Shown here in pieces: positions 1 through 64,000 of a DNA stretch of 64,000 bases. Made by a program: the position numbers and the translations under genes. Within the stretch, counting starts at the first letter, position 1, and each line of letters opens with the position of its first letter. The DNA lies in NCBI GenBank assembly GCA_009777955.1, contig WRKW01000001.1, forward strand, positions 98,255 to 162,254, written 5' to 3'. The notes under the pieces were generated by a model. It saw nothing but the letters and a program-made list of their open reading frames with translations. It searched no databases and was not told where the DNA came from. Origin of the DNA: Alphaproteobacteria bacterium (GTDB taxonomy: Bacteria > Pseudomonadota > Alphaproteobacteria > Rs-D84).

Positions 1-848
1 ACAAGGATATTGGAAATTATAAGCAATATTGGAAAATGTTCTGGTCGCCCGTATCGCCCGACCAAAAAACTGACCATTATGGCGACACCGGCAAAGACAG
101 AGCTGATAATACCCAGATTCAGATTCGTGTGAAACAGATACACAATATACATCGTGGTTACAACATTCAACGGTTCACTGTACGAAAATCCAGCCAGAAA
201 TTCGGTTAAAAATACCCGACGAACCAGAATTGATCTGCGTGCCTGGGGTATAAAAACCGACAACGAAAATCGTTTGGAAGTGACATTCCGACTGCGTATA
301 AAAAATGATAATATCAATTCAAACCCCAGAAAAAGCAGCATTGCCACAGCCATGTGTTCATAAGAACCAATGGTAATAAACAGTCCCAGGAATAGGGGCG
401 TTGCGACGGATGCTATGCCGCTGACCATTGCGCTGTATCCGGTATATGCTGTCATCATGCGCTTTTTTATTTTTTCGCCGATAATGATGTTAAATGGACA
501 ATGACGAAATGCCATGGCCAACCCGTATACTGCGCCGAATATAGCAATATATGGTGCAATGCCGTCACCTGTTAAAGCAATCGCGCCCAGGCACAGTGCC
601 TGGATCAATATGCTGATGCGATATATCTGCATCTTGTCTTTGCGTTTTACTGTATCGGCCAGCAATATAAAGCCCAACGTTATGACGGTGTAAAGTGCTA
701 TTTTGTAAATGGAAATTGATATGGCTTCGCTTTGGGCGATTTGCATGATATATGCGATCAGGAATGTGCCAAAGAAAGTGCCAACGATAGAATGTATCGC
801 AGACAGCATGATAAGTATTTTTGCTTCGGAATGTAGCCGCAGTTTCAT
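1..848 (-). CDS. Polytopic membrane transporter (MFS-like). N-terminal part only; the gene runs off the window start.
   Basis: Uninterrupted minus-strand reading frame from an ATG whose complement is at 846..848. Manual translation MKLRLHSEAKILIMLSAIHSIVGTFFGTFLIAYIMQIAQ... gives a hydrophobic multi-helix profile. The ORF track omits it because there is no in-window stop. Confidence 0.45.
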   Translation of the reverse strand, partial: MKLRLHSEAKILIMLSAIHSIVGTFFGTFLIAYIMQIAQSEAISISIYKIALYTVITLGFILLADTVKRKDKMQIYRISILIQALCLGAIALTGDGIAPYIAIFGAVYGLAMAFRHCPFNIIIGEKIKKRMMTAYTGYSAMVSGIASVATPLFLGLFITIGSYEHMAVAMLLFLGFELILSFFIRSRNVTSKRFSLSVFIPQARRSILVRRVFLTEFLAGFSYSEPLNVVTTMYIVYLFHTNLNLGIISSVFAGVAIMVSFLVGRYGRPEHFPILLIISNIL

Positions 849-936
849 TCGGTAATTATATCATAAATCGCTTGCAAATGCAAAAAATCCGGATTGATAA
901 CTGGGTTTGAAAAACTGGCATAACAAATCAAATCTT

Positions 937-1257
937 TTAATAACAGGGTATAACACCCAGCTCTTCGGCGGCTTCGTAATCCGAAACGAAACGATTTGGG
1001 TTTTTGGTTTGGCGATAGTTTTCAGCAATTGCTGCCACATCATCATCAGATAACCATATACAATCTTTACGGGGTATATAATCATAATCTTCTTCGGATG
1101 CGTTTGTACTTGATTTCTCTTCAACTAAATTTATATATTCGAAAGAATTTTCGTAATCATAGCAGCACGGACAAATGCAACCATTCGTATTGTATATCAT
1201 TGCCCCAAGTATTATTAATGTACCAACAATTCCGATTTTATAGAATATTTCTTTCAT
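937..1257 (-). CDS. Small hypothetical protein with an N-terminal hydrophobic helix and a CxCxCC motif
   Basis: 106-aa ORF MKEIFYKIGIVGTLIILGAMIYNTNGCICPCCYDYE... No recognisable family. Confidence 0.3.
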   Translation of the reverse strand: MKEIFYKIGIVGTLIILGAMIYNTNGCICPCCYDYENSFEYINLVEEKSSTNASEEDYDYIPRKDCIWLSDDDVAAIAENYRQTKNPNRFVSDYEAAEELGVIPCY

Positions 1258-1270
1258 GCTGACCCTATAA

Positions 1271-1690
1271 TCATTTTATATCAAAACTTTCGGATTTGAA
1301 ATTGCAATAATAGCGGCCGGATTTTGCTTTGAATTTTAATACACAATAATCTGTATCGGTTTTACCGCCGGGATAATACATTGTGTCGCCGGGTTGCCAA
1401 ATCATATCTTTTGATTTTTGATCTTCCAAAACTTCCATTGTGCCAACCAGCATTAACCCCTGGTAAGCAAACATATTTTTTGCGTAAAAATAAATTGCCG
1501 CATTTTTATTTTTGCGAAACTGCGAAACGCGCAGACTGCTGGTATTTGTCGAGAACCAGAATTCTTTAAGCCCATTTCTTTTCCGTGGTGCCAGCATTGC
1601 TTTTATATTTGGAAACCCATCTTTATCAATCGATGCTATGAATGATGTTTTTGTTTTATTAATCAATTTTTCAAATTTATCTATTTGCAT
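1271..1690 (-). CDS. Pyridoxamine 5'-phosphate oxidase-like FMN-binding protein (general stress protein 26-like)
   Basis: 139 aa. Size and sequence pattern (…FIASIDKDGFPNIKAML…AIYFYAKNMFAYQGLMLVGTMEVLEDQ…) resemble the PNPOx-like split-barrel family. Confidence 0.45.
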   Translation of the reverse strand: MQIDKFEKLINKTKTSFIASIDKDGFPNIKAMLAPRKRNGLKEFWFSTNTSSLRVSQFRKNKNAAIYFYAKNMFAYQGLMLVGTMEVLEDQKSKDMIWQPGDTMYYPGGKTDTDYCVLKFKAKSGRYYCNFKSESFDIK

Positions 1691-1716
1691 ACTGATTCCT
1701 TTATTATGTCAATAAT

Positions 1717-1760
1717 TTCGTGGACAAATTTTTAACGGTAACGCAGTTGCCGTCATTCCC
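1717..1760. repeat. Dispersed palindromic repeat, copy A (TTCGTGGACAAATTnTTAAC…GCGTTGCCGTCATTCC)
   Basis: Near-identical to 2358..2400. The motif GTTGCCGTCATTCC recurs inverted at 7882..7913. Confidence 0.7.
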
Positions 1761-1806
1761 ACACAGGTGGGAATCCAATGTTTATATAGGTGTCTTTCGT
1801 TACCGC

Positions 1807-2301
1807 TTATCCGTCAGTTCTGCCATAGAATAAAACTTTCTGAAAAGGCCATTTTTTCATGAACTCACGAACTTCTTTTTCAAGAATCGGGTCAAGACCC
1901 TTATCAAATTCGCTTTTTCTTACCCACATATAAACAATCGCATCATAGCCATCTTTATCATAAGGATATATATAAAAACACCCCAAGCAGACAGATTCAT
2001 CGGGTGCCATAACTGTATAAGCAAACGAAGACCTGCATTGGAATTCTTTTTGATGCCAGCCTAAATCTATCAAATCTTGCTCTAAAGACATATTGGGCGA
2101 GGGCCAGGTGCTATTCGAACCAAATACACCTTGTAAATGTTCCACGCTGGTCATAACGGCTTCATAATCTTTAACCACATCATTCACCGTCAGAATTCTG
2201 GCTTTCATTTTATCAGTTAAAAACCCAGACGGTATTTCAAAATCATTCGGTATAAATTTTTTCATAATTTTTATCCAATTTGTTTTTGCATTATAAATCA
2301 C
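1807..2301 (-). CDS. Hypothetical protein
   Basis: 164-aa ORF with no overlap to better ORFs. Weak resemblance to a small acyltransferase-like fold; not assignable. Confidence 0.4.
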   Translation of the reverse strand: MIYNAKTNWIKIMKKFIPNDFEIPSGFLTDKMKARILTVNDVVKDYEAVMTSVEHLQGVFGSNSTWPSPNMSLEQDLIDLGWHQKEFQCRSSFAYTVMAPDESVCLGCFYIYPYDKDGYDAIVYMWVRKSEFDKGLDPILEKEVREFMKKWPFQKVLFYGRTDG

Positions 2302-2357
2302 GAATCTATATAAAGAAAGATAAATATATGAAAATGAGGATTGTACAAGTCAAAAAT

Positions 2358-2535
2358 TTCGTGGACAAATTCTTAACAACAACTGCGTTGCCGTCATTCC
2401 TGTAAAAGTCAAAGTTTCGGCATAGCACAGCGACAATGGATGGCTCGGCGTAAGCCACCCGTAGCTTTAGTAAAGGGTGGGATAGCTCAAAGTCTCGGCG
2501 TAGCGCAGCGAAGACGGATGCAGTTATCGGGTCAA
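2358..2535. repeat. Dispersed palindromic repeat, composite copy B (A-module plus GGCTCGGCGTAAGCCACCCG…GGGTGGGATAGCTCAAAGTCTCGGCGTAGCGCAGCGAAGACGGATGCAGTTATCGGG)
   Basis: Shares sub-modules with 1717..1760, 5177..5230, 6645..6691 and 7882..7913. Has internal hairpin potential (GCCACCC…GGGTGGG). Confidence 0.7.
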
Positions 2536-2590
2536 TGATTTGGTTGGATTTGCTGAATTGGCAAGAGAAGTTAAATTTTTCAGAGAAAAT

Positions 2591-2872
2591 TTATTTTGTG
2601 GGTACTTTTCTTGCAATAGCCATAAGAGCAAATGCAAGCACATCCATTGCTGATTGTGAATGCTTGGGCGTAGGAATTACAACTTCGTATTTCAATTGCA
2701 TTCCTTCTTGTATTTTTGCATTTGGAACAAAATCAACAATAACATTGGCTACATGACATTTGTTTTTACATCCAAGCCCACATTCTTCGCAAGTAGTCCA
2801 TACTGCGTTATTTAAATCATTGTCGGGTGTTTGTGTAATAATACGAATCCCATCGTCTCTCATTATTCTCAC
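2591..2872 (-). CDS. Hypothetical Cys-rich small protein
   Basis: 93 aa with CEECGLGCKNKCH. No family assignment. Confidence 0.3.
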   Translation of the reverse strand: MRIMRDDGIRIITQTPDNDLNNAVWTTCEECGLGCKNKCHVANVIVDFVPNAKIQEGMQLKYEVVIPTPKHSQSAMDVLAFALMAIARKVPTK

Positions 2873-2960
2873 CTATTATTTGTACCCTACAAACTCTCTA
2901 CCTGTGATATTATAAAACAAATATTTCCGAGTTGCATTAAAATAATTAAAATCTGGGCAA

Positions 2961-3008
2961 CTGGATTCGAACCACACCTTTGTTAAGGCTACGGGTAATT
3001 ACGCTTTG
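2961..3008. repeat. 48-bp direct repeat, left copy (CTGGATTCGAACCACACCTTTGTTAAGGCTACGGGTAATTACGCTTTG)
   Basis: Repeated at 6056..6103 with 1 mismatch. Contains a T-loop-like GGTTCGAATCC on the minus strand but does not fold as a tRNA. Confidence 0.7.
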
Positions 3009-3081
3009 GAAAGGTAAGGAAACCAATCACTTTGATGAGATTATCGGTTTAAGCCCGCTAATTCAGGCAGTTTTAGAAAAA

Positions 3082-3333
3082 TCATACATCTTCCGATAAT
3101 GTAAATATATCTACAAATAAATCATGTATACTGTTTATATGTTCTACTTTGACTTGTTGTTTCTTTATGAAATTACATGCTGCCATATGAAAAGTTTCAC
3201 CAGTGTCTAATCTTTTATAAACAATTATATCTAAACCGTTTACATTTTGAACATTGATAATTTCACAATCTACCCCATCAAATCTTTTATAGATTTGACC
3301 AGTCTTTATGTTTGCACTTTGTATTGTGGTCAT
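3082..3333 (-). CDS. Hypothetical protein
   Basis: 83-aa ORF between the left direct repeat and the HNH gene. Confidence 0.35.
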   Translation of the reverse strand: MTTIQSANIKTGQIYKRFDGVDCEIINVQNVNGLDIIVYKRLDTGETFHMAACNFIKKQQVKVEHINSIHDLFVDIFTLSEDV

Positions 3334-3444
3334 GATATTTCCTTTAATTTGCTTATAAAAAAATCCGGATACAATTCCAGTTTTGATAGTTTATACTATA
3401 TCACAAAATGACCAAAAAATCAAGATGCTTTAATATTCGAAAGA

Positions 3445-3735
3445 CTAGTGTCTTGACTCATGACAACTGTGACAAACGGAAACAAGCCACTGGATGGGTT
3501 CTCTGCCGATGTTTTTTGCATATTTTAAATGATGTATTTGGGTTGCTTTGGCTCCACAATAAACACACTTATAATTATCTCTTTTAAAAACAACATATCT
3601 CTTCCGTTGCCAAGCTTCAGACTGCAGATAATCATTTCTATAATAGTTGGTTCGCATCTCTCGACGGACACTCCCTATCAACATTCTAAAAAGTGACCTT
3701 GTTGTAAACATGCTATTCCCCCAACAACCAATCAA
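3445..3735 (-). CDS. HNH endonuclease (small, McrA/HNH_5-like)
   Basis: CVYCGAKATQIHHLKYAKNIGREPIQWLVSVCHSCHESRH shows the CxxC…HH…N…CxxCH zinc-finger/HNH signature. The start overlaps the stop of the upstream ATPase gene (3713..3735). An alternative ATG at 3711 would leave a 1-nt gap. Confidence 0.6.
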   Translation of the reverse strand: MIGCWGNSMFTTRSLFRMLIGSVRREMRTNYYRNDYLQSEAWQRKRYVVFKRDNYKCVYCGAKATQIHHLKYAKNIGREPIQWLVSVCHSCHESRH

Positions 3736-4996
3736 CTACATTGATTATCTTGATACCCCTGTATGATTTCTGTGGGATTACCCCAAGGGTCAATATGGTT
3801 TTTTCAAAGTTATCTTCTATCTTTTCCAATGATGCTAATTCCCGTTTTAAAGTTTCTTCGGAATCGACCGACAGGGCAACTTGGTAATACATGGTGTTAT
3901 CACCTTTTTCTGTAACAAAGTCTACTTCCTTGTCTCTGACCCGACCTGTGTATACCCGATTCCCACGGCGAAGCAGTTCCAGATAAACTATGTTTTCCAA
4001 TACATGTCCACCATCTATGGTTTTATTACCACCCAACATATAATACCGCAGACCGCTGTCGACCCCGTAATATTTGGAATCCGCCCGCAATAATTCTTTG
4101 CCTTTTAACTGCTGTTGGTCACATTTATAGAACAAGAAACTTTCCAATAATGCATCGACTATCTTTTGAACCTTGGACACATAGACATTTTTATCAGTTG
4201 GAAAAAACTTGAATTCTGAATTCACTACATTTGCTATGTTATTAAAGGATGTCGGATGACTGACATTGCTGAACAAGAATTTAACTATACGGTTTATTTC
4301 AGACACATTGTCGATACCAGTCCGCAGAGAAATATCTTTTGCAACTATGGTGTTATAAAGACTATCCAGATATATTTGTATTTCCGATGTTTTGACTCTT
4401 ACACTATCTAGTATTTTTGCACCTGGTGCTATGTCTTTTTCTTGGTATTCTATATCTATAAGTTTTGCTATATCTGGAAAACCGCCATATTCACGGAATA
4501 TGTCAAACAATATCGGGGTCAAAAATTTACTGGGATTAAATGCTGATACAAACTCCTTGAAAGATAATGGGAACATTTTTATTTCTATATATCGACCAGA
4601 AAGTAGTGTGGATAATTTCTGGGAATACATATATGCATTAGAACCTGTCAGGTATAAGTCTATGTTCTTTTCCAACCGCAGACTGTTGATTGCTTTTTGG
4701 AATTCTGGAACCATTTGCACCTCATCCAAAAACACATAGTTCATTTTATCTGGCAGAACGGTCGATTTCACATGATCATGCAATTTCTTCCAATCCATCA
4801 GTTCGGAAAACTCTGCCCGTTCCAGATTTATGTTTATTATCTGGGTATCAGAAACACCACCTTTTTTCAGATGGTCTTGAAATAATTGGAATAAAGTACT
4901 TTTTCCGCACCGGCGGACACCAGATATGATCTTGATAAAATCATTCTTGTCTTTCCAGCTTATCAGCTGATTTAAATAATCTGGACGGCTTATCAT
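3713..4996 (-). CDS. AAA+ ATPase of the DUF4143 / 'ATPase (AAA+ superfamily)' type
   Basis: 427 aa. N-terminal Walker A GVRRCGKSTLFQ, Walker B-like VFLDEVQ, and a long C-terminal DUF4143-like region. RBS AAGGGG upstream of the ATG at 4996. Confidence 0.6.
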   Translation of the reverse strand: MISRPDYLNQLISWKDKNDFIKIISGVRRCGKSTLFQLFQDHLKKGGVSDTQIININLERAEFSELMDWKKLHDHVKSTVLPDKMNYVFLDEVQMVPEFQKAINSLRLEKNIDLYLTGSNAYMYSQKLSTLLSGRYIEIKMFPLSFKEFVSAFNPSKFLTPILFDIFREYGGFPDIAKLIDIEYQEKDIAPGAKILDSVRVKTSEIQIYLDSLYNTIVAKDISLRTGIDNVSEINRIVKFLFSNVSHPTSFNNIANVVNSEFKFFPTDKNVYVSKVQKIVDALLESFLFYKCDQQQLKGKELLRADSKYYGVDSGLRYYMLGGNKTIDGGHVLENIVYLELLRRGNRVYTGRVRDKEVDFVTEKGDNTMYYQVALSVDSEETLKRELASLEKIEDNFEKTILTLGVIPQKSYRGIKIINVVDWLLGE

Positions 4997-5176
4997 GGTT
5001 TACCCCTTGTTTGTTATATTATAGTGCAAAAATGCATAAAAACAAGTAAATTGTTAAAATTATTTATAAAACGCCGTTAAAAGTCATTTTTGTTAAAATA
5101 ATTAATAAAATAGCAAATGATTAAAAAATGGCATTGAAAAACCGTGTCTTTTGAAAACGGTTGTAAAACCTGGTTC

Positions 5177-5230
5177 GGAATAGCTCAAAGTCTCGGCGTA
5201 GCGCAGTGAAGACGGATGCAGTTATCGGGC
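5177..5230. repeat. Dispersed palindromic repeat, copy C (GGAATAGCTCAAAGTCTCGGCGTAGCGCAGTGAAGACGGATGCAGTTATCGGG)
   Basis: Matches the 3' module of copy B. Confidence 0.7.
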
Positions 5231-5287
5231 TGAGAATATCAAGAAATTGATTAAGCAGATTGAACCTTTTAAGGGTAGCATTTGGGT

Positions 5288-5983
5288 TTAGATTTGTCTT
5301 GCAATACGACCAGCCATACCGCTTAAAATAGATATCTTTCCATTGTTTTCCAAAATAGCGGCACTATTATCAATAGCCCAACCTTTTATTTTTTTACGAG
5401 CTAATAATTTTGCAACCGCTTCCTTATACTCATCGCTCATAGTGTCCCAATGCACACCAGCAAAACCGGATATTAAACCGAGTCCCGGCAGGACATCCAA
5501 TTTCGCCATATCGCCATCGATGTATTCTTCATTATCATAGTAATCGAACCAGCATATAGCACCTGCGCTTAAACCACTCAAAATTTTACCTGACTTCCAA
5601 GCATCAACTAACATTTTATCAACCCCATGTTTCTTCCAAGTATCAAGCATCAGTTTAGTGTCACCGCCACCGACATAAATTATATCGGCATCATTTATTT
5701 TTTGCGTGATTTGTTCCTTGCGTGGGAGTTCATTTAGTAATTTTAACTCTGTTATTGTGCAACCAAGCCGTCCACCAAAGTGATCCAAAACGGCCTTGCT
5801 ATAAGAATCGGATTCATTACTGGCAGTGCCTATAAAAAGCAAAATGGGATTTGTCTTACCTGTGGTTTTTATAATTTCAGTATCAATTGATAAAGTTTCA
5901 ACAGGATATTGTTTAACACTGCCATCTGGCATAACTTTCTGTCTGCCGATTTCTCCGCCACCTAATGCAAAAATTCTTGTCAT
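5288..5983 (-). CDS. Peptidase S51 family protein (dipeptidase E / cyanophycinase-like)
   Basis: 231 aa. MTRIFALGGGEIG… and …ILSGLSAGAICWF… fit the PepE/S51 class-I glutamine-amidotransferase-like fold with a Ser nucleophile context. Confidence 0.5.
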   Translation of the reverse strand: MTRIFALGGGEIGRQKVMPDGSVKQYPVETLSIDTEIIKTTGKTNPILLFIGTASNESDSYSKAVLDHFGGRLGCTITELKLLNELPRKEQITQKINDADIIYVGGGDTKLMLDTWKKHGVDKMLVDAWKSGKILSGLSAGAICWFDYYDNEEYIDGDMAKLDVLPGLGLISGFAGVHWDTMSDEYKEAVAKLLARKKIKGWAIDNSAAILENNGKISILSGMAGRIARQI

Positions 5984-6055
5984 AATAATCTCTTTTGTTT
6001 ATTAGATTATAGTATAGAAAAATAAAATTTCCATATTTTTATAAAAACAAGGGGG

Positions 6056-6103
6056 CTGGACTCGAACCACACCTTTGTTAAGGCTACGGGTAATTACGCT
6101 TTG
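6056..6103. repeat. 48-bp direct repeat, right copy
   Basis: See 2961..3008. The two copies bracket the HNH/ATPase/S51 segment. Confidence 0.7.
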
Positions 6104-6218
6104 CAAAAACAAGGATTTTGAGTAATTGGTCAAGCAGATTCAACTTTTTAAATCTGATATTGAAAAGTCGGAATGCTTATGTTAATCTGTATCAAAGATG
6201 AGGGAATAGAGAGGCAAA

Positions 6219-6563
6219 TTGAAAGGAATAAATATGTCATTTGCAATTGCTTTAACCGGTACAGTTGGTGGAAAAAAAATTACCGGCGATAACTCATTTG
6301 GTAATGATCTCTTTATGTTGCGTGCACATTGTGGTCGTTTTTCCTATGGACCTCAATCTGAATGCCCATTATATATCGGGATTAAAAATTTCAATACGAA
6401 ACTTATTGGTGACGGAAGCGTCCAAATTGGCAGAGATTCCATTAAACTTGACTGCCCGAAGCCTGAAAAAAGAGATATTGACGACGAAATAACTAGGACT
6501 AAAAATCTGTTTCATAACTATCAGCAAACTGTATGTAACCATTGCAATCAAGGTGGTCGCTAA
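6219..6563 (+). CDS. Hypothetical protein
   Basis: 114-aa ORF followed by a hairpin terminator at 6606..6630. Confidence 0.35.
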   Translation: MKGINMSFAIALTGTVGGKKITGDNSFGNDLFMLRAHCGRFSYGPQSECPLYIGIKNFNTKLIGDGSVQIGRDSIKLDCPKPEKRDIDDEITRTKNLFHNYQQTVCNHCNQGGR

Positions 6564-6605
6564 AATTAAGGCGGTCTTACCAAAGCCTTGGAAACGCGGA
6601 TAAAA

Positions 6606-6630
6606 AAATGCCCCAAAGGGCATTTTATAA
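6606..6630 (+). terminator. Rho-independent terminator (ATGCCCCAAAGGGCAT + TTTTAT)
   Basis: GC hairpin followed by a T-run directly downstream of the 6219..6563 ORF. Confidence 0.5.
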
Positions 6631-6644
6631 TTTCTGGCTCGGCG

Positions 6645-6691
6645 TAAGCCACCCGAATCTTTAGTGAAAGGTGGAATAGCTTGGATTATTA
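6645..6691. repeat. Dispersed palindromic repeat, copy D (TGGCTCGGCGTAAGCCACCCGAATCTTTAGTGAAAGGTGGAATAGCT)
   Basis: Matches the middle module of copy B. Confidence 0.65.
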
Positions 6692-6835
6692 AGTAGAGAA
6701 TATAAAGTAATTTAAGGGTATGATAAAAGAAATACAACTCTTTAACGAAAAAATTAAAGAGAAACAAGAAGCGTTAGTTTGCTGATTGTCTTTCGCATCT
6801 CATTTCACAGTTTAGCCTGTCTAATAGTTGTCGCG

Positions 6836-7417
6836 CTATTTTTCTCTAACGGGATTACAAGTAATGGTTGAATTTCCAGAAATTGTAACTATTCCATCTA
6901 AATTCTTTTTAACAGTCATAGGTTTAATTTTATCAAACTCTTTTTGCTTTGCTTTTAAGATGTTTCTTTGCTCTTGTGTCAACTCTGGATCTGGATATTT
7001 CTTCAAAATTTCTTCAAATGCTTTTTGTCTCTCTGCTGCTGCTTCGGACCATTCTGCACTATTAATCTTAAGATGACTAATATCAGCCTTTGGATATTTT
7101 ATATTTAATTCTTTCCGTTCTGCTTCTATCTTTGCCAGATTGGGGTTACTTTGACGTCTCATATTCTGAGCCATAGGACTGTTTTCGCTGGTATCCATCA
7201 CTACCATTTTTTGCTGATATTCCATATTGCCGATTTTGTCCATTGGAACCATACTTGAACTAATATTTCCAGTACGAATTCGCCATCTCAACTGTTCTTT
7301 CCCAAACGCAAAAAAGTACTTATCTTCTGTACCACAATTATATTCTACATACGTTTCCTTTTGATTACCTACACAAGCAACTAAAACAATCGGTAAAATT
7401 AGAAATATCTTCTTCAT
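6836..7417 (-). CDS. Lipoprotein, hypothetical
   Basis: MKKIFLILPIVLVACVGNQ carries a lipobox (LVAC). 193 aa, with a Lys/Glu-rich C-terminus. Confidence 0.5.
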   Translation of the reverse strand: MKKIFLILPIVLVACVGNQKETYVEYNCGTEDKYFFAFGKEQLRWRIRTGNISSSMVPMDKIGNMEYQQKMVVMDTSENSPMAQNMRRQSNPNLAKIEAERKELNIKYPKADISHLKINSAEWSEAAAERQKAFEEILKKYPDPELTQEQRNILKAKQKEFDKIKPMTVKKNLDGIVTISGNSTITCNPVREK

Positions 7418-7630
7418 AATATTATCCTGTGATCTTAATTCTACGGATGATTGTAAATTGTTAAATTCCTAAAATCAACTCCATTATATTTGAACGGGGC
7501 AGAAAAAGCATGAAGCAAGCATTTTCAAATCTTTCATCCAAACGAGTTCATGTAAGTTCGATAATTGCTATTTTTTGACCTGCTCAGCCCGAAGCATTAT
7601 CGAACCAGCCCAAGTGCTTGGAAAATCAAC

Positions 7631-7655
7631 AAAAAAGACCCCTTTTGAGAGGTCT
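7631..7655 (-). terminator. Hairpin plus T-run downstream of tRNA-Asn
   Basis: Minus strand reads AAGACCTCTCAAAAGGGGTCTTTTTT. Confidence 0.45.
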
Positions 7656-7664
7656 TGTAAAACT

Positions 7665-7740
7665 TGGCTCGGGCAGATGGACTCGAACCATCGACATACG
7701 GATTAACAGTCCGTTGTTCTACCGACTGAACTATGCCCGA
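7665..7740 (-). tRNA. tRNA-Asn (anticodon GTT)
   Basis: Reverse complement folds as TCGGGCA-TA-GTTC-AGTCGGTA-GAAC-A-ACGGA-CTGTTAA-TCCGT-ATGTC-GATGG-TTCGAGT-CCATC-TGCCCGA-G-CCA, with an encoded CCA. Confidence 0.85.
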
Positions 7741-7881
7741 ACAGCGGGCTTATATTAATGCAGATTTTTACGGTTTGCAAGGAAAAAAGAGAGAATGTAC
7801 ATTTTATAGGTCGGCTGTTCCTGTGCAAATCAGTCAGTTCGCAAACGGAATCATAATCCACATTCGCAGGAATTGTTTGAC

Positions 7882-7913
7882 TTTTACAGGAATGACGGCA
7901 ACTGCGTTGCCGT
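7882..7913. repeat. Dispersed repeat, copy E (inverted copy of the A/B module)
   Basis: TTTTACAGGAATGACGGCAACTGCGTTGCCGTT is the reverse complement of the module at 2380..2410. Confidence 0.65.
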
Positions 7914-7971
7914 TATAATTCTGTCCGTGAATTAATTGATTTTTACAGACACGAAGATTTATATAAGAAAT

Positions 7972-9612
7972 TTAAAAATCATCGGGAACATCGTCCATGG
8001 TCGGGCTGGCAGCATCCGGTTCGGGTTTTCCCGTCGGGGTTCCAGTGAAAGTGGTGTCATAGGTCGGTGGTGACGTATTTTCTTCTGTGCCAAAGCCGTC
8101 ACGCTTTTCGAATTCGTCCAGATCACTGAACAAACTATAGTCCCCACTGAATTTTGTACGTATCGTTTCCGGTCGGCCATGGCGGTTTTTACCTATGATT
8201 ATATCTGCCTTGCCGCGACATTCTTCCATACGTTTTTTCCAATTTTCCTGTTTATTGAACATGAACTTTTCGGAATGGTCGCCGCCACCTTCTGTGGGGT
8301 CGCGACCCTGGAGATAATATTCTTCGCGATATGTGAACATGACTATGTCGGCATCCTGTTCAATAGAACCGGATTCGCGAAGATCAGAAAGCAATGGTCG
8401 TTTATCATCGCGACTTTCTACCGAACGTGAAAGCTGGGAAAGGGCTATGACCGGAACATCAAGCTCTTTTGCCAGCATCTTCAAGCTGCGGGTAATTTCG
8501 GAAAGCTCGTTGACGCGGCTGTCATTGCGACGACTTCCGCCAGGCGGTGTCATCAATTGCAAATAATCGATCACGATAAGGGCTATGCCGCCGTGTTTAC
8601 GCGCCAGCCGTCGCGCGCGGGTGCGCATCATCGGAACGCTCATACCCGGGGTGTCGTCAAAGAACAGGGGTACGCGTGACAAGGCATCAGAGTATTGGGA
8701 CATTTTAAGGAAATCGCTGTCAGTCAAAGTTCCATTGCGCATAGAGCTTGCCGGGATTTTTGACTGGCTGGACAATACGCGTGCGGCCAATTGTGATGAT
8801 GACATTTCAAGACTGAAAAACACAACCGCGCCTTTGTACTTTGGATTTGCCGCACCGGACAAAATCGCGTTTGCAGCGTTAAAAGCAATATTCATTGCGA
8901 TAGTGGTTTTTCCCATCGCGGGGCGACCCGCGATGATGATAAGGTCGGAATGGTGTAGCCCGCTTATGGATTTGTCCAAATCACGAAATCCGGTGGCAAG
9001 ACCCGAAAGTTTGCCATCTGCTTTGTACGCTATTTCTGCTTCTTCCATAGCAAGGCGCAAAGCATCGCCCAGGGGGGCCGCACCTTTGTCTATACTTGTA
9101 CCCGTGGTGGATAGGTCAAATAGTTTTTTTTCTGCTTCTTCGATTTGGGTGGATACAGGATTATCCAGATCTTCGACAAAGGCGGATTCTGTGATATTTT
9201 GGCCGATTCCAATAAGTTCGCGCCGCATGGCATTGTCATGGACTATGCGGGCATATTGCTCCATATTTATAACACTGGTACCCGCACCGGCCAGTTGTGA
9301 AAGATACTCTATCCCGCCAACGGATTCCAGAACGCCCTGTTGTTCCAGGTATGTCTTTATGGTAATTACATCGACCGGAAATCCTGCGGCGAATTGTCGT
9401 TCCATAAGTTTGTAAATCTCTTTGTGGGCGGGATGCGTAAAATGTTCGGGCTTCAAAAAGTCGCTGACCCGTTCCAGTGCGCGGTTGTTCATCAGCACGG
9501 CGGCAAGCACCGCTTGTTCTGCTTCGAGATTGGTTGGTAATTGTTTTGGGGTAAAGTTAATGTTTTCCGTTTCCATCGTGCCAAAGCATACATCAAAAAA
9601 ATCGGATTTCAA
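7972..9612 (-). CDS. dnaB: Replicative DNA helicase DnaB
   Basis: Contains the DnaB N-terminal domain, Walker A GRPAMGKTT, and the LIVIDYLQLM and SQLSR motifs. An alternative start lies at 9576 (METENINF…). Carries an atypical acidic/Pro-rich ~50-aa C-terminal tail. Confidence 0.85.
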   Translation of the reverse strand: MKSDFFDVCFGTMETENINFTPKQLPTNLEAEQAVLAAVLMNNRALERVSDFLKPEHFTHPAHKEIYKLMERQFAAGFPVDVITIKTYLEQQGVLESVGGIEYLSQLAGAGTSVINMEQYARIVHDNAMRRELIGIGQNITESAFVEDLDNPVSTQIEEAEKKLFDLSTTGTSIDKGAAPLGDALRLAMEEAEIAYKADGKLSGLATGFRDLDKSISGLHHSDLIIIAGRPAMGKTTIAMNIAFNAANAILSGAANPKYKGAVVFFSLEMSSSQLAARVLSSQSKIPASSMRNGTLTDSDFLKMSQYSDALSRVPLFFDDTPGMSVPMMRTRARRLARKHGGIALIVIDYLQLMTPPGGSRRNDSRVNELSEITRSLKMLAKELDVPVIALSQLSRSVESRDDKRPLLSDLRESGSIEQDADIVMFTYREEYYLQGRDPTEGGGDHSEKFMFNKQENWKKRMEECRGKADIIIGKNRHGRPETIRTKFSGDYSLFSDLDEFEKRDGFGTEENTSPPTYDTTFTGTPTGKPEPDAASPTMDDVPDDF

Positions 9613-9688
9613 CCAAATATATTTTTGTTGAAATTGCCAATATTAATGTTACACTCCCGCCGGGAGAGATTAACAAAAAGGTAACAAA

Positions 9689-10765
9689 ATGCCTTCAAAG
9701 CATTTCTATAACACAAAATTTACTTATGAAAAAAATTACAGTAATCCACCCAAAACCAATAAAAAATTGAAATACACAGGTGAACCGCAAATAGATTTAA
9801 TGGGGCACAAGGTCTATGCCCCGATAGGTATAGCTGCGGGAACGGTGCTTAACTCTGACTATGTAAAGGCGGCTGTTGCCGGCGGAGCGAGTGTAATAAC
9901 ATCTAAAACCCTTCGGAGTTTGGAACGCGAATGTCTGCCCTATCCGAATTGCGTGTATATAAAGCCAGGTAGCATAATAGAGCCGAATGGCACGGTAATC
10001 GCACAGAAAGAAAGAACCGATACCATGACCAATTCTTTTGGCATGCCGTCGGCCAGCCCGGATTTTTGGATGCAGGATGTCAGGATTGCACAAGAATATA
10101 TTGATGCAAATCCCGGTCATCTTATGATTGTGTCGGTGGTTGGTACCCCGTTCGAAGGCGTACAGGATCCTGTTGAACAACTTGCCATGAATTATGCCGA
10201 ATGCGCTGTGATGGCGCAGATGGCCGGGGGAAAAGTAATAGAGCTTAACTTTTCTTGTCCGAATGTCAGAAAAGATTTGGGATTGATATACCAAGATGCC
10301 AGCTTGACATCAGAAATCATCCGCATGACGCGCCATGGAATAGGAAAAGACATCCCGTTGCTTATAAAAGTTGCTTATTGGCAGGAAGAATATGTCATGC
10401 AAAAAGTCGTTGATGCCGCATTGAATGCCGGTGCCAGCGGATTTGTCGGAATAAATACGATACCCATGAATGTGACAGATGAATTCGGTGCGCCCGCACT
10501 GCCAGGCCGTTTGTCCAGCGGTGTTTGTGGCAAGGGCATAGCACCATACGCCATAAAATGGCTGGATTCGATGGTCGAATTTCGTGAAAAAACGAATGCA
10601 AAGTTTATTATCGGCAGCAGTGGCGGAATAACTTGTCATGATGAATTTGACGACCGGTTGCGCAGTGGGGCAGACTTTGCGCTGGCCACTACCAGTTCGA
10701 TGCATAATCCGGGTATATTCGCCGATTATCATTATTCCAAAGGAAACATCCAAAGGACAAGATAA
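9689..10765 (+). CDS. pyrD: Dihydroorotate dehydrogenase, class-1-like (dihydropyrimidine dehydrogenase PreA-like homologue not excluded)
   Basis: Has the IAAGT…TSKTL and ELNFSCPNV motifs typical of class-1 DHOD. A ~40-aa N-terminal extension is present. Lies immediately upstream of pyrC. Confidence 0.55.
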   Translation: MPSKHFYNTKFTYEKNYSNPPKTNKKLKYTGEPQIDLMGHKVYAPIGIAAGTVLNSDYVKAAVAGGASVITSKTLRSLERECLPYPNCVYIKPGSIIEPNGTVIAQKERTDTMTNSFGMPSASPDFWMQDVRIAQEYIDANPGHLMIVSVVGTPFEGVQDPVEQLAMNYAECAVMAQMAGGKVIELNFSCPNVRKDLGLIYQDASLTSEIIRMTRHGIGKDIPLLIKVAYWQEEYVMQKVVDAALNAGASGFVGINTIPMNVTDEFGAPALPGRLSSGVCGKGIAPYAIKWLDSMVEFREKTNAKFIIGSSGGITCHDEFDDRLRSGADFALATTSSMHNPGIFADYHYSKGNIQRTR

Positions 10766-11845
10766 ATGAGCATGATATTATTTGATGCGCACGTTCACGC
10801 CCGTGAAGCGTTCACAAAAGAATTCAATGAAAGCGTTCCGGTTTATTCACAGTATTCCGGGGCAGTTTATATGATGAACTTTCCAAAACCTTTGGATCTG
10901 AAATGTCCGTACAAGGCCGGTGAATTAATTTACGAATATTACGATGCCATAATGAAAATCGCCAGAAAGTCTGGAAATCCGAATCATCGCCCGTTTTTGA
11001 TGCCGGTTCTGGCGGAAGATATGGAACCAGAACAACTTTCGCAATTTATAAAACTTATGCGTGATGCAGACGGCGGATTTCTGGCGGGTTTTAAGCTTTT
11101 TCCAAAAGGGCAAAGCACCAACTCTGGATATGCGCCATCCACCGAAAAAGCGCAAAAGCAGATAGACGTGCTTGAAGATATGGATGTGCCGCTTGCGTTG
11201 CATATGGAAGATCCGGATGAACCGAATGTATCAAAAAAAGAACAGTCAGCCATAGACAAGATTCTTCCGCAATTGATAGATAAAGACGGGAAACAACGTA
11301 ATATGAAAATATCCATAGAACACGTTTCTACTCAACATGCTATCGACGAAGTAGTCAGACGTGATCTTTGGTGCACACTTTCTTCGCATCATCTGGGGAT
11401 ATGCCAAGAAATGTTCGGGATACATGATCCGGCAAAGGCAGAAGAAATTCTGCGCGCGCAATATCCATATTTTTACTGCAAACCAATAATTCAAACACGT
11501 GCAAACCAATGGTATTTACATCATTTCTGGATATTCAGCGGGTACAAAAATCTTATGCTGGGTACGGACAGTGCGCCGCATCTTATGGAAAAGAAAATGT
11601 CGGATTCGCCGCCAGCTGGAATGTTTTTGGGTAATGCCGCACACGCTTATAGGGATCTTGTTCTTGATTGTGACCTGACTATGGAGCTTTTGGAAGAGTA
11701 TTCTTTAAATGCGGCACAGTTTTACGGGGTTGATACTGCGACATTATCAAAGGTAAAAATTCCGGGCGGAGATCATTTGAAAAACGTCATGAATATTCGC
11801 CACGTCGCGAGTAAAATGATAAGGGGAAAGCGTCGCGATACATAA
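10766..11845 (+). CDS. pyrC: Dihydroorotase, type II (PyrC-like)
   Basis: DAHVHAR metal site, FKLFP…STNS, IEHVST, LGTDSAPH and QFYG motifs align with E. coli PyrC. Confidence 0.7.
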   Translation: MSMILFDAHVHAREAFTKEFNESVPVYSQYSGAVYMMNFPKPLDLKCPYKAGELIYEYYDAIMKIARKSGNPNHRPFLMPVLAEDMEPEQLSQFIKLMRDADGGFLAGFKLFPKGQSTNSGYAPSTEKAQKQIDVLEDMDVPLALHMEDPDEPNVSKKEQSAIDKILPQLIDKDGKQRNMKISIEHVSTQHAIDEVVRRDLWCTLSSHHLGICQEMFGIHDPAKAEEILRAQYPYFYCKPIIQTRANQWYLHHFWIFSGYKNLMLGTDSAPHLMEKKMSDSPPAGMFLGNAAHAYRDLVLDCDLTMELLEEYSLNAAQFYGVDTATLSKVKIPGGDHLKNVMNIRHVASKMIRGKRRDT

Positions 11846-11928
11846 GTTGTGAATCGATAGTCGTAAGTCGGTAAAGGTCGAATATTATTATTCGACCTTT
11901 ATATTTTTGTGAATGGTTCATTTATAAA

Positions 11929-14031
11929 TCATCCATCCAATTTTACTTCTCGGTCGAAAATATACATCAGATCACGAGCCATGCTTCCGGAATCTGATTC
12001 CAGATGTGGATCTGATTCGGAAAGTTCCAAAGCATTGTGCGTAGCCAGTTTAAAAAGATCACGATGTTCGCGATAATCCACAAAATAATATGGCACCCAG
12101 CCGGATTGTCGTGCGCCCAGCAATTCGCCCGCGCCGCGCATCATTAGATCTTGTTCTGCAATTACAAATCCATCGTCTGTATCAACCAACACGTCCAGTC
12201 TTTTTTCACCATCTTCGGAAAGGTTGTTACCATGCATCAATATGCAGAATGACTGTCCGCTTCCGCGCCCCACACGTCCGCGCAACTGATGCAATGCCGA
12301 CAGTCCGAATTTTTCCGCGTTTTCTATAATCATAATTGTTGCTGCCGGAATGTCTATGCCCACTTCTATCACGCTGGTCGCGACCAATAATTTTATCTTG
12401 CCGGATGGATCTGCAAATTCGGCCATGGCTTTATCTCGCGATTTTTTATCCATTTGGCCATGGACAAGGCCGATTGCACCGTCTGGCATGCGTGCTTTCA
12501 AATATTCGAACCGGGTTTCTGCCGCAGCAAAATCACAATCTTCTGATTCTGTAACCAATGGGCATACCCAGAAAACTTTCGCGCCGGATAATATTTGTAT
12601 ACGCAGACGCTCTGTCAGTGTTGCAATGCGCTCTGCTGACAAACGGCTGGTCTTGATGGGTATACGACCGGTCGGTTTTTGCGCTATAATCGAAATATCC
12701 ATGTCACCATAAATAGTCATAGATAAAGTCCGTGGAATTGGTGTTGCTGACAAAGCCAGAAAATCTGGATTACAGCCTTTTGCGACCAAGGTTGCGCGTT
12801 GGTTTACACCAAATCTGTGTTGTTCATCGATGATGACCAGGCCAAGGTCTTTGTATTCAACCGCGTCTTGGAACAGGGCGTGCGTGCCGATAATGATTTT
12901 CGTTCGGCCGGAACGGATAGAAACCAACTTTTCTTTTTGCAATGCCCCCTTGTCGCGTCCGGTCAAGATGTCACACACAATGCCAAGCGTATCGCAAATC
13001 GGCTTTATCTTTGCATAATGCTGTCCGGCAAGTGTATCAGTCGGTGCCATAAGCGCGGTCTGTATTTTGCATTCCGCCGCGTTCAAGGCGGCCGCAAGCG
13101 CAACCACGGTTTTGCCAGATCCGACATCGCCCTGGACAAGACGCATCATGGGTTCTGTTCGTGCCATATCGTTTTCAATATCTTCGATGGCCTTGTTTTG
13201 TGCTTCGGTTAATTTAAAGGGCAGCATTTTATAAAGCTTTTCACGAAGCATGCCGTCGCCACGCAAGGTACGGCCGACAATTCCACGTTTTCTTTTTTGC
13301 CTTGTCAGGGCAATCGCGACCTGGTGCGCGAATAATTCTGCATACGCCGCGTGCGATATGCTTTCGCTGTTTGCGGCAAGGTCGTCGTTGGAAGTCGGAT
13401 AATGAATAGCATGAATAGCATCAAAAAATTTTCTGATTTCTGGTTTCTGGCCGTTAATGCTTTCCAGTTTTGCGAAAATTGCATCGCGTGCGTTTGCCAT
13501 AATCCTTTGCGTTAATCCGTCGCTTATTGGATAAATCGCCTGGTATTCCGGGATTTTATGCCTGTCTTCCAGTTTTTCAATAAAATCCGGATGATTGATA
13601 ATGGCACCGCCGCGTGTGAGATTGGTGTTGCGACCGCTGAATTCCATTTTTCCGCTTACTATGCGCCATTCCGCGATGGGCAGTTTTTCAAGCCAGTATT
13701 CCAGAAAGCTGGTGCCGAAAAATTGTAAAACCAAATCTGCGCCCAGTTTGTCGCGACATGTGACCTGGGTCGGTGCACGTTTTCCGCCACGAAAAACACC
13801 GCCCTTTTTATGCGAAATAATTTGAACCGGAATAGTCAGGACTTCGCCCGGTTTCGCGTCCAGCACCGATTCCAGTATTCCCCGGGGTTTTACATAGTGT
13901 GGTTTGTGAAGCAGAAAATCTAAAACCCGCCGACCGCCAAGCAAATCTGCCAATCGTGCGGCCAGTATTGGTCCCACGCCCTTTATAAATTGCAAGTCAC
14001 AGTTCAGAAAATCGACCAGTTCTTTATTCAT
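11929..14031 (-). CDS. recG: ATP-dependent DNA helicase RecG
   Basis: Wedge domain, Walker A GDVGSGKT, and DEQHRFGV with helicase motifs. Start chosen at MNKELVDFL (complement of 14029..14031); the ORF track extends to 14091. Confidence 0.85.
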   Translation of the reverse strand: MNKELVDFLNCDLQFIKGVGPILAARLADLLGGRRVLDFLLHKPHYVKPRGILESVLDAKPGEVLTIPVQIISHKKGGVFRGGKRAPTQVTCRDKLGADLVLQFFGTSFLEYWLEKLPIAEWRIVSGKMEFSGRNTNLTRGGAIINHPDFIEKLEDRHKIPEYQAIYPISDGLTQRIMANARDAIFAKLESINGQKPEIRKFFDAIHAIHYPTSNDDLAANSESISHAAYAELFAHQVAIALTRQKRKRGIVGRTLRGDGMLREKLYKMLPFKLTEAQNKAIEDIENDMARTEPMMRLVQGDVGSGKTVVALAAALNAAECKIQTALMAPTDTLAGQHYAKIKPICDTLGIVCDILTGRDKGALQKEKLVSIRSGRTKIIIGTHALFQDAVEYKDLGLVIIDEQHRFGVNQRATLVAKGCNPDFLALSATPIPRTLSMTIYGDMDISIIAQKPTGRIPIKTSRLSAERIATLTERLRIQILSGAKVFWVCPLVTESEDCDFAAAETRFEYLKARMPDGAIGLVHGQMDKKSRDKAMAEFADPSGKIKLLVATSVIEVGIDIPAATIMIIENAEKFGLSALHQLRGRVGRGSGQSFCILMHGNNLSEDGEKRLDVLVDTDDGFVIAEQDLMMRGAGELLGARQSGWVPYYFVDYREHRDLFKLATHNALELSESDPHLESDSGSMARDLMYIFDREVKLDG

Positions 14032-14090
14032 AATGTTATTATAAATTGTATATTGATAAATATCAACATTTGTTGTATATAATCCCAGCA

Positions 14091-16382
14091 ATGAAGAAAT
14101 TTTTAATCTTTTGCTTTTTGTCCCTTATATCGACTGTTGTCACAGCGGCGACAATTTCCCGTATTGATGTCAGCGGCAATCGCCGTATGGATACGGAATC
14201 CGTGCGCTTACTTGCGGATGTAAAGGTCGGCGATAATCTGGATGCTGAGGGTCTTAACAATCTTGCAAAACGTTTAAGAATGTCGGGATTGTTTTCCAGT
14301 GAAAGAGTTACCATGAGTGGTGGGATTCTTAATATAGAAGTGTCCGAAGCACCAGTTGTAAATATGGTTACGATAGAAGGTAACAAAGCAGTATCTACCG
14401 ATGATTTAAGGAAAGAAATCCGCATGCGGGAACGTTCTGCATACGATGAATCTGTAATTGGTGCGGATGTACAGCGTATGTTGACCGTATATCAACGCCA
14501 GGGATATTTCGGCACAAAGATAGAGCCAAAGCGCATAGAGCTGGATGGTGGTCGCGTCAATGTGGTCTATGAAATAAATGAAGGTCACCCAACCCGTATC
14601 CAATCGATAAAGTTTTCTGGTAACAAGAAATTCCGCTCGCGCGAGTTGCGTGGCGCGATATTATCGCAAGAATATTCATGGTGGCGGTTTATGGCATCAT
14701 TCGATACCTATGATGAAGATCGGATACAGTATGATCAACAGCTGTTGCGCCAATTCTATTTGCGTAACGGATATGTTGATTTTCGCATCAGATCCGCTGT
14801 CGGGGTGTTTTCACCCGACCGTAAATGGTACTCTGTTACATTCGATGTGGAAGAAGGGCAACGTTACAGATTCGGCGATTTAAATATTGAAAATCCATTT
14901 CCCGATATAGATACCGAAAAATTGTATTCTAAGTTACAGATGAAACGCGGCGAAATATATAATATAGACAAGGTTGAAGAAACCATATCAGAAATTCGAT
15001 CCGCAGTTGCCGAATATGGATACGCTTTTATAAATGTTGATATAGTTCCGGAAAAGAGTGATGATCTTCGAACTATAAATCTTGTTTTTAAAATCCAAAA
15101 AACCAACCGTATTTATATAAATAAAATTACAATTCTTGGTAACGTTCGTACATTCGATTCGGTTATAGAGCAATTATTTCAAACCCGCAGCGGCGATCCG
15201 TTTTCTTTACAGGATATAGAATTGGGGCGACAGCGTTTGATGCGTACCCGGTATTTTAAATCCGTTGAAATGGTGCCGACACGAATTGCGGATACCAATC
15301 TGATGAATCTGGACGTAAGGGTTGAAGAACAACCGACGGGGGAATTATCCGGCGGTCTTGGCTGGTCAAATATCAACGGTTTTATGATTGATGCCGGAAT
15401 AACAGAAAACAATTTTATGGGTCGTGGACAAATCGTCCAGTTGCGCGGAAGTATAGCGCAGTACCAAAGACAGGTATTATTTGGTTTTACCGAACCGTAT
15501 CTTTTCGGTCGCGCCCTGTCCGGGGGATTCGATATAAATTATACAATGTATAATTATTCTAAATTGGGTTCTTATGGGTATGATCGGGACAGCTTTATGG
15601 TTGGCGGAAGATTGGGGTGGAAGCTGACTGATAACTGGTCGCAGACGTTGCGTCTGACAGCCAGCTTTGATCAGAACTATGACCTGCACACGCCGGGTGG
15701 ATGGCAGTCGGCGAATCTTTATACCCTGGGCACCAGTTTCAGATATCATAATCTGGATACAGATTTTGCACAGCAGACGCATGACGGAATAGTCGCGAAT
15801 CTGGGCGTGGCATACACCGGGTTTGGCAGTACGGAAACATTTATGCGGTATGATGCGGGTATTACAGGGATGCTGAAATTCCTGGACAACCGGTGGCAGT
15901 TGAGATCAGAACTTAATGCCGGATTTTTACAGCCGCTAGAGGAAGAATATATTTCCAGAATGTATCGATACTTCCTTGGCGGGGAGAGTATGCGTGGATT
16001 CAATATAGCGGGCATAGGTTCACGCAACTGGGCATATAGGAATTATGCGTTGGGTGGATTATGGCGACTTCACGGTACAACACAGATGAATTTCCCGATA
16101 TTCATTCCGGATGAATATCAGGTAAAAGGCTTTGTTTTCTCGGACTATGGAATAGTGGGACGTCCACCAAGAAAAGAATTTGATTACACATTGTGCCATC
16201 CTTATTTTGGCTGTACCACACAATCAAACTACATAGACCAGGATTTGCGTGTTTCTTATGGTGTTGGTGTATATTGGAATACCCCGATGGGTCCGATGAA
16301 TTTCAGCTGGGGCTGGCCTTTGAAGTCAAAACCATATGACCGTGAACAATTGTTTCTTTTAAGCTTTGCCACGCAATTTTGA
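14091..16382 (+). CDS. bamA: Outer membrane protein assembly factor BamA (Omp85)
   Basis: Signal peptide MKKFLIFCFLSLISTVVTAA, POTRA repeats, and a C-terminal beta-barrel ending …LLSFATQF. Confidence 0.85.
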   Translation: MKKFLIFCFLSLISTVVTAATISRIDVSGNRRMDTESVRLLADVKVGDNLDAEGLNNLAKRLRMSGLFSSERVTMSGGILNIEVSEAPVVNMVTIEGNKAVSTDDLRKEIRMRERSAYDESVIGADVQRMLTVYQRQGYFGTKIEPKRIELDGGRVNVVYEINEGHPTRIQSIKFSGNKKFRSRELRGAILSQEYSWWRFMASFDTYDEDRIQYDQQLLRQFYLRNGYVDFRIRSAVGVFSPDRKWYSVTFDVEEGQRYRFGDLNIENPFPDIDTEKLYSKLQMKRGEIYNIDKVEETISEIRSAVAEYGYAFINVDIVPEKSDDLRTINLVFKIQKTNRIYINKITILGNVRTFDSVIEQLFQTRSGDPFSLQDIELGRQRLMRTRYFKSVEMVPTRIADTNLMNLDVRVEEQPTGELSGGLGWSNINGFMIDAGITENNFMGRGQIVQLRGSIAQYQRQVLFGFTEPYLFGRALSGGFDINYTMYNYSKLGSYGYDRDSFMVGGRLGWKLTDNWSQTLRLTASFDQNYDLHTPGGWQSANLYTLGTSFRYHNLDTDFAQQTHDGIVANLGVAYTGFGSTETFMRYDAGITGMLKFLDNRWQLRSELNAGFLQPLEEEYISRMYRYFLGGESMRGFNIAGIGSRNWAYRNYALGGLWRLHGTTQMNFPIFIPDEYQVKGFVFSDYGIVGRPPRKEFDYTLCHPYFGCTTQSNYIDQDLRVSYGVGVYWNTPMGPMNFSWGWPLKSKPYDREQLFLLSFATQF

Positions 16383-16446
16383 GAGCATAAGAAAAACAAT
16401 TGCTGATTTATTGTCCTGTTGAACCAAGTTAGTCCCACTTATTCTC

Positions 16447-16476
16447 TTGACTGCATGTGTCGGATTTCCCTATAAT
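16447..16476 (+). promoter_or_regulatory. Sigma70-like promoter (TTGACT-18 nt-TATAAT)
   Basis: Near-consensus -35/-10 hexamers 20 nt upstream of the RBS AAAAGGAG of the small lipoprotein gene. Confidence 0.45.
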
Positions 16477-16496
16477 CAAGGCAAAAGGAGAGGCTT

Positions 16497-16652
16497 ATGA
16501 AGAAAGCTATACGCATGCTTTGTGCTGTGTTTGCCGTACTTTGCATAGCCGGATGCGGTCAAGTATATGATCGCGAACCGGTTGGTGTCGGGTATGACAA
16601 TAACGAATTAAAACTATCCCCTTGCGCCTGTATCAGGGTTTGGCAAGCTTGA
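16497..16652 (+). CDS. Small lipoprotein (51 aa)
   Basis: MKKAIRMLCAVFAVLCIAGCGQ has lipobox IAGC, a strong RBS, and the promoter upstream. Below the ORF-track size cut-off. Confidence 0.45.
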   Translation: MKKAIRMLCAVFAVLCIAGCGQVYDREPVGVGYDNNELKLSPCACIRVWQA

Positions 16653-16748
16653 TGGATTTGTCGCGGGATTTAAAGCGTAAAGCATAAGAAAAAAAATGCA
16701 TTGCGTTTTGCACGCGCAGATTTTGGTTTGCAAGCAAAGCGAGCAAAT

Positions 16749-17462
16749 ATGGACTATCCAAACCATTTCTATACTCCTGTTTTTCCAAAATCGCGCGGAG
16801 TTGCATTCTCGCGTTCGTTGGCGATATGGATTTTAATAACGTTTTTTGCGATCTTCGCTTTGTGCGGTCTTTTGTGGTGGTCTGCCCATTCAGTGCGGCT
16901 TGCGCCGTTTCTGATTTCAATAAATCAAACGACAGGCGAATGGAAAGTTGTATCCGAAAAAACAGGAAACGTACGCCCCATGCCGGGGTGGAGCGTGATG
17001 CAAGAAGCTGTGGTCGGAAACTTTTCAAGACAATGGTTTGAAATACTGGGGACAGAACGCGGCAACGAAGCAAATTGGTGCAAATGCGAACGCCGCAGAT
17101 GCGCACAACCTTTGGCTTCGGATATCAACCAGTATGGTGGCAATATGTGTTTTTTATGTTGTCGTTCGGGCGACAGGCTATATCAGATGTTTGCGGACAC
17201 AGTCCTGTTGGATCGTCGCGCGCGCGCAGCAGATGGCGAAATGTGGGTATTGCGTAATGATCATAATTTTCCGCTTGTAATTGAACCTGTTTCCAGGTTG
17301 GCCGAAGCGGGTGGCCTGTGGCGGGTTTTCGGTACATTAGAATCAAATAAAACAGGTCGAAAAAAAATAGAAGCATACGTGCGTGTGTCGCGGCATTTGT
17401 CTGATTACCCGCTGACACTGGGGTATTACGTTGTTGAATTCAATGCATATCAGGTGGAATAA
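16749..17462 (+). CDS. Membrane-anchored hypothetical protein: short cytoplasmic N-terminus, one TM helix, ~170-aa periplasmic domain
   Basis: Start chosen at MDYPNHF. TM helix LAIWILITFFAIFALCGLLWW. Topology resembles VirB8/LptC-like proteins, but no motif is assignable. Confidence 0.45.
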   Translation: MDYPNHFYTPVFPKSRGVAFSRSLAIWILITFFAIFALCGLLWWSAHSVRLAPFLISINQTTGEWKVVSEKTGNVRPMPGWSVMQEAVVGNFSRQWFEILGTERGNEANWCKCERRRCAQPLASDINQYGGNMCFLCCRSGDRLYQMFADTVLLDRRARAADGEMWVLRNDHNFPLVIEPVSRLAEAGGLWRVFGTLESNKTGRKKIEAYVRVSRHLSDYPLTLGYYVVEFNAYQVE

Positions 17463-18100
17463 TGAAACGAATTATATTTATTTTATCTGTTCTTATCTTG
17501 ATTAGTCTTTCCGGTGCAATGATGTATTTCAGTGGCCTTTTGTTTGACGCGTCCAGAAAAATTGAAATAGAACCATATATTTTCCAGCCGGCGGATCTTT
17601 CAAAAGATAGAATTGGCCGTCCGATGGAGCTGGAAAAATTAAGCAGAGAATATATTTTAGAGCGACTGATAAACAGATTCATGCGCGAATATTTTGATGT
17701 TATCCCGGATGATGAAGAACTTCGCCATCGTAGTGTTCCCGGCAGCGTTCTGCGCGCCATGACTGATCCAGCGACACCCGTGCTGGACAATTGGAACATG
17801 AATGTACGGCCAGAGCTTGCGCGTCTTGCAGAAGCCAGAAAGTTGCGCCGCACGCGGGTTACTAATTTGCGTCTGGCGGGCGAATATTATGTTGTGTCAT
17901 ATGACCTGATTACTTATAATCCAAACGATGTTGACAGTGTTCCGCTTGTCCAACACAACCGGCAGATACAGTTGCGTCTGCGTTTTGAACAAGGGGTGCG
18001 CGATACAGTTGGTGGGGTGCCGTTTGATGCCGGGAAATTTCTTGAATCCGGTGGTGATCCCGCAGCGATATTCAAGTTTGTGGTGGAAGAGGTAAGGTAA
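17462..18100 (+). CDS. Membrane-anchored hypothetical protein (signal-anchor plus periplasmic domain)
   Basis: MKRIIFILSVLILISLSGAMMYF. Its start overlaps the stop of the previous gene (TAATG), indicating an operon. Confidence 0.45.
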   Translation: MKRIIFILSVLILISLSGAMMYFSGLLFDASRKIEIEPYIFQPADLSKDRIGRPMELEKLSREYILERLINRFMREYFDVIPDDEELRHRSVPGSVLRAMTDPATPVLDNWNMNVRPELARLAEARKLRRTRVTNLRLAGEYYVVSYDLITYNPNDVDSVPLVQHNRQIQLRLRFEQGVRDTVGGVPFDAGKFLESGGDPAAIFKFVVEEVR

Positions 18101-18991
18101 TTGATAAGGAATAATAAAGTGGCGAATATAAGAAATTGTTTCAGAAAAGCCATGCGCGAATATCTTGCGCTTTGCTTGCCATTCATTATTTCTTGTTCTT
18201 TGTTTATTTCGGTAACACCACGGGTGCATGCAGATGACTATGATTTCGAATTTGATTCATTCACTGACGATTCATATTCAGACGATGCCTTTTTGGATGG
18301 GGCAATTGAAGATTCCGGCGATTTAGAATTTAACACAACAGGTCCATTATTCCTTAACGAGAATACTAGTTTTGCTGATGTCATACGAATGGATATTGCT
18401 GGTGTCTGGCTTGGGATGCCTTTCCAAGAAGTCCATACTTTGTTTTTCAGGAAAGGTTCTTTGTACGCGCCGCGTAAACATAATTCCATAGTTTATACGA
18501 TGTCAAAAGATTGGAAATATAATTTAGATTACGAATGCCGCCAGCAGAATATAGTCGCACCGACTTTGCTGGCAAATTGTGTAAATTCTTTTGCAAAGAA
18601 GCGTGGGTTATTATATGCGTCAGAATTGCATCTTGCCCGCGAATCGACTGGCGAAACCATAGTGGTGTATTTTACCAGCAATGCAAGTGATAACGTGGTA
18701 TGGCGTGTTATCTATCAAAACGATGCAGATGTTATAGAAGGTGATGCGGAAAAATTTGCAGACCAGCGCGATAAAAAAATATTGGCGTTCTGGCAGGGTG
18801 TTCTGGACAAGTATGGCGCGCCTAATTCGGGTGACGACAAATGGATATCCAGTGACAATGCGTTCGATCCGATGATGACCGCTTTTTACGGTCGTCTAGA
18901 GCTTGCGGACGAAGGCTTGCGTGCGCGGGATGCCGCACTGAATTTTCAGTCAGCGCGTGAAAATTTCAGGGCGAAACCATATTCATTTTGA
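18101..18991 (+). CDS. Secreted acidic hypothetical protein
   Basis: Signal-peptide-like LALCLPFIISCSLFISVTPRVHA followed by a D/E-rich stretch. Third gene of the operon. An alternative start lies at 18152. Confidence 0.4.
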   Translation: MIRNNKVANIRNCFRKAMREYLALCLPFIISCSLFISVTPRVHADDYDFEFDSFTDDSYSDDAFLDGAIEDSGDLEFNTTGPLFLNENTSFADVIRMDIAGVWLGMPFQEVHTLFFRKGSLYAPRKHNSIVYTMSKDWKYNLDYECRQQNIVAPTLLANCVNSFAKKRGLLYASELHLARESTGETIVVYFTSNASDNVVWRVIYQNDADVIEGDAEKFADQRDKKILAFWQGVLDKYGAPNSGDDKWISSDNAFDPMMTAFYGRLELADEGLRARDAALNFQSARENFRAKPYSF

Positions 18992-19061
18992 GGAAAGATT
19001 TTTCTTGCTTCGCGATGAATAAAGCTCTATACTTTTGTCAATACAATCAAGGGAGTACAAA

Positions 19062-20078
19062 ATGGCATGGGAAGAAATAATTTTTCCAAATAACATAAGA
19101 AACATACGACTGTCACGTGGCATTCGCATGACTGCGGTTTCAAAAGAATCTGGCTTGTCTTTATCGGCTATGTCAAAGGTTGAAAAGGGTGTTCGTCGAT
19201 TAAATCAAAAACAGTTGCTGACACTTTGCAAAATATTAGGTTGCAAGTTATCTGATATATTCATAAGGGCCAGCGACGAAGTCGCCGGAGAATGGGAGAT
19301 AGAAATGCAAAGACGGTTAGAGAACAATGAGAACAATGGCCTGAAGATATTCGGTGCGGGCGTTCGTAACCTTCGCAGAAAAGTTGGTAAAACTATTTCC
19401 CAGGCATCTAAAGACGCGAACATGACATTGTCTGTTTATCACAAGATAGAAGTTGGCCAACGTGAATTATATGAAGACGAAGTATCCAATCTTGCAAAGT
19501 CTTTGCACCACACTCCTGATAGTATGTTCCAAGCCATTGCGGAACTTTTCAGAAAAGGCGAACTTACAAATCATATAAGCAAGGTTGAAGAAAAAGTCCG
19601 CAGCGTTTTGACACCGAACTCTTCATCTGGGTTTGGTTTTTCCGGTGCTATTTACGGCGCGAAGATTTATGATTCCGCGCGGAAAAAGCTTGTTCCTGTA
19701 TTCTGTACGCCTGGCGACAAAAATATGGTATTTAAAAAGACCGACGAAAGAATGGTGGTGTCACCGGCAAATTTGGAAAATAATACGGGAATATATGCGG
19801 TAATTCCAAATACGAAGCGGCTTGGATCAATGTTTCCAGTACGCATCCATTTGTTTGTCGATCCGGCGGCCACGGCACAGCCAGGAGATTTGGCCATCGC
19901 ACTGACGGAAGATTTTGACAAGATAGAACCGAATGAGAAGACACATGCGCATGTTGTAATGGTGCGCGAAGATGCAAAAGGAAAGCTCTATGGTGTTCTG
20001 GTCAATCCGGAAGAAAAGATTCCGGTATCAAACGCCGGTGGTCGTCTGCACAAGGTCATTCAGATTGTAGTTGAATAG
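19062..20078 (+). CDS. Transcriptional regulator with two tandem XRE-type HTH domains and a C-terminal beta-rich domain (possibly S24/LexA-like)
   Basis: HTH 1 is IRNIRLSRGIRMTAVSKESGLSLSAMSKVEKG. HTH 2 is LRRKVGKTISQASKDANMTLSVYHKIEVGQ. RBS AAGGGAG before MAWEE. Confidence 0.55.
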   Translation: MAWEEIIFPNNIRNIRLSRGIRMTAVSKESGLSLSAMSKVEKGVRRLNQKQLLTLCKILGCKLSDIFIRASDEVAGEWEIEMQRRLENNENNGLKIFGAGVRNLRRKVGKTISQASKDANMTLSVYHKIEVGQRELYEDEVSNLAKSLHHTPDSMFQAIAELFRKGELTNHISKVEEKVRSVLTPNSSSGFGFSGAIYGAKIYDSARKKLVPVFCTPGDKNMVFKKTDERMVVSPANLENNTGIYAVIPNTKRLGSMFPVRIHLFVDPAATAQPGDLAIALTEDFDKIEPNEKTHAHVVMVREDAKGKLYGVLVNPEEKIPVSNAGGRLHKVIQIVVE

Positions 20079-20751
20079 ACTTATGCAGGAGAGAGCAATG
20101 ATAGAAAAATCTTCCATAATTGCCCAAAGGCTTATGAATCTGTATCGTCAGGCGCATGTGATTGACGGGGGGTGGCGCGCGGTCAACGCGGCTTTGATGG
20201 CAGAGGCCGATCCCGTCATTTTGGAAGAATTGAAAAAACTGCCATGTGGAGACAAATTATACGCGCATATAATAAGTCTTCAGTCCGGCTCTATTCCGCG
20301 CGATTCTATATCACGTGAACTGATGCCGTATGGCGGAATGATGGAAACTCATTTTGTTGATATCGTATCAGATAACGCAAAATTTTCAGATAATGATTTG
20401 GAAATACTGGATCAAGAGCTGGCAAATTTCCACCCCAGTCAAGAAAATTTGGATAGAATCAAAGCTTTGCCATTCGTAATGCAGTTTGGCGATAGATGGC
20501 TTGATGGGGTTCGTAGTGCTTTGGTTGGCAATCATGACATGTTGAATCGTTGGAAAGTCGTGTATGATTCGGCACGTGCATTTGAATCATGGAATCAAGC
20601 CAACATTATTTTATCATCGCCGCCCACAGATCGTTCCCGTGCAGAGATTCAAGCGGACTTGCCGGAATATGAAACTTATCTTCCGATGTTTGGTGATGCC
20701 GGTCAAGATCTACTTCGAAAGCTTCGTGCATTTACCAGCAGTATGCAATAG
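20071..20751 (+). CDS. Hypothetical protein
   Basis: 226-aa ORF overlapping the stop of the regulator by 8 nt (translational coupling). Confidence 0.4.
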   Translation: MNRLMQERAMIEKSSIIAQRLMNLYRQAHVIDGGWRAVNAALMAEADPVILEELKKLPCGDKLYAHIISLQSGSIPRDSISRELMPYGGMMETHFVDIVSDNAKFSDNDLEILDQELANFHPSQENLDRIKALPFVMQFGDRWLDGVRSALVGNHDMLNRWKVVYDSARAFESWNQANIILSSPPTDRSRAEIQADLPEYETYLPMFGDAGQDLLRKLRAFTSSMQ

Positions 20752-20900
20752 GGTGTGGGGTTTAAGATTACAAGGATTAGAAAAAATGCGCAGGGGCGCA
20801 TTTTTTCTTGTTCAAATATCGAAAATATTTCTTTTTTGTATCGTGCACTGTGCGCACGATGCCCTTTTGTTGTAAAATGTAACGCAGATTTAAAAACGAA

Positions 20901-20932
20901 CAAAAAACCCTGCGGTTGCAGGGTTTTTTGTT
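20901..20932. terminator. Bidirectional rho-independent terminator (AACCCTGCGGTTGCAGGGTT flanked by A-run and T-run)
   Basis: Lies between convergent genes 20071..20751 (+) and 20944..21387 (-). Confidence 0.55.
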
Positions 20933-20943
20933 TAAAGAAATTA

Positions 20944-21387
20944 TTATTTCTTTTTTGCAACCGGTTTTTTCGCCGGAGCTTTTTTCGCAACCGGCTTTTT
21001 TGCGGCTGGTTTTTTCGCTACAGCTTTTTTTACCACGGGCTTTTTTGCCGGGGCTTTTTTAACAGCTGGTTTTTTTGCGACCGGCTTTTTGACGACAGCT
21101 TTTTTAACAGCTGGTTTCTTTGCCGGGGCTTTCTTAGCAACTGCTTTTTTCGCAACTGGAAGTCTGCATGCCAGCTTCGCAACTTTCTTTTTTGCTGGGG
21201 CTTTCTTCGCTACAGTTTTTTTTGCGACCGGTTTTTTCGCTACAGCTTTTTTCACCACAGGTTTTTTTACCGCAGGCTTTTTTACCGCTGGTTTTTTCAC
21301 AGCAGGTTTTTTTGCAGCGGGTTTTTTCGCCGCCGGTTTTTTCACGGCAACTTTTTTCGCAGTGGTTTTCAAGAATGAAAATGCCAT
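20944..21387 (-). CDS. Histone H1-like / Lys-Ala-Pro repeat nucleoid protein
   Basis: MAFSFLKTTAKKVAVKKPAAKKPAAKKPAVKKPAVKKP… (~148 aa) is almost entirely AKKP(A/V)VKK repeats. A perfect RBS AAGGAG lies before the ATG at 21387. The ORF track gives a longer 185-aa version. Confidence 0.7.
   Translation of the reverse strand: MAFSFLKTTAKKVAVKKPAAKKPAAKKPAVKKPAVKKPAVKKPVVKKAVAKKPVAKKTVAKKAPAKKKVAKLACRLPVAKKAVAKKAPAKKPAVKKAVVKKPVAKKPAVKKAPAKKPVVKKAVAKKPAAKKPVAKKAPAKKPVAKKK
20950..21370. repeat. Coding tandem repeat (~27-bp units encoding AKKPAVKKP)
   Basis: Periodic GCnGGnTTTTTTnnC units. All three +strand frames are also open, giving spurious ORFs at 20755..21378 and 21089..21481. Confidence 0.7.
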
Positions 21388-21768
21388 TCTTCTCTCCTTC
21401 ATTTTTGTTCTAGAACAAAATTTCTTTGTTCTTAATCTAATTCTATCTGAAATAAAAAAAATAGTAAAGGGAAAAATGTAAAAAAGAAAATTAAAATGCA
21501 AAAATTTTTATATTTATGATTTCAAATTTAACTTATACGATTTTTAAATTCGTTTTTGATTGTCTTGCGAATTTTGCACAATACTTGTATCGATATTTTG
21601 CCCTTTATACAGGTTGCAATAATCAAAATTTATGTTTATGGAATTTTGGATCCAGTATATAGCAATCTTTGTGTATATGGCGGATTCAATGCTTATTCAT
21701 ATTATGTGGCAAATTAAAGTGAAAATAATATTGGTTGAATTACTGATAAATTCTTTTATTATGTTACG

Positions 21769-22191
21769 ATGCTGACAGGAATTACATTTTGGACTGATGA
21801 TGAAATCTGGCGCGGAATACTTACCGATCTGGGGGCATCTTTTGTCGCATCGGATGCTGCGGATTTGATTTTCAATCCAAAGGAATATGCCGGTGTCATG
21901 AATTTGCTAGAACTTAAATCCAAAATCATGGCGGATATTGACACGTTGCTTACCCGTGCTGTCCACCGCACCAAGGGCAAAAACCCGAATCTGTCCAGAT
22001 ACCAGGCGAAAATAATAACTTTACTAGAACGTGCTGGCGGCGCGGGTGTTCGCGCCGATACATTGCGTGCAGCTATGGGATATTCCCCGGGGGTTAATAC
22101 CCGCGCGCTTGATACAGCCATATATAATCTAAGAAAAATATTTGGTACTGATTTTATAAAGACAGAAAATGGAAAATATAAACTGGCATGA
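21769..22191 (+). CDS. Winged-helix DNA-binding protein (OmpR/PhoB C-terminal-like)
   Basis: 140 aa. …LSRYQAKIITLLERAGGAGVRADTLRAAMGYSP…LDTAIYNLRKIFG… matches the trans_reg_C-like pattern. Its stop overlaps the birA start. Confidence 0.4.
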   Translation: MLTGITFWTDDEIWRGILTDLGASFVASDAADLIFNPKEYAGVMNLLELKSKIMADIDTLLTRAVHRTKGKNPNLSRYQAKIITLLERAGGAGVRADTLRAAMGYSPGVNTRALDTAIYNLRKIFGTDFIKTENGKYKLA

Positions 22192-22886
22192 ATTATAAAT
22201 TATATTCTTTCGATAAAATTCCCAGCACACAGACCTATGCGCATGAACTTGTCGCAAAGGGGGGGGCAGTTGATCGTACGATAATTTTGGCTGCGGCGCA
22301 AAGTGCCGGTCGCGGGCGTTACCGCCGTACATGGGTTTCACATCATGGAAATTTATATGCAAGTTTTATATACAAAGCGGTTGCGCGCGATCCACGCCTG
22401 TCTTACTGTGTTGCAGTTGCGGTCGCGGAAACTTTGATTTCGTTTGATATAAAACCACAAATAAAATGGCCGAATGATATTTTGGTCGAAGGCAAAAAAA
22501 TTTGTGGTATATTGACAGAGTATTCAAAAAACTTTGTGATAATCGGAATCGGAATAAATATAAAGACCAATCCGACCGTTACGGCGGCATATGAAACCAC
22601 AAAGATGGATAATTACAAGCGTAATCGGGGCATGAGTGTTGAATTTACACGTGATGAAGTGCTGTCTGTTTTGGTGGAAAAAATGGATTTTTGGTTGTCG
22701 CATCTTGCCAACGGAAATTTTGTTTCGATTCGCGCCCGATGGATGCAGCTTGCGGCGGGTTTGGATTCAGAAATCATGTACAAAGGACAGCCTGCGACAC
22801 TTTGTGAAATTAATCTTGATGGCGCGCTTGTTTTGCGCCGCCTGGGCGAATATATTCTTGTATTGGGTGACGAGATAATGATGTGA
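22188..22886 (+). CDS. birA: Biotin--[acetyl-CoA-carboxylase] ligase
   Basis: Has GRGRRGR-like AAQSAGRGRYRRTW and the KWPNDILVEGKKICGILTE motif. Confidence 0.75.
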   Translation: MNYKLYSFDKIPSTQTYAHELVAKGGAVDRTIILAAAQSAGRGRYRRTWVSHHGNLYASFIYKAVARDPRLSYCVAVAVAETLISFDIKPQIKWPNDILVEGKKICGILTEYSKNFVIIGIGINIKTNPTVTAAYETTKMDNYKRNRGMSVEFTRDEVLSVLVEKMDFWLSHLANGNFVSIRARWMQLAAGLDSEIMYKGQPATLCEINLDGALVLRRLGEYILVLGDEIMM

Positions 22887-22975
22887 ATATGATTCTTGAA
22901 ACTGTGCGCGATTGAAAAATTTATCCAAATTTTTAATTGAATTTTATCTAAAAGCAAATATAATGCGGCTTGCTT

Positions 22976-23052
22976 GGATGTGTAGCTCAGTTGGTTAGAG
23001 CGCCTCGTTCACATCGAGGAGGTCGTTAGTTCGAATCTAATCACATCCACCA
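22976..23052 (+). tRNA. tRNA-Val (anticodon CAC)
   Basis: GGATGTG-TA-GCTC-AGTTGGTTA-GAGC-G-CCTCG-TTCACAT-CGAGG-AGGTC-GTTAG-TTCGAAT-CTAAT-CACATCC-A-CCA. Confidence 0.85.
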
Positions 23053-23295
23053 CCAAAAATTGTTAGTGCCCGAAAGGGCGCTTAAAATTTTTGAGTGCCC
23101 GCCGAAGCCTTGGCATAGGTGGGCTGCACACAAATTACTGCCCCATTTTTTCCGGTTCGAATGTAGTGTTATCAAAAACTGCCATTTTAGCGGGGGGATT
23201 CGAACTCTTTGTCGGGTTTCCAAGCCTTTCATCGAATTGTGTTACAGCTTATTACAGGCGTGCGGAATTTAATGTGCAGTAATATATCGAAATGG

Positions 23296-23496
23296 TTATA
23301 TTGCTTTTTTATAAAGTTCTGCCTGTCCGGTATCATTTTTATCCACCATGCCTTGATATTCAAAGCCAAGTTTTTTATAAAATTCTGAGGCTTGGTCGGT
23401 ATAAACATAAACTTCTTTATACCCCATTTCTTTCAATGTTTCACAGGCAAAATCTACAATAAGTTTTCCATAACCCATCCCTTGTTTCAACACCAA
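23296..23496 (-). pseudogene. GNAT acetyltransferase remnant (C-terminal ~70 aa only)
   Basis: Motif A/B region KQGMGYGKLIV…YKKLGFEY is present. The frame is closed by two TAA codons just upstream, so no N-terminal half exists. Confidence 0.45.
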
Positions 23497-23750
23497 AAGG
23501 CTTGAAATCCTTTATCTTTATATTCTATTGCAAAACACTCATTTTTGAAATATAATCCCATTGTATCTGCAAAAGATGCCGAGAACTAAATAATCTCGTG
23601 GTTATTGCGTTTAGGATAGACGCATAAAATATATATCCCGCCTATGGCGGGATTGCTTCCGTCATACATTGAAAGCGGAGGCGGTCGTATAACCACGATT
23701 TATTTAGAATCCCGCCACTTTTTAGATACCAACAACTAAAAGGTGGCGAC

Positions 23751-25316
23751 ATGAAAAAATTGTTTTTAATATTTCCGTTAATATTTATTCTTGCCGCATG
23801 TGCTGGTGGTGGTAATCCTGGTACACCAGAAACCCCGAAAGTTCCAACCGAACCCGAGATTCCGACAGAACCGGAAGTGCCGGAATATTCCGTGATACTG
23901 GAATCAAACCTGCCTGAATTAGTTCGTAGCATTGGCGGCACAGAAATAGGATTTACCGATTATACGATAAACTATGACACTACGAATTTTCACAAAATTT
24001 CAGACGAAATAAATAGTATCAGCGAGCGGACGATATTATATAAAAAGGTTAATGATTCATCCGATGCAACAGCTGAAATTGCGGGTGTTTCAGAAATTGC
24101 ATGGGTCGACATATTTGGTCTTAAAGGTCTGGTTACTGGAACTAATGCATCTGGGAACAGTATGTTTGAATTCGATACACTTCCAATAGAATCCACAGCA
24201 GAAACAGGCACTGATATATCTCTTGCGACAAAGGCGGCGGTTGATGAGTTTAATAATAAAATCCAAGAAAGAATAGATAACCAAAATGAAGTTTTCCTAA
24301 CAGTAATAGATTCAATATATGCAAACCTTGTTTGGCAATATTATAAACCGCAATCAAATAATGCATCTTCTTGGTTTAATGCTCTGCTTCCCAAAGACGC
24401 GACCATAACTGCCAGCGATTTGGGGTTTAGTATGAACGGGAAACGTATTTTAGACAAATGGACGCTTGAAAAATTGGGATACCAGTGGATGCTATACAAT
24501 GGTACTTATATCTGGAAAACATTTGGAAATGTTGCAAACGAAGAAAAGAATGGCATATCATTATTAACAGAATATTTTTCATCACTGCTGATAACTTCCC
24601 CTGACGAGATTGAAACTATTAAAATCATGGCATTAGAGAAAGCCGGTGGGGTGTCGATTCAATACAAAGATACGGAACACTTTTTTGTTGAAGGCAAAGC
24701 CGGTCTGCGTTATGCGACATTCGGATATTATAGAAAAATAGACCACACAGTCGATAACGGCGATATAATTGCCAGTGATAGCACCGTCGATGTATTTTAC
24801 GGCAATGACGATGTCGACAGTTACCTTATAGGCGATAGAGATGATTTGAAAAATATGCTTGTATCACGCGACGACCCGCGCGGGGCAATTTTGTTTAGTG
24901 GAAAGACTGTTGCGAATTTGACGGTTGGAAATGAACAAGCCGACTTGGTCGGAACTGCATCGCTAAACATCAGCGGTCTAAGTCAAGGCAATGCGTCCGC
25001 ACCTTATGAAAAACTAGTCTTAGATTTTGGTAGTGACTGGTACAACGTAGAAATAGACAATCTGGAAAATTCCACTGCAAAATTGGTTTATCAAAGTTCC
25101 GTCAAATCAGGATTTGGATTGACCCCGACAGGTATCGGTTTTTCAGGTGCTGGCGACAAAATGACCATATCGGATAACGGTGTCGAAATAAAATATTTCG
25201 GAAATGAAAATTATACAGAAGCGGCTGGTTCGTATCACTTGCAAGATAACGGTGCAATAACGAATGAGCATTTCAAACTGCAAGGCGCATTTGGTGTAAA
25301 AACAGAAATGCCATAA
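23751..25316 (+). CDS. Lipoprotein, hypothetical (521 aa)
   Basis: MKKLFLIFPLIFILAACAGGG has lipobox LAAC, followed by a Pro/Thr/Glu-rich linker. No family assignment. Confidence 0.55.
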   Translation: MKKLFLIFPLIFILAACAGGGNPGTPETPKVPTEPEIPTEPEVPEYSVILESNLPELVRSIGGTEIGFTDYTINYDTTNFHKISDEINSISERTILYKKVNDSSDATAEIAGVSEIAWVDIFGLKGLVTGTNASGNSMFEFDTLPIESTAETGTDISLATKAAVDEFNNKIQERIDNQNEVFLTVIDSIYANLVWQYYKPQSNNASSWFNALLPKDATITASDLGFSMNGKRILDKWTLEKLGYQWMLYNGTYIWKTFGNVANEEKNGISLLTEYFSSLLITSPDEIETIKIMALEKAGGVSIQYKDTEHFFVEGKAGLRYATFGYYRKIDHTVDNGDIIASDSTVDVFYGNDDVDSYLIGDRDDLKNMLVSRDDPRGAILFSGKTVANLTVGNEQADLVGTASLNISGLSQGNASAPYEKLVLDFGSDWYNVEIDNLENSTAKLVYQSSVKSGFGLTPTGIGFSGAGDKMTISDNGVEIKYFGNENYTEAAGSYHLQDNGAITNEHFKLQGAFGVKTEMP

Positions 25317-25549
25317 TAATCCGCAATGAATAAAATAGACCAAAGTTTGTTTAGTTATAGATGCCACGTTGATACAAGGGGAAGGCCAATTGAATATGGT
25401 GGTGCAGAATGGCGATTTGATATAAAAAACTTAAAAAGAGTTATGAGCGGTATAGATAATTATTTTTGTGCACTGGATTTTCATTTAAGCTGTCTTATAG
25501 GCAGTTGTTAAATTAGGAATTATACCGTCTATTCCCCCATCAAAAATTA

Positions 25550-25894
25550 TTAATGAATCGAAGGTACATCCAATGCGCCGGCTTTAACAAGTAAATTGCG
25601 CATTTCATCATTGACCCGGGTTGACCAGCCGCGTCCAAAATAAGATTTTAACCCTTTAAGAACATCGGGATCAAATCTGATATCGGCGCGTTGTTTTGTA
25701 ACGGCTTGTTTTGGTCGCCCGCGCACCGAACCCCGGGCTTGGGAACGTGCAACGTTTCTCTTCAATCGCATAAGTCTTTTTAATGCCGATGATTTTTTTT
25801 CTATTGTTACAATTGTCTTGCGTATGTCGGATAAAGATTGGATTTTTATTTTAATTTTTCTGGGGTGCGACAGAATTTTTCGTATAGTTGCCAT
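25550..25894 (-). CDS. BrnA-like antitoxin (DUF4415 family), apparently orphan
   Basis: C-terminal …RGRPK…IRFDPDVLKGLKSYFGRGWSTRVNDEMRNLL matches the BrnA pattern (IRLDxDVLEWFK…GYQTRIN). No brnT-like ORF lies upstream. Confidence 0.45.
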   Translation of the reverse strand: MATIRKILSHPRKIKIKIQSLSDIRKTIVTIEKKSSALKRLMRLKRNVARSQARGSVRGRPKQAVTKQRADIRFDPDVLKGLKSYFGRGWSTRVNDEMRNLLVKAGALDVPSIH

Positions 25895-26085
25895 TTCATG
25901 TTCTCTTATTTATTATCGACAGTATAATTATTGTACACACAATAAATAAAAAGTCAAGATTGATTTTTTTTATTTTTTCTAATAGAATTGAACAGTCGGC
26001 AAAAATTTCTGATAAAGAAATCAAGCTTGGGAATCAACGAATCCTTAGCAAAAGCCCTGAACCCAGACAATGGAGAAAAAATAAA

Positions 26086-27666
26086 ATGAACATGTATCAA
26101 TTATTAGAAAAAACTGCAAAGCAGTTTTCATCAGGTGTATTTTTAACACGCGAAAAAATAACCTATCCCCAGTTTGTAAAAATAGTAAAACTTCGCGCGG
26201 CATCATTGGCAGAGCAGGGGGTCAAAAAAGGTGATTCGGTGGGTCTGCTTTCCCATAATATAATGGAATGGCCGCTGACTTTGTTTGCTTGTTGGTATCT
26301 GGGCGCGCGCGTATTGCTTCTTGATACAAATCTGACCGAATTCGAATACGAAAATATGATACGGCTGACAAAAACAAAGCTGGTTGTTGCGCAAAAATCG
26401 TTCTTTTATAAAACGACGAATTTTAAATTTTACGATATTGAAACCGAAGATAAAAAAAACGCGTCCGTACCAAAACCAGCGAACACAGAATCGGATGACA
26501 TAGCGACATTGTCTTTTACATCGGGTTCTACTGGCATACCGAAGATTGTGCCACTGACCCACTTTAACCTGGTCGAATGTTCCAAATCACTGCAAGATTT
26601 AAAAAAGTATATAACAAATTCGGACATTATATACGGATTCCTTCCGATGTATCATATCTTTGGATTTGCGGTTGGAATTCTGGTGACATTGAACTTTGGT
26701 TGCAGCGTTCTTTTGCAACCAACCATCGATCCGAAATTAATACTGGCAGATTTCAAGGAATATCGGCCCCAGGTAATTCCAGCTGTGCCGCGCGTATTCG
26801 AATTGTTCCGTGCAAAAATATTGGATGGAGTAAAGGAAAAAGGCAAACTTGGGCTGGTAACATTTGTCTTGAAATACAACAAAATACTTTCTGCAATCGG
26901 GTTTGGATTTATAGTCAAAAAAGTGCGCGGTCTTATATTGGAAATATTTGGCGGACGGGCGCGTTTATTAATCGCGGGTGGCGCGGCAACAAAGCCCGAA
27001 GTGGAAAATTTCTATACCGACCTGGGGCTGATGTTTACTCAGGGATATGGATTGACCGAAACAGTGGGGCCAATCTGTATATCGCATCCGAAACCTGGTC
27101 GAAAGCCATATTCGTTTGGTGGACCGCTGTCCAACAACGAATGCCAGATGCGAGATATTGATAATGAAGGCATTGGAACACTATGGGTTCGTGGAAACAA
27201 TGTATTCAAAGGATATCTGAATAATCCGGCCGCAAACGCGGAAGTGTTCGATAAAAAAGGATGGTTCAATACAGGCGACCAAGTTTCTATGGATAAAAAT
27301 GGCGAGTATCGTTTCCGTGGACGTAAAAAACAAGTTATCGTGCTGGATTCTGGTAAAAATGTGTATCCAGATGAATTAGAGGGGCTTTTTATCTTATTGC
27401 CCGGTGTAAAAAACGTTGCTGTGTTTGAACATGTGTTAAAAGAAAAAACAGTATCTTATGGTGTATTCCAGGTGGGCGAAGATATGACTTTAGAGCAGCT
27501 TGGCAAATATATAGCCGATACCAACAAAAAAATCGCCGGCTATAAATGGGTAACGCATTTTGCTATAACAACGGATGAACTTCCTTTGACATCTACCAAA
27601 AAAGTAAAACATCATGTGGTACGCGAAAATCTTATAGCTGGAAAATATCCTATGCGGAAAGAATAG
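26086..27666 (+). CDS. AMP-dependent synthetase/ligase (long-chain acyl-CoA synthetase-like)
   Basis: AMP-binding signature SFTSGSTGIPKIV plus the GYGLTE and GDQV…YRFRGRKK motifs. Start chosen at MNMYQLL (26086); the ORF track starts at 25888. Confidence 0.7.
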   Translation: MNMYQLLEKTAKQFSSGVFLTREKITYPQFVKIVKLRAASLAEQGVKKGDSVGLLSHNIMEWPLTLFACWYLGARVLLLDTNLTEFEYENMIRLTKTKLVVAQKSFFYKTTNFKFYDIETEDKKNASVPKPANTESDDIATLSFTSGSTGIPKIVPLTHFNLVECSKSLQDLKKYITNSDIIYGFLPMYHIFGFAVGILVTLNFGCSVLLQPTIDPKLILADFKEYRPQVIPAVPRVFELFRAKILDGVKEKGKLGLVTFVLKYNKILSAIGFGFIVKKVRGLILEIFGGRARLLIAGGAATKPEVENFYTDLGLMFTQGYGLTETVGPICISHPKPGRKPYSFGGPLSNNECQMRDIDNEGIGTLWVRGNNVFKGYLNNPAANAEVFDKKGWFNTGDQVSMDKNGEYRFRGRKKQVIVLDSGKNVYPDELEGLFILLPGVKNVAVFEHVLKEKTVSYGVFQVGEDMTLEQLGKYIADTNKKIAGYKWVTHFAITTDELPLTSTKKVKHHVVRENLIAGKYPMRKE

Positions 27667-27893
27667 CAATCGTGAGTACGTGAAGCTAATATTGTGTATT
27701 TTGTAGTTTTTTGTCTCTCTGGCGGGTTATTTATAAAGTTTTTCCCGCCTTGCAGGCAAAATATGACGATCTTTGATCTTCTTGCTTTGAATATAATTTT
27801 GTTGAAAATCAATGGAAATTTTGTCTATAATCAGCCAAATGACAAAGGTTCAAACGGGTTGTGTGGTATTTCTTGGAAAATTGAAAGATTGAA

Positions 27894-28625
27894 ATGAGTG
27901 CGATAAAGGTAACGAATTTAACAAAAACATTTGGTGGGCTTAGGGCGGTGGACAACCTATCAGTTACCTTTCCACGAGGGATAGCAACAGGACTTATCGG
28001 CCCGAATGGGTCGGGAAAGACAACCTTGATGAATCTTTTGACTGGGATACTGGCACCGGATTGCGGACAGATTTCTATCGGCGGTAAGCAATTTGACAAA
28101 GTCGAATCCGTTAAATTGCGTAATATGCGCATTGCCCGGACTTTTCAAGACGGACGGTTAATAAATCAAATGTCTGTTACTGACAATTTACTGCTTGCGA
28201 TTGCAAAGACCAATATCTGTTCGGGATTGTTCGAATCCGGTTCGAAAGACTATACTGTTCGACTTGAAAATGTTATGCAAAAAATCCATTTGACCGAAAA
28301 ACACGATGCAAATGCCGAAGATTTGTCTTATGGTCAGCGAAAATTATTAGAGCTTGGCCGTGCGATTATCCAAGACGCGGATATCTATTTACTGGACGAG
28401 CCTTTCACAGGACTATTCCCGAAAATGGTTGAACAAGTGGCGGGGCTTTTGACGGAACTTAAAAATAAAGGTAAAACGCTGATTATTATAGAACACAATA
28501 TAGGACTGATTCGTCGTCTGACGGACAATATTGTTGTCCTTGATCATGGACAGATGTTGGCTTGTGGTCGGCCGGAAATGGTTCTTAAAGACAAACAAGT
28601 CCAAGAAGCATATTTGGGGGTATAA
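27894..28625 (+). CDS. livG: Branched-chain amino acid ABC transporter ATP-binding protein (LivG-like)
   Basis: Walker A GPNGSGKTT, signature LSYGQRKLLELGRA, and Walker B YLLDEP. Confidence 0.8.
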   Translation: MSAIKVTNLTKTFGGLRAVDNLSVTFPRGIATGLIGPNGSGKTTLMNLLTGILAPDCGQISIGGKQFDKVESVKLRNMRIARTFQDGRLINQMSVTDNLLLAIAKTNICSGLFESGSKDYTVRLENVMQKIHLTEKHDANAEDLSYGQRKLLELGRAIIQDADIYLLDEPFTGLFPKMVEQVAGLLTELKNKGKTLIIIEHNIGLIRRLTDNIVVLDHGQMLACGRPEMVLKDKQVQEAYLGV

Positions 28626-28626
28626 A

Positions 28627-29718
28627 ATGAAAAACAAAAAATTTTGGATTATGGTTGCAGCCATAGCAATCGCAACAGTGGCATTTTTTGTGCTGTCAAG
28701 CGGGCGCAAGATGACAGATGATCGGCCGGTTGTGCGCATCGGTGCGTCTTTGCCGCTTACGGGGGATCTTGCGCCTATCGGCAATGTAATAAAAGAAAGC
28801 CTTGTGATGGCATTGTCGGAAATTCCGGTGGATTCAAAATATCGTTACAAGATTATTTTTGAAGATGATCAATATGACATGAAAAAAATCGTAACAAATG
28901 CAAATCGTCTTATCAGCATTCGGAATGTAGACGCGATGCTTTTTATGTTTGATGGTTCGAATGTTTCGGCCCCGATAGCTGAACGACGTGAAATACCTTC
29001 GCTTGGATGCACCTGGGGTGCGGATTTTTTCAAAGACTATGAATATTCTTTCAACCATTGGTCCCGACCCGAAACACAAGCGGCGGCTTTTGTCTTGCTT
29101 ATGAAAGATGAAAATATAAAGACCATTTCCATCATAGCCCAACATTCGGCAAATATAACAGAGCTTATGAAAGCGGTTGAAAAGCAAGCCAAACAAAACA
29201 ATATAAAGTTAAACCCGATTAATTATGTAAATATCGATGTGAAAGATTTCAGAATGGAAATCACAAGAATGAAAAAGCAACAGCCCGATGCCGTCATGAT
29301 AATGCTTTTGGATCCGCAAATAACAATTTTTGCAAAGCAAGCGGCAGAGCAGAATCTTAACATCAGATTTACATCCATAGACGAAATTGCGCACACGCCA
29401 AATAAAGAATTATTAGAAGGATCGATATTTGTTTCGTCTATAACGGGTGGCGATGATTTTCAGGAACGGTTCGCAAAGCATACAAATTTGTCGATGAAAT
29501 CTTGTGCATCAAATCTTTACGACTGGTTCAAAATCATTGTGGATATTTTTGAATCGTCGGATCATAGGCTGACAGGTGAAGAATTAAAAAACCGTATATA
29601 TCAAATCAAAAATTTCCCGTCCGCGATGGGAATAGAAATCAGTGTTGATAAAGATGGTATAATCGATACCCCCCTGTTTCGTGCGCGCATAAAAGACGGC
29701 AAAGTTGCAAAGGAATAA
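28627..29718 (+). CDS. Liv-type periplasmic substrate-binding protein, paralog 1
   Basis: MKNKKFWIMVAAIAIATVAF signal anchor, then VVRIGASLPLTGDLAPIGN, typical of Leu/Ile/Val-binding (Peripla_BP_6) proteins. Confidence 0.7.
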   Translation: MKNKKFWIMVAAIAIATVAFFVLSSGRKMTDDRPVVRIGASLPLTGDLAPIGNVIKESLVMALSEIPVDSKYRYKIIFEDDQYDMKKIVTNANRLISIRNVDAMLFMFDGSNVSAPIAERREIPSLGCTWGADFFKDYEYSFNHWSRPETQAAAFVLLMKDENIKTISIIAQHSANITELMKAVEKQAKQNNIKLNPINYVNIDVKDFRMEITRMKKQQPDAVMIMLLDPQITIFAKQAAEQNLNIRFTSIDEIAHTPNKELLEGSIFVSSITGGDDFQERFAKHTNLSMKSCASNLYDWFKIIVDIFESSDHRLTGEELKNRIYQIKNFPSAMGIEISVDKDGIIDTPLFRARIKDGKVAKE

Positions 29719-29721
29719 CGT

Positions 29722-30846
29722 ATGAAAAACAAAAATATTTGGATTTTCGCAGGAATTATGGCAATTCTGGTAATCGCGGTATTTGCACTGTCCAGTGGCC
29801 ACCGATCTGCCGACAACAGGCCGGTTGTACGTATCGGTGTATCCCTGCCACTGACCGGGAATAATGCTTTTATTGGCGTACCCGTGCGCGAAGCGGCGAA
29901 AATGGCTTTGGAAGACTGGCAAAAAAAAGATACCAGATTCAGATACGAACTGATTTTTGAAGATGACGGTTTTGACCAAAAAAAGGTCGCAATGATTGGT
30001 AACAAGTTCATAAATATAGATAAAGTAAATGCGATCATGGGTATCTGGACATTGACTTTACATCAATTTCGGGAATTGGCGCACAAACACGATATCCCGT
30101 TTTTCGCCTGTGGTTGGGGACATGATTCTTCCGATGGGGAATTAGTATTTAATAACCAGACCCCACTGAGTGAAACATCGCGGGTATTTGCAGATATAAT
30201 AAAAAACAAATATAGGGCAAAAAATACCGTCCTTGTCGGAATGATTTCGGGCGGTGATTTTGCAATGCACGATTATATAGAAGCAGAATTTAAAAAAAAT
30301 AACATAAATATTATACTTAGAGAAACTGTGCAGTACGGAACCACCGATTACGGAATAATGATCCAAAAAATCAAACAAAAGAAACCCGAAGTAATTATTG
30401 CTGTCATGCCTCCTTATGAACTTTCTATATTTACAAAACGCCTGAAAGAAACAGGTTTGGATATTCCGATTACAAATGTGGCGGATTATTTTGAATTTGC
30501 GCCAAATAAAGAAGTTTATGACGGCATGTACGTTGTAATTTCGTCTAATGGAACGGATGACTTTAAGAAAAGGTTCACAGAAAGAACAAAAAAACCGTTT
30601 CCCAGTTATGATTGTGTGGCACCGGGATATGATAATATAAGCATATTGATCCATGCTTTTGAAAATGCGGATGCAGAACCGGGACAGATTCCGACAACAG
30701 AGAAAGTCGTGAAACAGATTCACGGAATAAAAAATTGGAATGGCGCGACAATGGAAAATATGCACGTTCAGCCGGATGGTCAGATATTTTCCCCGGCATA
30801 TATTGGCATTATGAAGAACGGTAAAGCAGAAATAATAAAGGAATAA
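29722..30846 (+). CDS. Liv-type periplasmic substrate-binding protein, paralog 2
   Basis: MKNKNIWIFAGIMAILVIAV…VVRIGVSLPLTGNNAFIGV. Same architecture as paralog 1. Confidence 0.7.
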   Translation: MKNKNIWIFAGIMAILVIAVFALSSGHRSADNRPVVRIGVSLPLTGNNAFIGVPVREAAKMALEDWQKKDTRFRYELIFEDDGFDQKKVAMIGNKFINIDKVNAIMGIWTLTLHQFRELAHKHDIPFFACGWGHDSSDGELVFNNQTPLSETSRVFADIIKNKYRAKNTVLVGMISGGDFAMHDYIEAEFKKNNINIILRETVQYGTTDYGIMIQKIKQKKPEVIIAVMPPYELSIFTKRLKETGLDIPITNVADYFEFAPNKEVYDGMYVVISSNGTDDFKKRFTERTKKPFPSYDCVAPGYDNISILIHAFENADAEPGQIPTTEKVVKQIHGIKNWNGATMENMHVQPDGQIFSPAYIGIMKNGKAEIIKE

Positions 30847-30849
30847 ATC

Positions 30850-31932
30850 GTGATAAGAAAAATTTGGATTATGGTTTTATTTGCAGTCATTGCGGCTGCA
30901 TTGGTTTGTTTTCTTATTCAGGGTCGAAATATGGACACGGGAAAGCCGGTGGTTAAAATCGGATTGGTGCTTCCGCTAACTGGAAATTCGGCGCACCTTG
31001 GCCAAGCGATCAAGGGTGCTGCCGAGGTCGCAGTGGCGCATGCGAACAGAAATTCCGATAACCGGTATGATTATAAAATTGTTGCTGAAGATAGTATGTT
31101 ACAAATGCCGATAGCTACCAGGGTAACAAGCAAAATGATTTCGACCGACCATATTGATGCCTTGATCAGTTTTTCGGCCGAAGTTGTAAACGTTGTATCT
31201 TCAATTGCCGAAAAAAATAAAATTATACATTTTGGCATTTCTGTAGATAAATCTGGCGCGACCGGAAAATATAATTTCATAAACTGGACCATGCCGGAAT
31301 CCAGTACTGCCAAAATGACCGAACAAATCAAGGCCAAAGGATTTAAAAATGTTGCGGTTGTTTCGTTTAATCAGTCCGGCGCGCTGGCAAATTCCGAAAT
31401 GCTGGACAAGAAACTGCGCGCAGTCGGAATTAAAAGTACACTCTATCGTTTTAATGGTGATATCCGCAATTTCAAAACAGATATACAAAAAATGCAGGAC
31501 GCAAAAACTGAACTATATGTTTTGCGTCTATTTGATCCGCAAATGAGCATTTTCATAAAGCAACTGCGTGAAACGGGCGACAAATCCACTATATCAAGTA
31601 TAGAAATGTTTAACGCCATTGCCGATCCAAGTATAATTGAGAGTCTGTGGTTTGTGGATACAGCAACGGCAGAAAACGACATAACCCGTGAAATTATGAA
31701 ATACAACAAATCCGAAGTGACATGGGGGCTGGGTCAGGTTTATGACAATGTTATGATGATTGTTCGCGCTTTTGAAATTGCGCCGGATAAAGTGGGTGCA
31801 ATCGATGTCTTGATTGACACCAAAGAATTTGATGGAACAGTCGGACGTTTAAAACAGGACAAAGATGGTATTTTCCATTCGGTCGCTACAATCAAAAGAA
31901 TTGAAAACGGAAAACAAGTAATTGTGAAATAA
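30850..31932 (+). CDS. Liv-type periplasmic substrate-binding protein, paralog 3
   Basis: GTG start. IRKIWIMVLFAVIAAALV…VVKIGLVLPLTGNSAHLGQ. Confidence 0.65.
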   Translation: MIRKIWIMVLFAVIAAALVCFLIQGRNMDTGKPVVKIGLVLPLTGNSAHLGQAIKGAAEVAVAHANRNSDNRYDYKIVAEDSMLQMPIATRVTSKMISTDHIDALISFSAEVVNVVSSIAEKNKIIHFGISVDKSGATGKYNFINWTMPESSTAKMTEQIKAKGFKNVAVVSFNQSGALANSEMLDKKLRAVGIKSTLYRFNGDIRNFKTDIQKMQDAKTELYVLRLFDPQMSIFIKQLRETGDKSTISSIEMFNAIADPSIIESLWFVDTATAENDITREIMKYNKSEVTWGLGQVYDNVMMIVRAFEIAPDKVGAIDVLIDTKEFDGTVGRLKQDKDGIFHSVATIKRIENGKQVIVK

Positions 31933-32798
31933 TGCTTTATCAACTGCTTCTTAACACTTTGATTATTGGTTCTGGATACGCATTGGTCGCGATGGCGTTC
32001 CGGTTGATGTATTGGGTATCGCCATTCTTTAACTTGACACTTGGTGCATCAGTTGCACTTGGCGCGTATCTTGGATTTTCGCTGGTTCCGTTATTTGGCA
32101 TTGCGGCATGGCCAATTGTTGCAATATTGGTCGCGTTGTTCACCTGGGCATTAGAGAAATTTATTTACAAACCCGTCCGTGGGTTGGGTGCATCACCGAT
32201 AGTTCTTCTTGTTGTGTCATTGGGGGTTTATACAATATTCGAATCTATAATACATTTGATATACGGTCCGCAATATCAAACGCTGGGATCTGCAACCGAT
32301 TTTTCAACCATCTCAGGAATTCCAAGTGCACAGGCCGCTACTGTCATTTTTGGTGTTATAGTTTTTGTCGGAGTGTCCCTATTGCTACGATATACATTTT
32401 TTGGAAAACAAATTCGTGCTATACAAGATAATCCGGCATTGGCCAATCTTGTCGGTTTGGATGTTCCGCGGATTGTAATGATCGTATCTGTTTTGGCTGG
32501 CGGTATCTTGGGTGCTTATGGCCTTATGGTTGGTTATGATACTGGCATGGAACCTACTATGGGATTCAATATCTTATTCAAAGGAATGATAGCGGCGATT
32601 ATCGGCGGTGCCAGCATGTCCGGTGCATATTTTGGCGCGATGATACTATCCGGCGCAGAAAATCTTGGTGTTTGGGTATTCGCTTCGCAATGGCGTGATG
32701 TAGTAGCGTTTGTTATCTTTATTGTGCTGCTTTGGTTGCGACCAAATGGAATATTCGCTCACAAGCCCAGGGCAACAAAGTGCAAGGCAAAATCATGA
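31932..32798 (+). CDS. livH: Branched-chain amino acid ABC transporter permease (LivH-like)
   Basis: 288-aa polytopic protein with the LivH-type pattern …GYDTGMEPTMGFNILFKGMIAAIIGG…. Confidence 0.8.
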   Translation: MLYQLLLNTLIIGSGYALVAMAFRLMYWVSPFFNLTLGASVALGAYLGFSLVPLFGIAAWPIVAILVALFTWALEKFIYKPVRGLGASPIVLLVVSLGVYTIFESIIHLIYGPQYQTLGSATDFSTISGIPSAQAATVIFGVIVFVGVSLLLRYTFFGKQIRAIQDNPALANLVGLDVPRIVMIVSVLAGGILGAYGLMVGYDTGMEPTMGFNILFKGMIAAIIGGASMSGAYFGAMILSGAENLGVWVFASQWRDVVAFVIFIVLLWLRPNGIFAHKPRATKCKAKS

Positions 32799-33892
32799 AT
32801 AAAAAATTATGGATTACTATTGGATTGATCATATTGACCGTTATCGCTATTTTGGTATATTCGGGCAAACGTGAAATTATGGATTCGCGTCCTGTTGTAA
32901 AAATTGGTGTGATTCTGCCATTGACCGGCAATAATCAGGAAGTTGGAAATAATGTGAAAAATGTCATACAACTGTATGTGAAAGAAAATCAAAAAAATTA
33001 TAAAATCCGGTATGACATTATTATAGAAGATGATGCATTTCGAACAGCAAATGTAGCAACATTAGCCCATAAATTGGTAAATGTGGACAGGGTCGACGGT
33101 CTTGTGACAATTTTGGCCTATGCTGGTATTGTCGCATCAACAGTTACGGATAAAGCCGGTGTCCCACATATTAATATCGCATCCGCCATCGAGGCCGCCG
33201 ACGGAAAATACAGTTTTGTAAATTATACTCCACTTCCCGCAATTCAGGAAAGATTTTCTGAATTGTTTAAAAGAAAAGGTATTAAAAAACTGGCTATTAT
33301 AAACATGGATCATGTTGGGCCAATGCTGTATAACAAACATCTGAAAGACGCTATCAGCGAAAATAAAATTTCATATGAAGAGCATTTCTTCAAACCCGAA
33401 GAAAGAGATTTTAGAATGCTGATACAGAAAATCAAAGAAAACAAGCCTGATATCATAATAGTGATGGCATTGCCGCCAAGTTTGGATGTACTTGGCAAAC
33501 AAATAAAAGAGCTTGGCATTGATATCGAACTTACATCTGTTGCTTTTTTCAGCATGTCCAATAATAAAGAATTATTCGAAGGATTTATTTATGTTGATGG
33601 TCCAGATGGAAGCCCGGAATTTATAAAAAAAATTAACCGGGAACTTAAAACAGATAATCTTTACCTTCTTGCATTCGCACACGATACCATAAAGATTTAC
33701 ATGGATAGCATAGATTCGTTTTATATAGAAAATGATCGTCTGCCCACACGCGAAGAAATTGCCGAAATGCTGCGGAATTTAAAAGATTTCAAAGGAGAGG
33801 GGGGGGTATATAGCATGGGCAAGGACGGTTCAACTCAATCAGAAGCTATATTCAAGAAAATCATAAATGGCAGGCCGGAGATTGTAAAATGA
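32795..33892 (+). CDS. Liv-type periplasmic substrate-binding protein, paralog 4
   Basis: MNKKLWITIGLIILTVIAIL…VVKIGVILPLTGNNQEVGN. Start chosen at 32795, overlapping the livH stop. Confidence 0.7.
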   Translation: MNKKLWITIGLIILTVIAILVYSGKREIMDSRPVVKIGVILPLTGNNQEVGNNVKNVIQLYVKENQKNYKIRYDIIIEDDAFRTANVATLAHKLVNVDRVDGLVTILAYAGIVASTVTDKAGVPHINIASAIEAADGKYSFVNYTPLPAIQERFSELFKRKGIKKLAIINMDHVGPMLYNKHLKDAISENKISYEEHFFKPEERDFRMLIQKIKENKPDIIIVMALPPSLDVLGKQIKELGIDIELTSVAFFSMSNNKELFEGFIYVDGPDGSPEFIKKINRELKTDNLYLLAFAHDTIKIYMDSIDSFYIENDRLPTREEIAEMLRNLKDFKGEGGVYSMGKDGSTQSEAIFKKIINGRPEIVK

Positions 33893-34992
33893 AAAACAAA
33901 AAACTTTTAATTATCGGTGGAATTATTGTCACGGTGGCGATCACGATATTCGCATTTCAAAGTCGGCGTGAGATTGCCAGCGATAAACCGGTAATAAAAA
34001 TCGGTGTTATCGCACCACTTACCGGTGATAATGCCAATGTGGGTCAGAACTGCAAAAGGGGAATAGAGTTTGCAATCGCAAACCTGTCAAATTCGTCTGT
34101 GCGATACAAAATGATTTTAGAGGATAGCAGATTTCAATCTTCGACAGCAGTATCTGCCGCACATAAACTTATATCCAAAGATAATGTTGATATTTTATTT
34201 GCTTGTGAATCTCCATCTGGCAGTGCGGTCGCACCAATCGCTGACAAGGCCGGGAAACTTATGATGACTATATTCGCCAGCGCACAGGAAGTTGCAGTTG
34301 GATACAAGCATTCGTTCCTTCATTGGACATCACCAAATGCTGAAATGGCAAAAGCTGTGGAATTATTTAATAAGAATAAAGTCAAAAAATTGTTGATATT
34401 TGAACAGAATCATTCTGGCACAAAGGCACTTGGCGACGCTTTGCGTGAAGAACTGGCCGGAACAAAAATAGAATACAAAACTTCCATAATAATGTCTGAT
34501 GAACGTAATTTTGGCGACATCGTTGCAAAGGCACAGGCTGAAAAAGCGGACGGATATATGATTATTGTTTTACCGCCCCCGGTAAATATGCTTATAAAAA
34601 AGTTAAATGAAGTGGGCGATACGACGAAGCGTTATAGCGTAGAGGTTCCTGCCCTTGTAGAAGACAAGTCCATATTTGAAGGTGTGGAATTTGCAGATGT
34701 TTATGAAGGCACACCTGAAATCCTTGACGCATACCGCACAAAATACAAAACTGATAATGTATATGGCGTTGCTTTTGCATTTGACGGCATGATGATGATA
34801 GATAAAGTGATAAGCGATTGGTATCGTGTGTACGGCACTTTACCAACTGGAACAGAAATTTCGGAATCGCTGTTAAAGCTGGAAAACTGGAATGGCGCGG
34901 TTGGTTCGGTAAAGATTGATAACGAGGGTCGCATTCATTCCAAAGCGGTTATAAAGGTAATCAAAAATGGCAAACCAGAGATTGTAAAATAA
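33889..34992 (+). CDS. Liv-type periplasmic substrate-binding protein, paralog 5
   Basis: MKNKKLLIIGGIIVTVAITIF…VIKIGVIAPLTGDNANVGQ. Confidence 0.7.
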   Translation: MKNKKLLIIGGIIVTVAITIFAFQSRREIASDKPVIKIGVIAPLTGDNANVGQNCKRGIEFAIANLSNSSVRYKMILEDSRFQSSTAVSAAHKLISKDNVDILFACESPSGSAVAPIADKAGKLMMTIFASAQEVAVGYKHSFLHWTSPNAEMAKAVELFNKNKVKKLLIFEQNHSGTKALGDALREELAGTKIEYKTSIIMSDERNFGDIVAKAQAEKADGYMIIVLPPPVNMLIKKLNEVGDTTKRYSVEVPALVEDKSIFEGVEFADVYEGTPEILDAYRTKYKTDNVYGVAFAFDGMMMIDKVISDWYRVYGTLPTGTEISESLLKLENWNGAVGSVKIDNEGRIHSKAVIKVIKNGKPEIVK

Positions 34993-34993
34993 C

Positions 34994-35860
34994 ATGGAAT
35001 ACTTACTGAATCTTGGTATTTTATTTTGTATTTACGGCATTCTTGCACTGTCGTTAAATCTTACCGTCGGTATGGCTGGGTTATTATCGCTGGCTCATGC
35101 CGCATTCTATGGAATTGGTGCTTATGCGGCTGCATTGGGTATGACTGCCCTTGGTATGAATTTTTTTGTTTCACTTGCGTTGGGTGCGGTTATAAATATC
35201 AGTGCGGCGGGCATAGTTGGTAAAATCTTGTCGCGTTGGAAGGGCGATTACTATGCCATTGTTTCTGCTGGACTTTCAATTATCGTGTTTTCCATACTTT
35301 TGAACTGGAAAGGACTTACTCGCGGGCCGCTTGGTATTTTTGGTATTCCAAAGCCTGTGATATTCGGATACGCCATTGAATCAAACACCGTTTTTTTGGT
35401 TTTATGCCTGATTGTGTTAGCAATTGTGTTTGTCTTGTATCAATGGCTTGATCACAGCACTTTCGGTCGTGCCGCCAAGGCAGTTCGCGAAGACGAACAG
35501 TTGGCAAGCGTATTGGGCTATAATCCGCCGCGAATAAAATCCATATTGCTTTGCCTATCCGCCATTATTGCCGGTGTTGCGGGTGGCTTGTTCGCCAGTT
35601 ATATCGCATTTATTGACCCATCTACGTTCCATATAAAGGAAGGAATATTTCTTTTTACAATCATAATCATAGGTGGATTGGCCAGCAGTCGGGGCAGCGT
35701 TCTTGGTGCGCTTGTACTGTTATCACTGCCCGAAGTCTTGCGTTTTATCGGTTTGCCCTATGAAATCGCCGCACAGATGCAGCAAATCATATACGGTGCT
35801 GCCTTGGTGCTGATGATGGTGTTCAAGCCCAAAGGTTTTCTTGGAAAATACAGGATATGA
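34994..35860 (+). CDS. livM: Branched-chain amino acid ABC transporter permease (LivM-like)
   Basis: 288-aa polytopic protein with …LSLAHAAFYGIGAYAAA… typical of LivM. Confidence 0.8.
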   Translation: MEYLLNLGILFCIYGILALSLNLTVGMAGLLSLAHAAFYGIGAYAAALGMTALGMNFFVSLALGAVINISAAGIVGKILSRWKGDYYAIVSAGLSIIVFSILLNWKGLTRGPLGIFGIPKPVIFGYAIESNTVFLVLCLIVLAIVFVLYQWLDHSTFGRAAKAVREDEQLASVLGYNPPRIKSILLCLSAIIAGVAGGLFASYIAFIDPSTFHIKEGIFLFTIIIIGGLASSRGSVLGALVLLSLPEVLRFIGLPYEIAAQMQQIIYGAALVLMMVFKPKGFLGKYRI

Positions 35861-36561
35861 ACGTAATGTTGGAACTGAAAAACATTATTACAGGATATGG
35901 TGACAAGATCGTATTAAACGATATTACGACGGCGATAGATCCTTTGCGCATTACTGTCGTAATGGGGCCGAATGGTTGTGGCAAGACTACTATGCTGAAA
36001 ACCATTATGGGTTTGTTGCGCCCCATGTCCGGTGATATTATATATGGCGGTGCAAACATATCACCTAATCCGCAGACTTGGATAAAGCATGGTGTATTTA
36101 TGATTGGACAGGGTGGACGAGTATTTTCAAAAATGACTGTTCGCGAAAACATCGAAATCGCCTGTCATCATTGGGATAATCGCGGCGAATTTCCAGCACG
36201 CTTGAATGAAGTTATCCAACATTTTCCAGACTTGTACGAACGATTGGACGATGCGGCGGGAAATCTTTCCGGCGGCCAACAGCAAATGGTCGCACTGGCG
36301 CGCGGTCTTGTAAACCGTCCGCGTCTGCTTTTGCTTGATGAACCATCAATAGGCCTTGCGCCAAAGCTTATAAGCGATACTTTCGGTAAACTGCATGATA
36401 TAAATAAAAAGACTGGCACGGGATTTATTATTATCGAACATAATCTTAAAACTCTTTTGCCTTTGACCGACCGTGCAATAATATTGGCACAGGGCAAAAT
36501 CGCCTATGATGGCGCATCTGATGATACGACCCTGCAAAGCATGATCGATAAGATTTTCTAG
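35857..36561 (+). CDS. livF: Branched-chain amino acid ABC transporter ATP-binding protein (LivF-like)
   Basis: Walker A GPNGCGKTT, LSGGQQQMVALAR, and LLLDEPS. Confidence 0.8.
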   Translation: MNVMLELKNIITGYGDKIVLNDITTAIDPLRITVVMGPNGCGKTTMLKTIMGLLRPMSGDIIYGGANISPNPQTWIKHGVFMIGQGGRVFSKMTVRENIEIACHHWDNRGEFPARLNEVIQHFPDLYERLDDAAGNLSGGQQQMVALARGLVNRPRLLLLDEPSIGLAPKLISDTFGKLHDINKKTGTGFIIIEHNLKTLLPLTDRAIILAQGKIAYDGASDDTTLQSMIDKIF

Positions 36562-36627
36562 GATTAATTTACACAATATTTCCATCATAATTTTTTTTCT
36601 TGACCGAATCGTCGGAATGTTATTAGT

Positions 36628-37032
36628 ATGCGGAAAGCTATAAATGGAGTAGCCATTATGATTATCGGTATTGGTATAGACTTAGTAGAATGCGGGCGGT
36701 TTCTGGACTGGTCGGCGTTCAAAAAACAACGCATATTTACAAAAAAAGAATTGGAATATGCAGAAAATTATAACGCTAATTCCGAACGGCATCTTGCAAA
36801 CTTTTGGGCGGCAAGGGAAGCTTTTCTAAAAGCACTGGGCACGGGGTTCGGTGACGATATCGGATTTTCTGATGTGTCGGTAACTCATAATGACGCTGGG
36901 CGACCAGAATTAATCCTTACCGGTGGGGCAAAAGCCGCATTGAAAGCGATCGCCCCGGATGCAAAAACTTTCATATCTATTACAGACCAGGGCGACTATT
37001 GCGTCGCAGTAGTGGTAATAGAAAGCCAGTAA
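36628..37032 (+). CDS. acpS: Holo-[acyl-carrier-protein] synthase
   Basis: GIGIDLVECGRF…FAAREAFLKALGTG matches the AcpS 4'-phosphopantetheinyl transferase signature. The likely true start is MIIGIGID at 36658. Confidence 0.7.
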   Translation: MRKAINGVAIMIIGIGIDLVECGRFLDWSAFKKQRIFTKKELEYAENYNANSERHLANFWAAREAFLKALGTGFGDDIGFSDVSVTHNDAGRPELILTGGAKAALKAIAPDAKTFISITDQGDYCVAVVVIESQ

Positions 37033-37443
37033 GTGAAGTAAAAAGATGTATCGGGTCATGACTTTAAAATATCAGGCATACAGATGTTATCTCTTTTTCT
37101 CGTCTTTGTAATTGGGGTATATATTGGACTGACCCCAAATAAAATTATCAATAAAAAAGATAGCAAAATACATTCTATTTAAATATAAGTTATTAACTTT
37201 ACAATATTCCAAAAAATTTTCAAAAGTGTTCTAAAAAGATACATTCCTGTGTAAATTAAAAATGGTAAAGAGTTTGGGAATATGTTTATTAGAATAAAGT
37301 ATTGGTATAATACATTGGTAAGATAATAGATGCGCTTGTACTCTTCAAAGCAATTATATTTTGATCTGATTTAATGAATCCTGAATCTAACGTAGCAACT
37401 ATGAAACTTTGTATCGGTATGAGCTTTCTATTCAGACTATCTC

Positions 37444-40400
37444 TTATCTTTTTGCTGTTGGAACTAAATTCATGACATTGATAAGCATGGGATCGGTACA
37501 AGTACCTATAAATTCTGTGTCGGCTGTATCCATACAGTTGGATATTACATGCTCTCTTCTACAACTCGTGCCCGATTTATATACTCTAATTTTTGGACAA
37601 ACTTTGCCGGAATTAACCCCACTGGCGATAACACAGTTCATCGGTTTTGATGAATCCGCCAGATAAAATTCAGTATATCTAATTCGTAGGCTATTATTAC
37701 CAGAAGGGCAATTATAACGAGATGGGTCACCACCAGAACAATTGCCGCCGCCATTGCCACATAAATAGCTTACATCAAAGCCACATTGATTGATCTCTAC
37801 GCGATTGCCAAAAAGGGCACCAAGACCGCTTTTTACGGTAACAGTACAAGCTTCTATAGTTCCAAAGACCACTCGCCAAGTCGTGCTATAATAATAAAGG
37901 AAATCTCCTATCAATGTAGAGTCGGGGTTATATGAGTCTTTATTTGATCCGTCTTGGCTACCGCATATTCTATTTACAGGGGAAGTCCACTTGGCAGCAC
38001 CACTCACCCTAACATTGTAACATTGATAATCTGTTCCACACCGTGTTCCGTTACTAGCGGGTTGTCTTCCCCCGTTTTCCCAACAATTGCAGGAACCCCA
38101 CGAGTTTGTATCAACATTTGCATCTTGTCCGTTTCCAAATCCCGATACACACATGTTTGGACTGATGGCATATGCATCTACCAATGCCTGAAGTTGAGAA
38201 GTGGTATATTTTTCTCCACTGTGATTGATTGCTATTTGTCCTTCGTTATTAAGCTCGATAAATACGTCATCCACAGTTTTCGGAGCACAAGCTATATTTT
38301 TATCCCATTTATTATCCCTGGCTTCCATAAATACTCCTTCGAGCTGTGTACATTGCATTGAGAGCATGGTAATTATTCTGTAATAAATTTCTGTGGCAAC
38401 GCCGATGTAATTAATGTCCGTAGACATATCTTTCGGGTGAACATATCTTCCATCTGCGGTTTTTCTGAATCCGCCGAAGATATTTTCCGCGAACTCGGGG
38501 TTATCAGGAGGATTACATGCCTCTATCGATGTTAATTCGCGCGCGCATTCAGAAACCTTTTCTTCCCCCGGACCATGGAACGAAAACCAATCCATTGCTT
38601 GGCCGGTTATGAAAAGTCCACTATTCGGGTTGTACAAATTGACATAATTCTGTCCGCCAAATTTGTCGAAACAGTTTTCTACTACCGCGCGGCATGATAC
38701 TTCAAGGTCGGTTCCCTGCCGGGTCGCTACATACTGTGCGATTATATCACCCGCCGCAGTATTTCCAAACATATTGTTGCATGCCTGTACATATTCTTCG
38801 CACAAATGTCCGGTAGCTACCAGAAAGCCCGGCTGATTTGTCGTCTTGTCTGTTACCAAAGCTTCCATAGCCTTTGATAACGATTGTTCGTTGTTCATAT
38901 AACATGCGGATACAAATCCCATGCATCCTTCTTTTATTTCCCGTACTTTTTCATTTTGTGCGTAATATATGTCCAGCATAGCCTTGTCCAGATAATCAGA
39001 CCATACATCAGCCGCCTTTTCCCGACATTTGTCTAAAGCGGGTTCTGCAAACTGTTTTACGCGTCTTTCAAAATTTAATACAAATTCACGATTATCGGGA
39101 ACCTTTGCCAGTTTTTGATCCGAAACCGACACTCTGCCCGAAAATTTCAACATTTCTCCCAGTTTGTAAAATTCCACCACCCCTTCGAAAGGTTTTCCTG
39201 TTGTTGCATCTATAAATTGGCCGTTATCAAGACATTTACGGTAATTTTCTCCGCATACTTGATCCGATTGAACCGCAGCTTCTACTTCCCGCAGACATGT
39301 TGTTGCGTCGAATTCGTTGTGTGTCTGGCGATGCTGAACCCGTGCGAGATCCAGCATGGCACTGCTTTCGCGGGTGCTTGCGGTCAGGGTTCGCTTCATT
39401 TCATCCAGTTTTCTTTGCACCGTGTTGCAATCCTGTTCCATAGCCATAAGGTATGCTGTTACCGCGCGTTGAAGTGCCGCATCAGTACAATCCGGTTTCA
39501 CAGCTTGGCGGCATTGAGAATATATGGCTGTATACAAATTCGCACCGTTAAGGGTCGCTATGGCCTGGCCGCTGTCCATGGCACCAAAGCTTGCATCTAC
39601 ATTCATCGCAAGATTGATGCTATTCAAGGCTTCATTTCTGCCGCCTACATTCGCATCTTCGCCCCTTATGGAATTTAATATAGCATTCAAAAGGCCTTTT
39701 GCAGCAGACTTGTCATTAGTCAGGGCGTTTTCACCTTCGGTGGCTTTTTTCATTGCGGATGCCTGGGCTGCGGTCATTCCGACAACATCCAGATTTTCTG
39801 TAAATTCGGTCAGCTTTGCGGATGCGTCCTGCATAACGCCTTGGGTTCTTTGGATATCATAAACACGGTCGCTACAGCTGCACCGTTGGTAATTGCTGTT
39901 TTTTATCGCGCAAAACTGATCCATACAGGCGAAATAAGAACCTTTGCATTGTTCATAAGCCGCACCCGTGCGAGTTTCTACGGTTTGTGCCGTGGCATTG
40001 CGCGAAGTGATGGCGGAACGTGCGGCGGATGGGACGCGGGCGGTAAGTGCAGATGTTGTAGCGGAACGTGCAGATGCAGTCTGTCGTGATGCGGAAGAAC
40101 GTGCGGGTATACCTTGAACGCGTTGCGCGGCAGCTGTGATTGGTACGGCGGAACGTGATTGAACCGCTGTTGAAGTGGGCGAAGATCCTGTTGCTCGCGA
40201 TACAGTATTGCGTGTGGATTCCGCAGCTTGTGGTGCGACACGTGGTGCCGGAACATCCGCGCTTTGTACCCTGTTATCTGTACTTTGTCGCGGGTTAGAT
40301 GTGTTGCGCGGCGTGGCGGCATCAATCGCGGATATACAAAAAACCAGCAAAAAAGATATAAATAGCTTTCTCACGCTCTTATAATAGCAATTTTGTAAAC

Positions 40401-40449
40401 AGCGGGTCAATATGTAATTGATATCTTGTAAACTAAATACAAGTACCAA
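37444..40449 (-). CDS. Large secreted Cys-rich protein (~975-1001 aa) with an Arg/Ser/Ala/Thr-rich low-complexity N-terminal region
   Basis: Signal peptide KLFISFLLVFCISAIDAA, with a possible GTG start at 40374. Low-complexity ~150 aa (…SARSATTSALTARVPSAARSAITSR…), then a ~800-aa domain with >40 Cys. No family assignment. Confidence 0.5.
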   Translation of the reverse strand: MVLVFSLQDINYILTRCLQNCYYKSVRKLFISFLLVFCISAIDAATPRNTSNPRQSTDNRVQSADVPAPRVAPQAAESTRNTVSRATGSSPTSTAVQSRSAVPITAAAQRVQGIPARSSASRQTASARSATTSALTARVPSAARSAITSRNATAQTVETRTGAAYEQCKGSYFACMDQFCAIKNSNYQRCSCSDRVYDIQRTQGVMQDASAKLTEFTENLDVVGMTAAQASAMKKATEGENALTNDKSAAKGLLNAILNSIRGEDANVGGRNEALNSINLAMNVDASFGAMDSGQAIATLNGANLYTAIYSQCRQAVKPDCTDAALQRAVTAYLMAMEQDCNTVQRKLDEMKRTLTASTRESSAMLDLARVQHRQTHNEFDATTCLREVEAAVQSDQVCGENYRKCLDNGQFIDATTGKPFEGVVEFYKLGEMLKFSGRVSVSDQKLAKVPDNREFVLNFERRVKQFAEPALDKCREKAADVWSDYLDKAMLDIYYAQNEKVREIKEGCMGFVSACYMNNEQSLSKAMEALVTDKTTNQPGFLVATGHLCEEYVQACNNMFGNTAAGDIIAQYVATRQGTDLEVSCRAVVENCFDKFGGQNYVNLYNPNSGLFITGQAMDWFSFHGPGEEKVSECARELTSIEACNPPDNPEFAENIFGGFRKTADGRYVHPKDMSTDINYIGVATEIYYRIITMLSMQCTQLEGVFMEARDNKWDKNIACAPKTVDDVFIELNNEGQIAINHSGEKYTTSQLQALVDAYAISPNMCVSGFGNGQDANVDTNSWGSCNCWENGGRQPASNGTRCGTDYQCYNVRVSGAAKWTSPVNRICGSQDGSNKDSYNPDSTLIGDFLYYYSTTWRVVFGTIEACTVTVKSGLGALFGNRVEINQCGFDVSYLCGNGGGNCSGGDPSRYNCPSGNNSLRIRYTEFYLADSSKPMNCVIASGVNSGKVCPKIRVYKSGTSCRREHVISNCMDTADTEFIGTCTDPMLINVMNLVPTAKR

Positions 40450-40517
40450 CTTGTTTTTTTTAGAATGAGTGGTATTTTAACAAAACAATATACTGACTAT
40501 GGACTATCAGCTAATCT

Positions 40518-41555
40518 ATGACTGTTCCACATAATATCTATATTCATGTGCCGTTTTGCACATCAAAGTGCAACTATTGTACTTTTTATTCTGTTGTATG
40601 CCAGCCTGATTGGAATGCATACGCGGCGCGTATTGCCAACGAAATAAAATATTGGGGCAGACAGTTGGGAACTGTGCAGGTTCCCAGTATATTTTTCGGT
40701 GGCGGAACACCATCGCTTATGCCGGTTTCGACATTTGCAGAAATCATGGATACCCTGCGAACCGTATTAGATATTCCATCAAAAACAGAAATTACACTGG
40801 AAGCGAATCCGGGAACATTGTCGGCAACGCGCCTTGCCGGGTTCAAGACCGCGGGCGTTAACCGTCTTTCCGTTGGTGTACAATCATTAGATGATAATAT
40901 TTTGCAATTTTTGGGTCGCAGGCATAACGCGCGAGCTGCGCGCGGACTTGTAAAATCGGCACAAGATATGGGATTGCGTGTCTCTGGTGATTTTATATAT
41001 GGTCTGCCCGGCCAGACTGTCGCCAATGTGGAAAAAATGTGCCGCGATATTCTGAATATGGAATTGCGTCATGCCTCGCTTTACGAACTGTCAATAGAAC
41101 CCGGAACTGTATTCGCACAACAAAAGCTTCGGGTTCCGTCAAATGAAATCATTACAGAAATGTACCAAATCATTGGTGATATTCTGCCCAGATATGAAGT
41201 TTCAAATTATGCTGCCCTTTATGAAGAATGCCGACATAACCAAAATATCTGGGATGGACAACCCTATATCGGAATCGGACAGGGGGCATGCGGAAGAATT
41301 TTTGCCAATGGGGTTTGGTACGAACAGGGGGAAAAATGCGAACCTATGGATAGTAAAACCCGCGCTGTGGAAAAAGTAATGACAGGATTACGGACAACGC
41401 GTGGTGTGCTTTTGACACCTGATGTACGGGATGTAATAGATATGGAATTTATCGGTAACAATCAAAAATATCTTAATATTACAGATGGCCGTCTAGCAGC
41501 CACACATAGCGGAATCTTGATTCTGGATAATTTATTGGTAAAGCTGCTTGTATAA
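40518..41555 (+). CDS. hemW: Radical SAM family heme chaperone HemW (coproporphyrinogen III oxidase-like)
   Basis: CTSKCNYCTF is the CxxxCxxC radical-SAM motif. GGGTPSL and overall HemN/HemW-like architecture. 345 aa. Confidence 0.7.
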   Translation: MTVPHNIYIHVPFCTSKCNYCTFYSVVCQPDWNAYAARIANEIKYWGRQLGTVQVPSIFFGGGTPSLMPVSTFAEIMDTLRTVLDIPSKTEITLEANPGTLSATRLAGFKTAGVNRLSVGVQSLDDNILQFLGRRHNARAARGLVKSAQDMGLRVSGDFIYGLPGQTVANVEKMCRDILNMELRHASLYELSIEPGTVFAQQKLRVPSNEIITEMYQIIGDILPRYEVSNYAALYEECRHNQNIWDGQPYIGIGQGACGRIFANGVWYEQGEKCEPMDSKTRAVEKVMTGLRTTRGVLLTPDVRDVIDMEFIGNNQKYLNITDGRLAATHSGILILDNLLVKLLV

Positions 41556-41620
41556 ATTTATGATCGTTGATTTATATTAGAGTTACATCGACCAGCTACT
41601 AACGACTATCGACTAAATTA

Positions 41621-43168
41621 TTAAATCCTGATCTTTTCTTCGTAAACATCTGGCAAGTCATTTTCGTACAGTACTGTGTCATTGTGTTTTGCATTTTCGG
41701 AAAGCCATTTATCTGCTTCTGATTTGCTTTCCACGTAAATCAGTTTATCAGAATCAATCTGATTAATAAATGTCGGGATTCTGCCACCTGCTACCACAAT
41801 TACCATATCCATTTTTTCATTTGTTCGCTGACCCACGATTTTATGGTATTCGTCGTGTTTTGCGCCAAGTTCTACCATGCCGGGCGTTATGATTATAGCC
41901 CGACCCTTGTTTGAATTTGCAAGGATTCGCACAGTATCTATCGCCGATAAAAATCCGTCCAGATTTGAATTAAAGCCGTCGTCGACTATAATCATGCTAT
42001 TTGCACGCTTTACTTCCAGCCTGTGTGGTGTCTGTGGCAAGGTAGCAAGTGCGGCGATTATAGTATCTGTTGGAATACCCAATTGCGTTGCTGCGCAAAA
42101 TGCTAATGTTATGTTATTTGCTTGATGTTCCCCGTAAACAGGTGCGAATATCTTATAATTATTGTTGCCATGATTCAAAACAAACCTTAATCCGTCTGCA
42201 TTAATGCGGATATCCCGGATCAGATCCATCGGTAATATTACAGAATTTTTTGGCGCGAAATCATTTATGTACTTTTTTGCAACCTGAATGGAATTTATAA
42301 TACAGTCGCCACCATTTTTTGCGATGGATTTTACCAGATCGAATTTTTCACGCGCGACATTGTCCAATGATTTGAAATTTTCATAATGTGCCGCGCCCAC
42401 TGCTGTCAAAATTCCATATTCTGGGTTTATCAGATTGCATAATTTTGCGATCCCACCGGGACTATCAGTACCCATTTCAACAATAAAATATTTATGCCCG
42501 GGCGATAGATCTTCGCGTACTACCCGTACCACCCCCATAAGGGTATTTATTGATCGGGCTGTGGCATAAGATCGTACGCCCGCAGATTGCAATATGTGTT
42601 GCAAGATGTTTTTTGTGCTGGTCTTGCCAAAACTGCCCGTGATTCCGATACAAATCGGATTAAGTTCGCGAAGTTTTTTTATCGCATTTGATAGATACAT
42701 CCTTTGCATCATGAATTCTATTGGCCAAAGAAAAATATTTGATGCTATCAGCATGAACGGCGGCAGTTGAACAGCTATCAATATAGCTATCAATGTCGGC
42801 GCAAACAATGCCAATGTTGCCGCGGCCGAAACATTAAATAAAAGCGCGGCAAGGAATATCCTTTTTGCACGCGATGTCAGAACCAGTTTCTTTTTTGCAT
42901 TGCGCAATGGATTCTTTTCGAATATACCAACCACGATAAATATTGCCGTCGCTATATATTCTAAAAAACCGAAATGTGACGCAATCAACCCGGCGATCAG
43001 CATACAGGCAAATGCGATTTTATCTATCAGTTGAAACTTATAGAAAATAAATTTGAAAAATTTCCAATTCAGGTATTCGTTCTGTTGAAAAAATTTTAAT
43101 GCAAACAGACTTCGCCGCACTGCAAAAAAGGCGAATGCCAGTAACAAAACCGCAAACTGCCATGTCAT
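41621..43168 (-). CDS. Mur ligase family protein (MurF-like central and C-terminal domains) fused to a ~170-aa N-terminal polytopic membrane domain
   Basis: GITGSFGKTSTKN P-loop, and a …PHRLEV… C-terminal-domain motif. The N-terminus has 4-5 predicted TM helices in place of the soluble MurF N-domain. Confidence 0.6.
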   Translation of the reverse strand: MTWQFAVLLLAFAFFAVRRSLFALKFFQQNEYLNWKFFKFIFYKFQLIDKIAFACMLIAGLIASHFGFLEYIATAIFIVVGIFEKNPLRNAKKKLVLTSRAKRIFLAALLFNVSAAATLALFAPTLIAILIAVQLPPFMLIASNIFLWPIEFMMQRMYLSNAIKKLRELNPICIGITGSFGKTSTKNILQHILQSAGVRSYATARSINTLMGVVRVVREDLSPGHKYFIVEMGTDSPGGIAKLCNLINPEYGILTAVGAAHYENFKSLDNVAREKFDLVKSIAKNGGDCIINSIQVAKKYINDFAPKNSVILPMDLIRDIRINADGLRFVLNHGNNNYKIFAPVYGEHQANNITLAFCAATQLGIPTDTIIAALATLPQTPHRLEVKRANSMIIVDDGFNSNLDGFLSAIDTVRILANSNKGRAIIITPGMVELGAKHDEYHKIVGQRTNEKMDMVIVVAGGRIPTFINQIDSDKLIYVESKSEADKWLSENAKHNDTVLYENDLPDVYEEKIRI

Positions 43169-43854
43169 TTTATAAACCTTTTTATTATGCCTGAAACTTG
43201 AAACCGGCCAGTGGTCAGAATATCATTATGTTCAAAACCATGCAATATTTCCAGTTTGGCACCCGGAATCGCGCGGGCAAATTTGCGACCGAAACTTGGC
43301 GGAGTATCAATATCATTCGATCCGTAAATCAACAGGGTTGGAATGCGGATTTCTCGAGCCGCATCGATGGTTTTATGCCGCAAACTTTGCGACAATATCC
43401 GGCGCATCATGCCGGACGCGTTGCGATAGTCGGTGCTTTGGAAAAGCGCGGCGGTTTTTGCCCCGACCGAACCAAACATCCGTATAAATTTTACCACAGG
43501 TCGAAAAATAATCCGACGCAATCTGGAACGTAATGTTACAAATCCTGCGCCGCCTATGACTATTATTCCACGAATTAGATCCGGTCGGCTGGCAGCGATT
43601 TCCATCGCTATCTTTCCACCGAATGAGTGTCCGATTATCCAGGGGTTTAGATTTTGCCCTATTATCCAATCCGCAATAGCCTTTGCATATTCTTCAACCG
43701 TCATCGGAGTATCAGGTTCCGGTGTATTGCCAAAACCAGGCAAATCAATTATGTAACGATTATTTGCGATAAACTCTGTCGCAAGCGGTCGCAAATTCGC
43801 GCTGTTATGTCCCCAGCCATGCAGAAAAACCAATGGTTCGCCCATACCGGTCAT
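43165..43854 (-). CDS. Alpha/beta hydrolase
   Basis: LVFLHGWGHN oxyanion region and GHSFGG nucleophile elbow. Start chosen at MTGMGEP (43854). The ORF track extends to 43932, which would overlap the divergent ddl start. Confidence 0.6.
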   Translation of the reverse strand: MTGMGEPLVFLHGWGHNSANLRPLATEFIANNRYIIDLPGFGNTPEPDTPMTVEEYAKAIADWIIGQNLNPWIIGHSFGGKIAMEIAASRPDLIRGIIVIGGAGFVTLRSRLRRIIFRPVVKFIRMFGSVGAKTAALFQSTDYRNASGMMRRILSQSLRHKTIDAAREIRIPTLLIYGSNDIDTPPSFGRKFARAIPGAKLEILHGFEHNDILTTGRFQVSGIIKRFIK

Positions 43855-43925
43855 GTTTTGAAAATATATTGAATTATGTATTTTTTTGTGTAACATACGC
43901 GATATTATAAACCAAGGATAGGAAA

Positions 43926-45086
43926 ATGGCAAAGAAAATCGCGGTATTTTTCGGGGGACAATCTTTCGAACATGATGTCAGTATCCTGACCGGCCTGCAA
44001 GTATGTCAGGTAATGGATAGATCTAGGTATCAACCCATTCCGGTTTATGTTGATCGCAAAGGACACCTTTGGATTGGGAAAGAACTTTCATATACCATAA
44101 ATTATCCTATTGATGATTATATGCGGTCAAAGCTTTCCCGGGTATCCCTTGAAATCGGTAATTGCGGAAGCCTGGCTGTCACAGGTGGAATATTCAAACG
44201 CCGTATAAAATTTGACGCTGCATTTTTGGCTTTTCATGGCGGTTCCGGGGAATCGGGTGCATGGCAAGGCGCATTGGCCGCGGCCAAAATTACGTATGCC
44301 GGTGCAAGCGTTCTGGCAAGCAGCGTGTATATGAGCAAGCACATAACAAAGCTGTTATGCCGCCAATCAGGTATAAATGTCTTGCCGGAAACAATCGTCC
44401 GCCGCCCGGAAACAATCGACATCGCGAAGATAACAGCCGGGTTAGATATAAAATATCCAGTTATAGTAAAGCCGGAATCGCTGGGCAGCTCTGTCGGTGT
44501 TTCGCGCGCGAACAATAAAGGCGAATTGTCGGCAGCATTATTGGCTGTATTTAAAATGGATACTGCTGCTATTATAGAGCCTTTTGTAGAAAACCTTGTC
44601 GAATATAATATAGCAGTAATGAAAAAAGACGGTGCTATCGTAACATCTACAATAGAAACGCCGAATAGTGGTGGCGAAGTCTGGTCATTTGCGGGCAAAT
44701 ATATGGGTGATGGGGCAAAGAAAAAGAAAACCGGGTTTCTGGATGCCATGCCATCAGATGAAGTCCTGGCATCGCGTCGCGAATACGCCCCAAAAATCAC
44801 TGCTAAACAGGAAAATTTTATCCGTAGTTCTGCGGTGAAATTGTTCGATTTGCTGGGTGCGAACGGTGCGCCGCGTATCGATTATCTGTGCAATTCCAAG
44901 ACTGGGGAAATATGGCTTAATGAAGTAAACCCAATACCTGGCGCGTTTGCATTCTATCTGTGGCGCAATTCTATGCATGCGGTGTCATATCAAGATCTGG
45001 TATCGATATTGCTTGATAATGCATTCAATGAAGAAAGCGTGCAAGCGTTCGATTTGAACGCCAGTGGCAGCAAAATTTTTAAATAA
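43926..45086 (+). CDS. ddl: D-alanine--D-alanine ligase family ATP-grasp protein (long DdlA-like form)
   Basis: MAKKIAVFFGGQSFEHDVSILTG N-terminal Ddl signature, …YPVIVKPESLGSSVGVS…, and …EVNPIPG…. 386 aa. Confidence 0.65.
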   Translation: MAKKIAVFFGGQSFEHDVSILTGLQVCQVMDRSRYQPIPVYVDRKGHLWIGKELSYTINYPIDDYMRSKLSRVSLEIGNCGSLAVTGGIFKRRIKFDAAFLAFHGGSGESGAWQGALAAAKITYAGASVLASSVYMSKHITKLLCRQSGINVLPETIVRRPETIDIAKITAGLDIKYPVIVKPESLGSSVGVSRANNKGELSAALLAVFKMDTAAIIEPFVENLVEYNIAVMKKDGAIVTSTIETPNSGGEVWSFAGKYMGDGAKKKKTGFLDAMPSDEVLASRREYAPKITAKQENFIRSSAVKLFDLLGANGAPRIDYLCNSKTGEIWLNEVNPIPGAFAFYLWRNSMHAVSYQDLVSILLDNAFNEESVQAFDLNASGSKIFK

Positions 45087-45096
45087 CGAGGTTGTC

Positions 45097-47112
45097 ATGA
45101 AAAACAAAATTCTTAATATAATTTCCGCATTGGCAGTGGTGATAACCGCCATCACAATATTTACTTTTAAGGGGGATCGCAAAATGAATACAGGAATAGA
45201 ACTTATAAACATGGATTTATCCATAAGACCCGGTGACGATTTTTACGACTTTGCGACTTCCGGCTGGCGGTTCGAGAATCCTATTCCCGATGATTACGCC
45301 AGATTCGGCGCATTTGAAAAACTGATTCAGGACAATGATGCGAAAATAAAATCCCTTGTTGTTGGAATTGCACAACGGCGGCATGCGACAGGAACAATAG
45401 AACAAAAAATTGGAACATTTTATAATGTCGCAATGGATGATAAGAAATTAAACAACGATGGAATTGAACCAGCCAGAAGTGATTTGGCTGAAATAAACTC
45501 CTTGGCAAATCGAAGTGATCTGGCCGCCTTTTTGGGCGGGTTTCATAAGACCGCAAGCGGATTTTGGAGCAGTGGCATAGCACCGGACATGAAAGACAGC
45601 AGCATATACATATTTGTAATCGGACAATCCGGAATCGGGTTGCCCGAACGCGAATATTACTTTGACAAGGAAAGTGCTGAAATTCGCAAAAAATATAAAA
45701 ACTATTTGTCGGATCTGTTCATGCACTTTGACATAGATGGCGATGTTCAGGGTGTATATAAATTGGAAGAACGGCTTGCCCGCGCACATTCCAAAAAAGA
45801 AAATCTGCGCGATCCAGAAAAAAATTATCATAGATTTTCTTATGCAGAGTTCAAAAAAAAGTTCAACGGGTTTAATTGGGACGCATATTTTGACGCACGT
45901 GGCGCAAGACCCATGACCATAAATGTGGGACAACCAAAAGCATTAACCGAAGCTTTGGAGATCATCGATAACGCGCCGATGGATGATATAAAACTTTATT
46001 TGAAACGCATGCTGATTGGAAAGGCATCGGCATTTTTGGATGATGCGGCATTCGATCTGACTTTTGATTTTTACAGCCGTACATTATCGGGTCAGCCATC
46101 GCCAAAACCCAGGTGGCGGAGAGCTTTATCAATTCTTGATGCATCAATAGGCGAAGCGGTCGGCGAAGTATATGTTAAAAAATATTTTCCGCCCGAAGCA
46201 AAAGAGCGTATGGAGCAGCTGGTTGAAAATCTTCGTGACGCATACTTCGAACGAATAAAAAAATTAGAATGGATGAGCGACCCGACAAAGAAAAAAGCAC
46301 TTGATAAACTGGCCACATTCCGTGCCAAAATCGGATACCCAGATAAATTCCGTGATTATTCAAAGCTGGAAATTACCGATGATTCATATTGGGCGAATAT
46401 AAAACGCGCGGACATGTTTGAAGACGAATATTGGCTGGAAAAATTGGGCAAGGCGGTTGATCGTGATTTATGGCTTATGAATCCGCATACGGTAAATGCT
46501 TATTATTGGTCACAGACAAATGAAATTTGTTTTCCGGCCGGAATACTGCAACCGCCGTTTTTTGATATGTCTGCCGATGATGCGTTCAATTACGGTGCCA
46601 TCGGCAGTGTAATCGCACATGAAATGACGCATGGGTTCGACGATAGCGGACGAAAATTTGACAAGGATGGAAATATGAACGATTGGTGGACACGTTCGGA
46701 CGCACAGGCATTCGAAAAACGCGCAAAAATCATGCGAGAATTTTTTAACGGTATAGAAGTCGCACCGGGCATATTTGCGAACGGGGAATTCAGTCTGGGT
46801 GAAAATTTATCAGACTATGGTGGTGTTACTATATCATTTACGGCTTTTCAAAATGCTGCTATGAACACACAATCGTTGACGTGGAAAAATTTTACACCAG
46901 AACAAAGATTTTTCATATCTTATGCTTCGATTTGGGCCGGCAACATTCGTCCGGAAGAAATTCTGCGCCGTACCAAAACCGGTGTACATTCACTTGCTCG
47001 TTGGCGGGTAAACGGAATATTGCCGCATGTTGACGCTTGGTACAAAGCGTTTGATATTAAACCAAATGATATACTTTATATCGCACCAGAGAGCAGGGTT
47101 AATATTTGGTAA
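45097..47112 (+). CDS. M13 family metallopeptidase (neprilysin/PepO-like), with an N-terminal membrane anchor
   Basis: HEMTHGFD zinc motif, NAYY, and a downstream E…GENLSD motif. Start chosen at MKNKILNI, which has a GAGG RBS. Confidence 0.75.
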   Translation: MKNKILNIISALAVVITAITIFTFKGDRKMNTGIELINMDLSIRPGDDFYDFATSGWRFENPIPDDYARFGAFEKLIQDNDAKIKSLVVGIAQRRHATGTIEQKIGTFYNVAMDDKKLNNDGIEPARSDLAEINSLANRSDLAAFLGGFHKTASGFWSSGIAPDMKDSSIYIFVIGQSGIGLPEREYYFDKESAEIRKKYKNYLSDLFMHFDIDGDVQGVYKLEERLARAHSKKENLRDPEKNYHRFSYAEFKKKFNGFNWDAYFDARGARPMTINVGQPKALTEALEIIDNAPMDDIKLYLKRMLIGKASAFLDDAAFDLTFDFYSRTLSGQPSPKPRWRRALSILDASIGEAVGEVYVKKYFPPEAKERMEQLVENLRDAYFERIKKLEWMSDPTKKKALDKLATFRAKIGYPDKFRDYSKLEITDDSYWANIKRADMFEDEYWLEKLGKAVDRDLWLMNPHTVNAYYWSQTNEICFPAGILQPPFFDMSADDAFNYGAIGSVIAHEMTHGFDDSGRKFDKDGNMNDWWTRSDAQAFEKRAKIMREFFNGIEVAPGIFANGEFSLGENLSDYGGVTISFTAFQNAAMNTQSLTWKNFTPEQRFFISYASIWAGNIRPEEILRRTKTGVHSLARWRVNGILPHVDAWYKAFDIKPNDILYIAPESRVNIW

Positions 47113-47160
47113 TCAAGCGACAGAAATGTACTTTTTTGGATATAACCATGGGGGCTAATT

Positions 47161-47592
47161 ATGGGAAATAACATATGGGAAAAGCTGAATTATGAAGCCG
47201 AAAAACTTCAAGGTTCAAGAACATGGTCCCCGTTTGTGACTGGGGGGGATGTGTCATGCGCGCTGGAAAGCGAAAACGGAAAAATTTTTACCGGAATAAA
47301 TATAGAAAACTGCTGCGGAGTGGTTTGCCTGTGCGCTGAACGGGTTGCAATAACGAAAATGGTAACCGAAACGGGCGAATTGGTGGTAAAACGTCTTTTA
47401 GCGCGCGGAAGCATCCCGCCAAAAGAAGAATTGAATAATTGGGCTCCATGTGGTGCTTGCAGAGAATTTCTGATGCAACTGTCCGACAAAAATAAAGATA
47501 CAGAAATTATGATGGATTTTGAAACCGGGAAAACAATAACTTTGAAAGAACTAATTCCGTATTGGTGGGGAGATGTAAGGTTCAAAAAATAA
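47161..47592 (+). CDS. cdd: Cytidine deaminase-like protein
   Basis: C-A-E (CAERVAI) and PCGACREFL zinc-binding motifs of the CDA family. 143 aa. Confidence 0.55.
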   Translation: MGNNIWEKLNYEAEKLQGSRTWSPFVTGGDVSCALESENGKIFTGINIENCCGVVCLCAERVAITKMVTETGELVVKRLLARGSIPPKEELNNWAPCGACREFLMQLSDKNKDTEIMMDFETGKTITLKELIPYWWGDVRFKK

Positions 47593-47744
47593 TCAAAAAA
47601 GGTATATTCCTGTATTTGATCCTATTTTTATAATCCGATTAAGTCTTTTTAATAGTCGTATTTTCTCTTTCGTGGTGAAAGGATGATGTGATTTGATTTT
47701 CGTAATTTCGCATCATCTCACACCTTATGATTATTTCTAATAAG

Positions 47745-47794
47745 TGGTCAGGGCGACTGGAGTCGAACCAGCGACCCCTTGCACCCCATGCAAG
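47745..47794. repeat. 50-bp duplication of the 3' end of tRNA-Pro (distal att site of the integrated element)
   Basis: TGGTCAGGGCGACTGGAGTCGAACCAGCGACCCCTTGCACCCCATGCAAG is identical to 55588..55637. It covers the CCA end, T-arm and anticodon stem-loop of the tRNA. Confidence 0.8.
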
Positions 47795-47918
47795 ATAATA
47801 CGACTTTGTTCTGTTTTGAAAGTTTTTGCGGACTTGTGAAAATCCGCAGAAAACCTTGCACTTCATCACTTTATCACTATGTGGCTCTACGCTCAACTTT
47901 GCGCTCTTTTGAGTGTGA

Positions 47919-47941
47919 TTGTTGAGTATTTGTTGAGTTTT
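47919..47941. repeat. 23-bp direct repeat (TTGTTGAGTATTTGTTGAGTTTT), left copy; itself an internal GTTGAGT-ATTT-GTTGAGT duplication
   Basis: Identical copy at 55520..55542. Both lie inside the element near its ends, so they are possible integrase arm-type or RDF sites. Confidence 0.6.
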
Positions 47942-47966
47942 TTAAGAATAACATAGGAGATATGCC

Positions 47967-49325
47967 ATGTCAAGAATCGGAATCAGTCTAATAAAAACCC
48001 TTGAATACAAGGACAAAACTTACCGTGTGTGGGATGAATCCTTGAAAGGATTCGGGATTGTAGTCCAAAAGGACTCGAAATCTTTTATAATTCAATACCG
48101 GAATAAATACGGGCGGCAAAAATATCTGACTCTGGGGCGCGTCGGTAAAATCGCACCGGACGAGGCCCGCCGATTAGCCGAAAAGAAGTTCGCCGATATA
48201 ACCTATGAACAAGACCCCGCCGCCCAGCGCCAGGAAGACAAAAATACCATGAGCGTCGACGAAATGTGCGATTGGTATATGCGCGAGGGCACAGGCCATA
48301 AAAGAGAAAGCACTATATCGCACAACAGAAGCGCGATAGACCGCCATATAAAGCCTTTGATAGGCCATTTGTCGATAAAGGAAGTCAATAGCGAAATCGT
48401 CACGGGACTTGTCCGTGATATAGAATGCGGTGATAAAATCCGCCGGAAAGAAAAAAGTGAAAAACTGCGTGGCCGGATTTATGTAAAGGGCGGTAAATCC
48501 GCCGCCTCTCACACTTTGGCGTTTCTGGTGACTATTTTTGAATATGCTATCAAACATGGAAAACTGGAAAAGAATCCCGCGCGTGGAATAAAGCGCGCGC
48601 CGGATAATAAAAAAGAAGTGTTTTTAACTATTGACGAGATTCGTGGCTTTGGCGGCCTGCTGGCATATCACAAGGTGCAAAAAGACCATAAGACCGCCAT
48701 AAATCCCATTAAACTGATATTGCTAACCGGTTGCCGCAAGGGTGAAATAGCAAGCCTTAAATGGGATTATATAGACTGGGAAAAACAATGTTTTTATTTC
48801 CCGATTACCAAGACCACCGGGAAACAAGTCCGGCCATTCGGAAAGGGGGCGCTGGAATTGTTGCAAGAATTACGGCGGCGGCGCGATAACAAATCCCCCT
48901 TTGTATTCCCCGCCACCAGGGAATCCAAGGACGGGCATTTGACTGGGAGCGGATTATACAAAGCGCTTAAAGCAATTTTGAATGTTCGGGACGACAATAA
49001 TAGTTTGATTTTTCAAAAGGCCAATTTTGATATTCATGCCTTACGCCATACATTCGCAAGCATGGGCGAGTACATGGGATATAGCCCTTTGGTTATCGGG
49101 GCCCTACTAGGCCATAAGTCGAAAGGTGTCGGCATAACCGGCCGATATATCCACTTTGTAGATAAGTCTTTAATCGCGGCGGCGGATGATATATCATTAA
49201 GCTTCAAAGAAGCCCTGGCCGGCACTAGCACGGAAAATCTAAAAGGAGAATCACAATGTCAGAATTTATCAGATGTACCATTAAACAAGCCTGCGAGTGG
49301 ATTGCCTTCAATTGGGAGCCATTAG
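47967..49325 (+). CDS. int: Tyrosine-type site-specific integrase (P4-like, with an N-terminal arm-binding DUF4102-like domain)
   Basis: N-terminus …YRVWDESLKGFGIVVQKDSKSFIIQYR…. C-terminal catalytic region with …HALRHTFAS… and a tyrosine near the end (…GRYIHFVDK…). RBS AGGAGA. Confidence 0.8.
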   Translation: MSRIGISLIKTLEYKDKTYRVWDESLKGFGIVVQKDSKSFIIQYRNKYGRQKYLTLGRVGKIAPDEARRLAEKKFADITYEQDPAAQRQEDKNTMSVDEMCDWYMREGTGHKRESTISHNRSAIDRHIKPLIGHLSIKEVNSEIVTGLVRDIECGDKIRRKEKSEKLRGRIYVKGGKSAASHTLAFLVTIFEYAIKHGKLEKNPARGIKRAPDNKKEVFLTIDEIRGFGGLLAYHKVQKDHKTAINPIKLILLTGCRKGEIASLKWDYIDWEKQCFYFPITKTTGKQVRPFGKGALELLQELRRRRDNKSPFVFPATRESKDGHLTGSGLYKALKAILNVRDDNNSLIFQKANFDIHALRHTFASMGEYMGYSPLVIGALLGHKSKGVGITGRYIHFVDKSLIAAADDISLSFKEALAGTSTENLKGESQCQNLSDVPLNKPASGLPSIGSH

Positions 49326-49900
49326 ATTATAATTCAGAAAAATTGCGAGTGCTTGGATATAAAGGAAATGACTATGGTTCAAAAATGGATATTGCGAAAC
49401 ATAAGTTAGCCATAGAAATACAAAAGGGGAAAGTAAAACCATTCTTATATGACGCTAATACGGACGAATTGAAAGAAATCTCAACCGGGCCGGATGTGTA
49501 CATAGGCGACGACTTTACAACAATGAATATACAATATGGCATTGGCGCCGCACTTGAATATTCATATCCTGTTGTTAGTTTGTTAAAATTAAAATCTATT
49601 TTCCCCGGCGGTGCCGTGAATAGTGACTCACAGACAATACAACAAAAAGGCGGCAAAGCTAAATCTGAAAAAATGTATACTCCACTATATAGGTATTGTG
49701 AAAGTGTTTTCGATGAAAAACAAAAACTAGACCATAAGTTGAGCATCCCAAAGATTGCGGATATTATTGTGCAAGCAATGAAAACAGGGGCTTATAAAAG
49801 CTCTATCAGTAAAAAAGATTTAGATAACATGGGCGATACAATATTAGTAAAGTCCACCATTTTGAAAGTGTTGCGTGCTTATAAAAAATCTAAAAAATAA
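49256..49900 (+). CDS. Hypothetical protein (element cargo)
   Basis: 214-aa ORF. The true start may lie internally, since the ORF overlaps the integrase 3' end by 70 nt. Confidence 0.35.
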   Translation: MSEFIRCTIKQACEWIAFNWEPLDYNSEKLRVLGYKGNDYGSKMDIAKHKLAIEIQKGKVKPFLYDANTDELKEISTGPDVYIGDDFTTMNIQYGIGAALEYSYPVVSLLKLKSIFPGGAVNSDSQTIQQKGGKAKSEKMYTPLYRYCESVFDEKQKLDHKLSIPKIADIIVQAMKTGAYKSSISKKDLDNMGDTILVKSTILKVLRAYKKSKK

Positions 49901-50065
49901 TAATTCAACAATCTTTGATTTTCTTTGGTTTTTATGTGTAGTCTGCTAGCACACTATACATTCTCTACAAGCAGAGATTCTTATAATTCACCGTTTTCTT
50001 CCCTATTTTTCGCTCGATGATTGCAAGCATCGGGTTTGCAAGTCATACCAACAACGGAGAACAAA

Positions 50066-50335
50066 ATGACAGATGAAAAACTAGAATCGCGAAAAAACGC
50101 GATTTTGCAAAAGGAGTATTGGACGACGGACGAAGCCGAATTTTACCTTATCTATATAAAGGGCATACATCGAACTTCGGCAAGCCTTCGGACCTATATC
50201 ACGAGAGGCGGGGGCCCGGCACATTTCAAGTGGTCGCGGTCGGTCCGATATAACAAGGCGCTAATCGACGAATGGATTCAAAAAAAATTGTCGCCGGCAA
50301 AAACCCATTCATTAGATAAGGGGGTTGAGGCATGA
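50066..50335 (+). CDS. AlpA/excisionase-like small HTH DNA-binding protein
   Basis: …EYWTTDEAEFYLIYIKGIHRTSASLRTYITRGGGPAHFKWSRSVRYNKALIDEWI… matches the AlpA/MerR-type phage transcriptional-regulator pattern (…wR…dIdeWi). RBS ACGGAGA. Confidence 0.45.
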   Translation: MTDEKLESRKNAILQKEYWTTDEAEFYLIYIKGIHRTSASLRTYITRGGGPAHFKWSRSVRYNKALIDEWIQKKLSPAKTHSLDKGVEA

Positions 50336-51213
50336 ATCAGATTCTAATTGACGCATTGCAACAACACGGTATACCTGCACCGGACAGGACTTTGAAAGAT
50401 TCGGGCGTTACCCGCTGGGGTAAAAATTCCCGATATTGGGCCGTTCGGCTCGACCGCTATAATTGGGTTTTTGGTGATTTTTGTTCTGGTATTCGCGCCT
50501 TTGTTTTTCAAAACAACAAGACGGAAAGAACGCCGCAACAAATTGCAAAATTACACCAAAGACTTCAACAAGAGCAGGCGCGCGAACGTGAACGGATAGA
50601 GAATCAATATAATTGTAAGGCGATAATCGCACAACGCGATTTTGATTCTCTGCCAGTGGCAACACCGGCTCACCTATACCTTGCCCGGAAGCAAATCCAG
50701 CCTCACGACGCAAGGTATCAAGCGGAAAGGGATGCCTTGAAAATCCCACTATACGACACGGATGGCAAATTATGGAATTTGCAAACCATTACGGCAGTGG
50801 GCGAAAAGCGATTTTTGCCAGGTGCCAGAAAGAAAGGTTTGTTTTTCCAATTCGGTGAAACCGAAACTTTCGGCCTAGTCATAATTTGCGAAGGCTGGGC
50901 GACCGGCGCCAGTCTGCACGAAGCGACACAGTTGCCTGTCTTTGTGGCCTTTGACGCTGGCAATATCGCACCCGTGGCGGAATCTCTGGTCAAGAAATAC
51001 CCAAAGCACAGAATTATAATCGCGGCGGATAATGATTGGGAGAAAATCCCAAACACGGGCCGCGAAACTGCTATAAGGGTCGCGCGCCAATTCGGGCTTT
51101 CGGTGATAATTCCATATATCACGGCGCCCGGCGCGTCCGATTGGAATGATTTGCATTGTGCCTATGGCCTGGACGAAGTCCGCCGCCAATTTACAAAAGG
51201 AGAAATAATATGA
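50332..51213 (+). CDS. Toprim-domain primase-like protein
   Basis: …FGLVIICEGWATGASLHEA… and …RIIIAADNDWEK… carry the conserved E and DxD of a Toprim fold. Its start overlaps the previous stop. Confidence 0.5.
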   Translation: MNQILIDALQQHGIPAPDRTLKDSGVTRWGKNSRYWAVRLDRYNWVFGDFCSGIRAFVFQNNKTERTPQQIAKLHQRLQQEQARERERIENQYNCKAIIAQRDFDSLPVATPAHLYLARKQIQPHDARYQAERDALKIPLYDTDGKLWNLQTITAVGEKRFLPGARKKGLFFQFGETETFGLVIICEGWATGASLHEATQLPVFVAFDAGNIAPVAESLVKKYPKHRIIIAADNDWEKIPNTGRETAIRVARQFGLSVIIPYITAPGASDWNDLHCAYGLDEVRRQFTKGEII

Positions 51214-52190
51214 AAAATGAAAACAACATGCCCGAAGTGGCAACCTTTAATTACAATATCTATACAGCTGATGAATTGCTGGCATTAAAATTGCCGCCAA
51301 GAGAATGGTTCCTATACCCGCTTATTCCGCAAAAAGGCATATCCATTATATGCGCTGAACGCGGGGCCGGAAAAACTTATTTCGCTTTGGCGATTGCCTG
51401 TGCGGTTGCATCTGGCTTTGGGTTCTTAAACTTCACGGCAGAAACTCCACGCAAGGTATTATACATTGACGGCGAAATGGACGGGAGCGAAATTCAAGAA
51501 AGATTAAATCGGCTGATTGTCGGTTTTAGAACCGAAGACAAGATTGTAAAAACTGAAAATTTGAGTTTGTTTTGTAGCGATTTTCAAGGCGACAATCCCA
51601 TGCCGGATTTAGCAACGCAAGAAGGCAGAGAACGGCTGGAGCAAGAATTAGAAGGTGTAGATTTAATAATTATTGATAATGTCCATTTCCTTTACACGGC
51701 AAAAGATGAAAATAGTTCCGGGACTTGGATTGATTTCAATCGTTGGTCAAGAGAGCAGCGCGGGAAAGGTCGTTCAGTCCTGTGGGTTCATCACACGGGC
51801 AAAGACCCCGAAAAAGGTGGTCGTGGGTCATCTACAATAGAAACGCTGATGAATGCGTCCTTGACTCTGATAGTTCCCAAAGACCACAGGCCGGAAAATG
51901 GCGCATTTGTATTCACAAAATATACAAAAATGCGCGGGGCGACAGGTCAGTCGGTAAGAGGTATTTATACAAAACTCATTTCTTGTGGTGAACTTAACCC
52001 GGTTGGCGAGCAAATGGGATTAAAATGGGAAAAGGCGGAAGCCCCCCAAAGCGAAGAAATAGATGATATTATCAATTTTTTGAAAGAGGGTAAAAATGCC
52101 AAAGAAATAGTTGATATTACGGGAGCATCCAAAACCAAAGTATATGAAGTTAGAAAGAGATACAAAAGAGCAGAAAAATCAAAAGAGTAA
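51210..52190 (+). CDS. RecA-like AAA ATPase (AAA_25/RepA-like helicase-loader type)
   Basis: Walker A ICAERGAGKTYFA and Walker B LIIIDNV. Start chosen at MKNENNM, which has an AAGGAGA RBS. Confidence 0.55.
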   Translation: MKNENNMPEVATFNYNIYTADELLALKLPPREWFLYPLIPQKGISIICAERGAGKTYFALAIACAVASGFGFLNFTAETPRKVLYIDGEMDGSEIQERLNRLIVGFRTEDKIVKTENLSLFCSDFQGDNPMPDLATQEGRERLEQELEGVDLIIIDNVHFLYTAKDENSSGTWIDFNRWSREQRGKGRSVLWVHHTGKDPEKGGRGSSTIETLMNASLTLIVPKDHRPENGAFVFTKYTKMRGATGQSVRGIYTKLISCGELNPVGEQMGLKWEKAEAPQSEEIDDIINFLKEGKNAKEIVDITGASKTKVYEVRKRYKRAEKSKE

Positions 52191-52304
52191 TGCTGCTATA
52201 TGATTTTCCCATTTTCCCGCATATATAGTGGCGGGAATTTGGGAAATTTATAATTGCTTTTTTTGTTGATTTATGATAGAATGCCAGAGTAAATAAAGAC
52301 ATAG

Positions 52305-52335
52305 AACCCCGGCATTAGCCGGGGTGTTTTTGTTT
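52305..52335 (+). terminator. Rho-independent terminator (CCCCGGCATTAGCCGGGG + TGTTTTTG)
   Basis: Strong GC hairpin and T-run after the ATPase gene. Confidence 0.55.
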
Positions 52336-52659
52336 TATCTACTTTTTATTCGGATTCGAAAAGCTTTTTTGCCATAATTTTTGGCATACAGCTTTTTGCC
52401 GCGAACGGTTATCGATTTTACAAAAATATAGTAATAACCGGCGTCTGAATCCAAGCGGGGGGTATCGCTCATGGCGAACTCCTTTTTTGGGGTTGCCCAC
52501 AAATAACTCGTTCAATTCTCGCGAATTTGACAAGCGCCCCAAAAAAGATTATAATTGTCAGTGTTTCCGCATATAATCTCTCATTGGGAATCCCAGCAGT
52601 GGGTTTCTCTGAGATATGTGCACGAAAGGTTGTTATTCCACTAACAACCTTTCAATTTT

Positions 52660-53217
52660 TTAAATTTCCTTTCTTAATCTGTCCTCTCTTGCTTGGGCTG
52701 CAGATGCGGATACTCCGAACAAAGCTTCCATTTCCTTCGCTCTTTTCCCACGTGCTAATTCCGCAGGCATCAACAATTCCGCAGCGAATGTATCGGCTTG
52801 CCATTCTGAATCGCGATATGCTGGTATTTCGGCATTAACATTGTTTCGCGCGAAGACAGCATCTCTTTTGTGGTCCAAAAAGATATGGCCTAATTCATGG
52901 GCGATTGTGAATCTCGCTTGAGGGTCATTTTCGCAAGCTTTGTCGTAAATTTCCTGGCTTATACAGATTGATTTTCGTTCTGGGTCCGTAAAAGCCCATT
53001 TGCCCTGCATACTTGGGTCAGACCCATCAACGACCATAAAACTGTATTCTTCAAATTCGCCTGTGCCGAGTAAATCTAAAATCGATGTAATCGGACAAAA
53101 CACCCTAAAATCACTGAGCGCTTTGGTAAATTTTTCTCTGAACGATTGCGCGACTGCCCTTATATTTTTGATAGACCTTGGACTTACTGGCGCGCCCGCT
53201 CTCCTAATTTGAAACAC
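52660..53217 (-). CDS. ImmA/IrrE family metallo-endopeptidase
   Basis: HELGHIFLDH (HExxH) in a ~185-aa protein. Overlaps the upstream XRE gene, the classic ImmR/ImmA arrangement. Confidence 0.6.
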   Translation of the reverse strand: MFQIRRAGAPVSPRSIKNIRAVAQSFREKFTKALSDFRVFCPITSILDLLGTGEFEEYSFMVVDGSDPSMQGKWAFTDPERKSICISQEIYDKACENDPQARFTIAHELGHIFLDHKRDAVFARNNVNAEIPAYRDSEWQADTFAAELLMPAELARGKRAKEMEALFGVSASAAQAREDRLRKEI

Positions 53218-53605
53218 TGCTATCTCCTTCTGCTGCTTTGTTGAGAATTTTCAACAGTTGCTTCCTTTCTTGTTCCGTCAAATAGTTTGCTTTTCTAGCG
53301 AATGAAAACGCAAGGTCATCTACCCCCTGTTTGGGGTGGTCAATGGTAAACCGTATCGAGGGCTTTCCAGTCGCTTGTTGCTCTCTGGTTTCCACGATTT
53401 TTTGCATCAATTCGCTTTTTTGCTCTGACGACAAGTTGTAAACAGAAGTTAGTCTGTCAAAAAAGCTTACCGGTGTTGTCTTGTTTCCTGTTTCTATGGC
53501 CGACAGGAAGGCCGAAGATACCCCTATTTTTTTTGCCATGTCGTACAACCTGATACCTTCGGACAGTCTAAATATTTTTAGCCATTTCCCAAGTTCTGTG
53601 TACAT
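53204..53605 (-). CDS. XRE-family HTH transcriptional regulator (ImmR-like)
   Basis: LKIFRLSEGIRLYDMAKKIGVSSAFLSAIETGNK HTH_3 pattern. 133 aa. Confidence 0.6.
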   Translation of the reverse strand: MYTELGKWLKIFRLSEGIRLYDMAKKIGVSSAFLSAIETGNKTTPVSFFDRLTSVYNLSSEQKSELMQKIVETREQQATGKPSIRFTIDHPKQGVDDLAFSFARKANYLTEQERKQLLKILNKAAEGDSSVSN

Positions 53606-54068
53606 TTTTCATCTCCTTTGTTATTGTAAAGAGCACAGAATCATACGATTCGATTTTCTTTACATGTCTATCGTAACAAATATTTTAGATAAAATCAACC
53701 ATAAAGTTAATTTAATTCCTTGCGGTTAATTTGAAGAGTTGGGCTTGTACTTTGTGCCCCATATTAACTTTTTTGCTAGTATTTTTTTGCCAGCCCGTTT
53801 ATAATTTCGCTGAATCCATCGGGAGTGGGTTCGGGTCCTTCAAAAGACTGCATCTGAGTGGTAGCCTAAAAACTGCTGCAATCCCGCCGCAATAAATAAG
53901 CACCCCCGGTGCGCTGTTTGTTGCACCCCCGCCAGTATGGTCGGGGAGCCGCCGGTACATAGAACAGGGCTTGCCCGAAAACTGGCGGGGTCATACTCAG
54001 ATGTGATTTTTTGAACTCCCCGACCACCAATTCCCTTTGGTGGTCTTTTTTACACAAAGGAGAATCTT

Positions 54069-54785
54069 ATGAGAAAACTTTTTATTGTTTGCGGCCTGTT
54101 AGTGGGTGCACCAGCATTTGCATATCAATCGCCTTACTATGGCGACTATCAGCCTAATTCACTTAACGATTATTATACACGTGCACCACAACAAGACTAT
54201 TACCAACAAGCTACAAAAGCGACGCAAAAAACCATTACACCTGAAACAAGAGATGGATTTATTGGATTGAAATTACAAAAAAGTTTAGGAATACATTTTG
54301 GAGGTGAGGACAGCCAAATGAAGGGCGAAAAGCCGTTTGGTATAAGCGCAAGCCTTGGAAGCAGGATTAACCCATATGCAAGCATTGAAGGCGAAATACA
54401 AGCCGCCGGTGGAATGTGGGCAGAAACAAGTTTAGCTCGTGCCGAAGTTGCCGCATATTCCATAATGTTCAATGGATATTTCGATTATGAAATAGTTCCG
54501 GGATTTTCCCCTTATGTGGGCGCCGGCCTTGGATTAGGAATCATAAATACGGCAGTAAAGGTTGAACTTCTGGATATTGACGATTCTATGACAACAATGG
54601 GGCTGTCTTATCAAATAATGTTCGGGCTTAATGTCGCACTGTCTGATAGATTCGGGCTAAATATCGGATTCAGATATCAAGATTTCGGGGAAGGCGAAAG
54701 TACCTTAGTAGGAGAAAAGGCCAAAATGGAAGGAACCAATAAAGCATTTTATGCAGGTGTCGCATATAAATTCGGATGGAAATAA
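54069..54785 (+). CDS. Outer-membrane beta-barrel protein (OmpA-like 8-strand / porin family)
   Basis: Signal peptide MRKLFIVCGLLVGAPAFA, alternating amphipathic strands, and C-terminal YAGVAYKFGWK ending in an aromatic residue. Confidence 0.5.
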   Translation: MRKLFIVCGLLVGAPAFAYQSPYYGDYQPNSLNDYYTRAPQQDYYQQATKATQKTITPETRDGFIGLKLQKSLGIHFGGEDSQMKGEKPFGISASLGSRINPYASIEGEIQAAGGMWAETSLARAEVAAYSIMFNGYFDYEIVPGFSPYVGAGLGLGIINTAVKVELLDIDDSMTTMGLSYQIMFGLNVALSDRFGLNIGFRYQDFGEGESTLVGEKAKMEGTNKAFYAGVAYKFGWK

Positions 54786-54786
54786 A

Positions 54787-55134
54787 ATGGGCGTATTTTT
54801 TTCTGTTCTTTTGGCTTTATTAGTTGTTTTTGTGGGGCTGCCAATGGTATTTGCTATCCTACGTGCCATTTATGAAGGCATAACAGAACCGTCGCCAGAA
54901 GAATATAGAAGAGAGCAGTTAAAAGAATGGGGGTTTAGCAGCGAAGAAGAATATCAGGCCCGCCAAGCTGAATTGAGAAAAGAAATGGTAGAGTTCAAGA
55001 AGCGATGTGAGGAGGAACGTGAACGACTCACACGGGAACACCAAGAGTGGTTAAAAAACAAGAGCCTGGAAGAAAAAGCAGAATATGATAGGATTGCTGC
55101 CTATTTTGAAAATGTGACAAAAAAAGATGAGTGA
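54787..55134 (+). CDS. Small membrane-anchored coiled-coil protein, hypothetical
   Basis: MGVFFSVLLALLVVFVGLPMVFAIL TM helix followed by an E/R/K-rich helical region. Confidence 0.4.
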   Translation: MGVFFSVLLALLVVFVGLPMVFAILRAIYEGITEPSPEEYRREQLKEWGFSSEEEYQARQAELRKEMVEFKKRCEEERERLTREHQEWLKNKSLEEKAEYDRIAAYFENVTKKDE

Positions 55135-55519
55135 ATTTTTATAGCGCGGATTTTCTAGGGGATAGGGTGCCCTGTTATCGACGCTTTGAACTTTAACTAC
55201 CCCCTACCTTTGAAGTCGAATCATAACGCATGGCCCTTGAATTGACGCGCGCGACCTGGCGGGTTTTATAGGTGCGCTTTGGTGGCCCTAGATATCATTT
55301 GATATCAGTCTGTTATCATTTTGTGGCACGCAATGGCAAAAAAGATAGGCTTAAGATATTTCGGGCAGTTTTTATATATCAAATAAAAAGAAAATCATAG
55401 TTTTTGCGATTTACGGAACACCATAACATCCGCGGGTTTGCGCGGTTTTTGCTTGACTATTTTACATCAAAATGATACACTCTTAATCATAGAGTTTCAT
55501 ATATATAAAAGTGATGAAG

Positions 55520-55542
55520 TTGTTGAGTATTTGTTGAGTTTT
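55520..55542. repeat. 23-bp direct repeat, right copy
   Basis: See 47919..47941. Confidence 0.6.
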
Positions 55543-55587
55543 ACGAAATCGCAAAAATCAACAAACCTCTGAAAGCCGCAGAAACAT

Positions 55588-55664
55588 TGGTCAGGGCGAC
55601 TGGAGTCGAACCAGCGACCCCTTGCACCCCATGCAAGTACTCTACCAGGCTGAGCTACGCCCTG
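55588..55664 (-). tRNA. tRNA-Pro (anticodon GGG)
   Basis: Reverse complement folds as CAGGGCG-TA-GCTC-AGCCTGGTA-GAGT-A-CTTGC-ATGGGGT-GCAAG-GGGTC-GCTGG-TTCGACT-CCAGT-CGCCCTG-A-CCA. Confidence 0.85.
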
Positions 55665-55704
55665 ACGCAGCACTATTTATACAACTGCATGTATTAAAAG
55701 GCAA

Positions 55705-55730
55705 GAATAAAATCCCGCCGTGGCGGGATT
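55705..55730 (-). terminator. Rho-independent terminator after rpsI (ATCCCGCCACGGCGGGAT + TTTTATT on the minus strand)
   Basis: Hairpin plus T-run immediately downstream of the rpsI stop. Confidence 0.6.
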
Positions 55731-55735
55731 TGTTG

Positions 55736-56311
55736 TTAACGCTTGCTGTATTGTGTGCTGCGACGAGCCTTTCGGTAACCATAATGCTTGCGTTCCACGA
55801 TACGGCTGTCACGGGTCAAGAACCCGGCTTTTTTCAGCGCACCACGTGCGTCCGGTTCAATCAGGGTCAGGGCTTTTGAGATACCGTGTTTTACGGCACC
55901 TGCCTGGCCAGAAAGTCCGCCGCCGGATACAAATGCACGAACATCATATTGGCCATCGCGCTTTGTCACACCAAACGGTTGACGCAGAATCATCTGCAAC
56001 ACAGGGCGTTTGAAATAATCCGCCATCGGAATTTCATTGATTATTATTTCGCCTTTGCCCGGTGCGATATATACACGTGCCACGGAATTTTTGCGCTTTC
56101 CGGTCGCATAAACCGTGTTGCTTTGTTTTGTGATTTTATCACCGGTCGCAACGGATTTTGCGGACACTGGTTTCTTTTCTATTGTTGGTTTTACCACAAT
56201 TGCCTTCTTCTCGGCCGCCTTGGGCGCGACAGTTTTCTTTTCGGATGCCGGTTTTTTTTCTGCGGCGGACTTGGCGGTTGTTGTCGCTTCTTTTTTCGCT
56301 TTTTCTACCAT
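55736..56311 (-). CDS. rpsI: 30S ribosomal protein S9 with a ~60-aa Lys/Ala/Glu-rich N-terminal extension
   Basis: Core …[20 protein letters not shown]…[19 protein letters not shown]…[12 protein letters not shown]. No internal start codon sits closer to the core. The ATG lies 3 nt from the rplM stop. Confidence 0.8.
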
Positions 56312-56314
56312 TTT

Positions 56315-56782
56315 TTAAGCCCTTTTGTTTTTTGAATTCATCGCGCCAAAATCTATGACTGTCGGATTTTGTGCAGAGTGTTTATGTTCTGACCCCGCGT
56401 ATATATACAGATTGCCAAGGCGTTTGTCGGCAAGTGCCACTGCCGAACGGCGGCCTATCATGCGTTTTACTGCATTAAATATCAGTTTTTCGGGTTTTTC
56501 CTGGCGCAGTTTACCAAGAGTGCGCTCCTTGATCCCGCCGACCCAACCGGTATGCCAAAAGAATTTTGTCTTTTCCGCTTTTCCGCCGGTCAGCGCGATT
56601 TTTTCTGCATTTATGATTATTACATTGTCGCCACAGTCCATATGGGGTGTATATGTGGGTTTGTGCTTTCCACGCAGGATTGTCGCGACATACGCCGCAA
56701 GACGACCCAGCACGATATCGGTTGCGTCGATAAGGATCCATTTGGATTCCAGCTCGCGCTGTTTAAGTGATTTGGTTGCCAT
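56315..56782 (-). CDS. rplM: 50S ribosomal protein L13
   Basis: MATKSLKQRELESKWILIDATDIVLGRLAAYVATILRGKHKPTYTPH… matches the canonical L13 N-terminus. Confidence 0.85.
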   Translation of the reverse strand: MATKSLKQRELESKWILIDATDIVLGRLAAYVATILRGKHKPTYTPHMDCGDNVIIINAEKIALTGGKAEKTKFFWHTGWVGGIKERTLGKLRQEKPEKLIFNAVKRMIGRRSAVALADKRLGNLYIYAGSEHKHSAQNPTVIDFGAMNSKNKRA

Positions 56783-56868
56783 TTGTTAAACCTTTTTGTT
56801 TTACGTTGGCGATTATGTCCCAAAGTGGCGGAAAAGTCAAGAAGTTTATATGTGGTATTAGAATACCG

Positions 56869-57915
56869 TTAAACAAAATATTCCAATTTCATCGCCTTTT
56901 TGACACGGGCGACTGTGACGGCGGCGCGTTCGCGGGCTTTGATAGTACCCTTATGCAAGATTTCCATAATAGCATTCGGATCGCGTTCCAGCTGTTCGCG
57001 CCGCTTGCGAATAGGGCACAGTATTTCCTGGATCACTTCATTAAGGAATTTTTTTACCTTTACATCGCCCAGTCCACCGCGTTCATAATGCGCGGCAAGT
57101 TCCGCATAGTCTTTATATTCTGGCAGAAATGCGGTAAAATGCTCGGGTGTCGCGAATGCCATCAAATATTGGAACACCGGATTGTTTTCGGTATGACCCG
57201 GATCTTCAATGCAAAGGTGCAAAGGATCGGTGTACATGGTTTTTATTTTTGCCGCAATAATATCCGCACTGTCCCCAAGGTTTATCGTATTGTTCAGGGA
57301 TTTGCCCATTTTTGCATTTCCATCGATTCCGGGCAAACGGCGTGCAGCGGTATTTTCTGGTATAACCCCTTTTGGCATTACCAGGGTTTTGCCGTACAGA
57401 GAATTGAACTTTTGTACAATTTCTTGGGTTTGTTCTATCATTGGCATCTGATCTTCGCCGACGGGAACAATTCCGGCATCAAATGCGGTAATGTCCGCGG
57501 CCTGGGAAATAGGGTAAGTAAAGAATCCGACAGGTGTGCCGCCCCGGAATCTTTCTTTTTGCGCGATTTCGGATTTTACCGTTGGATTGCGTTGCAGGCG
57601 TGCAACCGTTACCAGGTTCTGGTAGTAAAATGCAAGTTCTGTCAGTTCCGGCACAGCGGATTGAATAAATATAGTCGATTTTTCCGGGTCTATTCCAACG
57701 GCCAAATTGTCCAGCGTTACTTGTAATACATTTTCACGTACTTTGTCTGGATTTTCGGCATTATCGGTCAAGGCCTGGGCATCTGCTATTATAACAAATG
57801 TTTCAAACCTGTTGCTGTTTTGCATAGCTATGCGATTTTGTAAAGCACCGGCATAGTGTCCGATATGCAACGATCCAGTGGGACGTTCCCCGGTAAGTAT
57901 GATTTCTTTCTTCAT
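56869..57915 (-). CDS. trpS: Tryptophan--tRNA ligase
   Basis: HIGH motif (TGSLHIGHY) and KMSKS-type KMGKS. 348 aa. Confidence 0.85.
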   Translation of the reverse strand: MKKEIILTGERPTGSLHIGHYAGALQNRIAMQNSNRFETFVIIADAQALTDNAENPDKVRENVLQVTLDNLAVGIDPEKSTIFIQSAVPELTELAFYYQNLVTVARLQRNPTVKSEIAQKERFRGGTPVGFFTYPISQAADITAFDAGIVPVGEDQMPMIEQTQEIVQKFNSLYGKTLVMPKGVIPENTAARRLPGIDGNAKMGKSLNNTINLGDSADIIAAKIKTMYTDPLHLCIEDPGHTENNPVFQYLMAFATPEHFTAFLPEYKDYAELAAHYERGGLGDVKVKKFLNEVIQEILCPIRKRREQLERDPNAIMEILHKGTIKARERAAVTVARVKKAMKLEYFV

Positions 57916-57963
57916 TGGGTAATTATTATGCGTATTTTCGCGAAAGTCAAGATGCCGATGCGA

Positions 57964-58851
57964 TTAAAGCGATGCAGGTAACGCATCACTTTCAAGAGCA
58001 TTTTGACATTCCTTTGCGACTTGCAGCGCGGTTCCGATTGCTTTTATCTGTGTGGCATTTATCACAGCCCCAACCAAAGTTGCCGCTGTTGTGCCTATTG
58101 TGACAGGCTCTGTGCCAGCAAACTTGATTTTATCGGTGGTTTGATTAACGACTTGCGCTATGCTGCCGACTGCACCGGTTGTACTGGCCACCATGGCTCC
58201 GGTTGCACGATTATTAATTTTCGATACTTGTTCCATGTTAAAATTACCACAAAGCTCTGCAATTTTCTTTGCATGGGAAAGGATTGCTTCATCTGCCCCA
58301 TCCAGTCGGGCTTGCCCCATTACTTGTTCTATATTTTCTGCTGAATCTTTGCACTTGATTATGGCACCGGCCAGATCGCTGTCTACTTTATTGGTTCCGG
58401 CAAGAATTGCGCCCGTGACATTTGCAGCGGCAGCCCCGGCAGTCAATCCGACAGTGATTGGTTCCTCTTCTTTACTTCTACTAAGCCGTGTATCTTCATC
58501 GGTAGTGACATACGTTGCCCCATGTGCCGCTGTGCCTATGCTTGTAACGGCGGTTGTGGTAACTGCCCTGGATCTCATTTTTTCAAGTGCTTCGACAATT
58601 CCGGCGCAATTTGTGCGTGTGGTCATAATTGCAGCGGACAATTCAGCTTCTGCATTCTGTGCGGGTGTGGTGTACTGTGTTGGTACCGCAATTGCAGTTG
58701 TGGCCGTTTCGGTCGCTGCCGCCGTCGTTGCTGTGCGTGGCTGCATTGGTGCAACGGGGGTGGTTCTTTGATTTCCACGCGGATTTGATGCGGCATCTGC
58801 GGTTACGGTTGAAGCTATGAACAATAAAACAAATATGGAAATTTTTTTCAT
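57964..58851 (-). CDS. Secreted Ala/Thr-rich hypothetical protein
   Basis: Start at MKKISIFVLLFIASTVTADAA (signal peptide) with a GGAGA RBS. ~295 aa, low-complexity A/T/G-rich sequence. Confidence 0.45.
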   Translation of the reverse strand: MKKISIFVLLFIASTVTADAASNPRGNQRTTPVAPMQPRTATTAAATETATTAIAVPTQYTTPAQNAEAELSAAIMTTRTNCAGIVEALEKMRSRAVTTTAVTSIGTAAHGATYVTTDEDTRLSRSKEEEPITVGLTAGAAAANVTGAILAGTNKVDSDLAGAIIKCKDSAENIEQVMGQARLDGADEAILSHAKKIAELCGNFNMEQVSKINNRATGAMVASTTGAVGSIAQVVNQTTDKIKFAGTEPVTIGTTAATLVGAVINATQIKAIGTALQVAKECQNALESDALPASL

Positions 58852-58877
58852 TACATGGTCTCCTTTTTCGATATTAT

Positions 58878-58930
58878 ACCAGAAAAAGCAGGAAAGAAAA
58901 AGATATTGTTTGTCAAAAAATAGAAAAATA
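58878..58930. repeat. ~53-bp inverted repeat, copy 1: shared upstream element of two secreted-protein genes
   Basis: ACCAGAAAAAGCAGGAAAGAAAAAGATATTGTTTGTCAAAAAATAGAAAAATA is the reverse complement of 60181..60234 with ~3 mismatches. Confidence 0.7.
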
Positions 58931-59147
58931 TACGAAAGCATCGCTGAGACTATTGTATCACGCTTCGTGCCTTATATTTCATATCTGACGCTTCATGGAT
59001 TCATATTTATGATTAATTATCATGTAATATTAATTATTTATTGTAATAATTCCTGATTATACACTTTGTGAAAACTTTTTTTGACAAAACGCTTGACAAA
59101 TGAGTGTAGTGTATTATATTTTGTTTGACTTTCAGGGACCCTAGACT

Positions 59148-59229
59148 CCCTCCTACATTCTCTCTCCTCTAGACCCTGAGAGTCACCAGTTCAGAGTGTT
59201 CGCCTTTTCTCCTTTCCTTCCTTCCTTTT
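59148..59229. repeat. CT-rich polypyrimidine tract
   Basis: CTCCCTCCTACATTCTCTCTCCTCTAGACCC…TTTTCTCCTTTCCTTCCTTCCTTTT immediately upstream of the lpxI-like gene. Confidence 0.5.
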
Positions 59230-59311
59230 GGCGGCATTCGGATTATCCCCCCGAAAAAGGGGGATAGTTTTTATATTTGATTCTATTGCCGTTTGGCATT
59301 ATAATAATAGC

Positions 59312-60139
59312 ATGAAAAATGTAAGCGATAAAAAGATAGCATTATTCGCCGGCGCGTTGCGTCTGCCCTTTTTGGTGCGCGATTCATTGCGTGCGTCTGG
59401 CTGGGAAGTATTTGTTGTGGGACTGCGCGGATTTTATGAGCCGGAATTAATGCCAGATATGGTGGTGCGGCTTGGTGGTGGCGGTGCGGCTGCGCGGGAA
59501 TGCAAACGACGTGGTATAAAATTATTAACTTTTGTTGGTGCGATTGGACACCCGGATTTATCCGATGTGCGACCAGATCTTTGGTCTTTGTCGGTATTTA
59601 TGAAAGTTTTGAAAAATCAAAAAGGATATGATTCCATGGCGCGTGCTGTAATCAGTGGAATCGAATCCAAAGGATTTAAAATAGTTGGTGCCCAAGATTT
59701 ATGCCCCGATCTTACGTTTGCGCCCGGTGTTCAGACAAAGACACGTCCGACCACAGCGGACAAGAAAGTAATTGATCGCGCGATCCAAGTATCAAAAGTA
59801 ATCGGTGCAGAAGATATAGGCGCAAGTGTGGTTGTAGATCGACAGGTTCTTGCGATAGAAGCCGCCGAGGGCACCGCAAATATGTTACGCCGGGTGGTTG
59901 AAATCAGAAAAAATAGGCGGGGTAAAAAGGCATCTGGAGTATTCGCAAAGATGATAAAACCAAAACAGGATTTAAGGATAGACACCACTGCAATTGGTGT
60001 CGATACTGTCCGTGATGTTGCGGCGGCCGGCCTGCGCGGTATAGTTGTGGATGCGAAAGAATGTTTCGTGATAGATCGCGCCGCGGTCATATCCGCAGCG
60101 GACAAGGCGAAAATATTTATAGTTGCTGTGGGTGCGTGA
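59312..60139 (+). CDS. lpxI: LpxI-like (DUF1009) protein, probable UDP-2,3-diacylglucosamine hydrolase
   Basis: MKNVSDKKIALFAGALRLPFLV… N-terminal pattern and ~275 aa size fit alphaproteobacterial LpxI. Assignment comes from motif recall only. Confidence 0.45.
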   Translation: MKNVSDKKIALFAGALRLPFLVRDSLRASGWEVFVVGLRGFYEPELMPDMVVRLGGGGAAARECKRRGIKLLTFVGAIGHPDLSDVRPDLWSLSVFMKVLKNQKGYDSMARAVISGIESKGFKIVGAQDLCPDLTFAPGVQTKTRPTTADKKVIDRAIQVSKVIGAEDIGASVVVDRQVLAIEAAEGTANMLRRVVEIRKNRRGKKASGVFAKMIKPKQDLRIDTTAIGVDTVRDVAAAGLRGIVVDAKECFVIDRAAVISAADKAKIFIVAVGA

Positions 60140-60180
60140 AATATAATGCATCAGACGACAGTCTTAATTATACTTTCGTA

Positions 60181-60234
60181 TATTTTTCTATTTTTTTGAC
60201 AGACAATATCTTTTTCTTTCCTGTTTTTTCTGGT
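60181..60234. repeat. Inverted repeat, copy 2 (upstream of 60263..61480)
   Basis: See 58878..58930. Confidence 0.7.
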
Positions 60235-60262
60235 ACAATGTAATGCGAAAAAAGGTTAAAAA

Positions 60263-61480
60263 ATGAAGTGGTTTTTGGTTCTGATATTGATTGTTATGGG
60301 ATTTGCCGGACATGCTGATAATATACCTACAACGATAAAGGATCCATTCACAGATCAAGATCTTATTTGTACTTATGAGCGTCATCGATATAGCAAAAGC
60401 TTTTACGAGTGTGAGTATCCTGAAGTAAGACAATGTTTAGAGCCTGAACCTGGTGAATGGAGATGGGGTGATTGTAAAGAAGAAATCTGTGATCTTGATG
60501 AAGCATCTAGGAACAGAATTTCAATTATCGAATATACCAATCGGTGGGTGCAGTATCGTTTCCACAATGTTTGCTGGATAGATATAGATGATACTGGTTT
60601 TTTTAAAAAATTTTTAGAATTTGTTAGTGGATCCACATCATCAAGTTCTTCTGGACAGGGTATGCCAATTACTGGCACTGTTAAAGACAGTCGTGATAAT
60701 TTTCCTTTATTTGGGGTGACTGTAAGGGAGTTGGGAACTGATAATTTTGTAAAAACAGAAACAGACGGAACATACAATATTAGCGTTCAGGATAGAGCAA
60801 ATTTTATTCTGGAATTTTCGCTGAAAGGATATAAAACAACTAGGGAACCTAGTGATAGGTCAAACAATGATAGTGGTGGAACTATTAACATCAATATTGA
60901 ATTGCCCAAAGAGTTTCCCACTGCCCGGGTTATTTCGGATGCGGTGGCCGGGGTTGTGATGGGAACTCTTGGCGGTATTATTACCAATCGTTTAATTAAA
61001 AAGAATCAAATAAAAAAGGGTTTTGAAGACTTGTCATGCGTATCGGCGGGCAAAAAGATTGCGGACTGGGGCGATGAATTTCAAATGTCTGGCGCAATGA
61101 CAAGGGCGGAATGCGATGCCGCATCCGGTGGCCGCGATAGCAATTTTATTTGGGCATCTAAAACCAACAGTGGTACGGATTATGCCGGTCTGCGTGAAGA
61201 TACGGCATGGCCAGAAAATAATGCTTGCTGGATCCGCGTAGAGATCGAAAGTGCGGACAGGAGAATAAGGATGGATTCATTAAGTGCGCGGTATTTTATG
61301 GTTGGCACACCGGTGACTTGCGGCGGATGGCTTGACGATCAGGCTGTGGAAAAACTGATTCTTGATGCGAAAAGGAAGGGTCGTACATGGGGTACTGTTG
61401 CGGGTGCCACAGGTGGCGCAGCAGTCGGGGTTGCAGTGATGGAAACAGTCGGACACAATGCGCTGGGAATAGAAAAATAG
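60263..61480 (+). CDS. Secreted protein with a carboxypeptidase-regulatory-like (CarbopepD_reg) beta-sandwich domain and a C-terminal Gly/Ala-rich hydrophobic segment
   Basis: Signal peptide MKWFLVLILIVMGFAGHA. …ITGTVKDSRDNFPLFGVTVRELGTDNFVKTETDGTYNI… matches the CarbopepD_reg motif. C-terminus VAGATGGAAVGVAVM. Confidence 0.5.
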   Translation: MKWFLVLILIVMGFAGHADNIPTTIKDPFTDQDLICTYERHRYSKSFYECEYPEVRQCLEPEPGEWRWGDCKEEICDLDEASRNRISIIEYTNRWVQYRFHNVCWIDIDDTGFFKKFLEFVSGSTSSSSSGQGMPITGTVKDSRDNFPLFGVTVRELGTDNFVKTETDGTYNISVQDRANFILEFSLKGYKTTREPSDRSNNDSGGTININIELPKEFPTARVISDAVAGVVMGTLGGIITNRLIKKNQIKKGFEDLSCVSAGKKIADWGDEFQMSGAMTRAECDAASGGRDSNFIWASKTNSGTDYAGLREDTAWPENNACWIRVEIESADRRIRMDSLSARYFMVGTPVTCGGWLDDQAVEKLILDAKRKGRTWGTVAGATGGAAVGVAVMETVGHNALGIEK

Positions 61481-61547
61481 GTGGGTGGTTACACAAGACG
61501 TGAAGCGAATTCGTCTTACTAACTCACGCTTCACGTCTTATGCTTTT

Positions 61548-64000
61548 TTACTTTCGTGGGTATTTAACCGCCGCTTGTGCCGCCGCCAATTTTGCAATCG
61601 GTATGCGGAACGGGCTGCACGATACAAAATCCATTCCTGTCTGATGAAAGAATTCGATGGATTGTGGGTCGCCGCCGTGTTCACCACATACACCCATATG
61701 GATATCATGCCCCTTTGCCTTGCGTCCCAGCTGTACCGCAGTTTCAACCAATTTACCAACACCCGGAACGTCAATTGATGCGAACGGATCGGCTACATAG
61801 ACACCACGCGTACGGTATTCATCCAGTATTTGTGCCGTATCGTCGCGCGACATCCCAAGTGTCGTTTGGGTTAAATCATTCGTGCCGAATCCGAAAAATT
61901 CACAAGACTGGGCGATTTCGTCCGCCAGTAATGCTGCACGTGGAAGTTCGATCATGGATCCAACCTTGTATTCGATACTTTCGCCTTTTTCCGCGAATAT
62001 CTGTGCGGCGGTCGCATCAATTACGGCCTTTACCAGATCCAGTTCCTTTTTTGAACCGACCAAGGGCACTTCGATTTCCGGCATGACTTTGATGCCTTGT
62101 TTTTTACATTCTAATGCGGCCTCTAAGATGGCGCGTGTCTGCATTTCACAAATTTCGGGATATGTTATACACAGTCGGCATCCGCGATGGCCAAGCATGG
62201 GATTTTGTTCATGCAGGGCGGAAACACGCTGGGCAACAAATTCATACGTTTTACCGATTTTTGATGCCAGCTCTCTTTGATCTGCTTCGGCATGTGGCAC
62301 AAATTCGTGCAACGGCGGATCGATAAGGCGAACTGTGACCGGCATTCCATCCATAATTTTGAATAGTTCGATAAAGTCTGTGCGCTGGTGCGGCAACAGC
62401 TTGTTCAACGCCCCCCTGCGTCCGGTTTCATCATCGGCAAGAATCATCTCGCGCATGTCGGTAATACGGGTACCTTCGAAGAACATATGTTCCGTACGGG
62501 CCAGCCCAATGCCCTCGCACCCGAATTCACGGGCTTGTTTTGCATCACGTGGGGTTTCTGCATTTGCGCGGATTTCCAATACTTTCAATGAATCGACCCA
62601 TTCCATAAGCTTTCCAAAATTACCGGTAAGTTCGGCTGAAACTGTTGGCATCTGGCCTTCGATTATTTCACCCTTACCACCGTCGATGGAAACCCAGTCA
62701 CCTTCGTTTATGACTGTGCCGGACATGGTCTTCATGGTTTTTGACGTATAATCTATTCTGATATCGGCGGATCCGGAAACACAGGGTTTTCCCATTCCGC
62801 GCGCCACAACGGCGGCATGTGAAGTCATTCCGCCGCGTGCGGTGATGATACCCTGGGCTGCATCCATTCCGGCTATATCTTCCGGTGAAGTCTCGACGCG
62901 GATAAGCATTGTTTTTTCACCCTTTGCGACCCAAGCGACTGCGTCGTCCGCACTGAATACCGCGCGTCCGACGGCCGCACCCGGTGATGCCGGCAGACCG
63001 GTAGCGATTACTTTTTTTGTCGCCTTTGGATCAAGCGTCGGATGCAACAGATGATCCAACTGTTCGGCTTTGACGCTTAATATGGCTTCTTCCTTGTTCA
63101 GCAAACCTTCGTCCACCATTTCAACTGCGATGCGGACAGCCGCTGTGGCTGTGCGTTTTCCATTTCTGGTTTGGAGCATCCACAATTTTCCATGTTCCAC
63201 CGTAAATTCCATGTCCTGCATATCTTTGTAATGTTTTTCCAGCTTTTCACGGATTTCGCAAAGCTCTTTGTATACTGTCGGCATGGCTTCTTCAAGCGAC
63301 GTCTGGCTGGAATTGTCTTTCGCCATCGGCAATGGAGTCCTTATCCCGGCCACCACATCTTCACCCTGGGCGTTAATCAGATATTCGCCATAAAACATAT
63401 TTTCGCCGGTTGCGGGATCGCGGCTGAAACAAACACCGGTTGCACAGTCATCACCCGCGTTTCCAAACACCATGGCTTGGACATTAACGGCGGTTCCCCA
63501 GTCGCCCGGAATATTGTTAAGGCGGCGATAAGTAACCGCTTTCTTCGTCATCCAGGAATTGAATACGGCGGTGATGCCGCGATTTAACTGTTCCCATGGA
63601 TCTTGGGGAAATTCTTTACCGATTTTTTTGCCGATTTCTTTGAATTGTTCGACCAGGTGTTTAAGATCTTCGGCTGTCAATTCTGTATCGAATTTATATC
63701 CTTTGTCTTCCTTTACTTTTTCAAGTGCGTGTTCAAACAAATCAATATCCGCATCCAGAACAACATCGCTGAACATCATGATAAAACGACGATAAGAATC
63801 ATAGGCAAAGCGTTCGTCATTCGATGCGCGTGCTAATGCCAGAACCGTTTCATCGTTAAGGCCAAGGTTAAGCACGGTATTCATCATTCCTGGCATAGAA
63901 ACCCTTGCCCCGGAACGAACAGACAGCAATAATGGATTTTCCCGATCCGCGAATTTTTTACCCATGATTTTTTCTACATATTCGACCCCACCGCGCACCT
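61548..64000 (-). CDS. ppdK: Pyruvate, phosphate dikinase (C-terminal ~815 aa; N-terminus lies beyond the window end)
   Basis: Phosphohistidine-domain GGMTSHAAVVARGMGKPCV, and a PEP-utilising C-terminal TIM barrel …GICGEHGGDP… ending AAQAAVKYPRK. Confidence 0.85.
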   Translation of the reverse strand, partial: VRGGVEYVEKIMGKKFADRENPLLLSVRSGARVSMPGMMNTVLNLGLNDETVLALARASNDERFAYDSYRRFIMMFSDVVLDADIDLFEHALEKVKEDKGYKFDTELTAEDLKHLVEQFKEIGKKIGKEFPQDPWEQLNRGITAVFNSWMTKKAVTYRRLNNIPGDWGTAVNVQAMVFGNAGDDCATGVCFSRDPATGENMFYGEYLINAQGEDVVAGIRTPLPMAKDNSSQTSLEEAMPTVYKELCEIREKLEKHYKDMQDMEFTVEHGKLWMLQTRNGKRTATAAVRIAVEMVDEGLLNKEEAILSVKAEQLDHLLHPTLDPKATKKVIATGLPASPGAAVGRAVFSADDAVAWVAKGEKTMLIRVETSPEDIAGMDAAQGIITARGGMTSHAAVVARGMGKPCVSGSADIRIDYTSKTMKTMSGTVINEGDWVSIDGGKGEIIEGQMPTVSAELTGNFGKLMEWVDSLKVLEIRANAETPRDAKQAREFGCEGIGLARTEHMFFEGTRITDMREMILADDETGRRGALNKLLPHQRTDFIELFKIMDGMPVTVRLIDPPLHEFVPHAEADQRELASKIGKTYEFVAQRVSALHEQNPMLGHRGCRLCITYPEICEMQTRAILEAALECKKQGIKVMPEIEVPLVGSKKELDLVKAVIDATAAQIFAEKGESIEYKVGSMIELPRAALLADEIAQSCEFFGFGTNDLTQTTLGMSRDDTAQILDEYRTRGVYVADPFASIDVPGVGKLVETAVQLGRKAKGHDIHMGVCGEHGGDPQSIEFFHQTGMDFVSCSPFRIPIAKLAAAQAAVKYPRK

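Follow-up and report, generated by a model that had tools for sequence, protein, structure and literature searches.

Nine co-directional open reading frames (ORFs) are packed on the + strand into positions 27894-36561 of the window, by which we mean the whole 64-kb stretch of DNA analysed here. Their order is G-JJJ-H-JJ-M-F: a livG-like gene, three genes for substrate-binding proteins (SBPs), a livH-like gene, two further SBP genes, a livM-like gene and a livF-like gene. An earlier note on this DNA had read the order as livG, SBP1-3, livH, SBP4-5, livM, livF, and both the ORFs and their Pfam matches bear this out. From 5' to 3' and all on the + strand, the locus encodes a LivG-like ATPase of 243 aa (27894..28625; ABC_tran 5.8e-31, BCA_ABC_TP_C 3e-7), SBP1 of 363 aa (28627..29718; Peripla_BP_6 1.5e-30), SBP2 of 374 aa (29722..30846; 2.5e-36), SBP3 of 360 aa with a GTG start (30850..31932; 6e-26), a LivH-like permease of 288 aa (31932..32798; BPD_transp_2 5e-25), SBP4 of 365 aa (32795..33892; Peripla_BP_6 4.8e-26), SBP5 of 367 aa (33889..34992; 3e-28), a LivM-like permease of 288 aa (34994..35860; BPD_transp_2 8e-45) and a LivF-like ATPase of 234 aa (35857..36561; ABC_tran 1.1e-30). 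SBP1 to SBP5 are each predicted to be membrane-tethered receptors. Their lengths of 360-374 aa, counted from the start codon adjoining the conserved N-terminus, replace the 360-395 aa given previously, the values of 386 and 395 aa being due to upstream TTG extensions of the ORFs.

Transporter family and operon layout

Both ATPases match PF00005, the first also PF12399, and the translations of both show legible Walker A, signature and Walker B motifs; both permeases match PF02653 over their full length. Two permeases, two ATPases and a type I SBP meet the criteria of the HAAT family (LivFGHM/J type, TC 3.A.1.4). Assignment to a more precise function was not obtained from NCBIfam: the top models are UrtD and LivG for the LivG-like ATPase and UrtE and LivF for the LivF-like one, all under the equivalog cut-off, and every Liv and Urt equivalog model scored far under its curated cut-off (194.9 against 304.1 for UrtD, 163 against 366 for LivM, at most 38 against about 480-495 for the SBPs). 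Beyond the operon, neither SBP nor Liv core genes occur in the window, a statement whose scope does not extend to the rest of the genome.

The eight gene junctions all lie between -4 and +3 nt, and the single-operon inference of the earlier note therefore holds. Its statement that nearly every junction overlaps does not: overlaps occur at four of the eight (three ATGA, one TAATG), and the remaining four are spacers of 1-3 nt. A single, putative transcription unit is the best explanation of this layout. A promoter-like site, TTGAAA-18-TATAAT (27802..27831, + strand), lies in the 228-nt gap 5' of livG; it is the top consensus match of the scanned region (11/12), which does not prove its function. 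An Rfam scan of the window returned three tRNAs only, without any riboswitch or leader 5' of livG. The acyl-CoA ligase gene upstream (26086-27666) was considered as an operon member and rejected, given the 228-nt gap, its opposite strand in the related locus L006 and its absence from the flanks of two others, L003 and L004. No diversity-generating retroelement or dedicated recombinase adjoins the array, and the sole integrase (47967-49325) is located about 11 kb 3' of the operon.

The window most likely belongs to Th196P3_bin127, a termite-gut genome of the "Rs-B50 group" with 1.02 Mb, 990 genes and about 90% completeness (Herve et al. 2020). The relatives' genomes span 0.90-1.14 Mb, and the small genome size presumed in the earlier note is supported by this external evidence, in so far as this MAG is the right one. 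The exact SBP2 protein is present in an NCBI Alphaproteobacteria MAG.

Divergence, predicted tether and binding pockets of the five receptors

The five SBPs match PF13458 (Peripla_BP_6) over their full length, with E-values of the order of 1e-26 to 1e-36, and all carry the motif PV(V/I)(R/K)IG...(L/A)PLTG(D/N), in agreement with the shared VV(R/K)IG/LPLTG(D/N) core reported before. Rather than being fused to the permease, each is encoded by an ORF of its own, with separate start and stop codons, and none contains a frameshift or internal stop. Their pairwise identity is only 22-35%. The two outcomes that would have refuted the earlier proposal, near-identical duplicates and pseudogenes, are hence contradicted, and its picture of one permease/ATPase set shared by divergent paralogues stands, no other Liv-type gene being found in the window. 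An AlphaFold2 model of SBP2 (pLDDT 93.2) comprises a helix (residues 4-24) and a linker (25-34) that leads into a type I binding-protein fold, for which the top solved Foldseek matches are 4GNR, 3TD9 and 4N0Q (target-normalised TM-score 0.79-0.81).

Each SBP opens with a hydrophobic N-terminal segment of 18-21 aa (21 residues in SBP1) with Kyte-Doolittle values of 2.45-3.07, compared with 12 aa and about 1.45 in E. coli LivJ/LivK. A lipobox is absent from all five N-termini. We infer that the SBPs are membrane-tethered via an uncleaved N-terminal helix; cleavage by signal peptidase I is not excluded, and an S-S-G pattern follows the hydrophobic run in SBP1 and SBP2. The organism has an outer membrane, as indicated by the genes for BamA, LpxI and an OMP beta-barrel in the window.

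Most ligand contacts of LivJ (Tyr18, Ser79, Thr102, Tyr202 etc.) are described in PMC6983066. We carried 12 equivalent columns over from E. coli LivJ to the SBPs in an alignment of about 20% identity, in which one pocket column moved once more sequences had joined. Glu226 also counts among the ligand contacts of LivJ. SBP1 and its L003 orthologue, and likewise SBP3 and its L004 orthologue, share about 67% and 68% identity respectively and are identical at 12/12 pocket-equivalent positions (P ~0.009 in each case). An in-genome pair at 68% identity retains just 5/12, and distant paralogues are 15.3% identical in the pocket columns against 25.5% outside. The SBP2 orthologues, at 49-79% identity, retain the equivalents of W78, W101, G150, D226 and C276. 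Conservation between orthologues, together with paralogue pockets that differ more than the background, supports the diversification of specificity that had been suggested for this array; the window SBPs would accordingly be specificity-diverged receptors, a conclusion that is supported in silico only and without functional data.

Which ligands are bound is far less clear. In the comparison with LivJ proposed earlier, SBP5 retains the equivalents of Ser79, Ser102 and Glu226 and has the amino-acid binders 3TD9, 4N0Q and 4GNR as nearest solved homologues; in the other four the main-chain-binding residues are not conserved. At this level of alignment the SBPs do not show the LivJ-type branched-chain site, the Tyr202 equivalent being missing in all five; Ser/Thr79 is found in 2/5, an acidic residue at the 226 equivalent in 4/5, and SBP4 has Ala there. 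Sequence and fold searches alike put binders of amino acids, urea, amides and aromatic acids at comparable distances (14-20% identity), with nearly equal Foldseek scores, so that no ligand can be assigned, and assignment via homology was dropped. For SBP5 an alpha-amino acid is the most likely ligand, by inference and without binding data; the ligands of SBP1-4 remain undetermined in the same absence of binding data, and aromatic or other carboxylates may be among them.

One might go further and suppose that the transporter and most receptors import non-amino-acid ligands (lignin-derived aromatic acids, organic acids, amides, urea), on the premise that these are abundant in the guts of humus- and soil-feeding termites. 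This would alter the ligand class only, within the same architecture, and we hold it to be possible, though unlikely. The missing Tyr202, the Ala of SBP4 and the even Foldseek ranking all fit it. So does the nearest solved homologue of SBP4 (6e-13) and SBP2 (2e-8), the p-hydroxybenzoate/vanillate binder 4EY3, with the urea binder 8TG1 a close second for SBP2. The acyl-CoA ligase gene lies directly 5' of the operon and adjoins it in L006 too, and the gene cluster of the CouP-type aromatic-acid binding proteins also holds a CoA ligase (PMC3610893). The Rhodopseudomonas palustris aromatic-acid binders (CouP; 4EY3/4EVQ group) indeed share the Peripla_BP_6 fold, with 4EY3 the best solved match by sequence for SBP2 and SBP4; however, identity in fold alignments is just 16-19%, those proteins are soluble, periplasmic and one per transporter, and no aromatic catabolic or degradation genes occur in this window. 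The ligase itself stands outside the operon, with the variable strand and presence in relatives described above. The residues retained by SBP5 and its amino-acid-binding homologues also count against this reading, as does the Asp/Glu at the 226 equivalent in four of the five SBPs, which fits ammonium-group binding. A 990-gene genome is, by inference, likelier to scavenge building blocks than to break down aromatics.

Arrays in relatives and receptor turnover

Comparable operons contain 5 SBPs in L003, 6 in L006, 8 in L094, 9 in L093, at least 5 in L099 and at least 13 in L004, interleaved with the core genes in differing orders. The core genes of the termite-gut MAGs L003, L004 and L006 are 70-83% identical to those of the window and the core genes of L093/L094 47-68%; the LivM-like permease shares 76-83% identity with its counterparts in three termite-gut MAGs, and the LivH-like permease 73-77% with LivH of relatives. 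Most of the relatives' SBPs are just 25-39% identical to any window SBP, and for orthologues at about 66% protein identity synonymous sites are saturated. Loci from a metagenome scan with a LivM profile served as background: among the 31 with a length of at least 8 kb, 3 contained no SBP, 26 contained one and 2 contained two. The scan yielded mostly generic LivM loci, since the AF[YF]GIGAY pattern is family-wide. The relatives WRHR, WQWV and WRCO are classed as Rs-B50 group, which rules out Hepatincolaceae as the lineage. Our literature searches found no comparable SBP array and no description of the biology of the Rs-B50 lineage, the name "Rs-B50" appearing in no main text of the literature searched.

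L093 and L094 are 98-99.7% identical at the DNA level in shared blocks, but 3/9 SBPs in the former and 2/8 in the latter are strain-specific. The two differ by the insertion or replacement of entire SBPs, the breakpoints lying close to the conserved ends of the genes, and 5' fragments of livG and livF have been left as footprints. In the window, similarity between DNA segments is highest at the ends of the SBP genes and yet amounts to just 60-86% identity; recent gene conversion within the window's own array was looked for and not seen, and recent cassette exchange is therefore documented in the relatives and not in the window. A tentative hypothesis, to which we give somewhat less than even weight, is that the SBP genes are modular cassettes, the 5' tether/PVVKIG-LPLTG stretch and the conserved last ~12 codons serving as recombination handles by which receptor domains of a population-level pool could be inserted, deleted or swapped on a fixed translocator. 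If true, gut symbionts of about 1 Mb could retune their imports at strain level, with up to at least 13 receptors per pump, and the array would be a nutrient-receptor counterpart to cassette-based surface variation.

The relatives also bear on whether every SBP feeds the transporter. Some might instead be sensors, regulators or scaffolds (as AmiC), or be heading to loss; the LIVBP fold occurs in AmiC and GABA-B, both among the fold matches, orphan SBP genes lie distant from any transporter in L096 and L097, and a distant locus, L098, pairs every SBP gene with a TrmB-family regulator. We find such a role improbable here: all five SBPs are intact, with predicted tether and family motif, translational coupling or tight packing links their genes to the core genes, neither the operon nor the DNA next to it encodes a signalling partner, and SBP1, SBP2 and SBP3 have orthologues with conserved pockets in other genomes. 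Redundant duplicates kept for gene dosage, or pseudogenes decaying without specificity divergence, are still harder to uphold. The tandem layout alone would fit simple duplication, and a few recent duplicates do occur in L006 (J5/J6 68%, J1/J3 62% identity); against this stand the low pairwise identity of the window SBPs, the lack of disruptions in full-length genes and pocket positions that differ among paralogues but are identical between orthologues. Finally, a chimeric joining of SBP genes of several organisms during assembly or binning, conceivable for repeated gene families in a metagenome assembly, can practically be set aside, given the 100% identity of L001 (ENA contig) over 19722-40846, which spans the entire operon, and of L002 (JGI contig) over 26376-31017, from livG through SBP2, the uniform GC and GC skew over the operon, paralogues too divergent to collapse or mis-join even at the gene ends, and similar arrays on at least six other contigs, including ones of 558 kb and 47 kb. 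L001 and L002 may stem from the same termite sample.

A probable shared translocator with several receptors

From the observed gene content, intactness and divergence of the receptors, protein fold, array conservation, pocket pattern and inter-strain cassette differences, we consider it likely that one HAAT-type (LivFGHM-type) translocator is common to five anciently diverged, specificity-diverged, membrane-tethered receptors, in an array that is clade-wide and subject to turnover. The uncleaved helix and the ligands are inferred in this reading, as are the docking of all five receptors on this translocator and the delivery of their ligands; there are no functional data, and ligand identities are not established. 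Briefly, the N-terminal hydrophobic helix and a linker of about 10 residues would hold each receptor at the periplasmic face of the inner membrane, where each would catch a different small ligand. The receptors would then compete to dock on the same LivHM channel, ATP hydrolysis powering import. Between genomes, the receptor set would shift by whole-domain gain, loss and replacement, via recombination near the conserved 5' and 3' ends, and the operon would be one case of a clade-wide SBP cassette array of gut Alphaproteobacteria of about 1 Mb, in which 5 to at least 13 receptors serve one translocator.

A few receptors on one ABC translocator are textbook biology, as for LivJ/LivK or OppA1-5 of Borrelia. 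E. coli LivJ/LivK-LivHMGF belongs to the same families, has BCA_ABC_TP_C on one ATPase and, as here, more than one receptor per translocator. It differs in that its two receptors are soluble, closely related and made with short signal peptides that are cleaved off, against five at 22-35% identity with hydrophobic N-termini of 18-21 residues, and the receptor genes are here interleaved among the core genes; moreover, the NCBIfam cut-offs are missed, LivJ contact residues are mostly not conserved, and LivM has 288 aa where E. coli livM has 1278 nt (425 codons). The OppA proteins of Borrelia burgdorferi are lipoproteins, with three oppA genes in tandem before the core genes and two on plasmids, unlike the interleaved SBP genes of this operon. 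In that small-genome amino-acid auxotroph, five membrane-tethered OppA of varied structure on one translocator widen the range of substrates (PMC5736914, PMC7822543). The likeness lies in five binding proteins, one ABC translocator and a small genome, but Opp is of the Opp/PepT family with cluster C binding proteins and peptide ligands, and there is no evidence in it of arrays of at least 13 receptors or of strains that are nearly identical and yet differ by replaced cassettes. In GlnPQ of Lactococcus lactis, too, several receptor domains of differing specificity are kept at the membrane beside one translocator (PMC8025302); these are two domains of type II (cluster F) fold fused to the permease, in contrast to the separate genes and predicted anchors here.

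Three aspects appear to be new: the dynamics, with entire receptor domains replaced between near-identical strains; the architecture, with predicted membrane-tethered receptors in an outer-membrane bacterium and their genes interleaved with the core; and the scale, since genomes of about 1,000 genes have 5 to at least 13 deeply diverged receptors for one translocator. If confirmed, whatever adaptive flexibility is left to an extremely reduced gut bacterium would be concentrated in an array of exchangeable receptors, and such arrays would offer a naturally occurring collection of Peripla_BP_6 scaffolds that match in their docking surfaces and differ in their pockets, for studies of specificity evolution and biosensor design. 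SBP genes account for about 0.5% of the genes in the window's genome (five SBPs) and for at least 13 of 1,250 in Emb289P3_bin118.

The five-receptor operon

Nine successive same-strand ORFs fill the interval 27894-36561 (+). According to Pfam, the first encodes an ABC_tran domain with BCA_ABC_TP_C, the branched-chain C-terminal motif (livG-like, 27894-28625, +), two encode BPD_transp_2 (livH-like, 31932-32798, +; livM-like, 34994-35860, +) and the last encodes ABC_tran (livF-like, 35857-36561, +). The other five genes match Peripla_BP_6 over their full length (E 1e-26 to 1e-36) and encode the substrate-binding proteins SBP1 to SBP5. Writing J for an SBP gene, the order is G-JJJ-H-JJ-M-F, as the earlier note had read it, and the five-SBP operon is real: its DNA is reproduced by two further assemblies, one with 100% identity over window 19722-40846, entire operon included, and the other with 100% identity over 26376-31017, from livG through SBP2. 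Some details required correction. The claim that nearly every junction has overlapping stop and start codons holds for four of the eight (three ATGA, one TAATG), the other four being spacers of 1-3 nt, and the SBP lengths, formerly put at 360-395 aa, become 363, 374, 360, 365 and 367 aa with starts preceding the conserved N-terminus. The top sigma-70-like match of the region (27802-27831, 11/12) lies inside the 228-nt gap preceding livG.

The top NCBIfam models of the core genes are LivG/UrtD, LivH/UrtB, LivM/UrtC and LivF/UrtE, but none of the Liv/Urt equivalog cut-offs is reached and all core-gene scores fall far under them. The operon satisfies the architecture criteria of the HAAT family, and we therefore describe it as a HAAT-family importer of unassigned specificity rather than as an E. 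coli Liv or Urt equivalog.

The likely source of the window is Th196P3_bin127 (WRKW00000000), a bin from the P3 hindgut of the humus feeder Termes hospes with 1,019,126 bp in 14 contigs, 990 genes, a GC content of 43.6% and 90% completeness, classed in Rhodospirillales, "Rs-B50 group; Termite group" (Herve et al. 2020). The term "Rs-B50" was absent from the main texts in the literature searched. The nearest LivM relatives belong to three MAGs of the same group (76-83% identity) with genomes of 0.90-1.14 Mb. The premise of a small genome is thus supported by these data from outside the window.

Probable tethering and pockets of the receptors

SBP1 to SBP5 are uninterrupted, share 22-35% pairwise identity and have in common the motif PV(V/I)(R/K)IG..(L/A)PLTG(D/N). 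Each of them opens with M-(K/N/R) residues, and an uncharged hydrophobic stretch 18-21 residues long comes next (Kyte-Doolittle 19-residue maximum 2.45-3.07); in the signal peptides of E. coli LivJ and LivK the figures are 12 residues and ~1.45. No lipobox cysteine is present in these five N-termini. In the AlphaFold2 model of SBP2 (mean pLDDT 93.2, pTM 0.87), residues 4-24 form a helix and residues 25-34 a linker modelled with low confidence, ahead of a type I binding-protein fold. Lipoprotein signals replace the long hydrophobic segment in the single-SBP relatives (L005, L007-L009 and L010) and in the L099 array. Judged from these hydrophobic segments or lipoprotein signals, all array receptors appear to be membrane-tethered by one route or the other; cleavage of the window N-terminal segments is not excluded. 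BamA, LpxI and an OMP beta-barrel are encoded in the window and thus show that the cell is bounded by an outer membrane; the inner membrane would then carry the SBPs on its periplasmic side.

Pocket columns were defined by placing published LivJ ligand contacts (PMC6983066) on 30 array SBPs aligned with LivJ and LivK. This alignment has only ~20% identity, and one column moved once more sequences joined. Distant paralogues are 15.3% identical in the twelve pocket-equivalent columns and 25.5% in all others, whereas two window/relative orthologue pairs are identical in 12/12 pocket columns against a background of 67-68% (binomial P ~0.009 each). The same-genome pair J5/J6 of L006, at 68% identity, is alike in only 5/12 pocket columns, and SBP2 orthologues (49-79% identity) keep the equivalents of W78, W101, G150, D226 and C276. 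Such a pattern would be expected with one fixed ligand per orthogroup and different ligands among paralogues, so that the diversification of ligand specificity proposed in the earlier note finds support, at the level of sequence only.

Clues to individual ligands remain partial. The best solved matches of SBP2, at 14-20% identity each, include amino-acid binders (S. pneumoniae LivJ, 4GNR; T. maritima TM1135, 3TD9; Brucella 4N0Q), the urea binder 8TG1 and the R. palustris aromatic-acid binders 4EY3 and 4EVQ. SBP5 retains the equivalents of LivJ Ser79, Ser102 and Glu226, the last of which we take to be a LivJ ligand contact and used as such in the pocket mapping, and the solved structures nearest to it belong to amino-acid binders (3TD9, 7e-14, then 4N0Q and 4GNR). 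In SBP4, the 226 equivalent is Ala and the best solved match is the aromatic-acid binder 4EY3 (6e-13). The LivJ pocket criterion is failed by the window SBPs, and a Tyr202 equivalent was found in none of the five.

Most likely, a single LivHM/LivGF translocator would serve several tethered receptors with diverged pockets; docking, ligands and the uncleaved helix are inferred. The reading of the operon as diversified receptors on one permease/ATPase set is supported overall.

Variable arrays and their turnover in relatives

The SBP array is clade-wide and variable. The order is M-J-G-JJ-H-JJ-F in Nt197P3_bin125 (L003, five SBPs), M-G-JJJ-H-JJJ-F in Lab288P3_bin136 (L006, six) and H-JJJJJ-M-JJ-G-JJJJJJ up to the contig end in Emb289P3_bin118 (L004, at least 13). 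Two JGI contigs carry H-JJ-(livG fragment)-J-G-JJJJ-M-J-(livF fragment)-J-F (L093, 558 kb, nine SBPs) and H-JJ-G-JJJ-M-JJ-(livF fragment)-J-F (L094, eight), and a Logan assembly carries H-JJJJ-M-G-J up to the contig end (L099, at least five). In a control set of 80 metagenome loci containing LivM relatives, each has 0-2 SBPs; of the 31 that measure at least 8 kb, three have none, 26 have one and two have two.

Core proteins are 70-83% identical to those of the window in the termite-gut MAGs L003, L004 and L006 and 47-68% identical in L093/L094; for most SBPs of the relatives, identity to any window SBP is just 25-39%. Closer counterparts exist for three window SBPs, one orthologue apiece: SBP1 (L003, 66%), SBP3 (L004, 66%) and SBP2 (59%). 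The SBP2 orthologue, at L097 10001-11113 (WRHR01000015.1, Nt197P3_bin125), is an orphan adjoining groEL outside that genome's Liv operon; receptors are therefore able to leave the array. A neighbour-joining tree of the SBPs shows deep paralogue clades, with a differing subset per genome and few recent duplications.

Turnover is visible between L093 and L094, whose collinear blocks are 97.8-99.7% identical in DNA and which have six SBPs in common (95-100%), while 3/9 SBPs in L093 and 2/8 in L094 lack a counterpart above ~50% in the other array. The breakpoints in these relatives fall close to the SBP gene termini, at most ~140 nt from the 5' end or ~35 nt from the 3' end. L093 J2 and J3 share 48% protein identity; at DNA level their identity is 99.3% over the first 138 nt and 97.7% over the last 177 nt, a stretch that contains a duplicated livG fragment of 46 codons. 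L094 J6 joins the N-terminus of L093 J8 to a mature domain just 33% identical, and L094 J8 and L093 J9 have a common N-terminus with 42% overall identity. Short ORFs within the arrays (L093 9848-9997 and 18451-18597; L094 18425-18571) are 5' fragments of livG, 46 codons long and nearly the same as the start of the full gene, or of livF, 22 codons long; they are footprints of segmental duplication from array growth.

N-terminal regions are more alike inside one genome than across genomes, and linker identity is 33% within a genome vs 18% between (permutation p = 0.0005). The five lipoprotein SBPs at L099 6008-13337 combine near-identical signal peptides (MKKxLLSLCMVLALxACKEEKK) with mature domains at most 36% identical, which suggests that their 5' ends evolve in concert. 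The gene ends of the window SBPs are their most alike DNA segments, yet only 60-86% identical, and recent exchange is therefore shown in relatives only.

The nearest functional analogues are Borrelia Opp (PMC5736914), in which five binding proteins of an amino-acid auxotroph share a single translocator, and GlnPQ (PMC8025302), whose tethered binding domains stand in tandem and differ in specificity. The array system is set apart from these by its ABC family, its receptor number, receptor genes interleaved with core genes and receptor domains replaced at strain level. We consider the wider pattern (5 to at least 13 receptors per array, ~1-Mb genomes, cassette-like turnover) more interesting than the operon itself.

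Two further SBP loci were observed. A distant one (L098 782-10445, JGI 3300037067) has five Peripla_BP_6 SBP genes and, scattered between them on the opposite strand, three genes for TrmB-family regulators, a layout which suggests ligand-specific regulation of individual receptors. An orphan SBP amid housekeeping genes on a 503-kb contig (L096 10001-11122) has a histidine-rich stretch, HHHDHEHSGHHHEGHGD, directly after its hydrophobic N-terminus and may be metal-related.

Gene neighbours and other features of the window

An acyl-CoA ligase (AMP-binding) gene lies directly upstream of the operon (26086-27666, +); its best NCBIfam matches, long-chain-fatty-acid and o-succinylbenzoate CoA ligases, are under cut-off. 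It was rejected as an operon member, since its homologue in L006 (75% identity) is inverted and none was found near L003 or L004. A BrnA-type antitoxin gene (25550-25894, -) stands just ahead of it. The remaining neighbours are housekeeping genes (BirA, AcpS, HemW, MurF, Ddl), and several peptidases (PepO-like, S51, S33-like) occur as well. Two ORFs flanking the operon region (37444-40449, -, 1001 aa; 23751-25316, +, 521 aa) have no Pfam/NCBIfam match, and L097 likewise has genes of 988 and 563 aa without a recorded Pfam match.

A likely integrated mobile element (47967-53217) comprises a phage-type integrase (47967-49325), a Toprim protein (50332-51213), an AAA_25 ATPase (51156-52190) and an ImmA/IrrE-type M78 peptidase (52660-53217, -), with a tRNA close by (55591-55664, -). 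Finally, window 1-8000 has a GC content of 36-38% and a negative GC skew, against 40-49% GC across the remaining window; it carries an AAA_14/DUF4143 ATPase gene and a Peptidase_S51 gene and ends close to a tRNA (7668-7740).

Follow-up and report, generated by a model that had tools for sequence, protein, structure and literature searches.

A probable 7.84-kb integrative element in tRNA-Pro(GGG) of an uncultured gut alphaproteobacterium, from an undescribed family of small islands

[quoted passage not shown] The element described here lies in a 64-kb stretch of DNA (the whole stretch that was analysed, hereafter 'the window') from an uncultured gut alphaproteobacterium of a Candidatus Enterousia-like lineage. 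It resembles PICMIs in its small size, its equal gene order and its lack of capsid-remodelling or packaging genes, and differs from them in its primase (Toprim_3 plus a separate AAA_25 protein, rather than the DUF3987/DUF5906 type), its insertion site (tRNA-Pro, rather than downstream of fis), its host and its XRE/ImmA switch.

Satellite P4 is comparable in other respects: both elements have an integrase with an arm-binding domain, a tRNA target, a small helix-turn-helix protein of the AlpA/Vis type and homologous primase Toprim domains (34% identity over 151 amino acids of the primase part of P4 alpha). Unlike P4, the element lacks sid, psu, delta, epsilon, cI and cos, carries its integrase gene at the end away from the intact tRNA, and encodes its helicase as a separate RecA-fold protein, whereas P4 alpha has the helicase domain fused to the primase; the two integrases are only about 22% identical (21.5%). 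The Gram-negative PICIs likewise combine an integrase and an AlpA-type regulator or excisionase with a primase and helicase replication module of their own, but their terS, ppi, rpp and capsid-morphogenesis genes were not detected in the element with Pfam or PHROG. The IntS/RdfS pair of ICEMlSymR7A (PDB 8dgl; PMC11963761) is also an alphaproteobacterial P4-type integrase with a winged-helix recombination directionality factor (RDF) at a tRNA gene, in an element that is about 60 times larger and, unlike ours, has conjugation genes. The tycheposons of Prochlorococcus (bioRxiv 10.1101/2020.12.28.424599) are alike, by description, in their tyrosine recombinases, tRNA targets, residual partial tRNAs, primase and helicase modules and niche cargo, and some have no packaging genes; they are large islands of other hosts, whereas the window holds a single compact element. 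The original prediction, which placed the locus among P4-like satellites, PICI-like elements or small islands, was thus a fair one, since the attP layout of the element mirrors that of P4 and its gene order that of PICMIs. The element is of a known kind, and its novelty lies in the member rather than the kind.

We conclude, with a probability of roughly 0.8, that the locus is a 7.84-kb, self-replicating, site-specific integrative element in tRNA-Pro(GGG), belonging to an undescribed family of small islands (Table 1). The proposed 50-nt duplication of the tRNA was borne out by a repeat search (exact direct repeat, spacing 7843) and by identification of the intact tRNA with ARAGORN and Rfam. The repeat spans the 3′ end of the tRNA and reaches from the CCA to the 5′ strand of the anticodon stem; identity ends sharply at both ends, and chance would produce an exact 50-mer pair in 64 kb with an expectation of about 2e9/4^50 = 1e-21. 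Counting one core copy, the element proper measures 7,843 bp, which corrects the earlier size of ~7.9 kb while leaving the integrative element itself in place. The integrase ORF starts 172 nt past the displaced repeat, close to it as predicted, and all of the genes listed between the repeats are present, with Pfam supporting the domain calls. The integrase lies between an intact tRNA and a displaced 3′ fragment, as expected of integration at the tRNA, and the related elements agree.

Table 1. Positions of the features of the element, its attachment sites and the host tRNA within the window.
Feature	Position	Strand	Evidence or remark
attR, displaced 3′ 50 nt of tRNA-Pro(GGG), CCA end to anticodon loop	47745..47794	-	Exact direct repeat
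P′ arm	47795..47966	+	Conserved blocks; candidate int promoter about 47856-47885 (TTGCAC...TATGTG)
P′ arm-type sites, two TTGTTGAGT 9-mers	47919..47941	+	Exact second copy 55520-55542
Tyrosine integrase (int), P4-type architecture, 452 aa	47967..49325	+	Pfam, PHROG, catalytic residues
orfX, integrase-overlapping gene, 214 aa	49256..49900	+	70-nt overlap with int
RDF, RdfS/AlpA-type winged HTH, 89 aa	50066..50335	+	HTH_17, PHROG, PDB profile
DNA primase, Toprim_3	50332..51213	+	Start overlaps RDF stop (ATGA)
RecA-fold AAA_25 ATPase, putative replicative helicase	51210..52190	+	Start overlaps primase stop
22-nt inverted repeat, candidate origin or operator	52199-52252	.	82% complementary (repeat search)
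Putative bidirectional terminator	52306-52325	.	Terminator scan
Small basic ORF, 45 aa	52335..52472	-	Public-record gene call; phrog_4533 4e-4
Candidate small RNA, ~95 nt	52527..52660	+	Sigma-70 promoter, then hairpin and T-run
ImmA/IrrE-type M78 metallopeptidase, CapP-like	52660..53217	-	HELGH motif
XRE-family repressor, CapH-like	53204..53605	-	HTH_31/HTH_3
18-nt palindrome, candidate operator	53625-53664		Directly upstream of XRE repressor gene
sRNA-Xcc1-like structured RNA	53940-54032	+	RF02221 33.6 bits, under the gathering score (53)
Intrinsic terminator of sRNA-Xcc1-like RNA	54022-54051	+	Directly upstream of OMP gene
Small beta-barrel outer-membrane protein (OMP), 238 aa	54069..54785	+	Signal peptide, Y/Q-rich N-terminal region
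Membrane-anchored coiled-coil protein, 115 aa	54787..55134	+	N-terminal transmembrane segment, then charged coiled coil
Predicted outward-facing promoter, P arm	55453..55481	+	Promoter scan; TTGACT-17-TACACT with TG
P arm-type sites, TTGTTGAGT x2	55520..55542	+	45 nt from core
attL core	55588-55637	-	Within intact tRNA-Pro(GGG); 3′ 50 nt supplied by element
Intact tRNA-Pro(GGG)	55588..55664	-	ARAGORN; Rfam tRNA 56.6 bits; repeat

A second exact repeat, TTGTTGAGTATTTGTTGAGTTTT, overlooked in the original prediction, occurs once in each arm. The only four exact TTGTTGAGT 9-mers in the window are all in the two arms; in P′ they are 11 nt apart, and the pair precedes the int ATG by 26 nt and is 124 nt away from the core. 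As read from the sequence, the attP layout is P4-type: the 50-bp core stops at the anticodon loop, and each arm has an exact pair of 9-mers. In the attP of P4 (NC_001609), the core is likewise flanked on either side by arm repeats in tandem pairs. The arm motif is conserved in L088, L089, L090, L092, L115, L117, L136 and L137 (elements introduced below), and an alignment of seven related left arms revealed conserved TTTGAT-rich blocks and CTATGTGGC. The predicted outward-facing promoter of the P arm recurs at the same position and hexamers in L088 and L117 (there TTGATT-17-TACAAT) and also in L089 and L092.

Other metagenomes contain at least eight related elements (L088, L089/L090, L092/L093, L115, L117, L136 and L137), which have the integrase, excisionase and arm motif in common. 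Relative to the window, their integrases are 50-65% identical, their RDFs 46-62% identical and the arm motif exact, and the motif lies 125-143 nt from the tRNA anticodon loop on the integrase side and 77-88 nt on the far side. This sharing of integrase, excisionase and arm geometry ties the duplication to the integrase and rules out that it arose by chance. That the 50-bp repeat might instead be a segmental duplication or assembly artefact, unlinked to the integrase, has nothing in its favour except the origin of the sequence in a metagenome assembly, and is effectively refuted by the comparative data: independent assemblies of the locus from two projects agree at 99.99-100% identity, with one contig spanning attL, and the tRNA fragments and arm motifs recur in equal geometry across the related elements.

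In five of these (L092, L115, L089, L090 and L136), a short anticodon-loop core splits the host tRNA, which is not restored, and the element bears an intact tRNA whose anticodon matches that of the split one. These sister elements recall the tRNA-dependent lysogeny of actinobacteriophages (PMC10865867), although they are non-phage islands of roughly 8-9.5 kb in Alphaproteobacteria; the window's element differs from both, its tRNA being restored in the classical manner by the 50-bp duplicate. Across the family, two different replication modules occur with one and the same recombination module, and two elements that differ in their replication module share a cargo gene at 95% identity; we therefore conclude that exchange within the family is ongoing.

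The integrase (Arm-DNA-bind_3 1.9e-11, Phage_integrase 4e-19, phrog_1 1.8e-56) has its catalytic residues in place (R257, H357-x-x-R360, H383 and Y394). The gene described earlier as AlpA-like encodes an excisionase of the RdfS/AlpA type: its HTH_17 match is weak (19 bits, below the cut-off) and its PHROG match is to excisionase phrog_66 (7e-4), while a profile of eight orthologues, compared with the PDB, matched RdfS (8dgl) with an E value of 6.8e-8 and AlpA (8c3t) with 0.24. Between the two genes, orfX had no match in Pfam, PHROG, PADLOC or NCBIfam, appeared as an orphan in a word-indexed sequence search and gave no fold match with its structure model. Exhaustive HMMER searching identified a homologue, P0122, which aligns over the full length at 42% identity and so supports the orfX ATG. 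P0122 is found in L117, between an integrase and an excisionase that are each 62% identical to those of the window. Because orfX is inherited with these two genes where the replication module differs, it is probably part of the recombination module and not cargo, contrary to its earlier listing as non-core; its position is that of iolg/icg in PICMIs (PMC10803314).

The predicted primase and ATPase were both upheld by Pfam (Toprim_3 1.9e-13 and AAA_25 7.5e-30). The primase also matches phrog_2249 (DNA primase, 1.7e-67), and E187, D233 and D235 are invariant in its family alignment; the ATPase has a weak DnaB_C match, matches to PHROG primase/helicase families and 25-28% identity to phage DNA helicases. 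The relatives of the primase bear on how the element might travel. It is about 30-34% identical to phage homologues, and also 30-33% identical to plasmid TraC-type primases; with the toprim protein of pTAO100, a 6.4-kb plasmid of Candidatus Nitrosoglobus terrae in which the toprim gene is adjoined by a DUF927 gene, it shares 32% identity. A plasmid-like or mobilisable element, forming a small replicon after excision and spreading by co-resident conjugative mobilisation, vesicles or transformation with phages uninvolved, would fit the latter matches, an excisionase that has its closest match in RdfS, from an integrative conjugative element (ICE), and the cargo of outer-membrane proteins. Such cargo is frequent on plasmids and ICEs. 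We nevertheless consider this reading unlikely, as no relaxase, oriT or coupling protein was recognisable with Pfam, PHROG or NCBIfam and the family yielded no free circular contig; for L117 and L088, the tRNA repeat accounts for the terminal overlaps.

Packaging and conjugation genes are absent from the element (terS, capsid, cos and relaxase were not detected with Pfam or PHROG), as are the defining genes of P4, PICIs and PICMIs, so its passage from cell to cell would need a helper. Given that the order of integrase, overlapping gene, alpA and primase is that of PICMIs, our leading guess, at somewhat less than even odds, is hitch-hiking on a helper phage. A minimalist satellite of the PICMI type, in which a helper phage induces the excisionase and the element excises, is copied by the primase and helicase that it encodes, and enters helper capsids without capsid-remodelling genes of its own, is accordingly possible, if tentative. 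It accords with the identical gene order (int-overlapping gene included), the size of 7.8 kb, the lack of transfer genes and the phage homologues of the primase; in addition, the closest integrase relatives (L117, L136 and L137) encode Prim-Pol plus DUF3987 primases, DUF3987 being one of the two domains in the PICMI primase search model. Against it, there is no known helper phage, a search for pac and cos sites found none, the window's own primase is of another type and the element does not adjoin fis. The family is also missing from IMG/VR, searched by primase and by arm motif, and packaging in virions therefore gains no support there.

Neither an empty site nor a circular junction was found, every sampled copy of the strain (two or three samples) being occupied, so mobility is something that we infer. 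The JGI metagenome collection contained no junction pattern fitting attB, attP, attL or attR, and no empty site was found in GTDB relatives, which are too distant for synteny. Uniform occupancy, together with a base composition no different from the flanks and a GC content equal to that of the host, would also be expected of a domesticated or decaying immobile island, kept for its outer-membrane cargo and stress-responsive regulation. That reading is improbable: all ORFs are intact, including the mobility genes and their catalytic residues, the two 50-bp repeats are 100% identical though the displaced copy escapes selection on the tRNA, all four arm 9-mers are exact, and missing polymorphism in so few samples weighs little.

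The ImmA/IrrE and XRE pair was confirmed by Pfam (Peptidase_M78 1.5e-13; HTH_31 2.4e-7, with HTH_3), and PADLOC matched the proteins to capP (2.6e-18) and capH (2.8e-6, full length). The damage-responsive pairs CapH/CapP, ImmR/ImmA and DdrO/IrrE similarly combine an XRE repressor with an M78 metallopeptidase (bioRxiv 10.1101/2022.04.27.489752) and are, as here, divergent from the operon that they would control; here that operon specifies a small RNA and outer-membrane and membrane proteins, and differs in having no recognised immune effector system. The small basic ORF is the last gene of the xre-immA operon, and the candidate small RNA beside immA has a perfect promoter (TTGACA-17-TATAAT, 12/12 match) and a terminator-like site at 52624-52653.

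The structured RNA at the head of the cargo (fold z = -3.2) has homologous copies in L137 and L136 (39.1 and 34.3 bits, respectively); its structure is kept in the three-sequence alignment, with eight compensatory pairs. The predicted OmpA-like beta-barrel matches OMP_b-brl (3.5e-16), Opacity and OmpA_membrane in Pfam, Rick_Adr in NCBIfam (1.5e-9) and NspA in the PDB (3e-3), in keeping with an OmpX/Opa/NspA/Adr-like barrel, and is 34-36% identical to the OMP at the equivalent position in L088. One nucleotide after its stop codon is the ATG of the coiled-coil protein, for which the transmembrane segment and charged helix are evident in the sequence; it had no significant family match in Pfam, PHROG, PADLOC or NCBIfam. 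Anti-phage cargo, which had been suggested, did not emerge from a PADLOC search, where the CapP/CapH-like regulators were the only matches and no defence effector was found.

Taken together, the gene order (integrase, orfX, RdfS/AlpA-type excisionase, Toprim primase, AAA_25 helicase, XRE/ImmA, RNA, OMP and coiled-coil protein) suggests the following life cycle. On integration, recombination at the anticodon loop has displaced the 3′ half of the host tRNA (attR), and the copy that the element brought restores it (attL). Excision would proceed through the excisionase, probably helped by orfX as by iolg in PICMIs, and the excised circle would be copied by the translationally coupled primase and helicase, while the outward promoter at the far end would read across the closed attP junction to drive int. 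DNA damage or phage infection may lead to cleavage of the repressor, turning on the cargo, which is transcribed divergently from the XRE/ImmA pair and may alter the surface of the host cell, in adhesion or exclusion.

The exact 50-nt duplication of tRNA-Pro claimed in the original prediction was borne out by ARAGORN, by a repeat search and by inspection of both junctions. The tRNA-Pro(ggg) gene lies at 55588..55664 on the minus strand (ARAGORN, with Rfam in agreement), and nucleotides 55588–55637 recur at 47745–47794 as the sole exact 50-nt direct repeat reported. Identity between the copies breaks off sharply at both ends, and the chance expectation for an exact pair of 50-mers in 64 kb is about 1e-21 by our own arithmetic. 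The duplicated segment covers the tRNA from its CCA end back to the 5' strand of the anticodon stem, which places the inner boundary at the anticodon stem-loop. An intact target tRNA with its displaced fragment as a direct repeat at both ends, and a tyrosine integrase gene within the bounded segment, are the features by which a tRNA-integrated genomic island is defined under Islander-type criteria (PMC4383910); both are present here. Across the 21.4 kb compared with a 187-kb ENA metagenome contig, the window is 100% identical; a JGI contig from a separate project matches it at 99.99% identity, and another JGI contig spans attL into the element. The agreement of these ENA and JGI copies indicates that the structure of the element is not an assembly artefact.

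A further exact repeat, TTGTTGAGTATTTGTTGAGTTTT, which was not part of the original prediction, occurs once near each end of the element. Each copy consists of a tandem pair of TTGTTGAGT spaced by 11 nt, and the four exact occurrences of this 9-mer in the whole window all fall within the two copies. We read the paired repeats as candidate arm-type integrase binding sites; the attP of the annotated P4 genome likewise carries adjacent pairs of arm repeats on either side of its core. The motif is also present twice in all of the related elements described below, at 125–143 nt from the tRNA anticodon loop on the integrase side and 77–88 nt on the far side, around integrases that are just 50–65% identical. 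Conservation of an exact motif and a fixed geometry around diverged integrases ties the repeat to the integrase and rules out an unrelated duplication as its source. A promoter-like site precedes the far arm sites, and its hexamers align with TTGATT-17-TACAAT in sister elements L088 and L117 (similar sites are found in L089 and L092); once the circle closes, this candidate promoter would read across attP towards the integrase gene. We examined the non-coding sequence at the right end for an origin and found conservation confined to the arm motif and the promoter region. No second element or paralogous integrase was found in the window.

Features of the element and of related elements (window coordinates unless a contig is named)
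Feature	Location	Strand	Remarks
Arm repeat, copy 1	47919-47941		124 nt inside attR, 26 nt before integrase ATG
Integrase	47967-49325		Arm-DNA-bind_3 and Phage_integrase catalytic domain
orfX	49256-49900		
Small HTH protein (RDF)	50066-50335		HTH_17
Primase	50332-51213		Toprim_3
ATPase/helicase	51210-52190		AAA_25
Sigma-70 consensus promoter	52527-52555	+	TTGACA-17-TATAAT, 12/12 match
45-aa ORF		minus	grouped with XRE repressor and M78 peptidase
M78/ImmA peptidase	52660-53217	minus	HELGH motif
XRE repressor	53204-53605	minus	
sRNA-Xcc1-like RNA	53940-54032		through 54051 with terminator; start of cargo region
OMP	54069-54785		OMP_b-brl; small barrel of OmpX/Opa/NspA/Adr type
Coiled-coil protein	54787-55134		transmembrane segment and coiled coil
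Promoter-like site	55453-55481		faces outward; TTGACT-17-TACACT with upstream TG; ~40 nt before far arm sites
Arm repeat, copy 2	55520-55542		45 nt before tRNA 3' end
tRNA-splitting elements	L092 7644-17290; L089 1354-9480; L136 9782-19089		also L115 and L090
sRNA-Xcc1-like copies	L137 10994-11085; L136 20560-20653		divergent; 34-39 bits across the three copies (Rfam cut-off 53)

The gene content originally listed between the repeats was confirmed using Pfam, PHROGs, NCBIfam and PADLOC. The integrase retains all of its catalytic residues (R257, H357-x-x-R360, H383 and Y394) and is at most about 27% identical to phage integrases. A profile built from eight orthologues of the small HTH protein matches RdfS of ICEMlSymR7A (PDB 8dgl) with an E value of 6.8e-8 and, weakly, an AlpA-family protein; HTH_17 is matched by seven of the eight. 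On these profile matches, the protein is best called an RdfS/AlpA-type excisionase (RDF). Its gene overlaps that of the primase, and the primase gene that of the helicase, by ATGA, indicating translational coupling of the three within a single operon. Past the helicase gene lie a 22-nt inverted repeat and a bidirectional terminator. The primase resembles phage primases and plasmid TraC-type primases at about 30–34% identity. A toprim protein encoded by the 6.4-kb plasmid pTAO100 of Candidatus Nitrosoglobus terrae (L095, NZ_AP014837.1) is 32% identical to it over 97% of its length; that gene adjoins a DUF927 gene, and the same Toprim-DUF927 pairing occurs in the integrase-linked islands L111–L114.

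We compared this organization with that of three described types of island. The P4-type integrase and AlpA/Vis-type regulator recall P4, yet the integrase is 22% identical to that of P4, and there is no alpha-type fused primase-helicase: homology is limited to the Toprim part, the helicase being an AAA_25 protein of its own. No ORF has a Pfam or PHROG match to sid, psu, delta or epsilon, and tblastn detected no similarity to the P4 genome. An integrase, an alpA gene and a primase/replication module of its own also liken the element to Gram-negative PICIs; no PICI packaging or interference gene (terS, ppi, rpp or capsid morphogenesis) was found among its 10 ORFs using Pfam and PHROGs. [quoted passage not shown] Judged by gene order, primase families and the fis site (criteria after PMC10803314), the element differs from PICMIs in that its primase is of the Toprim_3 type with an AAA_25 helicase rather than DUF3987/DUF5906 (although sisters L117, L136 and L137 have DUF3987), and in that it occupies a tRNA-Pro site in an alphaproteobacterial host, whereas PICMIs lie downstream of fis in Vibrionaceae. 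No ORF contains a capsid, terminase, relaxase, type IV secretion or coupling-protein domain, and no oriT was recognizable, although a cryptic one may be present; the element therefore lacks the hallmarks of an ICE or an integrative mobilizable element. From its sequence, it would function in the manner of P4, PICIs or PICMIs, yet it is without the features that define each of them. The organization originally ascribed to it (P4-like, PICI-like or a small integrative island) stands with respect to the integrase, the excisionase and a primase and helicase of its own, and does not extend to the defining genes of P4 and PICIs, which are missing. The earlier interpretation is supported, and the element is best described as a small, tRNA-integrated, putatively self-replicating island of satellite-like design.

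Relatives of the element were reached through homologues of its primase and integrase in metagenomic contigs. One set (L088, L089/L090, L092/L093 and L115) shares the integrase, a small ORF, the RDF, the Toprim primase and the AAA_25 protein, at 40–65% identity to the window proteins. In another (L117, L136 and L137), the integrase (59–63% identity) and RDF (46–62%) accompany a different replication module, consisting of Prim-Pol/PriCT_2 and DUF3987 proteins, so that the module of integrase, orfX, RDF and arm sites is joined to two unrelated replication modules. L088 and L137 share a 150-amino-acid cargo gene at 95% identity yet have different replication modules, which implies that modules are being exchanged and indicates recent recombination between the elements. 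The arm motif occurs at 18 loci in JGI metagenomes, two of which (L124 and L121) are family members; the other 16 look like unrelated matches. L088 also contains an 824-amino-acid AAA_13 ATPase (1535–4009; 1.2e-107) between its integrase gene and orfX position; proteins with an AAA_13 domain are a frequent component of systems for phage defence or abortive infection. In L137, the attR side of the sister element directly borders a type II CRISPR-Cas locus (Cas9, Cas1 and Cas2; 1556–5821).

The product of orfX has no family match and is an orphan in an indexed protein search. An exhaustive HMMER search recovered one homologue, P0122, that aligns along the entire protein, first 31 residues included, at 42% identity; this alignment from residue 1 supports the ATG at 49256 and the 70-nt overlap with the integrase gene. 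The gene for P0122 is located between the integrase and RDF genes of L117, where the replication module differs, indicating that orfX travels with the recombination module and not with the replication module. The original prediction had counted orfX as non-core cargo; given this co-inheritance with the integrase and RDF, it probably belongs to the recombination module instead. The other sister elements carry unrelated ORFs of 168–248 amino acids at the same position, several of which overlap the integrase gene; homology of orfX to this ORF family was rejected (hhalign probability 0.7%). AlphaFold2 models of the protein reached a pLDDT of 47 from a single sequence and 68 from three, and a Foldseek comparison of the model with the PDB returned no match below E = 1 and no clue to function. 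The variety of unrelated genes overlapping the integrase gene in the window element and its sisters is shared with PICMIs, in which the genes that overlap the integrase gene or are contiguous with it fall into 13 unrelated families, including the prototype iolg, which is needed for excision (PMC10803314).

The family is divided in how it treats its target. The window element, L088, L117 and L137 restore the tRNA-Pro gene in the classical manner. In L092/L115 (Val-tac), L089/L090 (Val-cac) and L136 (Pro-tgg), insertion interrupts the host tRNA within its anticodon loop and leaves it unrestored, and each element carries an intact tRNA of matching anticodon; the orientation of L136 relative to its tRNA is opposite. 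Joined in silico, the outer halves form a perfect cloverleaf in each of the three elements checked (L092, L089 and L136). We considered the classical model, in which the full tRNA of L092 and L089 would itself be the integration target, and rejected it on two grounds: the outer half-tRNAs base-pair perfectly with each other in both the acceptor stem and the anticodon stem, rebuilding the cloverleaf, and the arm motif lies past the full tRNA. The split-tRNA arrangement of these sisters matches the tRNA-dependent lysogeny described in actinobacteriophages (PMC10865867), but these are small, non-phage islands of Alphaproteobacteria. The window element is unlike them, in that its tRNA-Pro is restored by the 50-bp duplicate and it has no internal tRNA. 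The window also contains an intact, unoccupied tRNA-Val(cac) gene (22976–23052), whose anticodon is that targeted by elements of the L089/L090 type.

Inspection of the remaining genes for defence functions, as the original prediction had suggested, identified regulators and no recognizable effector. PADLOC matched the XRE repressor to capH (2.8e-6) and the M78 peptidase to capP (2.6e-18), together constituting a CapH/CapP-like pair; beside this pair no recognized defence effector was present, and the outer-membrane beta-barrel protein (OMP), the coiled-coil protein and orfX had no PADLOC match. Besides the regulators, a weak mad8 match on the AAA_25 ATPase was the only PADLOC result. The sister elements have no such pair, and their outer-membrane gene directly follows that of the helicase. 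In the window, the pair and the cargo genes diverge across a 463-nt spacer that contains an 18-nt palindrome (53625–53664) beside the xre start and a structured RNA with its own terminator. By analogy with CapH/CapP, ImmR/ImmA and DdrO/IrrE, we infer that the cargo operon would be de-repressed upon DNA damage or infection. The OMP is 34–36% identical to the OMP at the equivalent position in L088; in other relatives this position is taken by an autotransporter or a lipoprotein-like protein, with a small polytopic membrane protein after it.

The structured RNA scores 33.6 bits against Rfam sRNA-Xcc1 (RF02221), short of the gathering score of 53, and its minimum-free-energy fold has the RF02221 topology (z = −3.2). 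That fold is kept with 8 compensatory pairs across the window copy and its homologues in L137 and L136 (a small sample, n = 3), and the L137 copy also sits at the start of the cargo region. Relatives of sRNA-Xcc1 have been reported in integron cassettes, phages and genomic islands. A further small RNA of about 95 nt is possibly encoded at 52527–52660, where a 12-bp hairpin and T-run follow ~70 nt after the consensus promoter, between immA and the 45-aa ORF and on the strand opposite to both. In an independent JGI assembly of the same strain, contigs JGI24701J34945_10000693 and JGI24701J34945_10014342 end at window positions 54001 and 55407; the break falls inside the sRNA-like RNA and the sequence resumes in the right arm, leaving the OMP and coiled-coil genes unassembled. 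This gap could stem from low read depth or from differences in the cargo among strains.

Ribosomal protein S9, encoded beside the tRNA, is 65–79% identical to that of animal-gut MAGs named Candidatus Enterousia or Alphaproteobacteria bacterium (65% for the MAG labelled Cu122P5bin52), and the identical integrase and primase are labelled 'MAG: ... [Alphaproteobacteria bacterium]' in NCBI. The GC content of the element equals that of its flanks. A search through S9 for an empty site among GTDB species representatives yielded relatives 57–79% identical, with neither synteny nor a tRNA-Pro beside rpsI and so uninformative on this point. Exact-protein look-up of both flanking genes returned only occupied or truncated contigs, both samples with the locus being occupied, and a degenerate pattern for attB, attP, attL and attR, verified on the window, had 0 matches in JGI metagenome contigs. 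In IMG/VR, the arm motif had 0 matches and a primase-profile scan gave 15 loci, in eight of which, when checked, the primase alone is shared; neither search of IMG/VR revealed a member of the family. That the genes are intact, the repeats perfect and the arm sites exact, and that modules are exchanged within the family, speaks for an active or recently active element.

For the window element itself, the outcome is mainly solid annotation with little surprise: the attachment site is defined in detail, a gene first taken for cargo is moved to the recombination module, and none of the genes is a recognizable defence effector. The value lies mostly in features of the family. Small islands carrying integrase, alpA and primase genes are increasingly seen as satellites of phages and as vehicles for cargo that serves defence or modifies the surface; to our knowledge, the described families are almost all from Enterobacteria, Vibrio, Firmicutes or cyanobacteria. 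One speculative reading, to which we would give roughly one chance in seven, is that these elements constitute a family of minimalist satellites lacking capsids (or of replicons borne by vesicles or a helper) in uncultured gut Alphaproteobacteria, with envelope remodelling as their conserved accessory role. The envelope cassette would lie immediately after the replication genes and comprise an outer-membrane protein and then a small membrane protein. In the window, this cassette and the sRNA-Xcc1-like RNA would be controlled by a damage- or phage-sensing switch of the CapH/CapP type, as an inducible superinfection-exclusion or abortive module, and lineages within the one integrase family would have switched between restoring the tRNA and destroying it while supplying a replacement. 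If true, tRNA-dependent integration would extend from actinobacteriophages to non-phage islands of Proteobacteria. The locus defines a tractable family, with unusually clear attachment-site anatomy, in poorly known gut Alphaproteobacteria. Because elements whose integrases are only 50–65% identical share exact, conserved arm sites, prediction of attB and attP and tests of heterologous integration should be straightforward, and the family offers comparative material on how integrases change their target and orientation.
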